A DNA stretch of 64,000 nucleotides from Mytilus edulis (Eukaryota). Where the stretch lies: positions 72,106,001 to 72,170,000 of the forward strand of contig NC_092350.1 in NCBI RefSeq assembly GCF_963676685.1. Direction: 5' to 3'. The notes below the pieces were generated by a model. The model was not told the origin of the DNA. It was given only the letters and a program-made list of their open reading frames with translations, and searched no databases. A program made the translations under genes and the position numbers. Below, in pieces: positions 1-64,000 of this stretch. Every line of letters begins with the position of its first letter. Positions within the stretch are counted from its first letter, which is position 1.

Positions 1-2246
1 ATAACGTTCGTTTTCAAATTTGATACAGTCTTGTTAATAAGTCTTTACAAAACTCTCCTCGTCGTCCTGTTGTGGTAAACGTATTCCTCACGATTCTAGA
101 TTCCAGAATTTCTCGATCTCGCTTTCCTCTGCATGGTGTGAAGTAACATTCAAAAGAACTGATGAAGAAAAGGATTTCTTTCCGTTTATTATTACGGGTC
201 CAGATAACAAGTAACCAGTTTTTGATGCTACGGCTGTAGGTTCATTCCCTCTAATCACGTGATCTTGAACTATATCCAAATGATAATCGGCTCTTATCAA
301 GAGTGAAATTTCAAAACTATCAGCGTTATTTGCAGGATGTGCGAGCTTTAAATCTTTCAAGTATGTCAAATTGCGTGTAAGGTGTTTCGTCTGATTTTGA
401 AGTGGAACTGCAATATCTGGTACAATCAATGCATTAATGTTTACAATCTCACCTTTGTAAGTTTGTAGTTGAACGGTTGCTATATCCATATGGCATATAT
501 TCTTTTCCTTGTCTCCAAAAGCTGACAGTTCAATTGTGTCCTTTCGCTTGGTTTATCTGTGATTTTTCGGCTATGAGTGATGAATGAACGTTGGGCACCT
601 TCGTCAAATAAAATTGTCAGATAGTAGTTCACTTTTGGGAAGTCCATTTCTTGATGTTCTCTCGAGCTCGGACAGAAAATGAATGAAAGTTGGGCACCTT
701 CGTCAAATAAAATACTAGCTTCTGTGATCTGTTTCCAGTATGATGTTGGTGCGATAGCTGTTTTCAATAAAACGCTTGTGTGTTGTGAGGTATACATTAC
801 TGCGGTGTCTGCTTCTTCTGTTTTACCAAGCTTACAACGGTCGATTTCTCCTTGTTGTCCTGTCCTTTTCCATCTGTAGCATGTTCCCCGCAAATACTGG
901 TGTTGCATTTCTTACATCGGTTACGCGATTTACACTCGGAAACACCGTGCTTTCCTAGACAGTTGAATTATTTTTTCTTTTGCTTTACGATGTTTATTCT
1001 TTCATTCACGTCAGAAATTATCGTGCAATCTCCCGGAAAATGTACACCAGTGCATTAGATGCATGGACGTTTTTTGTCATTGAAACGTGTCTCATTAAGG
1101 CGTGAGTTGTTTGTATTTAAAATTTCGCTGTGTTTTATTACGAGCTTCGGTCAGAAATGTTGCGGTAATATGCAAACCGTCGCGGTCGGTAAATTGTCCC
1201 GCTTCCAGAATTCTCGCTTCTGTTGTGGTGGCTTGTCTGAGGTTGTTTAGAGTTATATGATTGCTATCATATTCATGGGCAATATTTGTTCTCATTTCTA
1301 CTGGTAGTTTACTCATAATTATAGGTACTAGTAGCGCGCCATACATTTCTTGTGTTTGACCCAAACATTCAAGAACTCTTACGTACGTTTTTAGGTAGTC
1401 TCCATACGTTCTTAGACTGTTTAAATCATGTGACGGTGAAGGAAGATCCATTAAAGCTTTCATGTAGGCATCAATAATCTTGTGAGGCGATCCAAAACGC
1501 TCTTTGAGCAAATTAACGGCAGTGGTGTAATTGGCATTTGTCAGTGCGAAACCTTCAACAGTTTGGGCAGCATTGCCATGGAGTTGGGCCTTCAAGTAAC
1601 TAAATTTCTGTATCTCGGTCAAAGTACTGTTGAAATGAATAGTTGATTCATAGAAATCCCAAAAGGTCTGCCATTGTAAAATTTCCCCATCAAAGTGCGA
1701 TAAATCTAGTTTTGGTAATCTTTGGTTTTGACTGCTATTTAAATACCGAAGAAAAGCCTTGGTTGTGCAAATTATTTGTAGACTGAAAGTCACGATGGGC
1801 ATTTTGCATAGAGCGAAAATTATCAAAATGGGATGGCTGTACATTAATTTCAGTTGCATTGCTGCGTATACAATTGGCATTGGTAAGCGATGAATCTGTG
1901 GGGTAAGATGGCGTAAAACTGCTTGCATTTGGATCTAGTGACGTTGATGTGACATTTTCAGAAAGTGAATCAGAATTTGATATTTTTCTAATTTTCCGAA
2001 GTTTGGACTCTAAATTAAACATATACTTATCAGACTCTCGAATTTCCTCTGCTACATTAAATCCAGTATCTTTTTATTCAAATCCACAATAGTCGTCTGT
2101 TTCTCTTCAATTGCATCCGAAATTAATTTCACATTTTATCTAAGTCCGAATTCTTTTTAATCTCATCAAATTTCTTAAATAACTTTGTAACTTGCCTTCT
2201 GTGTCCTCTACGTACTGCTTTTTACTTTGATTCCATTGTTTCCGAC

Positions 2247-2259
2247 AGTCACGGCACAA
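2247..2259 (-). promoter_or_regulatory. Primer-binding site (tRNA-His type), one mismatch
   Basis: Plus strand AGTCACGGCACAA vs the tRNA-His 3' end AGTCACGGCACCA. Confidence 0.75.
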
Positions 2260-2263
2260 TAAA

Positions 2264-2464
2264 TGTTGTGTAAAGTACATAAATGCGTTGTGTATAGTCG
2301 GTGTTTATTCTAACGTCTTGTCATTGCTATCAGTAACGTCATACTTACATAAGTCAGGAAGCAACGTTAACATGTATATATTCGCAGGATATCACTAATA
2401 GAAGCATAGAAGTGAATTCATTATATAGAAAGCCTACGAAAAACATATTCGTTTATGTTCAACA
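2264..2464 (-). repeat. 5' LTR of BEL/Pao copy A (~200 bp)
   Basis: TGTTG...CAACA inverted termini; minus-strand CTATATAA (2421-2428) and AATAAA (~2305); ends 4 nt from the PBS. The outer boundary is inferred from the termini only. Confidence 0.65.
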
Positions 2465-3269
2465 ACTCTTATAATCTGAATCAGAAAACGTTAAAAGTCG
2501 ACCACGTACTTAACATCAAAATGTACCGAAAACACTTCCTTGTAGATTAAAAACTCATAAAAGACGAGTTAAATTATCTTCCCAGAATTAAATTCATTTG
2601 TATTGAAAAGAGGTAGAAATGAATCAAGAATAATACACCGTTATATAAGCAGTAGAAGCTACACTAGGTGCATGAGGGAAGAAACATACTCATATGGTTA
2701 ATGGCATGTTGCATTAACTGATATACCTTGTACTGTCCAGCCTTTTTGGATGTGCCACATTCATCAAAAGCATATACGGGACTAATCTAATAAAGCAAAT
2801 AAAAAGGCAAGTACATTTAGAAACTGTAAATTAACGCTCAAAATATACACTACAGAATTGAAAAATAGTGCAATTTTTCGTTTAAAAAAACTAGATATCA
2901 GAATCTATCTCGATGTGTTACAAAAAGTTATTGAAAGGACAATATGAAAAGATATATGTATATCTTTTTTTCTAATTGATCATCATTATAAATATAGAGT
3001 AAAATTTGCAAATATAGGATTCCAAATGTTTTGCTTAGTAAACCTGTTTTCTAGTCACAATAATATCTATATTGACCGATTGATATGATTGAAATTAAGG
3101 TCGATTAAAGATAAGTTTAAGTTTTGCCACTCTTCTAAAATATGGTTGGTGTTTAACGCACTTTCAGTATTATTGACTCCATCATGGCAAACAGTTTTTG
3201 AAGAAGCCAAATTCTTCATTTTTTTCCGAAACCATGAACTGTGGTCCAATTTGTATCAATTACTAATTT

Positions 3270-3504
3270 ACATGAATTATCATTGATATGGTCATATTTA
3301 TAAATTAACTGTTTACAACATATTTTGAATTTTTGAAATACTATAGCTTTTCTACCTCAGGAATGGATTACCTTAGCTGTATTTGGCAAAAATTTTAGGA
3401 ATTTTGATCATCAATCGCTTCATCTTTGTACTTTATTTGGCCTTTTTAACGTTTTTGGATTCTAGCGTCACTGATGAGTCTTTTGTAGACGAAACGCACG
3501 TCTG
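3270..3504 (+). mobile_element. Hammerhead-bearing interspersed repeat (Penelope pLTR/retrozyme-like), 3'-truncated
   Basis: Shares TTTCTACCTCAGG..TACCTTAGCTGTATTTGGC..CTGATGAGTC with 17486-17680 and 26829-27031. Confidence 0.75.
3466..3504 (+). ncRNA. Minimal type I hammerhead ribozyme, core intact, stem I truncated
   Basis: CGTCA-CTGATGA-GTCT(TTTGT)AGAC-GAAA-C(GCAC)G-TC/TG; only 2 nt of the 3' arm of stem I remain. Confidence 0.8.
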
Positions 3505-3613
3505 TCCCATAACCGAATGTCGGTGACTATACTAGGGATTGTTTTCGCGGTCTTAGATCTTAAGATACCAGTCTAGTCGTTAAATATGTAACTTGACCCT
3601 ATATAATTAAGCT

Positions 3614-4056
3614 GCTCCGAGTACACAGTTATTTCGTGGTGCATTTCTTTTAGACAAGAAATGAAAATTTAAAAAAAATCCCACCTGCGCTTTCTCAATA
3701 ATATTTTTTCAGTGTGTTGTACTACTTTTGGGACAAATTATATCAAAATATAGAAAACTTCATCAGCTCTAACTCAAAATATGGACAATTTTATGTTAAG
3801 GGGGTCTTGAAACCTTTTTACAGCTTTCTAAGTGCTAATTTTTTACCTTTTTCAACTGGACCTAATCACTAAAAAAAAATTTGTTACAGTGCCATTTCAC
3901 CCCTACTTGCTCTATGAGGCATAAAACATGGAGAAATAAATTAGGAAGGGGTATAAAAAAAAATTGGCAAGTAACACACTGTCCACACAAGGGACTATAT
4001 TCGTGGACAACGAAAGGACAACGAAAATCAAAGGACAATAACTGTGTACTCGGACC
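3614..4056. mobile_element. MITE, TIR G(G/C)TCCGAGTACACAGTTAT, 4-bp TSD AGCT
   Basis: TIRs at both ends; AGCT at 3610-3613 and 4057-4060; empty site in the paralogous flank near 40449. Confidence 0.9.
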
Positions 4057-4482
4057 AGCTGAACTTGATTTAGGTTTTACCAAAAAATTGAAAGACAACA
4101 GTAGTATACTGCTGTTCAAAAATCATCAACTGATTAATCGAAGACAAATTCGGAAGATATTTGAAAAAAGTATACGATGACTGTACGAATGCTTAGTTAT
4201 GGTAATCATTTTATAAGAATGTGCTCTTTTTTTCCTAAGTTTCGACGAAGAGGACGGTGTGTATTTTTATTTTATGTTTATCTGTCTGCTTTTATTCATG
4301 ATTATAACGGTGTCACGTGCCAATCGACAGTTTTCGTTTGTTAAGTCGATAGTTTTCTTTTGAAATTATCTAGTCAACCATACACACAGAATCTTGGTGT
4401 TTTATAATGTTATAATGATTCCAGACATACAAAATAAAATCAGAGTTCGAAAAAAAATATCTTTACATAAATTTTGCAGCTA

Positions 4483-4803
4483 CAGCCCTTGGATGGTGTA
4501 AACTTCACCATACACGTTACACCATTACACCATATGCCATACAAAGTTCTTTTTATTTTATTTTTTCGAATTATAAACTTAAACAATAATAATAATCTTA
4601 ATATTTGAAATTTAATTGCTTTATGGGTAATTTCGGATCGTGTAGATATAATGGGGAATGGTGCATGGTGTAATGAGTAAGGTGTATGGTGCAAAGGTGT
4701 AACGTGTATGGTGTAATGGTACAAGGTGTATGGTGTAATGGTGTATGGTGTATGGTGTAATGGTGTATGGTGTTAGTGGGAAGTTTACACCATACAAGGA
4801 CTG
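4483..4803. mobile_element. Tc1/mariner-type MITE with TA TSD and internal (TGGTGTA)n array
   Basis: TIR CAG(C/T)CCTTG(G/T)ATGGTGTAAACTTC; TA on both sides; empty site GCAGCTAATG at ~40892. Confidence 0.9.
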
Positions 4804-4949
4804 TAATGTCCCTTTTCAGGAAAAATTAAACTTAATTACTTCAAGGTGTTTAATTTGATTATGTCATAGATTTTTATAGCTGATTATGATATAAAGATAT
4901 TAGACACCAGCTGGAATCGTTAATCTTTTTCAAAATATTCCTATGCCAA

Positions 4950-5660
4950 CGAACAGAAAATGGAAAATGGTTCCCCTTATTGAATATTTTAAGGAAAATG
5001 CGTTATGACAGTATACTTCATCGGGATTTTTTTTTATCTTAGTTCCTCTATCCAGTTTATGATATGGATGTTTTGTAACCTACTTTGCTTTTATTTATGT
5101 GATTGAAAAAGGCGATGAAAAACTTTAGATTTCATTTATTCAAAATTTGCTGTAACCCTCTTTCAAATATACCCCAATATCAATAATCATTTCTCATAGT
5201 CGAATAACTTTACAACAAAGCAGTTGATTTAACAAATTGCCAATACTGTCAAGTAATATTAGAGCAACACCTGCATATGGAGTGTTAGTATATGTCTCAG
5301 TTGATCCGATATAACTTGCGTTTCTTATCGTTATTCCTTGAAATAGGGTTACGTATACAAAAACTATGGCATAAAGGGTTCAAAAAGTTTTAGTTGCAGT
5401 CATCCTTTTAAAAGTATTATGGACGCCATCATGATATGCTAGAACTTTAAAGAATATCTGTGTCACCGTTTGAAATTTTGAAACGGATATGTACACATGT
5501 CGTAACAATCCCGTTCTCCATTGTTTGATTGGAACATTACCAAAAGCAACTATAACCGGATAGTTCATGTTTAAGCAGCATGTGGAGAAGAAACTACCTT
5601 ACGCGAGCACCTGAGTTCAACCCAGGTTTTTGTTTGGATTTATTGTTTGTCAGTCTTTTG
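4950..5660 (+). mobile_element. Old degenerate Penelope-like RT 3' fragment
   Basis: CTTTACAACAAAGCAG..GCAACACCTGCATATGGAG..GAGCACCTGAG aligns by eye with 51286-51780. Paralogs at ~41050-41830 and ~61150-61790. Boundaries approximate. Confidence 0.65.
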
Positions 5661-5957
5661 TATTAAGACTATTTTTGAAGATATTTGATATAATTCTTGT
5701 TGACACTGGAATCAACATTTGGTTGGCCTCATTCCAACAGATGTGTGTTTGTGAAATGACAACGAAAAATCACTTACAAAAAATCACATACATACTCCTT
5801 TGATTTTTTACAGAAAAGAACTGCAGACACAAATAATAAAGTCTTTAATCTCTGAAGAATAGCAGATTTTTTTTTAAAACGGATTGGAACGTTTTTCCTA
5901 TTTACAAGAAATATAAATAATTAAAAGTCATTTAACAAAACAAGGTAAGGGCTTAGT

Positions 5958-7652
5958 TTATGAATAGTTGACGCTGTACAGAAATGCGCGACCATCTTTG
6001 TCGTTAGAAACAAGCAAATATTTTAATTTGTTGTTGAAGGAAACTGCCCAAGGTGAACCACATAAGTCTGTTTTCGACAGGAGAATTTTGTGCATTGTGC
6101 CATCAGAGGATATTGCAATAACGTTGTTTGATTCGACCCCGGCGACTATAACATTTCCAAGGTCATCTACTGTGATGCCTCGCGGTTTTTGTAGAATCTC
6201 TTCGTCTGTAAATGTCCACAGTACTTCCCCGTTTCTTTTATGACACACAATCGTATTTGTATCTTTCTTTACAGAATAAAGAGTGTTGTTTAATTCGGTA
6301 ATACTTCTTGACACCACCGTACTGCTAATACCACTTGTCTTGTTATCCTCTAACCGGACTTCTTTCATTTGTCCGTTCTCGAGGCAAACTATAAAGGTGC
6401 CTTCAGTGTAATTTAAGCAGACAGCAGGGTCAGACGTACTGATAGTCTTGATTGTTTTCCCAGATTTCAAGCTAATTAGTTCAATATTTTTCTGTGTATA
6501 TGATATTACGGCAACAGTGTCATTATCAACACATGTAACATCAATGATTGTTTGCATGATGCTGATAATTTTATTCTCTGTTTTTCCATCAGTTGCGATC
6601 AATACCAAATACGAAGGGTCATAATTTGACACTACCAAGTTTCCATTTGGCAAAATACAACAGCCTGACACATTGAAGGCATTAGTGCTCATTTTTGCTT
6701 TTAATTTCAGTGTCATATGCTCTAAAGAACTTTTAGATTTTGCATTCACTTTTATCATTTGAGCCTGACCAAGCATTCGTCTTTTTAATGCTAATTTACT
6801 AGGCATGGCATGCACGACAACTTTTCCAAACTGAGTTCTTTCGTTGATTATATCATGTAATAAAGTGTCCAAGTGGAAAGAAACTACGGTTTGAGACAAA
6901 TGGTTACCGTCGATCCAAGACTGCAAGTCGTTACTTGTTTTATTTAGTTTGGTTTCTAAATTTGTCATCCCTAAAAATGTTTGCTTATCTGTTGCATTTT
7001 TCTTGATGCTTTCTACATCTTCTATCCATTCTTCGATATCCCTTTGCTTTTTAGTCAAGTCCATAATGAAACTCTGTATTTGTTTAGTTGAATTTTCCAC
7101 AGCTTTGGTCAGTTCAGCAACAAAATGGTCTTGTAAATTATCAAGATGGTGATTTAACTGCTGTCGAGTCACAGAAATCTCGGATTCGATTCTCTCTATT
7201 GAAGCTGATATTGAATACGTATTCATTCGTCTGTCTTCCAGAATAAGAGCAACGTTATCCTTCATTTCCTGAAGTGAGGACATGATTTCTGTAAAAGCTA
7301 CAGATGTTTTAACATTTTTAACGACATCTTCAAGGGGGGATATTTCTTTGCAGTTTCTGTGCTTGTCTGAAATGACACATTTTCTACAAGCACATTCGTT
7401 ATGCTCTTTACAAAACAATAAATATTTCTCCTCATGTTCATTGCAGTGCAGTTTTATGTTTTCAATAAAAGCTGGCAACGTTTCATATTTACCAATAGGA
7501 AAAATAGTGTGGTTTCGTTAGGCCTTAGATAAGCTATGATGTTCTCTGCATTCTTGGCACAATCCTTCGTTACACTCAGAGCACCAAACAACAGACAACT
7601 TTTGAATAAGTCGCAAATCACAAATACAACAATTTTCAAACGAGGTAGCCAT
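5958..7652 (-). pseudogene. TRIM-like copy 1 (2 B-box, coiled coil, NHL propeller) with one nonsense codon
   Basis: TTTCAG|GCC ATG at 7652; TCA>TAA at 7520-7518 (SKA*RNH); the same frame continues into ORF 5958-7478. Confidence 0.9.
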
Positions 7653-10600
7653 GGCCTGAAAACAAATAAACACTTTTAAAAAAATATATAAACAAGCACA
7701 TATGGTTTTATTTAGATTTATCTTTATAAAAAAAAATATCGATTTATGATGGGTAGTGCAGATCCCTATACTTTTGCATCTTTTTTTCTTTATGCAGAAG
7801 AGTGCAAATTTTGACACCGCAATGGAATTTGCACATTTATATTTAACTTAACTTCTGTACCTCAGTTGTAAGCTGCGTTTATACGGAACCATTCAATATG
7901 TTTATTTGAAAATACTGCTCGACAAGTATTTTGTTCACCAATCAAATATATATTCAACATTAAAAAGTAAAATCACAAAAATACTGAACTTAAAGGAAGA
8001 TCAATTGGGAAAGTCCATAATCACATGGCAAAATCAAATAACAAAACGCATCAAATTCAAATTATTTTTTTTTATAGTTGATTAATACAAATGTATCTTA
8101 TATAATTCATTTCAAATTTTAAACAATTATATTAAGATAATGTATAAAGGCAACAGTAGTATACCGCTGTTCAAACTCATAAATCCATGGACAAAAAACA
8201 AAATCGGGGTAACAAACTAAAACTGAGGGAAACGCATAAATATAAGAGGAGAACAACGACACAACACTACAATGTAATAATTTTTCTATGAAAAGAAACA
8301 AACGCAGATTTTACCTGGCTGCAGGACTTTCTTTGAATTTGCTTGTTCAAATATTTTGCTTCATATTAATCCATGAGAAATATTTGTTTTCAACTGGTTA
8401 CTGATGTCACATAGTGGAGTCAATCAACATGATCAAGTAGAAAAGGCTGAGAGAAAAATAAAATGTCTACTTGAGAGTGTTTTTGTGTCCAGAATGTCAT
8501 GCTAATTAATGAACTCGAAGTCTTCCATTTTGATATTGATAGAAACGTGTTATTTTGGGCTCATTTCATAGTTTTGTAATAAAAAAGTCAAAGTAGGAAG
8601 TTTTTATACTAATGTTATGAATATAGCAAAATCCTTTATTACAATATAATTATATATGAAACAATGCAAGCATGATTGTATAGGGAAATGTACTAAATTT
8701 AATGACCTGAATTTAGTATTTTGAGGCAATAACTATTCATAAAACTCGTGATGGGATTTTCATAAAATCTAGACCCAAACAGGAAACCGGAAATTTTGCT
8801 TATGTAACTGTTATTAAAATATATTAAACATGACAAGGTAACCAATCATATTTCATGACAATAAATTATTATTTTGAGTAGAAAACTTAAGATATTGATT
8901 ATTAATATCAAACGCATCACGAATTATGCGTGTCAATATTTTCCAAAGTATATACTAAATAAGTTGATATATTTCAAATCTCTCAGTGTATGTATATAAC
9001 ATATTGAGATGTGTTATGATTATCAACTATTCATCAGCTTTCAAAACGTGGATGTAAGCAGCAATAGATCGTATGTGAGTCTTAAACTATAAAAAAGAAA
9101 GCCCTATAAAAGGTCATGTCATTACAAAACGTGAAACAATTCTAATCAGAAAAAACATACGACCTTATATGATAAAACAATACATGAAAAACAAGTATGA
9201 CAGACAGCCTTTAACGATAGTTACAAAGCTACAGGTCCGTTACTTGGGACATACACATATAGAAAGTGTCGGGGCTAAACATGTTTGTTTGTGCTCAACC
9301 CACCACTAACCAGGGACACTGATATAATATCACAACATAAGAAGAAACTGACAGTTATATTCCTTTGGCAACATCTTATAGAGTATATAATTTTTCACAA
9401 TTCGTTCGTTATGCTTGTGTCTTTAGTGACGTCTTGATTTTAAATGAATGTTATCAATGTTAGAGATTTCGTTACGTCAAATTACTTTGAACCTTTACTA
9501 AATTCTACCATATCAAGATTTAGGTTGGAAGTTTGGATGTGGAAAACTTTCGAACGAGATAGGACATCCACATTTTTACGGATATGTTCGGTTACGGTAC
9601 GAGTAAGCAAAATTATTCTAAGAGTTACACAAACAACATGAATTTCCAGAAAATTTAGTGATTTTTAAAAATACTTTGAAAGATTTAAAAAACAAAGTCC
9701 TATTCATAAACAGTTGTGTATCTTAAAAGAGAATTTGCTTTTTGATTTGTTCATATATATTTACGATATGATTAATCCCTTTGTGCCATAGCGACGGAAC
9801 AGTAATTTGTACTTTCAGGATTTTTTATTTATCATTTTCTTGGTGCTTGATTTTTGGTCGGCTGATTGAAAAAATCATTATGCAAAGTACGAATAAAATA
9901 AAAATAAATATACATATTTGAACCTACCTTAAATATGGAATGTATGTGAGTCGACTGATCTGAAGTAAATGAAATAATTTTATCCGTTAAGCATGCGCAT
10001 CGCCTCTTAATGCATACTGAAAATCAGTCTTAATATCAATTATGGAATGTAATTTGCAGTATGAGTATACCTCATAATAAATTTTATTTTTCAACTTATT
10101 TGATAATATCTGTGCTATATTCTAAATTGAACAACATCTTCTGTCTTCTTTCTACTTGCTTTATGTATCATTTTAAATTGTTGTTTATTTTGTGTTTTTT
10201 GTTTGTTTGTTTATTACGTGTTTATTGTCTAGATAGAATAAACCATTGTTCTGCAAATGTTTAAATTTACATTGTGTATATGTGCTTTATGTCTCGTGGG
10301 GAGGTAATTTGGTGAATATAATGCTGCGTTCTATCTTATTGTATGACATTAACATTTTAAGCATCTTTGATCAAACAAATAATTTATGGAATCGTTTGGT
10401 ATTTTTTGTCCAGTAGATCAAGCTCAGGAAAATTTCTTTTTTTTATAATCATTTTGTGTTCATTCAACAATAAGTTGTTATGATCATGTCAGAAATTCAT
10501 TTTAGTATAAAAAAGTATAATGATATAAATGTTTTATTCTATCACAGCCCTCTTGCACATATTGCACATATGTGTGTTCGTCTTTTCAAATATAAAGATG

Positions 10601-11071
10601 TGGCATGACTGTACGGTGTACAAATTTGTAACAAGAAGGATGTACCATAACGTCCATTTTCCGATCACACACCGGTAATTGTAGTCATTTAGGGGCAATA
10701 ACTCTTTTTGGAAAGAGATTGACAATTTAGTTTTAGTAGACTTGTTTGTAGATTTTGTCCTTCTAATAATGTTTTGCTATTAAAAAATTCGGTTGTACTC
10801 ATAGATAAAAGGCAGATTGACAAAATTTGTAAAATCATTATTTAAGAGCAATAACTACTATAGGGTCTCGACTGAAGTTTGCGTCAGTTTTACCTATAAG
10901 CAGAACTCCTCTTTTATAATTTTCGTTCTGTAGATTATCTTCTTTGTATACATCTATTCACTTTGATATATAAAGCCATTTGCCTTTTTGTCATAAGATT
11001 ATAGTGGTGATGGCATATCCGCGTCGTTTATTTCTTTCAAGGGCCAGAACATTGCTTTTTAGTACACATTT

Positions 11072-11523
11072 GGTCCGAGACCACCATTGTCGTCCCTTGA
11101 TTTTCGTTGTTCACGAATATAGTCCCTAGTGTTGACAGTGGGTTACTTGTCTATAATTTTTATACCCCTTCCAAACTTATTTCTTCATGTTTAATGCCTC
11201 AAATTGCAAGTAGGGGAGTGAAATTACACTGTAAAAAAATTGGGGTCCAGAATTTTAAAGGGAAGTAGTGATTTGGTCCAGCTGAAAAGGGTTAAAAATT
11301 AGCACTTCGGAAGATGTCAAAAGATTTCAAGACGCCCCTCAACATAAAATTGTCCATATTTTGAGTTAGAGCTGATGAAGTTTTCTATAATTTTGATATA
11401 ATTTGTCCCACAAGTAGTACAACACACTGTAAAAATTTCTTTGAGAAAGCGCAGGTGGGATTTTTTTTATTTTCATTTATGTTCTAAAAGAAATGCACTA
11501 CGAAATAATTGTGGTCTCGGACC
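11072..11523. mobile_element. MITE of the same family as 3614-4056, opposite orientation, TSD ATTT
   Basis: GGTCCGAGACCAC...GTGGTCTCGGACC; ATTT at 11068-11071 and 11524-11527; interior homologous to 3614-4056. Confidence 0.9.
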
Positions 11524-12536
11524 ATTTACCCACTTGGCATTATGTGTTAAGCATTTAATAATAAGGCAATGTCGACATGAAGTTGTAGCATAATGGCCAT
11601 TGAGAACCAACAACGTCTCGAAACAGGAGTATTTTGTTCTCTGTGCCATCAGAGGATGTTCTAGGAACGTTTTCGTTTCAAGCAACAACAAAAAATCTAT
11701 GTTAACACACGGCTATTTGTCTTTTGGAACAGGATATGCCTACAACATAAGATAAGCCTCTATTGAAATCAGTATTTATATTGCTAAATACTTATTCTTA
11801 ATACTGAGCATCTGTCAAAAGTAAGAGATGTTTTCCCTGATAGACAGAAATAATTGGACATAAAAGCTAGTCAACGTATTATTTGTTGTCTTTGAACTCT
11901 ATGGCTTAATTTTTTTTCGATAATTTACGTATTAAGTTGAGCAAGGGTAGAAAAATAAGCCATATTTAATGGGGAATAAAATTTGAATATTCAAGATATT
12001 AAATACACACAACCGATAGCTATCAACATGTCAAACAATATATTATTGCGGTCTACGTTTAATTCCAGCCAACGATAACCATTCGATTAAAATGGCCAAT
12101 AACCATAAACAAAAAAGCGTAATTGGAAAATGAAAAAGATTAGATATTTTTAACCAAAACTATCTATTGGCAAAACATGAAAAAAAAACAACAAACAATT
12201 GTTTCGACAAATTAACAAAAAAAAAAAAAAATAAAAAAAAACATGAGCGCTAGCAATACTTATATCATAAATTCTTACAGATTCAAAGAGACTTTATTAT
12301 ATTCACTAATAATAATCTTGACTTTAAAAAAGATAACCAGCGCGTATCAACGACACTTTTATGTAAGTCTTCGTCATGAGTATACGCAAATAAATGTTAT
12401 TCAGTTCTATGTTATGCAATGTATCTACTTTTCATTTTAAAATCTATATATGTTATATTATTTTCTTTGCTAAACATAGTATGATATAACGTTTAACGTT
12501 GCTTTTTTGAAATAACACAATAGCAGCAAATATAGT

Positions 12537-14231
12537 TTATGTGTAATTAACGCTGTACAAAAATGCTTGGCCGTCAGTTTCATTTGCAACCAGCACGGAT
12601 TTGAATTTTTCACTATAGCAAAGTGCCCATGGAGAACCACACAGGTCCTTCTCTGACAGGAGTATTTTGTGACCTCTACCATGAGAAGATATAGCCACAA
12701 CGTTTTTTGATTTGTTCCCCGCAACAAAAGCATTTCCATATTCATCAACTGTAATACCTCTAGGTACATTTAGAACCGACGTGTCTGTGTATGTCCATAG
12801 AACGTCACCGTTTTTATTATGACAGACGATGGTATTCGTGTCCCTTTTTCTAGAGTACAGTGTATTGCCTAATGCAGCCAAATTCAATGAGGTCATAGAA
12901 CTGCCAATACCATATGTTTTTGTATCTTCTAATCTGATTTTTTGTATCTGTCCTTTTTGGGGACTTACTATAAAATGATTATCTTTATAAGTTAAGCCGC
13001 AACAAGGGGAATAAGTGCGAACAATTGTGAATGTTTTACCTGATTCCATATTTATAAGTTCGATATTCTCCATAGTCATTGAAACAACGGCTACAGTTGT
13101 GTCGTCGACACATGCAACATCATAAATATATGGTAAATCGCAGTTAATTTTTCGATTTATTTCCCCATCAGGTGAAAATAATGTCAAATACGAGGGACAG
13201 TTGTTTGACACTACAAGTTTTCCGGAAGGTAAAATACAACAGCCTGACACATTAAAAGCTTTAGTTTTAAATTTCGTTTTTAACTCCAGATTTATATTCT
13301 CTACGGAACATTTTGGTTTCACCATTACTTTCATCATTTGAGTCTGAATTAGCTTGCTTCTTCGTAGTGATAATTGAAATGGTATGACATCTATGACGAC
13401 TTTTCCAAACGAAGTTATGTGTTTGTGTATATTTTGTAATAACGGATTCAACTGGGAAGAAACAACAGCGTGAACCAAAGTACCACCATCAATACAATCC
13501 TGTAGGTGTTTTTCTTGTTTTAGTAGTTTGGTGTCTAATTGCGCAATTCCCAAAAATGTTTGCATATCTGTTGCATAATTCTTTAAGCTTTCTAAATCTT
13601 CTATGCACTCGTCGATTTCTGTTTGGTTATTCTTCAGAGATGCAATGAAGCTCTGTATTTGTTGGGTAGATTTTTCCACAGCTTTGTTAAGTTCAGCATT
13701 AAAATTGTCTTGTATTAAGTCGAGATGGCGAGTTATCTGCTGCCGAATCGCTAATATCTCGGACTCAATTAACTTTTTCGAGGCTGAAATTGAAAATAGA
13801 TTCTTTTGTTTGTGTTCCAGAAGTAAACCAAAGTTTGCCTTCAGTTCGTGAAGTGATGTTTCAATTTCTGTAAATGCTGCAGATGTTTTGGAATTTTTAA
13901 TCACATCTTCAATGGGAACCATTTCTTTACATTTTCCGTGCTTCTCTGTAATAACACATTTTCTACACACACATTCATTATGCTCTTTGCAAAACAATAG
14001 GTATTTCTCGTTGTGATCATCACAGTGCAGTTTTATGTTTCCAATAAAAGATGGAAACGTTTGATATTCATTAATAGGAAAACCGTTGTGGTTTCGTGAG
14101 GCCTTAGATAAGCTATGATGTTCTGAACATTCTTGGCACAATCCTTCTTCACAATCAGAGCACCAAATAGCAGCCGGTTTTGAAATGTATCGCAAACTAC
14201 AAATACCACAATTATCGAAAGAAGTGGCCAT
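12537..14231 (-). CDS. TRIM-like copy 2, intact 564 aa (B-box x2, coiled coil, NHL/beta-propeller, no RING)
   Basis: TTACAG|GTC ATG at 14231; CGIC..WCSDCEEGLCQECSEHH; CDDHNEK..FCKEH..CVCRKC..H; PRGITVDEYGNAFVAG NHL-like repeats. Confidence 0.93.
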   Translation of the reverse strand: MATSFDNCGICSLRYISKPAAIWCSDCEEGLCQECSEHHSLSKASRNHNGFPINEYQTFPSFIGNIKLHCDDHNEKYLLFCKEHNECVCRKCVITEKHGKCKEMVPIEDVIKNSKTSAAFTEIETSLHELKANFGLLLEHKQKNLFSISASKKLIESEILAIRQQITRHLDLIQDNFNAELNKAVEKSTQQIQSFIASLKNNQTEIDECIEDLESLKNYATDMQTFLGIAQLDTKLLKQEKHLQDCIDGGTLVHAVVSSQLNPLLQNIHKHITSFGKVVIDVIPFQLSLRRSKLIQTQMMKVMVKPKCSVENINLELKTKFKTKAFNVSGCCILPSGKLVVSNNCPSYLTLFSPDGEINRKINCDLPYIYDVACVDDTTVAVVSMTMENIELINMESGKTFTIVRTYSPCCGLTYKDNHFIVSPQKGQIQKIRLEDTKTYGIGSSMTSLNLAALGNTLYSRKRDTNTIVCHNKNGDVLWTYTDTSVLNVPRGITVDEYGNAFVAGNKSKNVVAISSHGRGHKILLSEKDLCGSPWALCYSEKFKSVLVANETDGQAFLYSVNYT

Positions 14232-14437
14232 GACCTGTAAACACAAACAGTTTGTTACTATAGATAGTTCTATGTGGTTTAATTTTAAAATAAATTAAAC
14301 AATGGAACGTCATAAAGTCAAGACAAGGTATTTTGTATTGTATTTGTTTCTTCGTTATTTTTTTTTTGGTATACAATCTTGATTTAAAAAAAAACATCAA
14401 ACTATAAGTAATAACATTTACGGTACCAAATTTCATG

Positions 14438-14479
14438 CACCAGATGCACATTTCGACAATACATGTCTCTTCAATGATG
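14438..14479 (-). ncRNA. Minimal type I hammerhead ribozyme (second family) with C3>U core change
   Basis: Minus strand CATCA-TTGAAGA-GACA(TGTAT)TGTC-GAAA-T(GTGC)A-TC/TGGTG. Confidence 0.75.
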
Positions 14480-15754
14480 GTCGTAGCCAAAATATTTGAA
14501 ATCCAAAGAATATGATCATTATTTTACAAGAATGGACAGACTGAAAGTTGTGTCTGCTTTACTGAGTATGGTTAATGACCTTCTACTACAGGTTAAACAA
14601 TTTAACATAATCAATATATTATGAATCACGACTCCAAAAAATATTATATACAACAAAGGAAGTGTGACAAGAGCCATTATTTGGCACCTGATATTGTAAC
14701 ATTAGTACATTTATTCAAGACTTGCAAAAATATTTTTATTTTATTGATACAGGAACTTGTTATTTAAAATGTGTACACTTCAACATGTGATGTCACTATT
14801 ACGTCATAAAGATATTGAAATTCACATTTTTTTACCAACAATTGCCATATAAAACATAGATTTTGGACAAAATATATATGAACAAGTGCTTTGCCTCTTA
14901 TGCTATTATACACACATTGACATCTTTATAATATATATTTTGTTACAAACTATCTTTTTATGTAAAGTGTTGGCTCATATCTTACTATTAATTACTTTCC
15001 ATTCGTTATGTTAGTTGATTTTTTGAGGACTTTCCATTAAGTTTTGTAGATTTCAACAAAATCTAGAAAAAAGAACTATCAATTCTGACAGAATAGTATT
15101 GTAAGAACATCTTGGAAGGGTGTTAGTTGATAGATTTGTAATATTTTTTTTAATTTTCGATTACCAATGTCCAAAAATATGGCATTAACATGTCTTCTCC
15201 TTTTGTTGAAAATATGATGTACTCAAGTACCGTTCATCAATGAGCTATCAAAATGACAAGGTCAGGTGAACTCTTTCAGACAAACGTTTCCTCTTAAAGC
15301 TGTTTAAGCTTATATAATTAAAACGGAAAAAAAGTATATAGCCTTAGTCAAGAAATTAATCAGACTTCTCCATGAGGGAGATATATTCCTTAAACTAGTC
15401 TTGTTTTGAAATTATAATATTGATTCACGAACCATGTAAATGCATAGGGTCTATTATTGAGAAACTCTTGTGTTAGACTGAAACTTGTGTTAGACTGAAA
15501 TAACTCTTCTCAGCGACGATCAATGAACCTTGAAGTTTTAGTCTGGTCTACATTATTAGCTGGATGATTACGCCTAATTATAAGCTAATAAGTGTTTATG
15601 CCTAATACATTTTGTTGAACGATGTCAAAGAGAGATAGTTTTGTATAGATCATTTTCGGTTATACATCTATATGAGCTTAAATTGTAGATTTGATTACGC
15701 TTTTTAATACCTCCTGCATATGAATTTATAATGAGAGCATCAACATATGTACAT

Positions 15755-15890
15755 ACCTTAAACCCAATTAAAACCAATTAAACATCACACTTGGTAAAGT
15801 TTTAAAGTTCAACAAATGTGTACAGGTAGGTTAATGATACGTCATTTTCTTTAATCACGTGAACACGGTGAAATCTTACAGATTAGATAA
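15755..15890 (-). promoter_or_regulatory. Putative promoter and short non-coding exon 1 of TRIM copy 2
   Basis: Donor TAAG|GTATGT at 15756; ACGTCA 15839, CACGTG 15856, AGATAA 15885, in the same order as upstream of copies 4, 5 and 6. Confidence 0.6.
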
Positions 15891-16843
15891 TTCAAAATAC
15901 AACCAATAACTTAATAAAATATCAACCTGAGGCCCTTAGTAGCATGCACGTATGGCTTAATATTCGATAACAGGTTACATTGTATATGTTAAAAATATTT
16001 AAAACCTTAATAAAACATTAATAAGCATATCAACTTGAGAATCTTTCTTGATCCAAATACTTGTGTTACACGGGAAACTCTATACAAAGAAAAAATATCA
16101 AAGATACTAGGCTTATTATTTTAATTATTCTATTATTGTTGTGTATATTTTTTTCTTTTTCTGTACGTCTATCAATATAACACCTGATTAAGATCTGTGA
16201 ATATCATTCTAATCGGTACTAGCATTGTTTTTTTGTTAATTGGAACATAGAATATGATAGTTATGCAGTTCTGAAAACTTATTGTCCTTAATCCTGTCGA
16301 TGCTATTACATATATGTATACTTATATTTCGGCATTGCACAAGGTAATGTTTTTCAGACTGTTTTTGACATCTCGATTTTCCGTTTAAATGGTTTATTAA
16401 AGAAAAATAGTTTTTAAATGAATAATTTGTCAAAGTCTACACACAAGTATGTAGAAAATTTGTACTCAGTTGACATTTTTAAAGTTTGTGATACAATAAA
16501 TCACAAATTTCACGAAAATTGGTATCTCAAGAACGAAAATGAATCCTCACTAGTTTCAATTTACTTTGAATTTGCTTCAATAACTGCAAGCACTCTGGTA
16601 TCGGTTACTTTACGTCTTGTCTTGGTTTAATCCGATGAGTCCAGCCATTTCCAACACATTTTCAGTGTGTTATAATGTTGTTACACCGCTGTCCCATTTT
16701 AGGCTCACAAATATGTTGAACACCGTCATATACATGTCCTGTGGATCACGGTCATATTAGATTTGTGTTGTAAGATATGATGTTGCTCATTGTTTTTATG
16801 TCTAAGGTGATCTATAGTCGCGTACATGCACGTAATTCCGACT

Positions 16844-17031
16844 CAGAGTTCTCCCCAGGGTCGTTTAGCATCATGGTAATGTGATGCTTTAATCTTACAT
16901 GTGATGCTATCTGAAGTAGATTTCTTATAGATTATGTTATGGCTGTGATGTTATAATTTTTAGAAACACGATGGTATTTCAATTTCCCCTGTTTACCAGG
17001 ATGCTATATAAAATATCTGGGGAGAACACTG
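16844..17031. mobile_element. hAT-like MITE
   Basis: TIR CAG(A/T)GTTCTCCCCAG; degenerate 8-bp TSD TTCCGACT/CTCGGACT. Confidence 0.75.
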
Positions 17032-17485
17032 CTCGGACTCAATTTGAAATTTGTCTCAATGGCTATCATTCAACATATCCTTATGTATATATACAGGTCT
17101 ATCAGTAGATCATCCGTTTCCAAAGTATAATGAAAGAAACAAAAGATATTTAAAATGTGTACCAAAGGCTTCGTATAAGTTAAGCTGTCTGTTTCCTCTG
17201 GATAAAAAATAAATAAAGTACCTCTATCAATCTCAGATACCAAGCTTCTTCCTTTGTTCATCAGTGAAAATAAAACCAAAAAATTAGAAGGCCTGATGAA
17301 ATTCTAAGTAGATGAGCATTGAATACAAAAAAAATGAAAAGTTTTGTTAAATAGGACCAAAACTATATACTATGCTTGAAGGTCGACAAAAAACCTGTGT
17401 CCCGAATAATTCAACAATGTGTAAACGGTAATTTAAAACACAATCGTATATAAATATCAAGTCATCAAATATGGGTAAACACTGA

Positions 17486-17680
17486 AAATAAACTCATCAT
17501 AGATACCAGGACTAAATTTAGTATACGATCGAAGACTCATCAGTGACGCTCGAATCCAAAAAAGTTAAAAAGGCCAAATAATGTACGAAGTTGAAGAGCA
17601 TTTAGGACCAAAATTCCTAAAAGTTTTGCCAAATACAGCAAAGGTAGTATATGCCTGAGGTAGAAAAGCCTTAGTATTCA
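17486..17680 (-). mobile_element. Hammerhead-bearing repeat with the ribozyme GAAA/stem III deleted
   Basis: Reverse complement of the 26829-27031 family; CTGATGAGTCTT is joined to CGATCGTATAC. Confidence 0.8.
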
Positions 17681-18954
17681 AATAGACTTAACCATGAAAC
17701 TTAACATGGACCAATCAACTGTAAACATAGAATTTTTAAAGTGACATTTCTGTAGATGAATTATTGCATTGTTCATTTTTGCTGTTTACTGATTGTCGGT
17801 CAAGTAATTTGCAAAAATACTTAAATTGTCACTCAAAGTAAATAGCTCATACAAGTGAGTTATTAGATTATTTGTGTGCAAATAATGAAAAGAAATGTAT
17901 GTACACACACCTGTAGTTGCTTCTTCAACCTTTTTTTGGTTACCTGTGGATATTATTTGGAACCATTTGGTGCCACTGTTTTTATTTTATTTTACTTCTT
18001 TATTGCACAATTGGTGGATAATGTTCCTTAATATAATTTTTATATATAATAAGTATATTGTACACACCTGATATAAAATACATTTCAGACGCATAATATT
18101 TATGTTGTGTGTTGTTTTAATTTTTTTTTGCCTATTTTTCAAACTTAACTTTTTATCATTTAAATCAGAAATGTATTTAATGTTTATATTAATGTGACAA
18201 ATGGTACAAGATAAAATTTGTAACAATTAAAACTTACATTTTTATTATTATACAAAATGTATTTGTACATTGAATTTATAATATTAGTCTTCAATTAATT
18301 TACCCTATTTTTATTGTTCTGCTTGAAAAATGCAGGCCATTCAAATCTGAACTTAGGTATACTAACAAAATATACTTTTATACTCCTAAATGGATAGTTT
18401 ACATAGGTTCAAACCCCATGTATGGACATCCCTTAGATTTCTCCCATTCAACTGTAAATCTATTACTTAACAGGGATGTTTGTCTGATTGTGTAAGATGT
18501 ATATGTATGTGGCCATCTCCAGTAAGAAATGAGTTGATAAACCAAAGCCCCATGTAGAGTGCGATGCTCTCTACACTTGAATGAGTCCTTGAAACAACTC
18601 TTTGAAGATATTGCAGGTTGAATATTGCAAGGCAAAGTGCCCTACCCCTAAACATCATAACCTTCTTTTCCAGTGAGCTCACCAAGCCCCCGTCGACCTA
18701 TTTTGTACAAATCTTCTCTTACATTTTTGTTTTCTTTATCCTGAATTGGCAAAAAATTCCCAAATTGGCAAGAAATATTTGCCACTGGATGTAAGGCAAT
18801 TAGTTATCAATTTTACATAAATCTATCAATAAAATTAACTTTTTTTCTCATCATTACAAATAAGATGATCTACAAACATCATCCAATATCCAGCATGGTC
18901 AAGCCAGTTACATCATGAGAATGTATGTTATTCAACATCAAGGGGTCACACAGT

Positions 18955-19105
18955 ATAAAAGAGGGACGAAAGATACCAAAGGGAGAGTCAAACTCATAAA
19001 TCTAAAATAAACTGACAACGCCATGTCGAAAAATGAAAAAGACAAACAAACAATAGCACACATGACACAACATAGAAACTAAAGAATAAACAACAGGAAC
19101 CCCAC
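18955..19105 (-). mobile_element. 3' tail of the Penelope-like RT family
   Basis: ATAAAAGAGGGACGAAAGATACCAAAGGGA matches 33321 onward and the reverse complement of 51745-51895. Confidence 0.8.
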
Positions 19106-19413
19106 ATATAAATGTAGCTCTTCTTGTAACAATAAATTAAGTTTGACAATATAGTATTTCAAATAACAAGTCAGATCAGTCAGGTACTCAATACATTTTG
19201 AAATAATTCTTAAATAAGGAGATGAATCAACAAACAAGCAGTCACAACAATAGTCACAATTCTCACTTTGTACAGAAATAGAAACAAAAGAAGTGGTCAA
19301 TTTTTTTTATAATGAATTTAATAGAAAAAGATGACATTAATAAATAAATGAAAAATATAATAATAATAGCACAAGAATGAGGTGTTTAAACAATGTCAAG
19401 CCAAAGTCTGGCT

Positions 19414-19461
19414 TCAGTTATCAGGGTATGTCAGTTGAAATCTGTAGTAATCCTGCATGCT
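19414..19461 (-). CDS. TSP-like terminal coding exon G
   Basis: TTTTTCAG acceptor, then SMQDYYRFQLTYPDN*. Confidence 0.6.
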   Translation of the reverse strand, partial: SMQDYYRFQLTYPDN

Positions 19462-19758
19462 CTGAAAAATAAAACAAAAATCATAATCAAGGTTAATTCA
19501 AGAAATGACCTTTGGCCCCACAAAACTTATTTACATCTTCATGTGGATCTTCTTATGTGTTTTAATACACTTATATATATATATATATTTTAAGTGAAAA
19601 TCCAATCCCATTTAACAAGATTAAACATTCTTTTAAATAGTAAAAATCAAAACTGAGCTTGTTTCCATGACACTATACACTGAGTAAACATTTTGTACAG
19701 GTTCTTTTACATTAACATGAGTAATTGCTACTTTATGCATAGGATCTACAATGTACAT

Positions 19759-19902
19759 ATAAAAAAGAAGATGTGGTATGATTGCCAATGAGACAACTAT
19801 CCACAAAAGACCAAAATGACACAGACATTAACAACTATAGGTCACCGTATGGCCTTCAACAATGAGCAAAGCCCATACCGCATAGTCAGCTATAAAAGGC
19901 CC
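19759..19902 (+). repeat. Short interspersed repeat (AAGAAGATGTGGTATGATTGCCAATGAGACAAC family)
   Basis: Related copies at ~24760-24855 (-), ~26420-26692 (-), ~36120-36235, ~43865-43915, ~52000-52135 (-) and 61788-62005. Confidence 0.65.
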
Positions 19903-20242
19903 TGATTTTATCCTGTCACAATAACTGTTGAATTTACAGTATTCAGAAGTATGTCAATGTAAATTTATCTATGGATTTTTACATCCTTCCTCCACTAATG
20001 TTTAATGAAGTTTCTTCTTAATAATTGTCCTCATGAACTTCTCAATTTATCTTTAAACAAATATATGTTTTTTATTGACTTGATACAACCATCATATGTA
20101 ATTGCATCCCTGTGACTTTGAGATGAAGAACATCAATCAGAGTTCTGTTATTTGTGTGTTTTGATGTGCATGAACGGATTCTGTGCCATGAATGAATACC
20201 CTTTTTTCTGTCAAAAAATAAATTTTTCAACTCCTTAAATAC

Positions 20243-20431
20243 AGCACTCCCATTAACCTGTGCTGTCAGAGACAGTAAACCAGTATTTGTCAGTGAACTG
20301 GTTCCATTAGTCTGATCAAACTTGAAATACAACTGTCCATAATTATGATATTTAGGATACTCATCCACTAATGGTAGCTCTATGTGTTCTACAACTTCTG
20401 TCTCTAGTATGGCAATATTGAAGAATTGGAA
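20243..20431 (-). CDS. TSP-like exon F
   Basis: FQFFNIAILETEV..GQLYFKFDQTNGTSSLTNTG..NGSA; acceptor clear, donor uncertain (GTATTT at 20242, or a mutated site near 20230). Confidence 0.7.
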
Positions 20432-20829
20432 CTAAACAAATAAATAAAATACTGTTAATTGTGTGCGTTTATAATTGCAATTTTTGTCATTTTACACTAA
20501 AAGGATTTTAATGTTTGCAAGATTTAGTAAAATCCGGTTTAATTCATATAAAAATCAAAATGTGGGTTTAAATTATTGCAATATTATCCTGTCGCAATAA
20601 CTTCTGAATTTACAGTATTCAGAAGTATTTCAATGAAAATTTATCTATGGATTTTTACATCCTTCCTCCACTAATGTTTAATTTTAGATCCCCCCCCAAA
20701 AAATGGCTAAAAATTTCTTTTTTTTTACAGTGAAGATGATATAAATTAAAAGCATCATCCTTCCAGTGTTTTTGTGATACAAAGTCTCACAATTAATTGA
20801 AATTGTCTTATAGGAAGAATGAGACAATA

Positions 20830-21495
20830 AACTAGAGGCTCTAAAGGGCCTGTGTAGCTTACCTTGGTCTATGTGCATATCATAAACGAATAAAAATTTA
20901 CAAAATTTACAAAATTTATGAAAATTGTTTAAAAATTGACTATAAAGGGCAATAACTCCTTAAGGGGTCAACTGACCATTTTGGTCATGTTGACTTATTT
21001 GTAGATCTTACTTTGCTTAACATTATTGTTATTTACAGTTTACCTCTATCTATATTAATATTCAAGATAATAACCAAAAACGGTAAAACTTCCTTAAAGT
21101 TAACAATTCTAGGGCAGAAACCCAACAATGGGTTCTCCGATTCATCTGAAAATTTCAGGGCAGATAGAATTTGACCTGATACATAATTTTACTCCAGTCA
21201 GATTTGCTCTAAATGCTTTGGTTTCAGAGATATAAGCCAAAAACTGCATTTTACCCCTATGTTCTATTTTTAGCCATGGCGGCCATCTTGGTTGGGTGGC
21301 CGGGTCAACGGACACATTTTTTTTAACTAGATACACAAATGATTGGGGCTAAGTTTGATTAAATTTAGTCCAGTAGTTTCAGAGGAGAAGATTTTTGTAA
21401 AAGTTAACGACAACAGAAGCAGGACGAAGTAGGACGCCAGACGCCAAGTGATGAGAAAAGCTCACTTGGCCCTGTGGGCCAGGTGAGCTAAAAAA
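20830..21495 (-). mobile_element. Non-autonomous Helentron-like (HINE) element
   Basis: Terminal AGCTCAC..GGCCC/GGGCC..GTGAGCT hairpin next to a T-run, (GACG)-like microsatellite, related GCTTACC motif at the other end. Confidence 0.6.
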
Positions 21496-21670
21496 GAACA
21501 GTATGGCATTATGAAATCAAAATTTTAATATGTACAGACAACACCTTGTCTAAGTTTAGGTTTCAAAAAGCTAATACCTATTCAGTAGCCTCTAAAAACT
21601 TTGAGATTAATTCTTCCTTGTCTAGATTCTACATTTATTTATGCAAACAAATTTTTAAGTAATTATTAAT

Positions 21671-22570
21671 TACAAGAGTGCACAGGCTTTATGTCTCACC
21701 TTCTTTACTAATCATTGATATTAAGTTGATAGTCCTAAATATAAAGCTTAATTACAACTTTCACATAAACTTAACCTTAACCAAGAAAACTAAACATTGA
21801 CCAATGAACCATGAAAATGAGGCCAAGGTCAGATGAACCATGCCAGGCAGGCATGTTCAGCTAACATTTCTTCCATACAACAAATATAGTTGACCTATTG
21901 CTTCTATTGCTTATAGTTTAAGAACAACAGACCAAAACACAAAAACTTACCACTGAGCAATGAACCATGAAAATGAGGTCAAGGTCAAATAAAACGTTAC
22001 AACCATTCCATACACCAAATACAGTAGACCTATTGCATACAGTATAAAAAAACAGACTGAAACACAAAAACTTAACTATAGCCACTGAACCATGAAAATG
22101 AGGTCAAGGTCAGATGACACCTGCCAGTTAGACATGTACACGTCACAGTGCTTCCATACACCGAATATACTAGAACTATTGCTTATAGTATCTGAGATAC
22201 CAAAACTTAACCTTGTTCACTGATCCATGAAATGAGGTCGAGGTCAAGTGAAAACTGTCTGAAGGGCATGAGGACCTTGCAAGGTACGAACATACCAAAT
22301 ATATTTATCCTATTACTTATAATAAGAGAGAATTTAACATTACAAAAATACTTTTTTTTCAAGTAAACACTGAACCATGAAAAAGGTCAAGGTCATTGGA
22401 CATGTGACTGACGGAAAGTTCGTAACATGAGGCATCCATATACAAAGTATGAAGCATCGAGGGCTTCTACCTTCTAAAATATAAAGCTTTTAAGAATCAA
22501 GCTAACGCTGCTGCCGGATCACTATCCCTGTCGAGCTTTCTGCGACAAAAGTCGCAGGCTCGACAAAAAA
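21671..22570 (-). mobile_element. HINE-like element with about 5 internal satellite units (TGAACCATGAAAATGAGGTCAAGGTCA)
   Basis: Units at ~21805, 21961, 22087, 22221 and 22371; terminal hairpin TGTCGAGC-CTGCGAC-AAAA-GTCGCAG-GCTCGACA beside an A-run. Confidence 0.65.
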
Positions 22571-22705
22571 CAGACCCATAATGTTCACCGTTTTTTTGAC
22601 CTGTTGAAGTAATATCTATGTAGTTTTTCTTTAATCAAATTAATCAAAAAATTAACCTTGTAAATTATTCAAGCTTTGGCTTAAATACATGCTACTGGTA
22701 CCTAC

Positions 22706-22786
22706 CTCATCAATATAACCTTGGTAATAGTTACTGCCATCTGTACCTAAGTACAGGAATGTGTCTGCTGTGGATGAATATAGACT
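22706..22786 (-). CDS. TSP-like exon E (LamG-like)
   Basis: SLYSSTADTFLYLGTDGSNYYQGYIDE; GCAG acceptor, GTAGGT donor. Confidence 0.85.
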
Positions 22787-23366
22787 CTGCAATAAATTCA
22801 ATAAAATTAAGCAATAATTCAGACCCCTGTTATTCTAACAGACTATAGAATAATCTTCTTATAGCTATTTTAGTACTTTATTTGGACTTTTTAACTTTTT
22901 TGTTCGAGCATCTTTTGTAGATAAAACATGCGACTGGCTTTTACATTTTTTTTTATCCTGGTGTCTATCATGAGTTTATTTCCGAGGGAATCTTACTGGC
23001 ATTATGGTTATAATTATAAATAAACTAAAAATAAATTCTACATAGAGCATCAACAATCAAATTTCATAAATGACAAACTTTACCTTTATAACTAAAGACA
23101 ACCATCATCACTAGCTAAAGACATGTATATGGATATTTAGCAGGGGAAACTAGTTTTTAGAGCACTTTCTCTTTTAAAAATAAAATCATGCTACATAAAA
23201 TATTAGTCATGCCATACCAAGTGCCGTTGATTTTCTTTGTATGGATGGACCTCAATAAATGTTCAACAGAGAATTTTTTTCTATAGGCTTGTATAACAAA
23301 CAAAAAAAGTTTTTATTCCACAAAAAATTGGTCCCAACTAAATGAATTTACAGTATCTACTCTTAC

Positions 23367-23437
23367 CAAATCTACTGGTTTTATATCTGTTGTCTGACTG
23401 GACAATGTTCCATCAATATAAAGCTTCAATGCACAGT
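23367..23437 (-). CDS. TSP-like exon D (LamG-like)
   Basis: DCALKLYIDGTLSSQTTDIKPVDL; TTTTCAG acceptor, GTAAGA donor. Confidence 0.85.
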
Positions 23438-24056
23438 CTGAAAAGAGAAAAAGTTGTAATTACTTAAAGATTCGTCATTATTTCAGCCATGGGGACTAAT
23501 TTGTATAAAATCTTATAGATGAATTTCTTACTCAACATTACTAAAATGTCAGACCAAATACTACATGATTATCTTGTTAAATCAGAAGCTATCAGAGGAA
23601 ATAAGTCTGAAACTACACACAAATAATACTTTTTCTAGGCCATTTCATTTAGTGGATTATCCCCACATAATGTTCAGCTACTTTTTTCAGAGCTGACCTC
23701 TCTGTGTGTCTTTACTAAAAACCTGGATTAGCCACTGAGTATGAACCAAAAGTTGAAGACAGAGGGACTGACTGACATACAAAATGGTTGTATAATAATC
23801 TTTATTTGACATATAAGTAACATTATACTTGTGACAAAAACAAAAGTAACAACAACCATAAAATAACTGAGTTGAACACACACATATCTATATATATATA
23901 CAAGTAAAACTAACTAAGAGTCCCCTGTCCTCAGCTCTAAAGACTGTTTTATAAAGGAACCTGTTTTTTCACTTGATTTATATTAGAAGGATTTAGTAGG
24001 ACTACTAGTTTTTGGGTATCAGATAGGATTATCTACTGCCATGTCATTAAAAAGTT

Positions 24057-24215
24057 TTATATGTAAATATTATTAATTTGACAGTAGAGGAGAAAGTGAT
24101 TTTCATCTTCTAAGGTTTTACAAGTTGGACATGTTCTATTGTCTCGAGGTATTTTTAGATATCTGCCCTTCTCAATGAGAAAATTATGGTCACTAATTCT
24201 AATTTTGGTAGATTG
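24057..24215 (-). mobile_element. Non-LTR retrotransposon ORF2 C-terminal zinc-finger fragment (RTE-X-like)
   Basis: KIRISDHNFLIEKGRYLKIPRDNRTCPTCKTLEDENHFLLYC. Confidence 0.7.
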
Positions 24216-24229
24216 TAGTATATAATTAC

Positions 24230-24432
24230 CAGTCTCGTCATAAATCAGTACCACGCTTGTCCATTGGTCCGCAGTGACAGCTGAGGCGGCCTGTACAGTT
24301 GAGTTTATATACTGTCCATTCACAATGCCGTTTTCTATCCACAAACATATGGTATGATTTTCAGTACACAATATTGGCATTTCTGTCGTAGGGTATCCTG
24401 TTTCCACCATGACCCATACATCTAAGGTAAAA
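24230..24432 (-). CDS. TSP-like exon C (LamG-like)
   Basis: SFTLDVWVMVETGYP..CLWIENG..DQWTSVVLIYDET; pyrimidine-rich CAG acceptor, GTAATT donor. Confidence 0.85.
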
Positions 24433-24871
24433 CTGAAAGAAGGGAGATAAACAAAGATAAGTTGAGGCGTCTCTGCTCTGAATACCTTTTGGACCTTACA
24501 TAAAATTGGTTTGTGCTGATCTCTTTTTGAAATTCAAATTCTCCTTTAAACAAAAAAAAAACCACCATAAATTGTAAATTAATTTGAAGCAATTTACTAT
24601 CTATATGAATTTTTTTAAAAAGAATATCAAAATATTTAAAAAAAAAAAAATGACTAAATCAACCGGCAAACATTCTTAATTTGTTTTTTTCTGGAAATGG
24701 CCTCTCTGTCCATCTAATTTTAAATTTTCCTGTTTTACATTTGTGATGTGGTATGTTTTTCTTTCTTGTTGATGGCCATATGGTGACATTTGGCTGCTTA
24801 TTTCTAGCTCAGATGGTCTGTGGCGGATGTCTCATTAGCAATCATACCACAACTTTATTTTCTATATTTAC

Positions 24872-25096
24872 CTATGATATATATTTAGATCACCAATATT
24901 AGTCAAAGCAACATAGCCTGAACTTCCACTCAAATACAACGCCATATTTTCTCGATCTATACATTTGACTTTTAAATCAGACCACAGCGACATCTGTTGA
25001 CCAAACTGGAAGACACCAACTCGTCCACCAGTTATACTTGTATCATAGATGTCACCACTGTCTATCAGTAGAGAGTTGATGTCATAAATCTTTAAT
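24872..25096 (-). CDS. TSP-like exon B (end of TSP_C, start of LamG-like domain)
   Basis: LKIYDINSLLIDSGDIYDTSITGGRVGVFQFGQQMSLWSDLKVKCIDRENMALYLSGSSGYVALTNIGDLNIYH. Confidence 0.88.
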
Positions 25097-25233
25097 CTGT
25101 TTCAAAAAGATAAATAGAGCATAGATAAATTAACATGCCAGGTAGTGAATAAAAAAATTAGAAAGAATTTCCTAAAGACCTGTTTTCAATTGTCTGGAAA
25201 AATTGGTTTTAACTGATTTTGACATTTACATTA

Positions 25234-25438
25234 CTGTAAATTCAGAAATTATTGCGATATTTTTATTAATGCCAAAAAATGGACAAGGTTATAATCGCAA
25301 AAATTTAAACTCACATATGAATTTTTTCATATGAATTTAACAGGATTTTTCTAAATATCCCAAAAACTAAAATCGCATTTTAGTCTAAAATAGCAAAATT
25401 GCAATTATAAATGCACACAATAATTTCTGAATTTACAG
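25234..25438. mobile_element. MITE with TA TSD
   Basis: TA|CTGTAAATTCAGAAATTA...TAATTTCTGAATTTACAG|TA; related remnants at ~20450-20616 and ~23350. Confidence 0.8.
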
Positions 25439-25457
25439 TATATCTATTTTAACTTAA

Positions 25458-25850
25458 GGATGTACTCAAGTGATGTTTTGGAATTTGTGTCAAATGTTCG
25501 ACCTCCTTGGTGTTTTTCCATACAATAAAATGTAAACCCCATAACACCCATTTATTTTTTCATATAAGACTTTAAAATAGCGCATGAAAGGTCATTTACC
25601 AAAATTTTTGAAGATTCTTAATTTTCTTTCTTTTGTTTTGAGAACTAATAATACCAATGCAAATATATGGTAAAATTCCGAGTCAGCCTTTTCCCGCCAT
25701 ATTTTAAATCTCAAATATCTCGAAAAGGAGGTCCATGACCTGTTAATATGTTTAGCTTATTTTTATCCTTAATTGATGCTCTACCAGTTTATAGTACTAA
25801 TTTTAACTTCTTAATTTATTGATTTTCACCTAACCTCACTTAGTACACCC
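25458..25850. mobile_element. MITE with TTAA TSD (Kolobok-like termini)
   Basis: TTAA|GGATGTACTCAAGTGA...TCACTTAGTACACCC|TTAA. Confidence 0.75.
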
Positions 25851-26174
25851 TTAATTTTAGCATGATTTTGGTGTTTTTCATGTCTCTTCAGAATCATGTG
25901 ATATATCATCTTCATAATTTGACACTTTATAATGATTGAAAGGTTCCCTCTTATGTTCAATATCAATGGACGGACCTATGTTTTAATTAGAACAAATAAC
26001 ACAACAAAAGATAAATCGAGGGCTACAAACAGTTTTCAAAAATAGACAAATATACATGTCAGACTGAAAATCATTTGGAGTCTAACAAAACAAAACAAAC
26101 CCACATTATTATATGACACTTATGTAGACAGTAACATAAATATATGGCAGAAGTATACTGGTACAGTATCTTAC

Positions 26175-26347
26175 CTTATTTTACCCAGTTCTGTGTTGTG
26201 TGTAAGAAACCATTTATAAGAAGTGAAGTTGCTCCAGGCTACCAGGCTGGGGTCATGCCAAAGAACTGTTAACTCGTTGTCTGTTGATGTATCAAGTCAT
26301 AAGACCTCAGCTAATGACTATGATGGTCCACTGTTGGAATCGACTGC
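26175..26347 (-). pseudogene. TSP-like exon A (TSP_C) with two in-frame stops
   Basis: AVDSNSGPS*SLAEVL*LDTSTDNELTVLWHDPSLVAWSNFTSYKWFLTHNTELGKIR; TAG at 26320-26318, TGA at 26299-26297; donor GTAAG. Confidence 0.88.
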
Positions 26348-26828
26348 CTAAAATTTACTCTGACAGTTATACTTTTTATTTAAAAAATTCAATCATTTTT
26401 ACTAAATAAAAATTTTTCACCTGTCATAAGTCAGGAATCTGATGTTCAGTAGTTGTTGTTTGTTAATATGGTTCATAAATGTTTCTTGTTTTTTTTATAT
26501 AGATTAGACTGTTGGTTATTGTGTTTTACACTAGAATTTTTTTGGGGCCCTTTATACTGGTAGCTTGCTGTTTGGTGTGAGCCAAGGCTCCGTGTTGAAG
26601 ACCATACCTTTACCGAAAATGGTTTACTTTTATAAATTGTGACTTGGATGGTGGGTTGTCTCATTGGCACTCATACCACATCTTCCTATATCTACTGACT
26701 GCTTGTTCTATATGTGTTTGTTTGCACTTACTTTAGCGTACAATTTATACAGAGTTTTCATTGTCAGCCATATATCATACTGGAAAGTTAACACAAATAA
26801 AAAAGAAGTGTTATCTTCCCCCTCCCGC

Positions 26829-27031
26829 TTTTCTACCTCAGGCATAGATTACCTTAGCTGTATTTGACAAAAATTTTAGGAATTTTTGTCCTCAATGCTA
26901 TTCAACTTCGTACTTTGTTTGGCCTTTTTAACTTATCTGGATTCGAGAGTCACTGATGAGTCTTTTGAAGACGAAACGCGCGTCTGGCGTATATACTAAA
27001 TTTAGTCCTGGTATCTATGATGAGTTTATTT
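26829..27031 (+). mobile_element. Hammerhead-bearing interspersed repeat with complete 3' end
   Basis: TTTCTACCTCAGG...CCTGGTATCTATGATGAGTTTATTT; same family as 3270-3504. Confidence 0.8.
26948..26989 (+). ncRNA. Minimal type I hammerhead ribozyme, full core
   Basis: GTCA-CTGATGA-GTCTT(TTG)AAGAC-GAAA-C(GCGC)G-TC/TGGC; predicted cleavage after 26984; palindromic GCGC loop III. Confidence 0.88.
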
Positions 27032-27203
27032 ATGGTATTACATTACATGTTATACTAGTACACAAAGCCATTATGAAAGTTTAGTTTATGTATCATTCGA
27101 CAAAACTAGATAAAATAATTAAATTGTACGTGCCCCACTATTTTGTTGATCGAAAACTCGTTAACGGTTATTTTTGTGCTAAGTTTACACTGTACCAAAA
27201 TGC

Positions 27204-28871
27204 TTAACCATCTTTTTCGTTTGCTACAAGCAAAGTCTTAAATTCGCTGATATAGTCAATTGCCCATGGAGAACCACACAGTTCTGATTCTGACAGGAGT
27301 ATTTTGTGCTTTATACCATCAGATGCTATTGCAATAACGTTTCTTGATTCGCCCCCGATGACAAAAATGTTTCCGTGTTCATCTATTGTTATACATTTGG
27401 GACCTTTTAGAGCAGCATTATCTGTAAACGTCCATAGTTTATCCCCGTTTCTCTTCTGACAGACGATCGCATTTGTATAACTTTCTGTACAGTATAATGA
27501 ATTGCCGAAGGCAGCGAAGAAAGTCGTTGAGATCATAGTACTGCCAATGGAAATTGCATTCGTATCATCTAAGCTGATTTCCTGCAATTGTCCTTTTGTG
27601 GGACACACTATAAGTTTACCGTCAATATAAGCTAAGTCAATCGAATAGAAATGAGTAGGAATGCTTCTGAATACTTTCCCTGATTTAAGACTAACTAGTT
27701 CTATATTATTCCTAATAATTGATGTTACCGCAACAGTTTCATTGTCGATGCATGTAACAGCATGAATACCTGGAATGATGTTTTCTATTTTTTTTTCTAT
27801 TTTTCCATCAGATGAAAGCAATATCAAATACGAAGGCTTAAAGTTTGCCACCACAAGTTTGCCACCAGGTGAAATACAACAACCTGACACATCAGTAGTT
27901 GAAGTATTTATTCTTGCTTTTAATTCCAGTTTTATCTGTTCAACAGAATATTTACATTCCACATTTACTTTCATCAGCTGAGCCTGGCCCTCTTTCCTCC
28001 TTTGTAACGACAGCTGACACGATTGTACATCTACAACAGGTTTTCCGAACGTAGTTATTTCTTCATTAATCCTATTTAATACAGTATTTAACTCGTAAGA
28101 AATTACGGTTTTAGCCAAACTACCATCATTAATCCAAGACTGCATGTCATTTTCTGTTTTATTCAGTTTAGTTTCTAAAAGCTTTGTTGCTATAGATGTT
28201 TGCATATCGGTTGCATGATTTTTTATGCTTTCTACATCTTCTATACAGTCATCTATTTCTCTTTGGGTTTTCTTCAGAGATGCAATGAAAGTTTGTATTT
28301 GTTGGGTCGATTTTTCCACAGCTTTGTTTAATTCAGCAATAAAATGGTCTTGTATGTTATCAAGATGTTGATTTATCTGGCGTCTAATCGCTGATATCTC
28401 GGACTCTAGTTTTTGTTTCCAATCTGATAGTGAAGACACATTCTGTTGTTTTTCCTCGAGGATAAGTTTGAGATTTTCGTTCATTTCTTGGAATGAGGAC
28501 TCGATTTCTGTAAAGGCTACTGATGTTTTAGCATTCTGAATGACATCTTCGACAGGGCATATTTCTTTACATTCTGCGTGATTTTCAGAAATGACGCATT
28601 TTCTACACAACATGGCATTGTGCTTCTTGCAAAACAATAGATACTTCTCGTCGTGTTCATCGCAGTTCAGATTAATGTTTGCAATAAAAGATGGCAACTT
28701 ATGATATGTGTCAATAGGAACAGTCTTGTGGTTTCGCGATGACTTTGACAAGCTATGATGTTCTGTACAGTCTTGACAAAGTCCTTCATCGCAGTCTTGG
28801 CACCAAACCACTGAGAGCTCAGAGACATGTCTTGAAGTACAAACACCACAATGATCAAAAGAGGAAGCCAT
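27204..28871 (-). CDS. TRIM-like copy 3, 555 aa, C-terminal strand lost to CAA>TAA
   Basis: TTATAG|GTT ATG; after the stop the frame reads AFWYSVNLAQK* (to 27168), homologous to AFLYSVNY in the paralogs. Confidence 0.88.
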   Translation of the reverse strand: MASSFDHCGVCTSRHVSELSVVWCQDCDEGLCQDCTEHHSLSKSSRNHKTVPIDTYHKLPSFIANINLNCDEHDEKYLLFCKKHNAMLCRKCVISENHAECKEICPVEDVIQNAKTSVAFTEIESSFQEMNENLKLILEEKQQNVSSLSDWKQKLESEISAIRRQINQHLDNIQDHFIAELNKAVEKSTQQIQTFIASLKKTQREIDDCIEDVESIKNHATDMQTSIATKLLETKLNKTENDMQSWINDGSLAKTVISYELNTVLNRINEEITTFGKPVVDVQSCQLSLQRRKEGQAQLMKVNVECKYSVEQIKLELKARINTSTTDVSGCCISPGGKLVVANFKPSYLILLSSDGKIEKKIENIIPGIHAVTCIDNETVAVTSIIRNNIELVSLKSGKVFRSIPTHFYSIDLAYIDGKLIVCPTKGQLQEISLDDTNAISIGSTMISTTFFAAFGNSLYCTESYTNAIVCQKRNGDKLWTFTDNAALKGPKCITIDEHGNIFVIGGESRNVIAIASDGIKHKILLSESELCGSPWAIDYISEFKTLLVANEKDG

Positions 28872-30056
28872 AACCTATAAAAACAATCTCATATTATCAT
28901 AAAGTATCACATATGTTTAAATAAGGAATGAAAATAAAACACAATGAACTGGGTCAATTTCCCTTAATTATTTTCAATAGGCGTTAATGGTAACGTCTTT
29001 TCCTGTAGCTCAGTCCATATCGTAAACTGTGATATGTAAGATGATTTGTTTCGAAGCTGATACATTTGCACATATGTTGTTAAATTTTCGGGCTAAGAAG
29101 TGTGATGATTTTTTCCGTTAATAAGCATACCCCGAAAATCATTTCGTGATTTGGCTCCTCGAGGTACAAAATCCCTTTATTTTCACAATAAGTTCTTTAA
29201 TTTAATTAAGATTTAATAATTTGAACACATTTCATAGCACCTTAGTTTTTACACAATTATTCTAGGTTCCTCTCCTTTCCAAATCAATACAAATAGTTAA
29301 GATTAGTCTATTGAGGCGCATTAAGGATATTGACCCACCTGAACAATTAACTATATGAAATATGTAGCTGATTTCAGGTTTCTACGACTTATGTTTAGCC
29401 TGGATATTATATATACATATTGCAATCTGATCAAGTCATTCTAATTATAAGTTGTATAGTATTTTCTGATTTCGAAATCATTCTCTTTTAAGGCTCAAGC
29501 AGTCATCATGTTGTACTTACTACAGTCGGAAACTACTTGTAAAAATATATTTAGGTCAATGATTGAATTGAGTAGGGTTTATCCCTGTATAATGACGAAA
29601 TTTATGTGTGTTTATAAACTTTTAAAATAGAAAATCCCAATTACACCGCTTTGTGGTGTTTTTGACAGATACAAGCTTCTAATTGGGCTGTATCGGTTAC
29701 CCCTTTATCACATAAACCATTGGTTTATAAGGAAATGTTTACAGTATGTTTTTCACATTTTCATTCATTTAATTTAGTCAACTTCATGGGTGTCCGTCCG
29801 CCGTGACTTCAGTTTGCTTAACCTTCATTAAGAGCTACATCTACATACTTCAAAATTTTGAAGATTACAAGAAGGCACCTACCAGGATTTTTTTTAAAAT
29901 CTGAGCATACTTAGAATAAATTCAAAACATGCTTTGTAAAAAATATTTGCAAAATTAGCAAACACCAGATTTTGATCTAACAATAAATATGTCTTTCTGC
30001 AAAAGACTTAAATTGTTCCACCTCTGGGTATGGTAGGGAAGTCCAGGAAAACATGT

Positions 30057-30490
30057 TTAAAATTGGTAATTTGTGGGAGATAATTGATGTTCAAATTTTG
30101 TTCTTTTGCAGTCTTGCTTTTTTAAGTTTGATACTAGTTGGTGTTGAATTTTGTAAAGCATGGTGACTAATGCAAGATTTCTTCTTTTTTTGAAGAGTCG
30201 GCCAGATGTTCCAACATAGCTGTCACACTGCTTTGACAGCTGTATTGATAAAAATCGCAGCACTTCTCTGAATCATTTGAATTAATGTAATTGCTGTTTC
30301 TGTCAGGGGTCCCATACAACACTACAATATTCTATATTTGGTGTGACGTATATTTTGTTTACAAGTTATTTAGTTATATGCTGCTGGTTTTACGTTTCTT
30401 TTAACAAATCTTAATGTTGCTTTTGCTTTATTTGTGGTGTTAATAATATTGGAGTTCCATGAAGTCAGATCATGAGTGAAACGTACCCAT
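30057..30490 (-). mobile_element. Degenerate CR1/L2-type LINE ORF2 fragment
   Basis: Remnants WNSNIINTTNKAKATLRFVKRNV and RRNLALVTMLYKIQHQLV. Confidence 0.6.
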
Positions 30491-33320
30491 TATAATATTG
30501 TTTTCACTGAAATTCAGTACCTATAGTTATATAAGTATTTAAGAAATAATGACCAATACGTGTATGATCCTGTATACAAATCAGCTGGAGACAAATGTCC
30601 GTAGTCCGTAGTTCGTTTGGTAATTTATTTGAAAGGTGAACTTTTAAATGAATTGGTTTAATTTAATAAAAGGTAGAAACTTTTTTGCCGTATTTTACTT
30701 TATTTGGTGTGATTAGTAGAGGAGAACAAATTTAAATAATAATATATATTCATTTTATCACAATATCTGGATAAAATCTATGGTTTAAATATTCTGCCAT
30801 GTGATAAAATAGTGCTATGTAAATCTACATCATAAAACAGACAAAATTAAAAGTTGTTTGATTCAAATTAAATTAACACATAATTTTATATTGTTACAAA
30901 ACCAATTTTTAGCCTTTGGAAGTTGTTTTAGTATAACACAAGATAATTGTGCCACTCAAAACAGGAAACACACATTACACTGGCTTCATTTGAATATGCG
31001 TCATCTACATATGTATATCGGATTCGTGTGCTTCTTTTAAATACGTCCTGGATACTAGGAGTTTCCCATGCATCTTTTTGACAATACTTTCTAATTAAAT
31101 CAATGTTTACAATTGAGTCCTAACAAGAAGCAGTTAAAAGTTCAGGTCTGGTTTCAACTTGTCCCTCGGTTATTAAAATTTTGTTATTTACAGCATTTTT
31201 TGCTCAATCGCTTCCAACAAACCATTTTAGTATAAAGAATTTTTAATCCGATTTCTATGGAACTTTCTTATGTATTGGTAAACAATTGATGACCTTAATC
31301 TCGGGATTCACACGAACAGGATTGAAAGCTTAATGATAAAATAAAATTTGTGCTCTATCACTAATACACATTACCAGATTTTGCTAAACAATTTCTGATA
31401 GACTTAAATTCTTTGCGTATAGAACGATACCTCAAGACAAGTTATTTGTCTTATTAAGAAGCATCTTTTGGGTAACTCTCTAATGCATTCCTCATGTGTC
31501 TGTCTTTAAAAAAAATCTAGCAGCTTGTTGTTTTCGGTAACATATTAGGACTACTGATTCAGAACAACTCGAAGATAGCGTGTCATACATTTGTTTTAAA
31601 TCCGTTTTCCCAGTTGCAGACTTCTTTTTTTCATTTCTGATTTTATGTTATGAAGATCTTTTAACACTATCTTTTTTCCTGTTTTCTCCATTATATAGCT
31701 TTGTACCATCAGATAATTACCACTGTCTTGGTAAGAACTTAACTATGATAATGTTCTTCACACATATTTGTTATCATGAGTTTCTTTCCCATCCCTCGTT
31801 GTTCTTTGTTGTATGAAGAAAGAACAGTTTTGCCTAAAAGTGACCTGTTAAGGACGTTGACCTGTTTGGTGCTCAACGTTTCATGGTTTTGATGGTACGT
31901 GCTTCCCTTTTCCACAGCTGAACACAATGTTCCCTTTCAGATTTTCTATTACAAATGCAAACTCATTGTAGGAATGGAAATGTGCATTTAGGTCAATTTT
32001 TAAGGTGTGGTCTCATCCATTGTTTAAAAGTACTCACCCTTATTCAATTCATTTGGTCAGTACTTTTTTTCAACTGTCGATATAAGTCAGATACGGGTAT
32101 ATGATGTATTTTTTTCTTGAGGAGATGTCTTTATCAGTTTTCAAACTTTATTCAATTTGATAGGTTATAAAAGTTACAGTAACAAAAGTTTATAAGTATA
32201 AATGTTAAACTTGATATTTAATTATTATTCTTACATTTTAATTCCAGCGAGATATATTTTTACTCAGATCCTGCATAAATGCCACTGCCTTAAAAACATA
32301 TTGACCATCAATGATTCCGTATTATACTAAATGCATTTAAAAAAAGTATTCTATAAAATGGAGAGACATTTTTATTAAATATCTCACAAACTTATTACCT
32401 ATATTTTTGGCACATCACTGAACACCCAATTATAGAAAAAAGACACCCCATGCGAAATTCACAATTTGTTTTTTTTTATATTATATTGATCTTAATCTAA
32501 CTTTTATTAATTACGAGTAGAATTAAATCGGTACATTGGTTGTGTCTAACTCTTGTCTTTATGTTAGTCGTTTTGTCTTTCTTTTGGTTCTGATGAGTCA
32601 AACCATTTCCAACGGATTCTTTATTGTTCTTACGTGGGGATGTTACCGGACTTTTTCAGAGCAGCCGGAGAGATTTGAGTGCTCTCACAATTTTTTTTAT
32701 TAACCTATTTCTATACTGTATACGCCTGTATATTGGTGATTATTTTCGTTGATGAATTTGTTTTTGATTTCGTTTTTCAGAGATTAACATAAATTATCGA
32801 GATTGTCCCTTTTCACAAAAACAGACTGAAGAAAAAGACGTAAAAATAAGTATTGAAAACAAACTTCTTGTATAAATTTTATCAATGTATCATCTTATTA
32901 GCGTTGTGTTTTTAATAATTATGTTTCCTTCTCTGTATACCTTTGTGACTAAACTCATCATAGATGACAAGATTGAAATTTTACAAAAGACTGATCAGGT
33001 TCGCTCGAATCAAAAAATGGTAGGGTGTTAAGGAGCATTGAGAACCAAACATTCCCAAGAGTTTGCAATATACAGCTAAGCTAATCTATTCCTGAGGTAG
33101 AAATTATTCTTGATTTCGAAGGAGATTTTAACCAATTGCCAACAAAACTCCAAGCAAACACGTTGAGATCAATAAAACATCAACAGAACATGTAAGATAA
33201 ATAAGAAATATTTTTAAAAACTTTTATTTAGATGTCATTTATGTATCGTAATGCATCTTTTGTCAAGGTCTTTGTAATTCTATCATTCTATCATGTCTAT
33301 AAAGGGTTGGCAAAGTTTCG

Positions 33321-33794
33321 ATAAAAGAGGGACGAAAGATACCAAAGGGACAGTCAAACTCATAAATCTAAAACAAACTGACAACGCCATGGCTAAAATG
33401 AAAAAGACAAACAGAAAAAACAATAGTACACATGACACAACATAGAAAACTAAAGAATAAACAACACGAACCCCACCAAAAACTAGGGGTGATCTCAGGT
33501 GCTCCGGAAGGGTAAGCAGATCCTGCTCCACATGTGGCACCCGTCGTGTTGCTTATGTGATTACAAATCCGGTAGGTCACATTCATGAAAGGGAAGGGGA
33601 TTGTAGTTACGACGTAAGGAACATATCCGAAATCATTTGTGAAACGGTTATTCCATAACGGTCAACCAACTCGTGATGGCGTCCGTAAAATTTACGAAGG
33701 GATGATTTCAACTTCACCATTTGGAAGTCTTGGTTTAATAGCTTCCTTGTGAGCAGTAACCCTCTATCAAGAAAATCATGATAGGAGATGCAAG
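33321..33794 (-). mobile_element. 5'-truncated copy of the Penelope-like RT element
   Basis: Near-identical reverse complement of 51408-51895. Confidence 0.9.
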
Positions 33795-34154
33795 GTCATG
33801 TAGGTCGATGTCTGTAAATGAACTCGAAATATTAATTGCTAAGACGTCAACTCAGTAATATCCTTTATCAGTAAAATACGAAATGTTGAAAATATACGGA
33901 GACGTTCTTTTAATCATGAGAGTGCTACTGTTAAGTTTCGTAAAATTCAACAAGGTCCGAGAAAGTTATTGATGTCTGACGATAACGAAGCAAACGACGA
34001 CAGAATGAAGGATCACTATGTTTCCCTTCTACGACATGCAACGAGTGTTAGAAAAATCCCGGAATGAAAGTTTATGCAGGTTATTTGTACGACATATCTA
34101 TAATTAAATATATTTATAATTTTGAGTAAAACAATAAAACATCTAAAAATACAG

Positions 34155-35846
34155 TTACGAGTAGTGTACACTGTACAAAAATGCTTGACCATCTTTTTCG
34201 TTTGCTACAAGCAAAGATTTCAATTCGCTATTGTAGTCAATTGCCCATGGAGAACCACATAAGTCTGTTTCTGTCAAGAGTATTTTGTGCTTTGTGCCAT
34301 CAGATGATATTATAATAACATTTTGTGATTCCCTTCCGGCGACAAAAAGATTTCCATGTTCATCTACTGTTATACCTCTGATTCCTTTTATAACCGTTTC
34401 GTCTGTAAAAGTCCATAGTAAATCTCTGTTTCTGTTTTGACATACTACTGTATTTTTATCTTGCCCTATAGAATAAAGATTATTCTCAAATGAAGCTACG
34501 TATGTTGATACCTTATTACTGCCAATTATATTTGTCTTGGTATCCTCTAGCCCGACCTCCAGCAAATGTCCTTTATCAGAAGAAATTATAAAACTGCCTT
34601 TAATGTAAGTTAAACCATAGGAAAGTGAATCTGTATGTATGCTTCTGAATGCTTTTCCCGATTTTAGATTTACAAGTTTTATATTCTCCTCATTATTTGA
34701 TACTACCGCAACAGTTTTATTGTCGACACATGCAACATCATAAATATAAGGCATTATGTTTTTAATTGGCTTTTCATATTTTCCATCAGGTGCAAACAAT
34801 TTCAGATACGAAGGATCAAAGTTTGACACCACAAGTTTGCCGCAAGGTAAAATACAACAGCCTGATACATCAGTACAGAAAGTTTTGAAATTAGTTTTTA
34901 ATTTCAGCGTTATATGCTCAACTGAAGTTTTAGGTTCCAGACTTACCGTCAACTGTGCTTGTCCCTCTTTTCTTTTTTGTAATGATAATTCCCACGGTTG
35001 GACATCTATAATAGGTTTACCGAACGTAGTTATTTCGTTACTGATATTTTGAAGTAAAGAGTTCATCTTGTAAGACACTACGGTGAGACCTAAACTAGAA
35101 CCCTCAGTCCAACACTGCATGTCGTTTTCTGTTTTATTCAATTTGGTTTCTAATAGTTTGATACCTAAAAATGTTTGCATGTTTGTTGCATATTTCTTTA
35201 TGGTTTCTACATCGTCTATGCACTCATCAATTTCATTTTGGGTTTTCTTCAGAGATGCAATGGAGCTCTGTAATTGTTGGGTTGAACTTTCTACAGCTTT
35301 GTTAAGTTCAACAATGAAATGGTCTTGTATTTGATCAAGGTGTTGATTTATCTTATGTCGAATCGCTGATATCTCGGATTTGAGTTTATTTTTCGAATCT
35401 GACAGTGACGATATATTCTTTTGTCTGTCCTCAACAATTAGACGCATGTTTTCATTCAATTCTTGGAATGACGACGAGATTTCTGCAAATGCTACAGATG
35501 TTTTAGCATTTTGAATCACATCTTCAATGGGGATTATTGCTTTGCATTCTGTGTGTTTCTCAGAAATAGCGCATTTTCTACATAAAACTTCATCGTGCTG
35601 CTTGCAAAACAATTGGTACTTCTCATCGTGTTCATCGCAGTGCAGTTTAATGTTTGCAATAAAGGATGGCAACTTATGATATTCATCAATAGGAACAGTC
35701 TTGTGGTTTCGTGATGCCTTTGACAAGCTATGATGTTCTGAACAGTCTTGGCATAGTCCTTCATCGCAGTCTGGGCACAAAACCACTGAGAGCTTTGATA
35801 CATGTCTTGAAGTACAAACACCACAATGATCAAAAGAGGAAGCCAT
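34155..35846 (-). CDS. TRIM-like copy 4, intact 563 aa
   Basis: TTATAG|GTT ATG; both B-boxes, coiled coil and propeller complete (ends QAFLYSVHYS*). Confidence 0.93.
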   Translation of the reverse strand: MASSFDHCGVCTSRHVSKLSVVLCPDCDEGLCQDCSEHHSLSKASRNHKTVPIDEYHKLPSFIANIKLHCDEHDEKYQLFCKQHDEVLCRKCAISEKHTECKAIIPIEDVIQNAKTSVAFAEISSSFQELNENMRLIVEDRQKNISSLSDSKNKLKSEISAIRHKINQHLDQIQDHFIVELNKAVESSTQQLQSSIASLKKTQNEIDECIDDVETIKKYATNMQTFLGIKLLETKLNKTENDMQCWTEGSSLGLTVVSYKMNSLLQNISNEITTFGKPIIDVQPWELSLQKRKEGQAQLTVSLEPKTSVEHITLKLKTNFKTFCTDVSGCCILPCGKLVVSNFDPSYLKLFAPDGKYEKPIKNIMPYIYDVACVDNKTVAVVSNNEENIKLVNLKSGKAFRSIHTDSLSYGLTYIKGSFIISSDKGHLLEVGLEDTKTNIIGSNKVSTYVASFENNLYSIGQDKNTVVCQNRNRDLLWTFTDETVIKGIRGITVDEHGNLFVAGRESQNVIIISSDGTKHKILLTETDLCGSPWAIDYNSELKSLLVANEKDGQAFLYSVHYS

Positions 35847-37449
35847 AACCTATAAAAACAATCTTCATATTATCATACAGTATCACACATGTTTAAATTT
35901 AGAATGTATATAAAACACTAATTTACATCTTATATCTTTAAAATATAAGTACTGCGACATTATTTTTTCCATCATTATATTTGCATATTGTTTTGTAGTC
36001 AAATAAATCAAATGTCATCTGATAACCAAATTTATACAATAATAATATAGTGTATGCTCTTTACTTCGTATATAATTTGACTCATATACGGTTATGAACC
36101 TAATATGAAAATTAGAGGATTTGGTATAATTGCCAATAAGACAACTCCCAACCGCTCCTAACCAAACATCAAAAGACATACAAGTTGGCAACAATATGTA
36201 ACTGTAATTCAGCAAAACCCACATAGCATAGTCAGCAACGCCACTGATGATTCTCGTGTAGTTTACACTTGATACTTACAGAAACAGAGAAACTTATCTT
36301 ACTAACAGAAAATAGAGTATACATATTTATATAAACTATGTAAATGATGTCAATTCCACATAAACCCTGTTAGATGGTCAATAAAGCTTCATAATAAATC
36401 ATTATAAAATATAAAAAAAATGTTGGACTTTACTTATGGTCACTGAAGAAATAAAAAGATCAGGAATAATCATTGAACATCTACACCTTTTAATTATTAT
36501 GTTTTAGATATATTTTACCTATAATCCTTTCTAGTATGGTAAAACCGAATAATTTTGATATACGAAAATAGTTAAAACTCGAATTATTAGTCATTTCAAC
36601 TTGGACAATTGTATTCGTTGTTTGAAACTAATAATTTATATGTTGAATTAAATGACGATGGCAAAAATATGCAATGTCAGAAGGTTAAATTTATACGCTT
36701 ATGCAATCTATATATAACAGAAAGAGATAAATAAAATAGATCCATGTCTATTGTTGACGAGAGTGTTTTGACTACTGATCATCAATTTGGTTTTGTTCTG
36801 GTGTGGGGTGTCATCCGCGACGGGTGCAACATGTGAAATCGCCCTAAGTTTTTGGTGGGGTTCGTGTCGTTGTTGTGCCCCTATTTGTGACATTTTGTTC
36901 ACGCATCTTTTTCAATATAATTGAATTTGATACGACTGCCGTACAAGTGGGAGGTTTAGCAATATAAAACCAGCTTCAATCCACCATTTTCTACATATGA
37001 AAGTGCCTGTACCAGTCAGGAATATGACAGTTGTTGTCCATTCGTTTGATGTGTTTTGTCATTTGATTTTGCCATTTGATTAGGGTCTTTCCGATTGAAT
37101 TGTCCTCAGAATTTAGTATTTTTGTGGTTTTACTTTATACTAAGGATTGTTTTATTCCTATAAATTCCAATTTTCAGATTGAACAATAAAGACACAAGTA
37201 TTGCTTGAAACAATTTTGATAAAATTTTAAAAGGGAGCATTATGCCATCTTAGAGTAAATGCCTGGGGTCTTTTTGTTACATATTTAGAATATTATTTTA
37301 GGAAAAATTTTAACTTAATTTGTCCATTTTTATAACTTTGTTTAGTGAATTTTATGGTTGCACGTCCTACAGTGTCAATGATTAAGTTATAATTTTATGC
37401 TGTTTGATATATAGAACGATTAGTTTTGATATTAAAAATTGTTATAAAT

Positions 37450-37579
37450 ACCTTAAACTCAATAAAATAGAAGAACAGTATCTCAGTTCATCACATTTAA
37501 CAAGCTCAGTCCTTTGTAAACGGAAGTAAATAACACGTCATATTTCTCGAAACACGTGATATAGCAACAGGTAAGATAA
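37450..37579 (-). promoter_or_regulatory. Promoter/exon 1 module, unit 1
   Basis: Donor TAAG|GTATTT; CGGAAGT 37521, ACGTCA 37535, CACGTG 37553, AGATAA 37574. Confidence 0.62.
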
Positions 37580-38500
37580 CTTTAAAAAAATCAATAAAGT
37601 TTTGTAAAGTCCAACTTGTATAGCTATAGATATATATATCCTTTGATGTTTAAATGTTCTATTGTTATATAAGGTATATCTTAAATGACAATTTTAAGAT
37701 AAAAAAAGACAACAAAAAGGGGACGGCCTGGGATTGCAATTAATTGAAATGTGAGATTCACTTGGCGAACATATATTTTATATATGTTGACAAGCAAATG
37801 TCCGTGAACACGTTAAAAGGAAGTTCGAAAAATATTATTATAATATTTGCAAATGTTTTCCTTTATTAAGGATAAAAGAATAAGAAATCAATTGAACTTG
37901 GCGACACTACTTTTTTAAAATTCTTGAATTTAAAAAAATAGTTAAGTCTGGTAGAAGATGAAAAATGATTAATTGTTATTGTATTTGAATAAGGGATGTT
38001 GGCTACTTTGTTTCAAAATAACAATTTTTAACTCAGATTTTCCCTCTCCATTGTAGTTTTTGAGATTTGATTTTTCCATTTGATAAGGGACTCTCCGATG
38101 GAATTGTCCTCAGAGTTCAATATTTTTGTGATTTTATTTAATACTAAGGATTGTTTTATTCCTATAAATTCAATTTTCAGATGGAATAATAATGACACAA
38201 GTATTGCTTGAAACTAAGTTTGATACAATTTTGATACAATTTTAAAGGGGAAGCATTATGCCATCTTAGAGTAAATGGCTAGGGTCGACTGATTAACTTT
38301 TTGTTACATATTTCGAATATTATTTTAGGAAAATTTTAACCTTAACTTGTCTAATGTCATACTTTGTTCAGTGAATTTTACGGATAGACGCCCTTCTGTA
38401 TCCACAATGTGCTTAATCAAGCAGGCAAATGAGTTAGTGATAATATTTTGTTGTTTAATATATAGAACGATTAATTTTGATAGCAAAAATTGTTATAAAT

Positions 38501-38630
38501 ACCTTAAATTCAATAAAATAGAAGAACAGTATCTCAGTTCATCATATTTAACAAACTCAGACCTTTGTAAAAGGAAGTTATTAACACGTCATCTTTCTCG
38601 AAACACGTGATATAGCAACAGGTTAGATAA
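38501..38630 (-). promoter_or_regulatory. Promoter/exon 1 module, unit 2
   Basis: Donor 38502; GGAAGT 38573, ACGTCA 38586, CACGTG 38604, AGATAA 38625. Confidence 0.6.
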
Positions 38631-39555
38631 CTTCAGAATAAAATCAATAAAGTTTTTTAAAGTCCAACTTGTATAGCTATTGATATATATATCTTTTGTT
38701 GTTTAAATTTTCTATTGTTATATAAGGTATATCTTACCTGACAATTTTAAGATAAAAAAGATAACAAAAAGGGGACGGCCTGTGATTGCAATTAATTGAA
38801 ATGTGAGATTCACTTGGCGAACATATATTTTATATATGTTGACAAGCAAATTTCCGTGAACACGTTAAAAGGAAGTTCGAAAAATATTATTATAATATTT
38901 GCAAATGTTTTCCTTTATTAAGGATAAAAGAATAAGAAATCAATTGAACTTGGCGACACTACTTTTTTTAAAATTCTTTAATTTAAAAAAAAATAGTTAA
39001 GTCTGGGAGAAGATGAAAAATGATTAATTGTTATTGTATTTGAATAAGGGATGTTGGCTGCTTTGTTTCAAAATAACAATTTTTAACTCAGATTTTCCCT
39101 CTCCATTGTAGTTTTTGAGATTTGATTTTGCCATTTGATAAGGGACTTTCCGATCGAATTGTCCTCAGAGTTCAGTATTTTTGTGATTTTATTTAATACT
39201 AAGGATTGTTTTATTCCTATAAATTCAATTTTCAGATTGAATAATAATGACACAAGTATTGCTTGAAACTAAGTTTGATACAATTTTGATACAATTATAA
39301 AGGGGAAGCATTATGCCATTTTAGAGTAAATGGCTAGGGTCGACTGATTAACTTTTTGTTACATATTTCGAATATTATTTTAGGAAAATTTTAACCTTAA
39401 CTTGTCTAATGTCATACTTTGTTCAGTGAATTTTACGGATAGACGCCCTTCTGTATCCACAATGTGCTTAATCAAGCAGGCAATTGAGTTAGTGATAATA
39501 TTTTGTTGTTTAATATATAGAACGATTAATTTTGATAGCAAAAATTGTTATAAAT

Positions 39556-39685
39556 ACCTTAAATTCAATAAAATAGAAGAACAGTATCTCAGTTCATCAT
39601 ATTTAACAAACTCAGTCCTTTGTAAAAGGAAGTTATTAACACGTCATATTTCTCGAAACACGTGATATAGCAACAGGTTAGATAA
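39556..39685 (-). promoter_or_regulatory. Promoter/exon 1 module, unit 3
   Basis: Donor 39557; GGAAGT 39628, ACGTCA 39641, CACGTG 39659, AGATAA 39680. Confidence 0.6.
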
Positions 39686-42117
39686 CTTCAAATAAAATCA
39701 ATAAAGTTTTTTAAAGTCCAATTTGTCATGTTTGTATAGCTATAGATATATATATATCTTTTGTTATTTAAATTATCTATTGTTATATAAGGTATATCTT
39801 AACTGACAATTTTTAGATAAAAAAAGACAACAAAAAGGAGACGGCCTGTGATTGCAATTAATTGAAATGTAAGATTCAATTGGCGAATATTTATTTTATA
39901 TATGTTAACAAGCAAATTTCCGTGAATATTTGCAAATGATTATCTTTATTAAGGATAAAAGAATAAGAAATCAATTGAACTTGGCGACTCTACTTTTTTA
40001 AAATTCTGTCATTTAAAAAGTAGTCCAGTCTGGGAGAACATGAAAAAATATTAATTGTTATTGTATTTGAATAAGGGATGTTGGCTACTCTGTTTCAAAA
40101 TAACAATTTTTAACTCAGATTTTTCCTCTTCATTGTAGTTTTTAGATAAAAAAAAATATAATTAAGATATGTTATCATTATATTTTATTTGTATCCAAGA
40201 CGGCCAGGTTAGTTGCCTAATTGGTAAACACATTCTCCAAGTTTAGTTGAATTGTTTCAGTTGTGTCAGAAGAGATGGTCTTGAATAAAGTATTCGACGT
40301 AAAGAAAGTATGTCAACATTGTCTTTTCTGAGTATTTTCCCTGTTTAACAGTTTCTACTTATGAATGCTTTCGCGGTCTTATATCTTAAGATACGAGTCT
40401 AGTCGTTTAATGTAACTTTACCGATTGTGTTCTTTCCCTAAATATTTAGGCTGAAATTGGTTACGTTTAAAAAAAAAGAGAAATGAGGACAACAGTAGTA
40501 TAATTAAGATAGTTAAGAACTGATTAAGCGAAGACAAATCCGGGAAGTTATTAGAAAAAAATGTCTACGACGACTGCGACGAATGCTTAGTGATTGCAAT
40601 ACTTTTACAATGGTGCTCTTCTGCACACAGTTTCTACGAAGAGCACAGTGTGTATTTGTATTATTTGTTTATATGTCTGCTTGTAAACATGGTTATAACA
40701 GGAACGCATGTCAATCAACAGTTTTCTTCGAAAGTTATTTTGATATCGTCTATTCAACCATATACACGGAATGTTGGTGCGTTGTAATGTTATAATGATT
40801 CCAGACATTGCGTATTGTTTTCTTTGAAACTAATTCAGTGTATATTACAACAAAATTGAGAGTTCGAAAAAAATATAGTTACCTAAATTTTGCAGCTAAT
40901 GCCCCTTTCAGGAAAAATTAAACTTATTTACTTCAAGGTGTATAATTTGGCTATTCTATAGATTCAGAAAGCTGGTAAAGATATAAAGATAGAAAGCTAT
41001 ACATGATATAAGAAACCAGCATGAGTGGTTATTCTTTTTCAAAACATTCCTACACCAACGAACATCAAATGGTTTCCCTTATTGAATATTTTAAGGAAAA
41101 GGTGTTTTGACAGTATACTCCATCGGGATTTTTGGTCTATATTTAAAATTTGTTCCTCGTGATCCATTTAAGATTAGTTCTATCCAGTTTATGACATGGA
41201 TGACTTGTAACCTTGTTTGCTTTATGTGATTTAAAATGCGATGAAAAACTTGTCGTGACTCTTGATTAAATATATCCAATGCCATATTCTATAGTCGAAT
41301 TAACTTTACAACAAAGCAGTTGATTTAAAATTTGACAATTTGAAATTTCCAATACTGTCAAGCAATATTAAAGCAACATGTACACCTACATATGGAGTAT
41401 ACCTTTATGTCTAAGTTTATCTGATATAACTTGTGGTTCTTATCGTTATTTACTTGATAAAGGTTACTCCTTATATAAAAACTATGACATAAAGGGTACA
41501 AAGTGTTTGAGTTGCAGTCATTCTTTTATAAATATTATGAACGCCATTATGATTTGCTAAAAGTTTAAAGAATATCTGTGTCATAATATGAAATTTTGAA
41601 ACGGATATGTACCCATGTTGTAACAACAATCCCGTTCTCCATTGTTTGATTGGAAAATTGCCAAAAGTAACTATAACCGGATTGTTCATGCTTAAGCAGC
41701 ACGATTGGTGCCGCATGTGAAGTAAGAACTAATTATTAATAACTTTACGGGAGCACCTGAGTTCAACCTAGTTTTTTTTTCGGGTTTATTGTTGCTCAGT
41801 TTTCCCTGTGCTTAATGTGTTAATATTATTTTTGAAGATATTTGAAATAATTCTTGTTGATACTGGAATCAAAATTTGGTTGACTTCATTTCAACAAATG
41901 TGTGTTTGTTATATAACAACGAAAAATCCACATATTTTGACGTGTTATACTCCTTTGAATTTTCACGGAAAGATCTGCAGATATTTTATAGGAAGCACAA
42001 ATAATAAACCTCATAAGAAATTACAGGAATTTATTTAGGCGGATTGGAACATTATTCCTTTTTTAAAGAATAGTAAATAATTAAAAGTCATTACACAAAA
42101 CAAGGCAAGGGTTTAGT

Positions 42118-43810
42118 TTATGAATAGTTAACGCTGTATAGAAATGCGTGACTATCTTTGTCGTTAGAAACAAGCAAATATTCAAATTTGTTGTTGAAGG
42201 AAACTGCCCAAGGAGAACCACATAAATCTGTTTTCGACAGGAGTATCTTGTGTTTTGTGCCATCAGAGGATATAGCAATAACGTTGTTTGATTCGACCCC
42301 GGCGTCGATAGCATTTCCATGTTCATCTACTGTGATGCCTCTCGGTTTCTGTAGAATCTCTTCGTCTGTAAATGTCCACAGTATGTCCCCGTTTCTTTTA
42401 TGACAAACGGATGTGTTTTTATCTTTCTTTACAGAATAAAGAGTGTTGTTTAATTCGGTAATACTTCTTGACACCACCGTACTGCTAATATTATTTGTCT
42501 TGTTTTCCTCTAACCGGAACTCTTTTATTTGTCCGTTCTCGAGGCAGACTATAAAGGTGCCTTCAGTGTAAGTTGAGCAGACAGCAGGGTCAATCGTATG
42601 GATACTTTTGATTGTTTTTCTAGATTTAATATCAACTAGATAAATATTCTTCTTTGTATAAGATATAACGGCAACAGTTTCATTGTCAACACATGTTACA
42701 TCAATAATTGTTTGCATGATGCTGATAATGTTATTCTCTGTTTTTCCATCAGCTGCAATCAATATCAAATAGGAAGGGTCATATTTTACCACTACCGAGT
42801 TTTCATTTGCCGAAATACAACAGCCTGACACATTGAAAGCATTTGTGTTCATTTTTGTTTTTAATTCCAGTTTCATATGCTCCAAAGAACTTGTAGATTT
42901 TGCATTCACTTTTATCATTTGAGCCTGATCAAGCATCCGTCTTTTTAATGATAATTTACTAGGCATGGCATTCACGACAACTTTTCCGAACTTAGTTCTT
43001 TCGTTGATTATATTATGCAATAAAGTGTTCAAGTGGAAAGAAACTACGGTTTGAGACAAATGGTTACCGTCAATCCAAGACTGCAAGTCGTTACTTGTTT
43101 TATTTAGTTTGGTTTCTAAATTTGTCATCCCTAAAAATGTTTGCTTATCTGTTGCATGTTTCTTGATGCTTTCTACATCTTCTATCCATTCCTCGATATC
43201 CCTTTGCTTTTTAATCAAGGCCATAATGAAGTTTTGTATATGTTTAGTTGAATTTTCCACAGCTTTGGTCAGTTCAGCAACAAGATGGTCTTGTAGTTTA
43301 TCAAGATGGTGATTTAACTGCTGTCGAGTCACAGAAATCTCGAATTCGATTCTCTCTATTGAAGCTGATATTGAATACATATTCATTCGTCTGTCTTCCA
43401 GAATAAGAGCAACGTTCCCCTTCATTTCCTGGAGTGAGGACAGGATTTCTGTAAAATCTACAGATGTTTTAACTTTTTAACGACATCTTTAAGGGGGGGT
43501 ATTTCTTTGCAATTTCTGAGCTTTTCTGAAACAACACGTTTTCTAAAGCACATTCATTATGCTCTTTGCAAAACAATAGATATTTCTCATCATGCTTTAC
43601 GTAGTTCAGTTTTTTGTTTTCAATAAAAGCTGGCAACGTTTCATATTTTCCAATCGGAAAAACAGTGTGGTTTCTTGATGCCTTAGATAAACTATGACGT
43701 TCTCTGCTTTATTGGCACAATCCTTCGTTACAATCAGAGCACCAAACAACAGAAAGCTTCAAAATATGTCGTAAATCACAAATACAACAATTTTTAAACG
43801 AGGAAGCCAT
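42118..43810 (-). pseudogene. TRIM-like copy 5, pseudogene (same subfamily as copies 1 and 7)
   Basis: ATG at 43810; GAA>TAA at 43711-43709; 1-nt deletions near 43545 and 43473 relative to copy 1; several B-box Cys/His residues changed. Confidence 0.92.
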
Positions 43811-45480
43811 AGCCTGTAAAATAGTATATGTTGTGTAAAATTTGTAAGTTTAATATAAAGCTAAAAAGTTGTTGTATGATTGCCAATGAGACATTTCTCC
43901 ACAAAGACCAAATGAAATTGTCCGTTCCTAAATTTTATAGATGTCATCACGAGTTTGTTGACCGTTATTGAAGATGGTTAGGAATATGTTACAAATGTCG
44001 GAGATACAATTTTGTTCCTCTTTCCCCGAATGTGATCTTCCGATTTTGATTTATAAACGGCTTTGTAATAACACGGCGGGTGCCTCATGTGGATCAGGAT
44101 ATGCTGACTCTTCTGGGGATCGTCCATAATTTGTTCATGGGGTTTGTGTTGTCTTATTTTGATTTTTGTGTATTATTGGTTGTCTCTTTGTCATTTTCTT
44201 TTTTAGTCGATTTAGTTTATTTCGACTTATATGTTTGATTGCTTTTTTGTGATATTTACCCTCTATTTCGATAATGGAGGCAATATAACAAAAGATCACC
44301 ACACGTACTCTTACAATGAGCAAAATCCAAACCACGTCAGTCCTAAATGAAATGAAATGAAATGACAAGTGTAAAATAATTTAAAAAAAACAAAAAACTA
44401 ACAGCCTGAAATATGTACAAAATAATGAACGAGAATCAAAAAAAATAATATATAGCAATAAACGACCACTATTAAATAAAAGGCTCTTGATGTGTTACAT
44501 GGAAATGCAGCATGAGGGCGTGGTTAAACTAGTTTCTGAAGGCACAAATCCTCCCCTTGTTACTTTTAGGAGTGTGTTCCTATCATTTGTTCGTGACATC
44601 CATAATATTAGTACCTTGTAATTTTCTTAACATCCCCTAAATAAAAAAGCTCCTTGTCTTTGATTACACATGCGCGGGTCAGATAACCAAGGTTATAAGC
44701 TACAACAATTTCACTGTGAAATACTATCCATAACACTATTTTACAATGGAATACTGCCAATTATCATTTGTATAACTCTGTCCGTGAAATGATTTCCTGG
44801 TAAAATTATTTCTGCCTGTCGACTCCTCTGCCATAATATTGTTCGAGTGTTCAAATTTATTTTATGAAATGTATTGTATATCCGCCCACAAAAACTGAAT
44901 CTAAATGTCTGCTATACGGAAACATTTATTATGTATATTTGAAATACCGGTAGGGAAGTGTTTTGTCTACCAAACAAATACATATTCTAACATTTAAACC
45001 TTTCAAATTGGTATTTACAGTTGATGATAATAACTGTATCTAATATACGTGTTTTGCTTTTGATTAATAAAATTGAAAAAGTTAATGTTATCGATGTCTA
45101 TAATTTAATTTTATTGAGACAACATTTATGAAAATATTTTATGCGATATAGAAAAAAAAATTAATCATGTTTAACTTCCATATAACAAAAAACATGTCAT
45201 TATAATCAAACTTTGCAATATTACCAATATGCCTAAACAAATCGTCCTTCTTTGGACATTATTTTAGAGACGGAAACAAAATATAATTAGTAAGAATACG
45301 ATACATTCGATAAAATTGGAATACAATCTAAAACAATATGTCTTATTTAGATCATCGCCCTGATGCAAAAGAGGATTTAATCAACCAATGTAGCCCATCC
45401 AGTTATATATTTTGGAATGGAAGCCGTATTCCACCTATAAACGTTTTTGTTATGACAGCATTTTTTAAGCTTTTGTACAT

Positions 45481-45579
45481 ACCTTGGATGCAATCAAACA
45501 TACAAACTGTCAAAAACTAAGGAAGTAATTAATACGTCATATTCCTATAATCTCGTAAATATAGAAATAGATTAGATAT
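45481..45579 (-). promoter_or_regulatory. Decayed promoter/exon 1 module of TRIM copy 5
   Basis: Donor CAAG|GTATGT 45482; GGAAGT 45521, ACGTCA 45534; the E-box position reads CTCGTA and the GATA position AGATAT. Confidence 0.5.
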
Positions 45580-46581
45580 TTTAAACTTTTAAAATCAATG
45601 AAATGAAAAATAACAGCAACATAGTTAAATGGCACATTTAGTTTCAAATAGACCTAAAAATCTTGGTTTATTTGCCACAAAATCCCGTTTGACTTTCAAA
45701 TGCAATCAAACTATAAATAATGATGCTCTGCTCGAAGTTTCCCCTTTGTTTATGTTCAAAACGGCCCATCTCTATTATTCATTATCTTTGCTGTTTTTAT
45801 GCTATTGCGGTATGAAATTTTCGTAATTCAAAGCATACAGTTGGCTTCATTAACCTTAAGGTTCATCATAACAAATGGACAAATATGGCCGTATGTTCAC
45901 CTCAAAAACTACTCTGTGTAAAGACCAACCTATGAAGTTTGGAAAGTTTTAAGGCCTGACATCCACTTGATATATAAAAGTTAAAAGTATTTTGCATATC
46001 AGAAAGATAAAATCTTTTTTGGATTTTGATGGGCATTTTTTTCCTTCATGCAGAAGGTGTAAAAATAAACATATCAGTTGTTTTCAGAGAACTTTCATGT
46101 ATTCATAAAACTCCAAGATATTCTTTAATTTACAACTAAGTTTATTTCTGTAGAATATTTGGAATGTTTAAAAAAAATATCAATTATAAACCTAAATATT
46201 ATATTATCAAACATCAGAAGTAATAGAGTACAAGACACTTATTTGATTACGACATGAATACAACTTCACAATGGATAGAACATGAGAAACAATGAAAAAG
46301 AAAGCACACATTGGACCTCCAAATTTATACAAAATATGAAAATAAAATGTGGCATCAATGCAAACGATAAAGAATCCAAAAACCTAAACCAAAACCATTT
46401 ACTTGTAGTTGAATATATTTTGAACACGTTTTTTCATGTATTTCATATACATTATGTACAAATTGCCTCCTAATACACAACCTTTCAATCTAAAAATGAA
46501 ATCAAATGCAGTTGATATAATAAAATAAGTTGTCATTGTCTATAATTAAGTTAAAAAAACAATTTAACAGTAGCGTTTATT

Positions 46582-48276
46582 TTAAGCATAGTTAACATTG
46601 TATACAAGTACTTGACCATTTCGTTCGTTTGCCACAAGCAAAGATTTCAATTTGATGTTGTAGTCGATTGCCCACGGTTTTACAACCAGGTCTGTTTTTG
46701 ATAGTAGTATTTTGTGTTCTTTGCCATCAGAAGATATTGCAACGACGCTATTTGATTTGTTCCCAGCGACGAACACATTTCCGAATTCATCTACTGCGAT
46801 ACACCTGTGTTTTCGTAAAGCCGTTTTGTTTGTAAATGTCCACAGCATCTCACCGTTCCTATTTTGACAGATGATGGTATCTGTTTCTTCGCTTTTTCCA
46901 AAGAACAGTTTATTTCCCAGAGAGGCGATATAATTTGAGGAAATAGAACTACCAATGGCATTTGTCTTGTTATCCACTAAGCTGATTTCCTGCAACTGTC
47001 CATTATTTGGAGAAACTATTAAACTGCCATTTGTGTAAGTCAAGCCTAGACAGGGAAAGATTGTTTGGATCCTTTTTATTGTTTTCCCTGATTCAAGACT
47101 AACTATTGAAATGTTTTTATCAGAAGCTGATGCTACTGCAATAGTTTCTTTACCGACACAAGAAACATCAAAAATTTTGGGCATTATATTAGTTATTTTT
47201 TTTTCAAGTGTGCCATCAGGTGTTAATAACACCAAAAACGAGGTGGCATAGTTTGAAATCACAAGTTTACCGCAAGGCAAAATACAGCAACCTGAGACAT
47301 TTGACGCTGATATTTTTATTTTTGTTTTTAAGGTCAATGTGATATGATCAATTGTTTTAGGCTCCGTCTTTACTTTCATCAACTGAGCCTGGCTATCTTT
47401 CCTCCTTCGTATTGGCAGTTTACATGATTGCACGTCTACAACAGGTTTTCCGAACTTTGTTATCTCGTCTTTAATGTTATTAAATACAGAGTCTATCTCG
47501 TACGAAACTACGATGTGAGGCAAACTACCACCATTTATCCAAGACTGCATGTCATTTTCTATTTGATTCAGTTTATTTTCTAAAAGCCTTGTTTCTATAT
47601 ATGTTTGCATATCGGTTGCATGATTTTTTATGCTTTCTACATCTTCTATACACTCGTCTGTTTCTCTTTGTTTATTCTTCAGAGATGCAATGAAGGTTTG
47701 TATTTGATGGGTCGATTTTTCCACAGCTTTGTTTAATTCAACAATGAAATGGTGTTGTATTTCATCAAGGTGTTGATTTATCTGGCGTCGAATCGCTGAT
47801 ATCTCTAACTCTATTTTTTGTTTCGAACCAAACAGCGAAGATATCTTCTTTTGTCTGTCCTCAAGGATACGTTTCAGAATTTCTTTCATTTCTTGGAATG
47901 AGGACTCGATTTCGGTAAAGGTTACAGATGTTTTAGCATTTTGAATGACATTTTCAACGGGGAACATTTCTTTACATTCTACATGTTTCGCAGAAATAGC
48001 GCATTTTCTACATAAAACTTCATTGTGCTCCTTGCAAAACAATTGGTACTTCTCGTTGTGTTCATCGCAGTGCAGATTGATGTTCGCGGTAAATGATGGC
48101 AATTTATGGTATTCATCAAAAGGAACAGTCTTGTGGTTTCTTGTTGCCTTTGACAAGCTATGGTGTTCTATACAGTCTTGGCATAGTCCTTCATCACAGT
48201 GTGGGCACCAAACCACGGATGGCCTAGAAACGTGTCTTGAACTACAAATACCACAATGATCAAAAGAGGAAGCCAT
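46582..48276 (-). CDS. TRIM-like copy 6, intact 564 aa
   Basis: TTACAG|CTG ATG at 48276 (the 16-aa N-terminal extension in the ORF track is essentially intron); full domain set. Confidence 0.93.
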   Translation of the reverse strand: MASSFDHCGICSSRHVSRPSVVWCPHCDEGLCQDCIEHHSLSKATRNHKTVPFDEYHKLPSFTANINLHCDEHNEKYQLFCKEHNEVLCRKCAISAKHVECKEMFPVENVIQNAKTSVTFTEIESSFQEMKEILKRILEDRQKKISSLFGSKQKIELEISAIRRQINQHLDEIQHHFIVELNKAVEKSTHQIQTFIASLKNKQRETDECIEDVESIKNHATDMQTYIETRLLENKLNQIENDMQSWINGGSLPHIVVSYEIDSVFNNIKDEITKFGKPVVDVQSCKLPIRRRKDSQAQLMKVKTEPKTIDHITLTLKTKIKISASNVSGCCILPCGKLVISNYATSFLVLLTPDGTLEKKITNIMPKIFDVSCVGKETIAVASASDKNISIVSLESGKTIKRIQTIFPCLGLTYTNGSLIVSPNNGQLQEISLVDNKTNAIGSSISSNYIASLGNKLFFGKSEETDTIICQNRNGEMLWTFTNKTALRKHRCIAVDEFGNVFVAGNKSNSVVAISSDGKEHKILLSKTDLVVKPWAIDYNIKLKSLLVANERNGQVLVYNVNYA

Positions 48277-50238
48277 CAGCTGTAAAACAATTTTTGCATT
48301 ATTATAATTAATCAGATATATCAAAATTCAGAATGAGGACAAAACACTAAGATCTTTATAATGAATTATGATTATATGAAATATAAGTCCTGCCGCATTA
48401 TATTTTCCCTTGTTATTTTTCAATTTTGCACTGTAATCAAATAAATCAAATCGCCGTGTGAATGTTGTAATGTTGTTAAATCCAAGTGTTGTGAAATTGA
48501 ACATGAAGTTTCAAAACGCGATGTCATAAAATATTTGACAAGAGTTCAGAAATATTTGTAGAAATTCAATATTTTCGGATATGAAGAGTAACTCGATTAT
48601 CTTTTGAATAGACAAACACATTAAATGCACGAAGCACCCCCTTTCTGGAGATAGAACACTTTGCGACAAACAATGTTGACAAGACATTGATCCCTATATA
48701 TCTATTAGAAATAGATCATTGATTTTTCAAGTGTATAATAACCCCATTTCGGGAATGATTATTTTTTAAAGAATAACTCATAGATTGAGTTCAAACCATG
48801 GAACAATTTCAGCATAGTTCTGCATTGCTAATTTTAGTAACTAATATTTTACAGCAACAAAACTAGAAAAATGAAGACACACCACTATGAAACTATTCAC
48901 TGAACTGCCGTAGTCCAACTAGATGAATACTAGTAAGCTATTATAATTAATTGAGAGTGTGAAGATAGAACATTGTAGTTCTGACAAAAGTGTAAAAATC
49001 TCGTATCATAGATGTAAATTAAGGGAAATTGACCATTGCACATAAATTTCAAATGTCAAATGTATAGCTATCTCAATTTTTATCAAAATGGATATTTAAC
49101 ACTCTAAGACTCACACGACGAAATATCATCTTGATAACAAAATACATACCATAAAAACGTATTGTAAGCTCTTTTACTTCGTATTTGCTTTGGCATATAT
49201 TAGAGACCGTATTTGCACCGCACATTTCACTCTGGGTACAGACAAACCTGTTCATCTTAAGAACTTTTAGAGTATGTACCTATATACACAAAATTTAAAA
49301 GTTTCAGATTATGATTTTGCTTTTAATTTATTTTAATTCCTGCAGAAGGTGCAAAAATAAACTAATTTGGGAATGAGGTTCGAGAAGCTGCCCTCCTATA
49401 ATCAATATTGTAAGTTATATTAATTGTATCGATTGACAATAGGTGGACAATAGATATCTGCAATGCGTGTGAGAGAATGAGCCGCATCAAATTTGTAATG
49501 ATATCAATCATTTGTATTTACTTAACTTGATTAGCTTTACCTGTTTACATGTGCATCTAATCTTAGTACCGCCTACCAGATGGAGTGACAGTATAACTGA
49601 TTAAATATATAATTGTATTTTGGGGATTCCAAGCAGTTGTTATAATCATGTCTTACTGTATTATTAAAGTATTAGAATTTACATGGATTTAGTTATCAGT
49701 CATTAAGCTACTGAAGAATATAACAAAATTAAACTCAAGTGTTTGTTTATTTTTTTTTATCTTCTGCACACTGGAAAAAATGCACATCAAAATCCAGGTA
49801 AGATTTTTTTTTTTAAATAGACTGCATATATGTTTCCTATATCTAGGTCCAGCCATGCCTAATCATTTTTCTAGATGTTTTGGTTTGTCTATACTCAGAG
49901 CAGATTTGTAGTGTAAATACGGATATATATTTTAAATTCCTTTTGATGAACCTTAAACATATAATGGATTGCAACTCAGTTTGATACAATTTTACAAGGA
50001 AAGCAATGCAAAAACCTTGGGTCTACTTCACAACAGTTTGTCACATATTTCGATTGTTATTTTAGGAAGTGTTTCACCGTTTCATTTCCAGTTTCATGAA
50101 TTTGTTCAGGCAACTTTATGGGTAGACGCCCCTCTGTGTCTGTAATGTGCTAAATCAACCAGCAAAATGAATAAGTTAGAAGATTCTTTCGTTTAATGTA
50201 TAAAACGATTAATTTTGATAACAATAACTCTTGTACAT

Positions 50239-50363
50239 ACCTTAAATAAAACACAAGAACAGTAGCTCAGTTCATCAAATTTAACAAGCTCCATCCTGTG
50301 TTAAAGGAAGCAAATAACATGTCACTTTCCTCTAATCACGTGGTATATCAACAGGTAAGATAA
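50239..50363 (-). promoter_or_regulatory. Putative promoter and exon 1 of TRIM copy 6
   Basis: Donor TAAG|GTATGT 50240; GGAAGC 50306, CACGTG 50337, AGATAA 50358; alignable to the copy-4 units over several hundred bp. Confidence 0.62.
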
Positions 50364-50912
50364 CTTAAGAATACAATCAATAACATATTTAAATCACCAA
50401 TCTTTATTTAGCTCACATTGTTTTAATTTTTCTATTTAATTGAAAAGAAACACTTAACAGGTAATTTTAAAGATACAATGGACAACACAAAGAGCACGGT
50501 CTGAAGCTCTAATTAGTCATGTTAGTTGGGGTGTAATACTTATTTGGCAAAGTTTGACATTGTATAAATTTTGACAGATGAGTGTACGTAAAAACTTTAA
50601 AAGGCAGTTCGAAAATGTTATATCCCTCATAATATTTGCTTCTGATTTTCTTAAGAATGAGAAAAATTATTTATAAGAAAGGAAGCAATTGAGCTAGCTT
50701 AAAATAACTGTGAATACTCTTAGATATCATCTTTGTCTTTATGTTGTTTGCTTTCTGTGCATAGTGCCGATCTGATGAGCCAAGCCATTTCCAACTAAAG
50801 CTGATACTAATGTTGGGATGTCTCGCCACCGTCTCAGGCCTTATGGGGAGGATTCAGCAATCACAGATATAAATTACCCTGACTCATTCACTATGTACTT
50901 AAGTTAGTAAGA

Positions 50913-51895
50913 AGCATGCAGATGCTTGATTTCTTGATTGACAACATATTTGTTACGTTCGGAGGACGTGTTTTTCAACAGACTGTCGGCATTCCAATGG
51001 GAACAAACTGTGCCCCTCTACTTGCCGACTTGTTTCTTTATTATTATGAGGCTGACTTCATACAGGAACTTCTTAGGAAGAAATATAAGAAGTTAGCACT
51101 ATCATTTAACTCTACTTTTCGCTATATAGATGATGTTATTTCACTAAATAATTCAAAATTTGGTGACTATGTGGAACGCATCTATCCAATAGAGCTAGAG
51201 ATAAAGGATACTACAGATCAAATCAGTCGGCCTCATATCTTGACTTACATCTAGAAATTGACAATGAGGGTCGGTTGAAAACAAAACTTTACGACAAAAG
51301 AGATGATTTCAGCTTTCCAATTGTGAACTTTCCATTTCTAAGTAGCAACATTCCAGCAGCACCTGCATACGGGGTATATATCTTCCAATTGATACGATAT
51401 TCCCGTGCTTGCATTTCCTACCATGATTTTCTTGATAGAGGGTTGCTGCTCACAAGGAAGCTATTAAACCAAGAGTTCCAAATGGTGAAGTTGAAATCAT
51501 CCTTTCGTAAATTTTACGGACGCCATCACGAGTTGGTTGACCGTTATGGAATAACCGTATCACAAATGATATCGGATATGTTCCTTACGTCGTAACTACA
51601 ACCCCCTTCCCTTTCCTGAATGTGACCTACCGAATTAGACTATTTACCGGATTTGTAATCACATAAGCAACACGACGGGTGCCACATGTGGAGCAGGATC
51701 TGCTTACTCTTCCGGAGTACCTGATATCACCCCTAGTTTTTTGGTGGGGTTCGTGTTGTTTATTTTTTATTTTTCTATGTTGTGTCGTGTGTGCTGTTGT
51801 TTGTTTGTCTTTTTAATTTTTAGCCATGGCGTTGTAAGTTTGTTTTAGATCTATGAGTTTGACTGTCCCTTTGGTATCTTTCGTCCCTCTTTTAT
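50913..51895 (+). mobile_element. 5'-truncated Penelope-like retroelement (RT C-terminal half and 3' UTR)
   Basis: GIPMGTNCAPLLADLFL, FRYIDD, TKLYDKRDDF; frameshift near 51220; ORF stops at 51595 with no GIY-YIG seen. Confidence 0.85.
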
Positions 51896-54800
51896 AGGTT
51901 GTCGAAGGTTGCTGTCAGTCATATTTGTTTTTCTATCATTATTTTTTCATATTACACAAGGCAGTTAGGTTTTTCAATTTGAATGGTTTGAAAGGTTGTC
52001 ATCTAAGTGCTTTTTGAAGCTGACTACATGGTACGAGTTATGGTCATTGTGGAAAACCGATCGTGACTTAAAATTGCTTACATCCTCCTCATTTTGACAT
52101 TTTTGGAAAGTTGTCTTATTGGCAATCATACCACCTTATATAATTACAACCACAAATCTCCTAAATGACATTGTACATTATTTCTATACGTGTTTATTTC
52201 CTTTACTCACATTGTTGTCAACAAGTTCATATTTATGATCCTAACAAATTGTATTGTAAGACAAGGTAGTATTTGTTATTTGACGCGTTAAGGAAAAAAA
52301 ATCATGTGTATTTTATGATAATCATGTAAAAAATAAATAAGCATTTTATAGTGTTGTATAAAAAGATCAAGTGTCTCACAAAAAACTGCTGAAAATAGCT
52401 ATTTTGATAATGGAATTTTTAAACATCCACTTTGGTTTGATTATGTTTTTGATAAAATAAAAGATGTATGCCATTGAAATATTGTAGGTCGCCATAGATC
52501 AATTTTAATTTCCATTACTTTGCTTCAGACTGTTATTATGATGTCCAAATTTGGAGAATAAAGCATTTCCTCAACTTTGTAATTGAAGTAAAGGGCGGGC
52601 GATGCAGTGCATTTATTTTCCCGAGAATATCACTTCTTATAGATATCGATTTATTAGTAATGTGTAGATAATACTTGAATAGTTTGTAAAGTGTTTCCTG
52701 TTTGGCGATGAACCCCTCTCAGTGTCGTTATATACTCGGAATTCCACCGGTTCCAAAAATGCTCCATTAAACTCAACTGTTTATTCAAATGTTTATGCAG
52801 TTCTTGTTTTCCACTATTCACGGCAATGTAATCAATATTCGGTTGTGGATACAGCGTTAAAGATATTCTTCTTCCGTACAGTACGGCTGCTCATCCTCAA
52901 TATCCGGTGATACGTAGGTCAATGGTCTATCTTTGATGATCGCTTCTATATCTGTTAGAATTGTATGAAGTATACCCATGTGAACGTAAGATCTACATTA
53001 TGTTTTCCTCAAACAAATTTTTGTAATTCCTATAAAGCGTTCCCACCATCCACCATACCAGAGCGCTTTTTTCGGTATAAATCTCCAATTTGTTCCATAT
53101 GTTGACAACGTATCGTTTAGCGATGGTGATTTGGTTAATTTTTTTAATGTTTCCGAAGCGGCTAAATATGTCGAGGCGTTATCCGAAATCATGGTGTGTG
53201 GTCTAGATTTACGACTAGCCAATCTTCTAAAGGCTTGTAAAAAGGATTTTTCTGATAAGTGCGGTACAACTTCCAGGGTACGGCTCTCGTTGAGGTAAAT
53301 AGACATATAAAAACCTTGTTTTCAGTATCATGTTTATCTCTAACGTACAGTGCTCCTGTAAAGTCGACGCCGATAATTGTAAAAGGCGGTGCTTCCAGTA
53401 ATTGAACTTTTGGGAGTTGCGGTGGATCAGGTGATGTATATGGTTTACTGTTGATTTTTCGACAAATTACGCCATTCCTCTTGCGTATTGACGAATTCCG
53501 GGTATCCAGTAAGTTTGTCGTATCTGAGTCATTGTTGATAAAACTCCCGAGTGTTTCATATACTTGTGTATATCAAGAACAACTAATTTAGTAAAAGGAT
53601 GACTTCAAAGTAACAAATGAGGATATTTCATATTTTCACAAACAGGTGCGTTATGAATTCTCCCTCCACAGCAAATTGCGTCTTTGTTATTCAGGTGCAA
53701 TCTAAGTTGTCTAACAGTAGGTTTAGTATCCTTTAATTTCAAGTACAACATTTCGTCCTTAAATGAAGTTCTTTGGCAATTTCGTATCCAACACTCTGTT
53801 GCATCCTGCAATTCCTCTCTTGAAACGTATTTTGCCTTATTTCTCTGTAATATTGGCGAACGGCAATTTCGTATAAATCGTAAAAGATAAGCTGTTATTC
53901 GTAGTAATTTTGATAATGTACTATATCTAGTTATTTGCACAATTTGGTGTATTCCTTGTTGATTATCTATTTCATTGTCCGCTGTACTTCTATATCTGTA
54001 CTGATTAGTAATACTGTTGTGTCATTTGGCTTCCACGACGGCCATTTTGATATATCAGTGATCCATTCGGGTCCGTTGAACAGTAGATTTAGTATCCTTT
54101 AATTTCAAGTATAACATTTCGTCCTTAAATGAAGTTCTTTGGCAATTTAGTATCCAACACTCTGTTGCATCCTGCAATACCTCTCTTGAAATGTATTTTG
54201 TCTTATTTCTTTGTACTATTGGCGAACGACAATATAAATCGCTGTTATTCGTAGTAATTATGATAATGTACTATATCTAGTAATTTGCACAATTTGGTGT
54301 ATTCCTTGTTGATTATCTATTTCATTGTCCGCTGTACTTGAATCTTCTATATCTGTACTGATTGTTGTGTCATTTGGTTTCCACGACGGTCATTTTGATA
54401 TATCAGTGATCCATTCGGGTCCGTTGAACCATAGTTTGTTCTTTTCAAACTGTGACACATTGAGTCCTCTAGTAAGAAGGGCAGCCGGATTATCTTTCTT
54501 TTGGCAATATCTCCATTCTTGTGTATTGGTCAATTTGTTATTTCCGTTACTCTATTTCGTATGAATCTTTTCATTCAAACTGTGACACGTTGAGTCCTCT
54601 AGTAAGAAGGGCAGCTGAATTATCTTTCGTTGGGCAATATTTCCATTCTTGTGTATTGGTCAATTTGCATATTTCCGTTACTCTATTTCGTATGAACCTT
54701 TTCAATTGCTTTGAAGTTGATAACCACTGTAGAACTATCTGACTGTCTGATCAAAATGTTATGTCTTTTATGTGTAAAACTGATTTAACATGATCGGCTA

Positions 54801-56337
54801 GTCGTGCTCCAATGAATGCGGCCATTAATTTCAGCTGTGGTAGTGTTTAAGCGGTGCTACTCTATTTTTTGCAATAACTAAAGATGACTCATGATGGTTA
54901 CATATGTAAACAGTTGCTCCGTATGCAGTTGTACTAGCGTCTACAAAACGTGAAGTTGGGTTTTCTGATTTGGTAAATTGGGAAAATACCGTCTTTTCAA
55001 TTCTGTATAAGTCGTTTTCTCCAAATACTTGGATAAATTTATCCATGTTGTCTGTATTTCTAAAGGTGATGGCTCATCCCATACGTACTTCTGTTCCCAC
55101 AATGTCTGCATTAAAATGTTTGTTCGTACGGATACAGGACTAAGTAATCCTAGCGGATCGTAAATACGTGACGACTGTTTAAGAATTTCACGTTTCGTAA
55201 TATTTGGTAGTTAAATATAAAAAAAGTCGACATTTTGAAAAGTGATCGTATCTTTAACTGTATTCAATTTCAGTCCAAGTATTTTGACAAAAGTTTCTTT
55301 TTCACATACGTTATGTTGTTTGGCTTAATCAGTAAGTTTTGATCAATTTGAACTCCATGAACGAAGGTTGAATCCAGCCTCCGACATCAATGATCTGGCT
55401 TGTACAAAATACTTTGCGGCGTCATCTTCATTTTCCAAACTGGGCACTATATTATCCACGTAAAGGTCATTCTTCATCATTGCTGATATATTATTTGTGT
55501 CGCATGCATCCAAGTGTTTAAGTAGTGTTGCATTTAGGATGAACGGTGAACTTGTTGCACCAAACAAAATAGATTTAAATCGTTATGTTGTAAGAGTACT
55601 GCAAGGATTATCTGTGTCGCTCAACAACAAAAAAAGTGTGTAAAAACTCGATCCTTCTCATCTAATCTAGTATGTAAGAAAGCCTTTTCAATGTCCGTGC
55701 TTATTGCGTACTTCTTAGTTCTAAATCCCATTAATACCTTTGTCAAGTCGTTTTAAGTCTGGCGGAGTTGATATTAGGCAATCATTCAAACTTGCGTGAT
55801 CTGGCGACTTTTTAGAGCTACAGTCGTACACTATACGAATTGGTGTTGTTGTCGAATCCTTTTTCTTGGCACGATGTTGTAAATAGTGGGTGCTTTTACC
55901 ATTGTCGTTTTTATCGTTTACGTTCTCTATGAACCCTCTCTTCATTTGGTCTTCAATAATTTCTGAATATTTTTTTAATAAATGTGGTTCCCGACTTAGT
56001 CTTCTAATTGTGTTTTCGGTCCTTGGTTTAGCGATCATGATGTTTGAAGTCCGGATGATCCAGTTTCCATGGCAACTTGGCAGAATAACGTTCGTTTTCA
56101 AATTTGATACAGTCTTGTTGATAAGTCTTTACAAAACTCTCCTCGTCGTCCTGTTGTGGTAAATGTATTCCTCACGATTCTAGATTCCAGAATTTCTCGA
56201 TCTCGCTTTCCTCTGCATGGTGTGAAGTAACATTCAAAAGAACTGATGAAGAAAAGAATTTCTTTCGGTTTATTATTACGGATCCAGATGACAAGTAACC
56301 ATTTTTTGATGCTACGGCTGTAGGTCCATTCCCTCTA

Positions 56338-56807
56338 AGGTGTCATACCACCAATTACTCCCTCAAATTTAGAACGTATGTGAAAGTAGGCCTACTCGGA
56401 CAAAAAAAAGTGCATTTGATGTCATTGTTCACCTAAACTAACTAACAAATTTGCAGAAATGAAAGTTTTGTTGAAAGAGAAATATATTAAGACCATTTTG
56501 AGCCAAAATTTACCTGTCTATGAGTTTGCATTAAAAATTGAGGATTAATGCGCTCCATAGTATACTAATTTAGATTTCCAGAAAACCAGGGGTTATTTTT
56601 AGTGGTACCTCCTTTCGGAAGCTCTCTGCTTTCTTATATGATTTTGAATGTATGTTGAAAATTGACATGCAGAAAGGTGACACCTGTACAATTCAGGATA
56701 TACCTAGTTTCTATGAAGTTAAACTTAAGGTAAAATATTTAGAAAGCTGTGAAAATTGCCAAATTTGGTTGAACAGATAGGGACTTTTAATTGGTGGTAT
56801 GACACCT
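56338..56807. mobile_element. MITE nested in BEL copy B
   Basis: Perfect 20-bp TIR AGGTGTCATACCACCAATTA; CTA duplicated (or TCTAA if the TIR starts at GG); empty site CCCTCTAATCAC at ~247-258. Confidence 0.92.
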
Positions 56808-58796
56808 CTAATCACGTGATCTTGAACTATATCCAAATAATAATCGGCTCCTATCAAGAGTGAAATTTCAAAACTATCAGCGTTATTTGCAGGATGTGCG
56901 AGCTTTAAATCTTTCAAGAATGGCAAATTGCGTGTAAGGTATTTTCGTCTGATTTTGAAGTGGAACTGCAATATCTGGAACAAGCCATGAATTAATGTTT
57001 ACAATCTCACCTTTGTCAGTTTGTAGTTGAACGGTTGCTGTATCCAAATGGCATATATTCTTTTTCTTGTCTCCAACAGCTGACAGTTCAATTGTGTCCC
57101 TTCCGCTTGGTCTAATCTGTAATTTTTCGGCTATGCTCTGAGTGATGAATGAACGTTGGATACATTCGTCAAATAAAATTTTCAACTAGTAGTTCACTTT
57201 TGGGTAGTCCATTTCTTGATGTTCTCTCGAGCTTGGACAGATGATGAATGAAAGTTGGACACCTTCGTCAAATAAAATACTAGCTTCTGTGATCTGTTTC
57301 CCTTATGATATTGGTGCGATAGCTGTTGTCAATAAAACGCTTGTGTGTTGTGAGGTATACATTACTGCGGTTTCTGGTTCTTCTGTTTTTACCAATCTTA
57401 AAACGGTTGATTTCTCCTTGTTGTCCTGTCCTTTTCCATCTGTAGCTTGTTCCCCGCAAATACTGGTGTTGCATTTCTTACATCGGTTACGCGATTTACA
57501 CTCGGAAACACCGTGGTTTCCTAGACAATTGAAACATTTTTTCTTTTGCTTTACGATGTTTATTCTTTCATTCACGTCAGAAATTATCGTGCAATCTCCC
57601 AGAAACACCAGTGAATTAGATGCATGGACGTTTTTTGTCATTGAAACGTGTCTCATTGAGGCGTGGGTTGTTTGAATTTAAAATTTTGCTGTGTTTTATT
57701 ACGAGCTTCGGTCAGAAATGTTGCGGTAATATGTAAACCGTCGCGGTCGGTAAATTGTCCCGCTTCAAGAATTCTCGCTCCTTTTGTGGTGGCTTTTCTG
57801 AGGTTGTTTAGAGTTATATGATCGCTATCATATTCACGGGCAACACTTTTTCTCGTTTCTACTGGTAGTTTACTAATAATTATAGGTACTAGTAGTGCGC
57901 CATACATTTCTTGTGTTTGACCCAAACATTCAAGACCTCTTACGTACGTTTCTATGTGGTCTCCATACATTCTTAGGCTGTTTAAATCATTTGACGGTGA
58001 AGGAAGATCCATTAAAGCTTTCATGTAGGCATGAATAATCTTGTGAGGCGATCCAAAACGCTCTTTGAGCAAATTAACGGCAGTGGTGTAATTGGCATTT
58101 GTCAGTGCGAAACCTTCAATAGTTTGGGCGGCATGGCCATGGAGTTGGGCTTTCAATTAACTAAATTTCTGTATCTCGGTCAAAGTACTGTTGAAATGAA
58201 TAGTTGATAGTTAAAATTTCCCCATCAAGTGCGGTAAATCTAGTTTTGGTAATCTGTGGTTTTGACTGCTATTTGATACCGAAGAAAAGCCTTGGTTGTA
58301 CAAATTATTTGTAGACTGCAAGTCACGATTGGTATTTTGCATGGAGCGCAAATTACAAAAATGGGTTGACTGTACATTAATTTCAGTGTCATTGCTGCGT
58401 ATAACATTGGCATTGGTAAGCGATGTATTTGTGGGGTAAGATAGCGTAAAACTGTTTGCATTTGGATCTAGAGACGTTGATGCGACATTTTGAGAATTTG
58501 AATCAGAATTTGATATTTTTTTAATTTTCCGAAGTTTAGACTTTAAATTAAACATATACTCACCAGACTCTTGAATTTCCTCTGCTACATCCTCCCTGAC
58601 GTTAAATCCAGTATCTTCTCATTCAAGTTCACAATAGTCCTCTGTTTCTGTTCAATTGCATCCGAAATTAATTTCACATCGTCTTTATCTAAGTCCGAAT
58701 TCTTTTCAATCCCATCAAATTTCTTTAATAACTTTAGTAACTTGCCCTCTGTGTCCTCTACGTACTGCTTTTAACTTGGATTCCATTGTTTCCGAC

Positions 58797-58809
58797 AGTC
58801 ACGGCACCA
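58797..58809 (-). promoter_or_regulatory. Primer-binding site, tRNA-His type
   Basis: TGGTGCCGTGACT, 4 nt after the LTR end CAACA (58814). Confidence 0.85.
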
Positions 58810-59650
58810 TAAATGTTGTGTAAAGTAGATAAATGCGTTGTTTATAGATCGTGTTTATTCTAACGTCTGAGGGAAGACACATACTCATATGGTTAATGAC
58901 ATGTTGCATTAACTTATATACCTTATACAGTTCAGCCTTATTGGATGTGCCACATTCATCAAAAGCATATACGGGACTAATCTGATAAGCAAATAAAAAG
59001 GCAAGTACATTTAGAAACTGTTAATTAACGCTCAAAATATACACCAAAGAATTGAATAATAGTGCAATCTTTCGTTTAGAAAAACTAGATATCAGAATCT
59101 ATCTCGATGTGTTACAGAAAGGACAATATGAAAAGATATATGTATACCTTTTTTTCTAATTGATCATCATTATAAATATCAGAGTAAAATTTGCAAATAT
59201 AGGATTCCAAATGTTTTGCTTAGTAAACCTGTTTTCTAGTCACAATAATATATATATTGACCGATTGATATGATTGAAATTAAGGTCGATTAAAGATAAG
59301 TTTAAGTTTTGCCACTCTTCTAAAATATGGTTGGTGTTTAACGCACTTTCAGTATTATTGACTCCATCATGGCAAACAGTTTTTGAAGAAACCAAATTCT
59401 TCATTTTTTTCCGAAACCATGAACTGTGGTCCAATTTGTATCAATTACTAATTTACATGAATTATCATTGATATGGTCATATTTATAAATTAACTGTTTA
59501 CAACATATTTTGAATTTTTGAAATACTATAGCTTTTCTACCTCAGGAATGGATTATCTTAGCTGTATTTGGCAAACATTTTAGGAATTTTGGTCATCAAT
59601 CTCTTCATCTTTGTACTTTATTTGGCCTTTTTAACGTTTTTGGATTCTAG

Positions 59651-59689
59651 CGTCACTGATGAGTCTTTTGTAGACGAAATGCACGTCTG
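59651..59689 (+). ncRNA. Hammerhead ribozyme duplicate of 3466-3504
   Basis: CGTCA-CTGATGA-GTCT(TTTGT)AGAC-GAAA-TGCACG-TC; stem III C>T change, stem I truncated. Confidence 0.7.
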
Positions 59690-59821
59690 TCCCCTAACCG
59701 AATAGGTTGCCCGACACGATATGTCGGTGACTATACTTACTAGGGATTGTTTTCGCGGTCTTAGATCTTAAGATACCAGTCTAGTCGTTAAATATGTAAC
59801 TTTACTCTATATAATTAAGCT

Positions 59822-60264
59822 GCTCCGAGTACACAGTTATTTCGTGGTGCATTTCTTTTAGACAAGAAATGAAAATTAAAAAAATATCCCACCTGCGCTT
59901 TCCCAATAATATTTTTTCAGTGTGTTGTACTACTTTTGGGACAAATTATATCAAAATATAGAAAACTTCATTAGCTCTAACTCAAAATATGCACAATTTT
60001 ATGTTAAGGGGGTCTTGAAACCTTTTTACAGCTTTCGAAGTGCTAATTTTTTACCTTTTTCAGATGGACCTAATCACTAAAAAAAATTTGTTACAGTGTC
60101 ATTTCACCCCCTACTTGCTCTATGAGGCATAAAACATGAAGAAATAAATTAGGAAGGGGTATAAAAAAAAATTGGCAAGTAACACACTGTCCACACAAGG
60201 GACTATATTCGTGGACAACGAAAGGACAACGAAAATCAAAGGACGATAACTGTGTACTCGGACC
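59822..60264. mobile_element. Duplicate of MITE 3614-4056
   Basis: Same TIRs, AGCT TSD and flanks. Confidence 0.9.
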
Positions 60265-60690
60265 AGCTGAACTTGAGTTAGGTTTTACCAAAAAAATGAA
60301 AGACAACAATAGTATACTGCTGTTCAAAAGTCATCAACTGATTAATCGAAGACAAATTCGGAAGATATTTGAAAAAAGTATACGATGACTGTACGAATGC
60401 TTAGTTATGGTAATCATTTTATAAGAATGTGCTCTTTTTTTCCTAAGTTTCGACGAAGAGGACGGTGTGTATTTTTATTTTATGTTTATCTGTCTGCTTT
60501 TATTCATGATTATAACTGGGTCGCGTGTCAATCGACAGTTTTCGTTTGTTAAGTCGATAGTTTTCTTTTGAAATTATCTAGTCAACCATACACACGGATT
60601 CTTGATGTTTTATAATGTTATAATGATTCCAGACATACAAAATAAAATGAGAGTTCGAAAAAAAATATCTTTACATAAATTTTGCAGCTA

Positions 60691-61011
60691 CAGCCCTTGG
60701 ATGGTGTAAACTTCACAATACACGTTACACCATTACACCATATGCCATACAAAGTTCTTTTTATTTTATTTTTTCGAATTATAAACTTAAACAATAATAA
60801 TAATCTTAATATTTGAAATTTAATTGCTTTATGGGTAATTTCGGATCGTGTAGATAGAATGGGGAATGGTGCATGGTGTAATGAGTAAGGTGTATGGTGC
60901 AAAGGTGTAACGTGTATGGTGTAATGGTACAAGGTGTATGGTGTAATGGTGTATGGTGTATGGTGTAATGGTGTATGGTGTTAGTGGGAAGTTTACACCA
61001 TACAAGAACTG
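60691..61011. mobile_element. Duplicate of TA-MITE 4483-4803
   Basis: Same TIRs, TA TSD and flanks. Confidence 0.9.
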
Positions 61012-61787
61012 TAATGTCCCTTTTCAGGAAAAATTAAACTTAATTACTTCAAGGTGTTTAATTTGATTATGTCATAGATTCTTATAGCTGATTATGATAT
61101 AAAGATATTAGACACCAGCTGGAATTGTTAATCTTTTTCAAAATATTCCTATGCCAACGAACAGAAAATGGTTCCCCTTATTGAATATTTTAAGGAAAAT
61201 GCGTTATGACAGTATACTTCATCGGGATTTTTTTTTATCTTAGTTCCTCATAGATTATTTCTATCCAGTTTATGATATGGATGTTTTGTAACCTAGTTTG
61301 CTTTTAATTATGTGATTGAAAAAGGCGATGAAAAATTTTAGATTGCATTTCTCAAAATCTGCCGTGACCCTCGTTCGAATATACCCAATATCAATAATCA
61401 TTTCTCATAGTCGAATTAACTTTACAACAAAGCAGTTGATTTAACAAATTGCCAATACTGTCAAGTAATATTACAGCAACACCTGCATATGGAGTGTTAT
61501 TATATGTCTCAGTTGATACGATATAACTTGCGTTTCTTATCGTTATTCCTTGAAATAGGGTTACTCCTTACGTATACAAAAACTATGGCATAAAGGGTTC
61601 AAAAAGTTTCAGTTGAAGTCATCCTTTTTAAAAGTATTATGGACGCCATCCATGCCATCATGATATGCTAGAATTTTATAAAGAATATCTATGTTACAGT
61701 TTGAAATTTCGAAACGGATATGTACACATGTCGTAACCACAATCCCGTTCTCCATTGTTTGATTGGAACATTACCAAAAGCAACTAT

Positions 61788-62145
61788 ATTATAGGACAAT
61801 GTACGGCCTTCAACACGGAACCTTGGCTCACACCGAACAACAAGCTATAAAAGGCTCCAAAATTACTAGTGTAAAACCATTCAAACGGGAAAACCAACGG
61901 TCTAATCTATATAAAATAAAAAAACGAGAAACGAGAAACACGTATAAATTACATAAACAAACGACAACTACTGTATATCAGATTTCTGACTTAGGACAGG
62001 TGCAATAGCATAACATCACAACATAGAAAAACACACGGTAAAATATCAATTGGCAGGCTTAACTCAATCAAAAAACGTACATTAATACACTATAAACGAA
62101 TAAATTTGATCTGCAATATCTGAATACAAATGCACAGTAAATAAA
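61788..62145 (+). mobile_element. Interspersed repeat private to duplication copy 2
   Basis: Replaces ~5555-5665 of copy 1; GTACGGCCTTCAACACGGA..CTTGGCTCACACC is related to 26420-26692. Confidence 0.7.
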
Positions 62146-62435
62146 AGACTATTTTTGAAGATCTTCGATATAATTCTTGTTGACACTGGAATCAAAATTT
62201 GGTTGACCTCATTCCAACAGATGTGTGTTTGTGATATGACAACGAAAAATCACTAACAAAAAATCACATACATACTCCTTTGAATTTTTACAGAAAAGAA
62301 CTGCAGACACAAGTAATAATTTCTTTAATCTCTGAAGAATTGCAGGATTTTTTTTAAAACGGATTGGAACGTTATTCCTTTTTACAAGAAACGTAAATAA
62401 TTAAGTCATTTAACAAAACAAGGCAAGAGTCTAGT

Positions 62436-64000
62436 TTATGAATAGTTGACGCTGTACAGAAATGCTCGACCATCTTTGTCGTTAGAAACAAGCAAATATT
62501 TGAATTTGTTGTTGAAGGAAACTGCCCAAGGTGAACCACATAAGTCTGTTTTCGACAGGAGAATTTTGTGCTTTGTGCCATCAGAGGATATTGCAATTAC
62601 GTTGTTTGATTCGACCCCGGCGACTATAACATTTCCAAGGTCATCTACTGTGATGCCTCTCGGTTTTTGTAGAATCTCTTCGTCTGTAAATGTCCACAAT
62701 ACTTCCCCGTTTCTTTTATGACACACAACCGTATTCGTATCTTTCTTTACAGAATAAAGAGTGTTGTTTAATTCGGTAATACTTCTTGACACCACCGTAC
62801 TGCTAATATTATTTGTTTTGTTATCCTCTAACCGGACTTCTTTCATTTGTCCGTTCTCGAGGCAGACTATAAAGGTACCTTCAGTGTAAGTTAAGCAGAT
62901 AGCAGGGTCAGACGTACTGATAGTCTTGATTGTTTTCCCAGATTTCAGGCTAATTAATTCAATATTTTTCTGTGTATATGATATTACGGCAACAGTGTCA
63001 TTATCAACACATGTAACATCAATGATTGTTTGCATGATGCTGATAATTTTATTCTCTGTTTTTCCATCAGTTGCGATCAATATCAAATACGAAGGGTCAT
63101 AATTTGACACTACCAAGTTTCCATTTGGCAAAATACAACAGCCTGACACATTGAAGGCATTAGTGCTCATTTTTGCTTTTAAATTCAGTGTCATATGCTC
63201 TAAAGAACTTTTAGATTTTCCATTCACTTTTATCATTTGAGCCTGACCAAGCATTCGTCTTTTTAATGCTAATTTACTAGGCATGGCATGCACGACAACT
63301 TTTCCAAACTTAGTTCTTTCGTTGATTATATCATGTAATAAAGTGTCCAAGTGGAAAGAAACTACGGTTTGAGACAAATGGTTACCGTCAATCCAAGACT
63401 GCAAGTCGTTACTTGTTTTATTTAGTTTGGTTTCTAAATTCGTCATCCCTAAAAATGTTTGCTTATCTGTTGCATTTTTCTTGATGCTTTCTACATCTTC
63501 TATCCATTCCTCGATATCCCTTTGCTTCTTAGTCAAGTCCATAATGAAGCTTTGTATTTATTTAGTTGAATTTTCTACAGCTTTGGTCAGTTCAGCAACA
63601 AAATGGTCTTGTAATTTATCTAGATGGTGATTTAACTGCTGTCGAGTCACAGAAATCTCGGATTCGATTCTCTCTATTGAAGCTGATATTGAATACATAT
63701 TCATTCGTCTGTCTTCCAGAATAAGAGCAACGTTACCCTTCATTTCCTGAAGTGAGGACATGATTTCTGTAAAAGCTACAGATGTTTTAACATTTTTAAC
63801 GACATCTTCAAGGGGGGATATTTCTTTGCATTTTCTGTGCTTATCTGAAATGACACATTTTTTACAAGCACATTCGTTATGCTCTTTACAAAACAATAAA
63901 TATTTCTCCTCGTGCTCATGGCAGTGCAATTTTATGTTTTCAATAAAAGCTGGCAACGTTTCATATTTACCAATAGGAAAAACAGTGTGGTTTCGTGAGG
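62436..64000 (-). pseudogene. TRIM-like copy 7 (5' end outside window) with a nonsense codon in the coiled coil
   Basis: CAA>TAA at 63560-63558 (ENSTK*IQS); retains TCA at the codon that is a stop in copy 1. Confidence 0.9.

What the first reader, a model, noticed from the sequence alone, without database searches (positions are those of the whole stretch)
19414..26347. Hidden thrombospondin-superfamily gene end with a LamG domain after TSP_C, embedded in the TRIM cluster
Seen: seven exons splice in phase (exon F donor uncertain) and translate to TSP_C hallmarks (SGP..L...LW-like, LWHDP, W...TSYKW.L.H, DSG.IYD....GGR.GVF.F.Q....SDLK..C). These run directly into LamG/concanavalin-like motifs (ALYL.G..GYV, SFTLDVWV, W..V..IYD, LKLYIDG, LYLG, G.IDE). 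The ORF track shows only exon C and part of exon F. Known: canonical thrombospondins end at TSP_C, so a further domain implies a non-canonical member; invertebrate mega-thrombospondins are a candidate, recalled and not verified. I found no upstream TSP exons (type 3 DxDxDG repeats) in the remaining 37 kb. Inference: this is either a displaced 3' duplicate, or a very large host gene whose intron holds TRIM copies 3-7 on the same strand.
Basis: partly seen in the sequence, partly recalled or inferred. Interest (0 to 1): 0.8.

Follow-up and report, generated by a model that had tools for sequence, protein, structure and literature searches.

The report
Broken tail of mega-thrombospondin gene copy
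This is the leftover tail of an extra copy of a giant thrombospondin-like matrix gene in a bivalve genome; it has lost its front and carries stop codons, so it is an ordinary decaying gene copy and not a new kind of protein.

Summary
They encode the last ~107 profile positions of TSP_C, followed directly by a Laminin_G_3/ConA-like domain and a short conserved tail.

That architecture is not new. It is the published C-terminus of mega-thrombospondins (PMC6526912), and 6 of 6 long database homologues I scanned have TSP_C followed directly by Laminin_G_3.

The window copy is a fragment:
- Its homology to a complete-looking paralogue 770 kb away (C7:72.898-72.941 Mb) stops at window 26822, inside the intron before exon A.
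- No type-3, EGF or earlier TSP_C exon lies in the window or near it in the genome.
- Exon A has two nonsense codons (parent CAG, TGG).
- The exon F donor is GT>TT.

RNA contigs and reads confirm junctions A-B, B-C, C-D and D-E, but exon A is covered only by parent-like molecules.

One unexpected result: the exons show a strong purifying-selection signature (pN/pS 0.13; window branch 9 synonymous to 4 non-synonymous changes; no exon indels). The copy is therefore more likely a recently disabled remnant of a once-working tandem paralogue than a dead-on-arrival duplicate.

Verdict: an ordinary pseudogene fragment of a known family, of low interest.

The parts
26175..26347 (-). Exon A: TSP_C profile ~92-151. 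Two premature stops: TAG 26320-26318 and TGA 26299-26297.
   Evidence: Pfam TSP_C E 5.9e-8 on the piece after the second stop. Genome scan match over profile 92-190 with stops. Alignment to the parent shows CAG>TAG and TGG>TGA. W conserved in p73 and p22. RNA contigs end exactly at 26175 and 26347.
24872..25096 (-). Exon B: end of TSP_C (profile 151-198) running into the start of the second ConA/LamG-like domain. Open frame, AG/GT intact.
   Evidence: Pfam TSP_C E 6.9e-15. tblastn to P0028 residues 2643-2715, which spans its TSP_C end (2690) and Laminin_G_3 start (2699). Alignment to the parent. A-B junction in contig X1-7.
24230..24432 (-). Exon C: core of the Laminin_G_3-like domain. Open frame, splice sites intact.
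   Evidence: Weak Pfam hit, E 0.0047. 95% amino-acid identity to the parent exon. 44 database hits, with the long ones matched inside their Laminin_G_3. Joints 24435>24875 and 23435>24230.
23367..23437 (-). Exon D (..LKLYIDG..). It lies in a 96% identity tract (23336-23792), a likely gene-conversion patch.
   Evidence: Joints.
22706..22786 (-). Exon E (..LYLGTDG..GYIDE). Open frame, splice sites intact.
   Evidence: Joint 22786>23367.
20231..20431 (-). Exon F: end of the ConA-like domain and start of the tail. The donor is destroyed (TT at 20230-20229 instead of GT), so the frame reads on to a stop at 20072.
   Evidence: Four-copy alignment. Conserved to about residue 68-73 in p73 and p22. Coordinates.
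19414..19461 (-). Exon G: last 15 codons (SMQDYYRFQLTYPDN) plus the TGA stop.
   Evidence: Conserved with p73 and p22. Acceptor and stop conserved in four copies.
26822..27031 (.). Break of homology with the parent at 26822, inside the intron upstream of exon A. A ~200-bp interspersed repeat (26827-27031) follows directly. TRIM-unit homology starts at about 27162.
   Evidence: blastn to the parent. Self-blast finds the repeat at 5 other places in the window.
8271..26822 (.). Block collinear with C7:72886670-72902500: parent 3' end, its downstream flank and a TRIM-like gene. Substitution-only identity is mosaic, 80-97.5%.
23793..24210 (.). About 418-bp insertion in intron C-D, absent from the parent, starting 19 bp after the exon C donor. 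It extends the ORF that the ORF track showed as 'exon C'.
   Evidence: blastn blocks 23336-23792 and 24211-25233 abut in the parent. ORF 24057-24410. No Pfam hit for the read-through tail.

Best explanation
The locus is a non-functional 3' remnant of a mega-thrombospondin (mega-TSP) paralogue.

Mega-TSPs are very large secreted matrix proteins. Their C-terminus is EGF repeats, type-3 repeats, the TSP_C lectin-like domain, a second ConA/LamG-like domain and a short tail.

This genome has four complete-looking loci of that kind. It also has three 3' fragments strung along 1 Mb of contig C7 among TRIM-like gene clusters, all on the same strand.

The window fragment keeps only the last seven exons. 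Everything upstream of the intron before exon A has been replaced by a repeat and a TRIM-like unit. Exon A has two nonsense codons and exon F has lost its donor. It therefore cannot make a thrombospondin.

Synonymous divergence from the nearest complete paralogue is as high as intron divergence (~0.2). Non-synonymous divergence is ~0.03 and no exon has an indel. From this I infer that the copy was part of a working gene for most of its history and was truncated and disabled only recently. That makes it a relic of a decaying tandem array and not a dead-on-arrival partial duplicate (about 60:25 between those two sub-readings).

Shown: the anatomy, the lesions, the parent, the family architecture and the substitution pattern. 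Inferred: the order of events and present-day silence.
For: Family and architecture:
- TSP_C on exons A and B.
- 6 of 6 scanned long homologues have TSP_C followed directly by Laminin_G_3. Three of them (P0015, P0028, P0041) also have cadherin, F5/8-C, ephrin-receptor-like, EGF and TSP_3 domains, and P0015 and P0028 have N-terminal LRRs as well (names).
- The mega-TSP definition includes the second ConA-like domain and a non-conserved tail (PMC6526912 section 6). Bivalve members are listed in its Table 1.

Parent:
- Exon C is 95% identical at C7:72900628.
- Window 8271-26822 is collinear with C7:72886670-72902500.
- The parent is collinear with Pecten mega-TSP residues 1546-2758. A further exon matching residues ~1364-1443 lies at C7:72940525.

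Truncation:
- 0 of 17 TSP_3 matches lie in the window.
- Only residues 2587-2758 of P0028 match the window.
- 227 parent upstream pieces hit only interspersed repeats in the window.
- Three upstream parent exons have no copy near the window.

Lesions: two nonsense codons and donor GT>TT.

Selection signature:
- pS 0.222, pN 0.029, ratio 0.13. 47 of 69 differences are synonymous, P 1.5e-16 against a synonymous-site fraction of 0.215.
- The window terminal branch has 9 synonymous and 4 non-synonymous changes, P 3e-4.
- Exons A to G align to the parent without gaps, while intron blocks carry up to about 11% gap columns.

RNA:
- Exon A is covered only by contigs with 13-17 differences in 173 letters in 3 of 3 contig runs. 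The parent differs from the window at 15 of those 173 sites. In two of them (X4, X9) the contig goes on for more than 100 letters beyond the acceptor, onto an exon the window lacks; in X1 it goes on for 21 letters.
- 13 of 19 listed exon variants are exactly the parent's letter.
Against: - Exons B to E are fully open with intact splice sites. The window's own branch still looks selected (9 synonymous to 4 non-synonymous changes), which a long-dead fragment should not show.
- One RNA-guess contig (X1-5, depth 12.5) is closer to the window than to the assembled parent in the 3' part of exon B (3 differences in 111 letters, against 12 for the parent) and crosses the B-C junction. Expression of a window-like copy in some individuals is therefore not excluded.
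- I could not check the two stops and the donor change against DNA reads. They could be private to the assembled haplotype.
- Gene conversion is visible (the 96% tract at 23336-23792) and blurs both dating and branch counts.
- Branch counts are small. The c55 outgroup covers only exons C (44 of 67 codons) to G.
Confidence: 0.8

Rival explanations
1. Dead-on-arrival partial duplicate. A segmental duplication of a TRIM-like unit copied the neighbouring mega-TSP's last seven exons as a passenger. The exons look conserved only because gene conversion from the working parent, or from its alleles, keeps overwriting them.
For: - The block duplicated with the fragment includes a TRIM-like gene and is 96-97.5% identical to the parent's flank.
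- Two more fragments with nested, shorter extents (C to G at 72.55 Mb, E to G at 72.77 Mb) sit next to TRIM units.
- A conversion-like 96% tract covers exon D.
- RNA contigs from other individuals are mosaics of window-like and parent-like letters.
Against: - Outside exon D, exons and their flanking introns are not recently converted. Intron substitution-only identity is 80-88% and pS is 0.22, yet pN is 0.029 and exons have no indels.
- Without selection on the copy, pN should be at least ~0.1.
- Conversion tracts would carry introns along with the exons.
Confidence: 0.15
2. The fragment is still in use. Exons B to G (TSP_C tail plus ConA-like domain) would be transcribed from a new start or as a chimera with a neighbouring TRIM-like gene, or the reference carries a null allele of a dispensable paralogue that is intact in other individuals.
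For: - Selection-like signature on the window branch.
- Exons B to E are open with intact sites.
- Contig X1-5 is window-like.
- A cryptic in-phase GT lies 12 nt upstream of the dead donor, read from the sequence.
- An earlier scan note reports an expressed TRIM-like chimera elsewhere in this genome (s1-832275, not tested here).
Against: - No upstream exon, start codon with signal peptide or window-type exon A transcript was seen.
- Exon A depth in X1, X4 and X9 is fully accounted for by one parent-like contig each.
- In X24, every read at the four listed exon B sites (5 of 5 to 8 of 8) and at one exon C site (24387, 5 of 5) carries a non-window letter.
- The upstream TRIM-like ORF ends in its own stop at 27204-27206.
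Confidence: 0.05
3. It is the true 3' end of a very large host gene whose introns contain TRIM copies 3-7, with the type-3/EGF exons lying beyond the window.
For: Same strand as the TRIM copies. Mega-TSP genes are long: the parent spans at least 43 kb, and the C14 locus about 148 kb between the outermost matches.
Against: - Homology to the parent ends inside the intron at 26822, next to a repeat.
- In the parent the preceding exon is only ~0.9 kb upstream.
- Genome-wide probes with three upstream exons find only the four full loci, plus the canonical TSP and two weak unrelated hits.
- Exon A has two stops.
Confidence: 0.02

Closest known systems
Mega-thrombospondins (Shoemark et al. 2019, PMC6526912). 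Bivalve examples in its Table 1 include Crassostrea gigas XP_011414789.1. Database relatives found here: Pecten maximus XP_033751294.1 (P0028, 2915 aa), Mizuhopecten yessoensis OWF49028.1 (P0041) and Owenia fusiformis CAH1786413.1 (P0015).
   Same: TSP_C followed directly by a second ConA/Laminin_G_3-like domain and a short tail. Exon C is 38% identical to P0028 residues 2719-2782 and to P0015 residues 2735-2799. The parent locus is collinear with P0028 through F5/8-C, ephrin-receptor-like, EGF, type-3, TSP_C and LamG.
   Different: The window copy has only the last ~330 codons, two stops and a dead donor. The paper reports one, sometimes two, mega-TSPs per species, whereas this genome has four full-looking loci and three fragments.
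Canonical thrombospondins / COMP (locus C4:75.09-75.13 Mb in this genome)
   Same: Shares the TSP_C fold and its conserved motifs (LWHDP, DSG.IYD, GGR.GVF, SDLK.C).
   Different: Canonical TSPs end at TSP_C. The C4 locus gave no match to the LamG exon. The window sequence groups with the LamG-bearing paralogues.
Sushi-TSPs (same paper)
   Same: Some also have tandem TSP_C/ConA-like plus ConA/MAM-like domains.
   Different: Reported only in sponges and cnidarians, about 1,000-1,300 aa, with N-terminal sushi repeats. The parent here aligns with the mega-TSP central region instead.
Unprocessed (duplicated) pseudogenes / gene relics in segmental-duplication arrays
   Same: Introns retained, 5' truncation at a repeat, nonsense and splice-site lesions, intact parent nearby.
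   Different: Coding divergence is far more conservative (pN/pS 0.13) than expected for a copy that was dead from the moment of duplication.

Membership tests
mega-thrombospondin (as a gene family; the window copy as a derived fragment) | TSP C-terminal (L-lectin-like, Pfam TSP_C) domain | tested here: met
   Only partly present. Profile positions ~92-198 of 198 are on exons A and B. The exon for positions 21-96 is absent.
mega-thrombospondin (as a gene family; the window copy as a derived fragment) | Second globular ConA-like/MAM/LamG-type domain directly after TSP_C, then a short tail | tested here: met
   Exons B (tail) to F. The Pfam Laminin_G_3 hit on exon C alone is sub-threshold. Exon C aligns inside supra-threshold Laminin_G_3 hits of 6 of 6 scanned homologues. 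The tail exon G is conserved in paralogues. The spliced peptide was not scanned as a whole, by instruction.
mega-thrombospondin (as a gene family; the window copy as a derived fragment) | TSP type-3 repeats and EGF-like domains upstream of TSP_C | tested here: not met
   None in the window. Present at the parent, at C7:72903908-72904875 and upstream.
mega-thrombospondin (as a gene family; the window copy as a derived fragment) | Central cadherin / discoidin (F5/8-C) / GFR-Cys-rich region | tested here: not met
   Absent from the window. The parent matches P0028 residues 1546-2158, which include F5/8-C and ephrin-receptor-like, and an exon for residues ~1364-1443.
mega-thrombospondin (as a gene family; the window copy as a derived fragment) | N-terminal signal peptide and ~1,000 aa of leucine-rich repeats; total size typically over 2,700 aa | tested here: inconclusive
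   Absent from the window.
canonical thrombospondin | Protein ends with TSP_C, with no further domain | tested here: not met
   The reading frame continues from TSP_C position 198 into the LamG-like domain within exon B.
processed (retro-)pseudogene | No introns, poly(A) tail | tested here: not met
   Six introns are retained at the same positions as in the parent.
functional protein-coding gene | Uninterrupted frame, start codon, usable splice sites, own transcripts | tested here: not met
   Two stops in exon A, no 5' exons, F donor TT. No window-type exon A molecules in 4 runs. Expression of exons B to E by this copy is not excluded.

The most novel reading that the evidence does not exclude
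The TSP_C-tail plus ConA-like exons have stayed under purifying selection because the locus is still used. Either it is a presence/absence-polymorphic mega-TSP paralogue that is intact in other mussel haplotypes, with the reference carrying a fresh null allele. Or exons B to G are used as a stand-alone or TRIM-driven chimeric ConA-like module. A ConA-like beta-sandwich behind a TRIM-like gene would echo TRIM-B30.2 architecture; that comparison is recalled, not tested.
Probability: 0.08. Interest if true: 0.45.

Novelty: new member of a known kind. Interest (0 to 1): 0.15.

Why it matters
It matters little for protein biology. The 'extra domain after TSP_C' is the published mega-TSP design, and this copy is broken.

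Its modest value is genomic. It documents a 1-Mb array on one chromosome-scale contig in which mega-TSP paralogues are being eroded from their 5' ends among expanding TRIM-like clusters. It also suggests that this bivalve carries more mega-TSP loci (four full-looking loci and three fragments) than the one or two per species reported in 2019.

For annotation, the locus should be flagged as a pseudogene fragment. Otherwise gene predictors may emit a spurious 'thrombospondin/COMP-like' short protein.

Tried and rejected
- Pfam on single exons D, E and F gave nothing. These exons are too short to score alone, so I relied on homologues instead.
- Rfam on 19000-27200 gave 0 families at gathering score.
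- Tandem Repeats Finder on intron E-F found only two trivial arrays. The 'goes back 490' RNA joints are therefore not explained by a tandem array in the window itself.
- The whole-protein genome search with P0028 fell back to a stricter filter. It mostly returned generic LRR genes and was uninformative for the parent's N-terminus.
- The short database hits P0001-P0013 turned out to be ORFs called on genomic DNA that read from exon C into the intron. They are no evidence of expression.
- The literature search for thrombospondin / Mytilus / laminin G / TSP_C listed 4 papers holding at least 3 of the 4 terms. None concerned mussel mega-TSPs, judged from the search listing only. The claim that the mussel expansion is not in print rests alone.
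- The supplements of PMC6526912 (alignments, extra trees) were closed and may list more bivalve copies.
- Host-gene hypothesis: rejected.
- I did not fold any structure.

Full report
**What is there**

The window has no N, is about 32% G+C and is eukaryotic. It is G000:C7:72106001-72170000 in a 1.37-Gb assembly. An earlier scan note calls the genome a Mytilus mussel (s1-832275). I did not test that, but the nearest named full-length relatives are pectinid bivalves.

On the minus strand between 26347 and 19414 lie seven exons with matching phases:
- A 26347-26175
- B 25096-24872
- C 24432-24230
- D 23437-23367
- E 22786-22706
- F 20431-20231
- G 19461-19414, including the TGA stop

**Domain content, exon by exon**

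I scanned 8 stop-to-stop pieces against Pfam.
- Exon A hit TSP_C at 33.2 bits over profile 113-151.
- Exon B hit TSP_C at 55.8 bits over profile 151-198. The cut-off is 25.6 bits.
- Exon C gave only a sub-threshold Laminin_G_3 hit (17.5 against 27.6 bits).
- Five pieces, including those for exons D, E and F, gave nothing.

I then searched exon C (66 aa) against 1.84 billion representative proteins and got 44 hits at E 0.001 or better.
- 34 are under 380 aa. The 8 of them that I read are ORFs called on genomic DNA that run from the exon into the intron.
- 10 are 380 aa or longer, and I scanned 6 of these with Pfam.
- All 6 have TSP_C followed within ~10 residues by a supra-threshold Laminin_G_3. 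The exon C match falls inside that domain.
- P0015 (Owenia, 2952 aa) and P0028 (Pecten maximus, 2915 aa) also carry LRRs, cadherin, F5/8-C, ephrin-receptor-like, EGF and TSP_3.
- P0041 (Mizuhopecten 'Thrombospondin-4', 1689 aa) has the same set without the LRRs.
- Not scanned: P0039 (Acanthaster, 2866 aa) and the three multi-stretch hits P0023, P0035 and P0044.

**Comparison with the literature**

I read sections 5 and 6 and search passages of Shoemark et al. 2019 (PMC6526912). Mega-TSPs are defined there by:
- a signal peptide;
- about 1,000 aa of LRRs;
- a central cadherin-containing region, which in bilaterians also has FNIII, discoidin and a GFR-Cys-rich domain;
[quoted passage not shown] - a non-conserved tail.

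Table 1 of that paper lists bivalve members (Crassostrea gigas, Pinctada fucata and two in Villosa lienosa).

**The copy is a fragment of a paralogue**

TSP_C matches in the genome fall at six loci (17 matches):
- a canonical-looking TSP on C4;
- four loci that also have the LamG exon (C14:52.6 Mb, C7:22.64, C7:72.90, C7:73.03);
- the window.

All loci but the window have TSP_3 matches just upstream of TSP_C. 0 of 17 TSP_3 matches are in the window.

The nearest locus, which I call the parent, is C7:72.90 Mb. It is 95% identical in exon C. Window 8271-26822 is collinear with C7:72886670-72902500.

Homology stops at 26822. That point is inside the intron between the parent's first TSP_C exon (72903110-72903331) and its exon A equivalent. 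A ~200-bp interspersed repeat (26827-27031, five other copies in the window) follows, and then a TRIM-like unit from about 27162.

Evidence that nothing lies upstream:
- tblastn of seven mega-TSP-type proteins against the whole window matched only exons A to C. For P0028 these were residues 2587-2643, 2643-2715 and 2718-2758.
- 227 stop-to-stop pieces from 33.6 kb upstream of the parent's exon A hit only repeats in the window. One 23-aa match at E 0.006 is not credible.
- Genome-wide probes with three upstream parent exons found the four full loci. They also found the C4 TSP and a few weak hits, but nothing near C7:72.1-72.5 Mb.

This rejects the 'large host gene with TRIMs in its intron' alternative.

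The parent itself looks like a real large gene. It is collinear with P0028 residues 1546-2758. It has an exon for residues ~1364-1443 at C7:72940525, so it spans at least 43 kb. I did not reach a possible LRR region.

**Lesions**

Against the parent, exon A carries CAG>TAG (26320-26318) and TGG>TGA (26299-26297). The tryptophan is conserved in the paralogues at 73.03 and 22.64 Mb.

The exon F donor is GAG|TTgaaa in the window. It is GAG|GTgaga in the parent and in the two other fragments.

Exons B to E and G are open with intact AG/GT.

Two further fragments exist:
- C7:72.548-72.5516 Mb, with part of exon C through G;
- C7:72.7668-72.7688 Mb, with exons E to G and a 1-bp deletion in exon F.

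**RNA**

I had one read-laying run. It covered 20360-26359 at 90% likeness or more. The runs were X24 (raw RNA-seq reads) and X1, X4 and X9 (Logan contigs, guessed to be RNA).

Splice junctions seen:
- A-B: contig X1-7 covers 24953-25096 and then 26175-26347.
- B-C: joint 24435>24875, in 4 reads of X24 and in contigs of all three contig runs. The 3-letter offset is what a read with the parent's letter at 24874 produces.
- C-D: joint 23435>24230, in X1 and X4.
- D-E: joint 22786>23367, in 1 read and in three contig runs.
- E-F and F-G were not among the 15 joints listed. 205 more were not shown, and only 72 letters of exon F were in the stretch.

Which copy is expressed:
- In X1, X4 and X9 the whole depth over exon A comes from one contig each.
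- Those contigs have 17, 13 and 17 differences in 173 letters. The parent differs from the window at 15 of those sites.
- All three contigs stop matching the stretch at the acceptor, 26347. The X4 and X9 contigs go on for 117 and 109 further letters that lie on nothing in the stretch, onto an exon the window lacks. The X1 contig goes on for 21 letters.
- Of 19 exon variants listed, 13 are exactly the parent's letter and 6 are neither copy's letter.
- In X24, all reads at 24387, 24909, 24917, 24937 and 24988 (5 of 5, 6 of 6, 6 of 6, 8 of 8 and 5 of 5) carry a non-window letter.

Evidence on the other side:
- Contig X1-5 (depth 12.5) has only 3 differences in 111 letters in the 3' part of exon B. 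The assembled parent has 12 differences there.
- X1-7 is window-like in the 5' part of exon B but parent-like in exon A.

The expressed gene in other individuals is therefore a mosaic of 'window' and 'parent' letters. I see no transcript of the window's own exon A. I cannot exclude transcription of exons B to E from this copy. Exon depth in X24 is low (5.3 or less per bin).

**An unexpected signature**

I counted codon differences per exon and never joined the exons.
- Window against parent: 47 synonymous and 22 non-synonymous differences in 327 codons.
- pS 0.222, pN 0.029, ratio 0.13. P is 1.5e-16 against the synonymous-site fraction of 0.215.

I then placed changes on branches by three-way parsimony with the 72.55-Mb fragment, using exons C (44 codons) to G. 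Rows for exons A and B were dropped because that fragment lacks them and the script's matches there were spurious.
- Window's own branch: 9 synonymous, 4 non-synonymous (P 3e-4).
- 72.55-Mb fragment: 4 synonymous, 5 non-synonymous.
- Parent side: 13-14 synonymous, 6-7 non-synonymous. One codon was misclassified by the script.

All seven exons align to the parent without a single gap. Intron blocks have up to about 11% gap columns and 80-88% substitution-only identity, equal to the synonymous divergence. The downstream TRIM-bearing flank is 96-97.5% identical, and a 457-bp tract around exon D is 96% identical. That indicates patchy gene conversion.

A copy that was dead from the moment of duplication should show pN of at least ~0.1. 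I therefore favour this sequence of events. An old tandem array of complete mega-TSP paralogues existed. This member was working for most of its divergence from the parent. It recently lost its 5' part in the TRIM-cluster rearrangements and then picked up two stops and a donor mutation.

Dead-on-arrival plus conversion remains a rival at about 0.15. Residual function or a null allele of a dispensable gene is a small possibility.

**Verdict**

The interpretation 'non-canonical thrombospondin superfamily member, probably mega-TSP, displaced 3' duplicate' is right. It is not a hidden working gene and not a new architecture. It is a new, broken member of a known kind, of low interest (0.15).

Noticed in passing
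G000 loci C14:52.515-52.663 Mb (+), C7:22.634-22.669 Mb (-), C7:72.898-72.941 Mb (-), C7:73.023-73.056 Mb (-): Four complete-looking mega-TSP-type loci (type-3 repeats, TSP_C, LamG exon and central-region exons) in one genome. The 2019 paper reports one, sometimes two, per species. The C14 locus is closest to the Pecten mega-TSP (up to 66% per exon). The three C7 loci look like a lineage-specific expansion.
   Followed up: partly
G000 C7:72548000-72551600 and C7:72766700-72768800 (loci L033/L034, L035): Two more 5'-truncated fragments of the same gene tail (part of exon C to G; E to G with a 1-bp deletion in exon F). They are on the same strand and next to TRIM-like units. Together with the window copy they form a nested series of truncations.
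   Followed up: partly
window 20760-22560 (intron E-F): Repeat sequences with very high RNA depth (hundreds of reads per position in X24) and abundant 'goes back 490' joints (21403>20914; 147 and 151 reads by first-mate strand). Yet there is no tandem array in the window. This suggests an element that is tandem or circular elsewhere. Unexplained.
   Followed up: partly
window 5954-7676, 12519-14246, 27171-28886, 34147-35861, 42114-43820, 46578-48290, 62432-64000: Seven copies of a TRIM-like unit, all in one orientation and 70-79% identical to each other. The one ORF I read and scanned, 28871-27207 (-), is single-exon, 555 aa, with a B-box, a coiled-coil-like middle and a weak NHL match.
   Followed up: partly
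window 8271-17990 versus 19103-26456: A sharp identity gradient towards the parent locus. The TRIM-bearing downstream flank is 96-97.5% identical, against 80-88% in the thrombospondin introns. This suggests concerted evolution (gene conversion) of the TRIM part but not of the thrombospondin part.
   Followed up: partly
window 23793-24210: About 418-bp insertion absent from the parent, 19 bp after the exon C donor. The exon C frame reads through it, giving a Cys/His-rich tail (C..C....HFLLYC). From memory this resembles the end of some retrotransposon ORFs. Pfam found nothing.
   Followed up: partly
window 24872-25096 (exon B) in runs X1, X4, X9, X24: Expressed sequences from other individuals are mosaics. 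They are window-like in parts of exon B but parent-like in exons A and C. This hints at exchange between the copies, or at a divergent parent allele in the assembly.
   Followed up: partly
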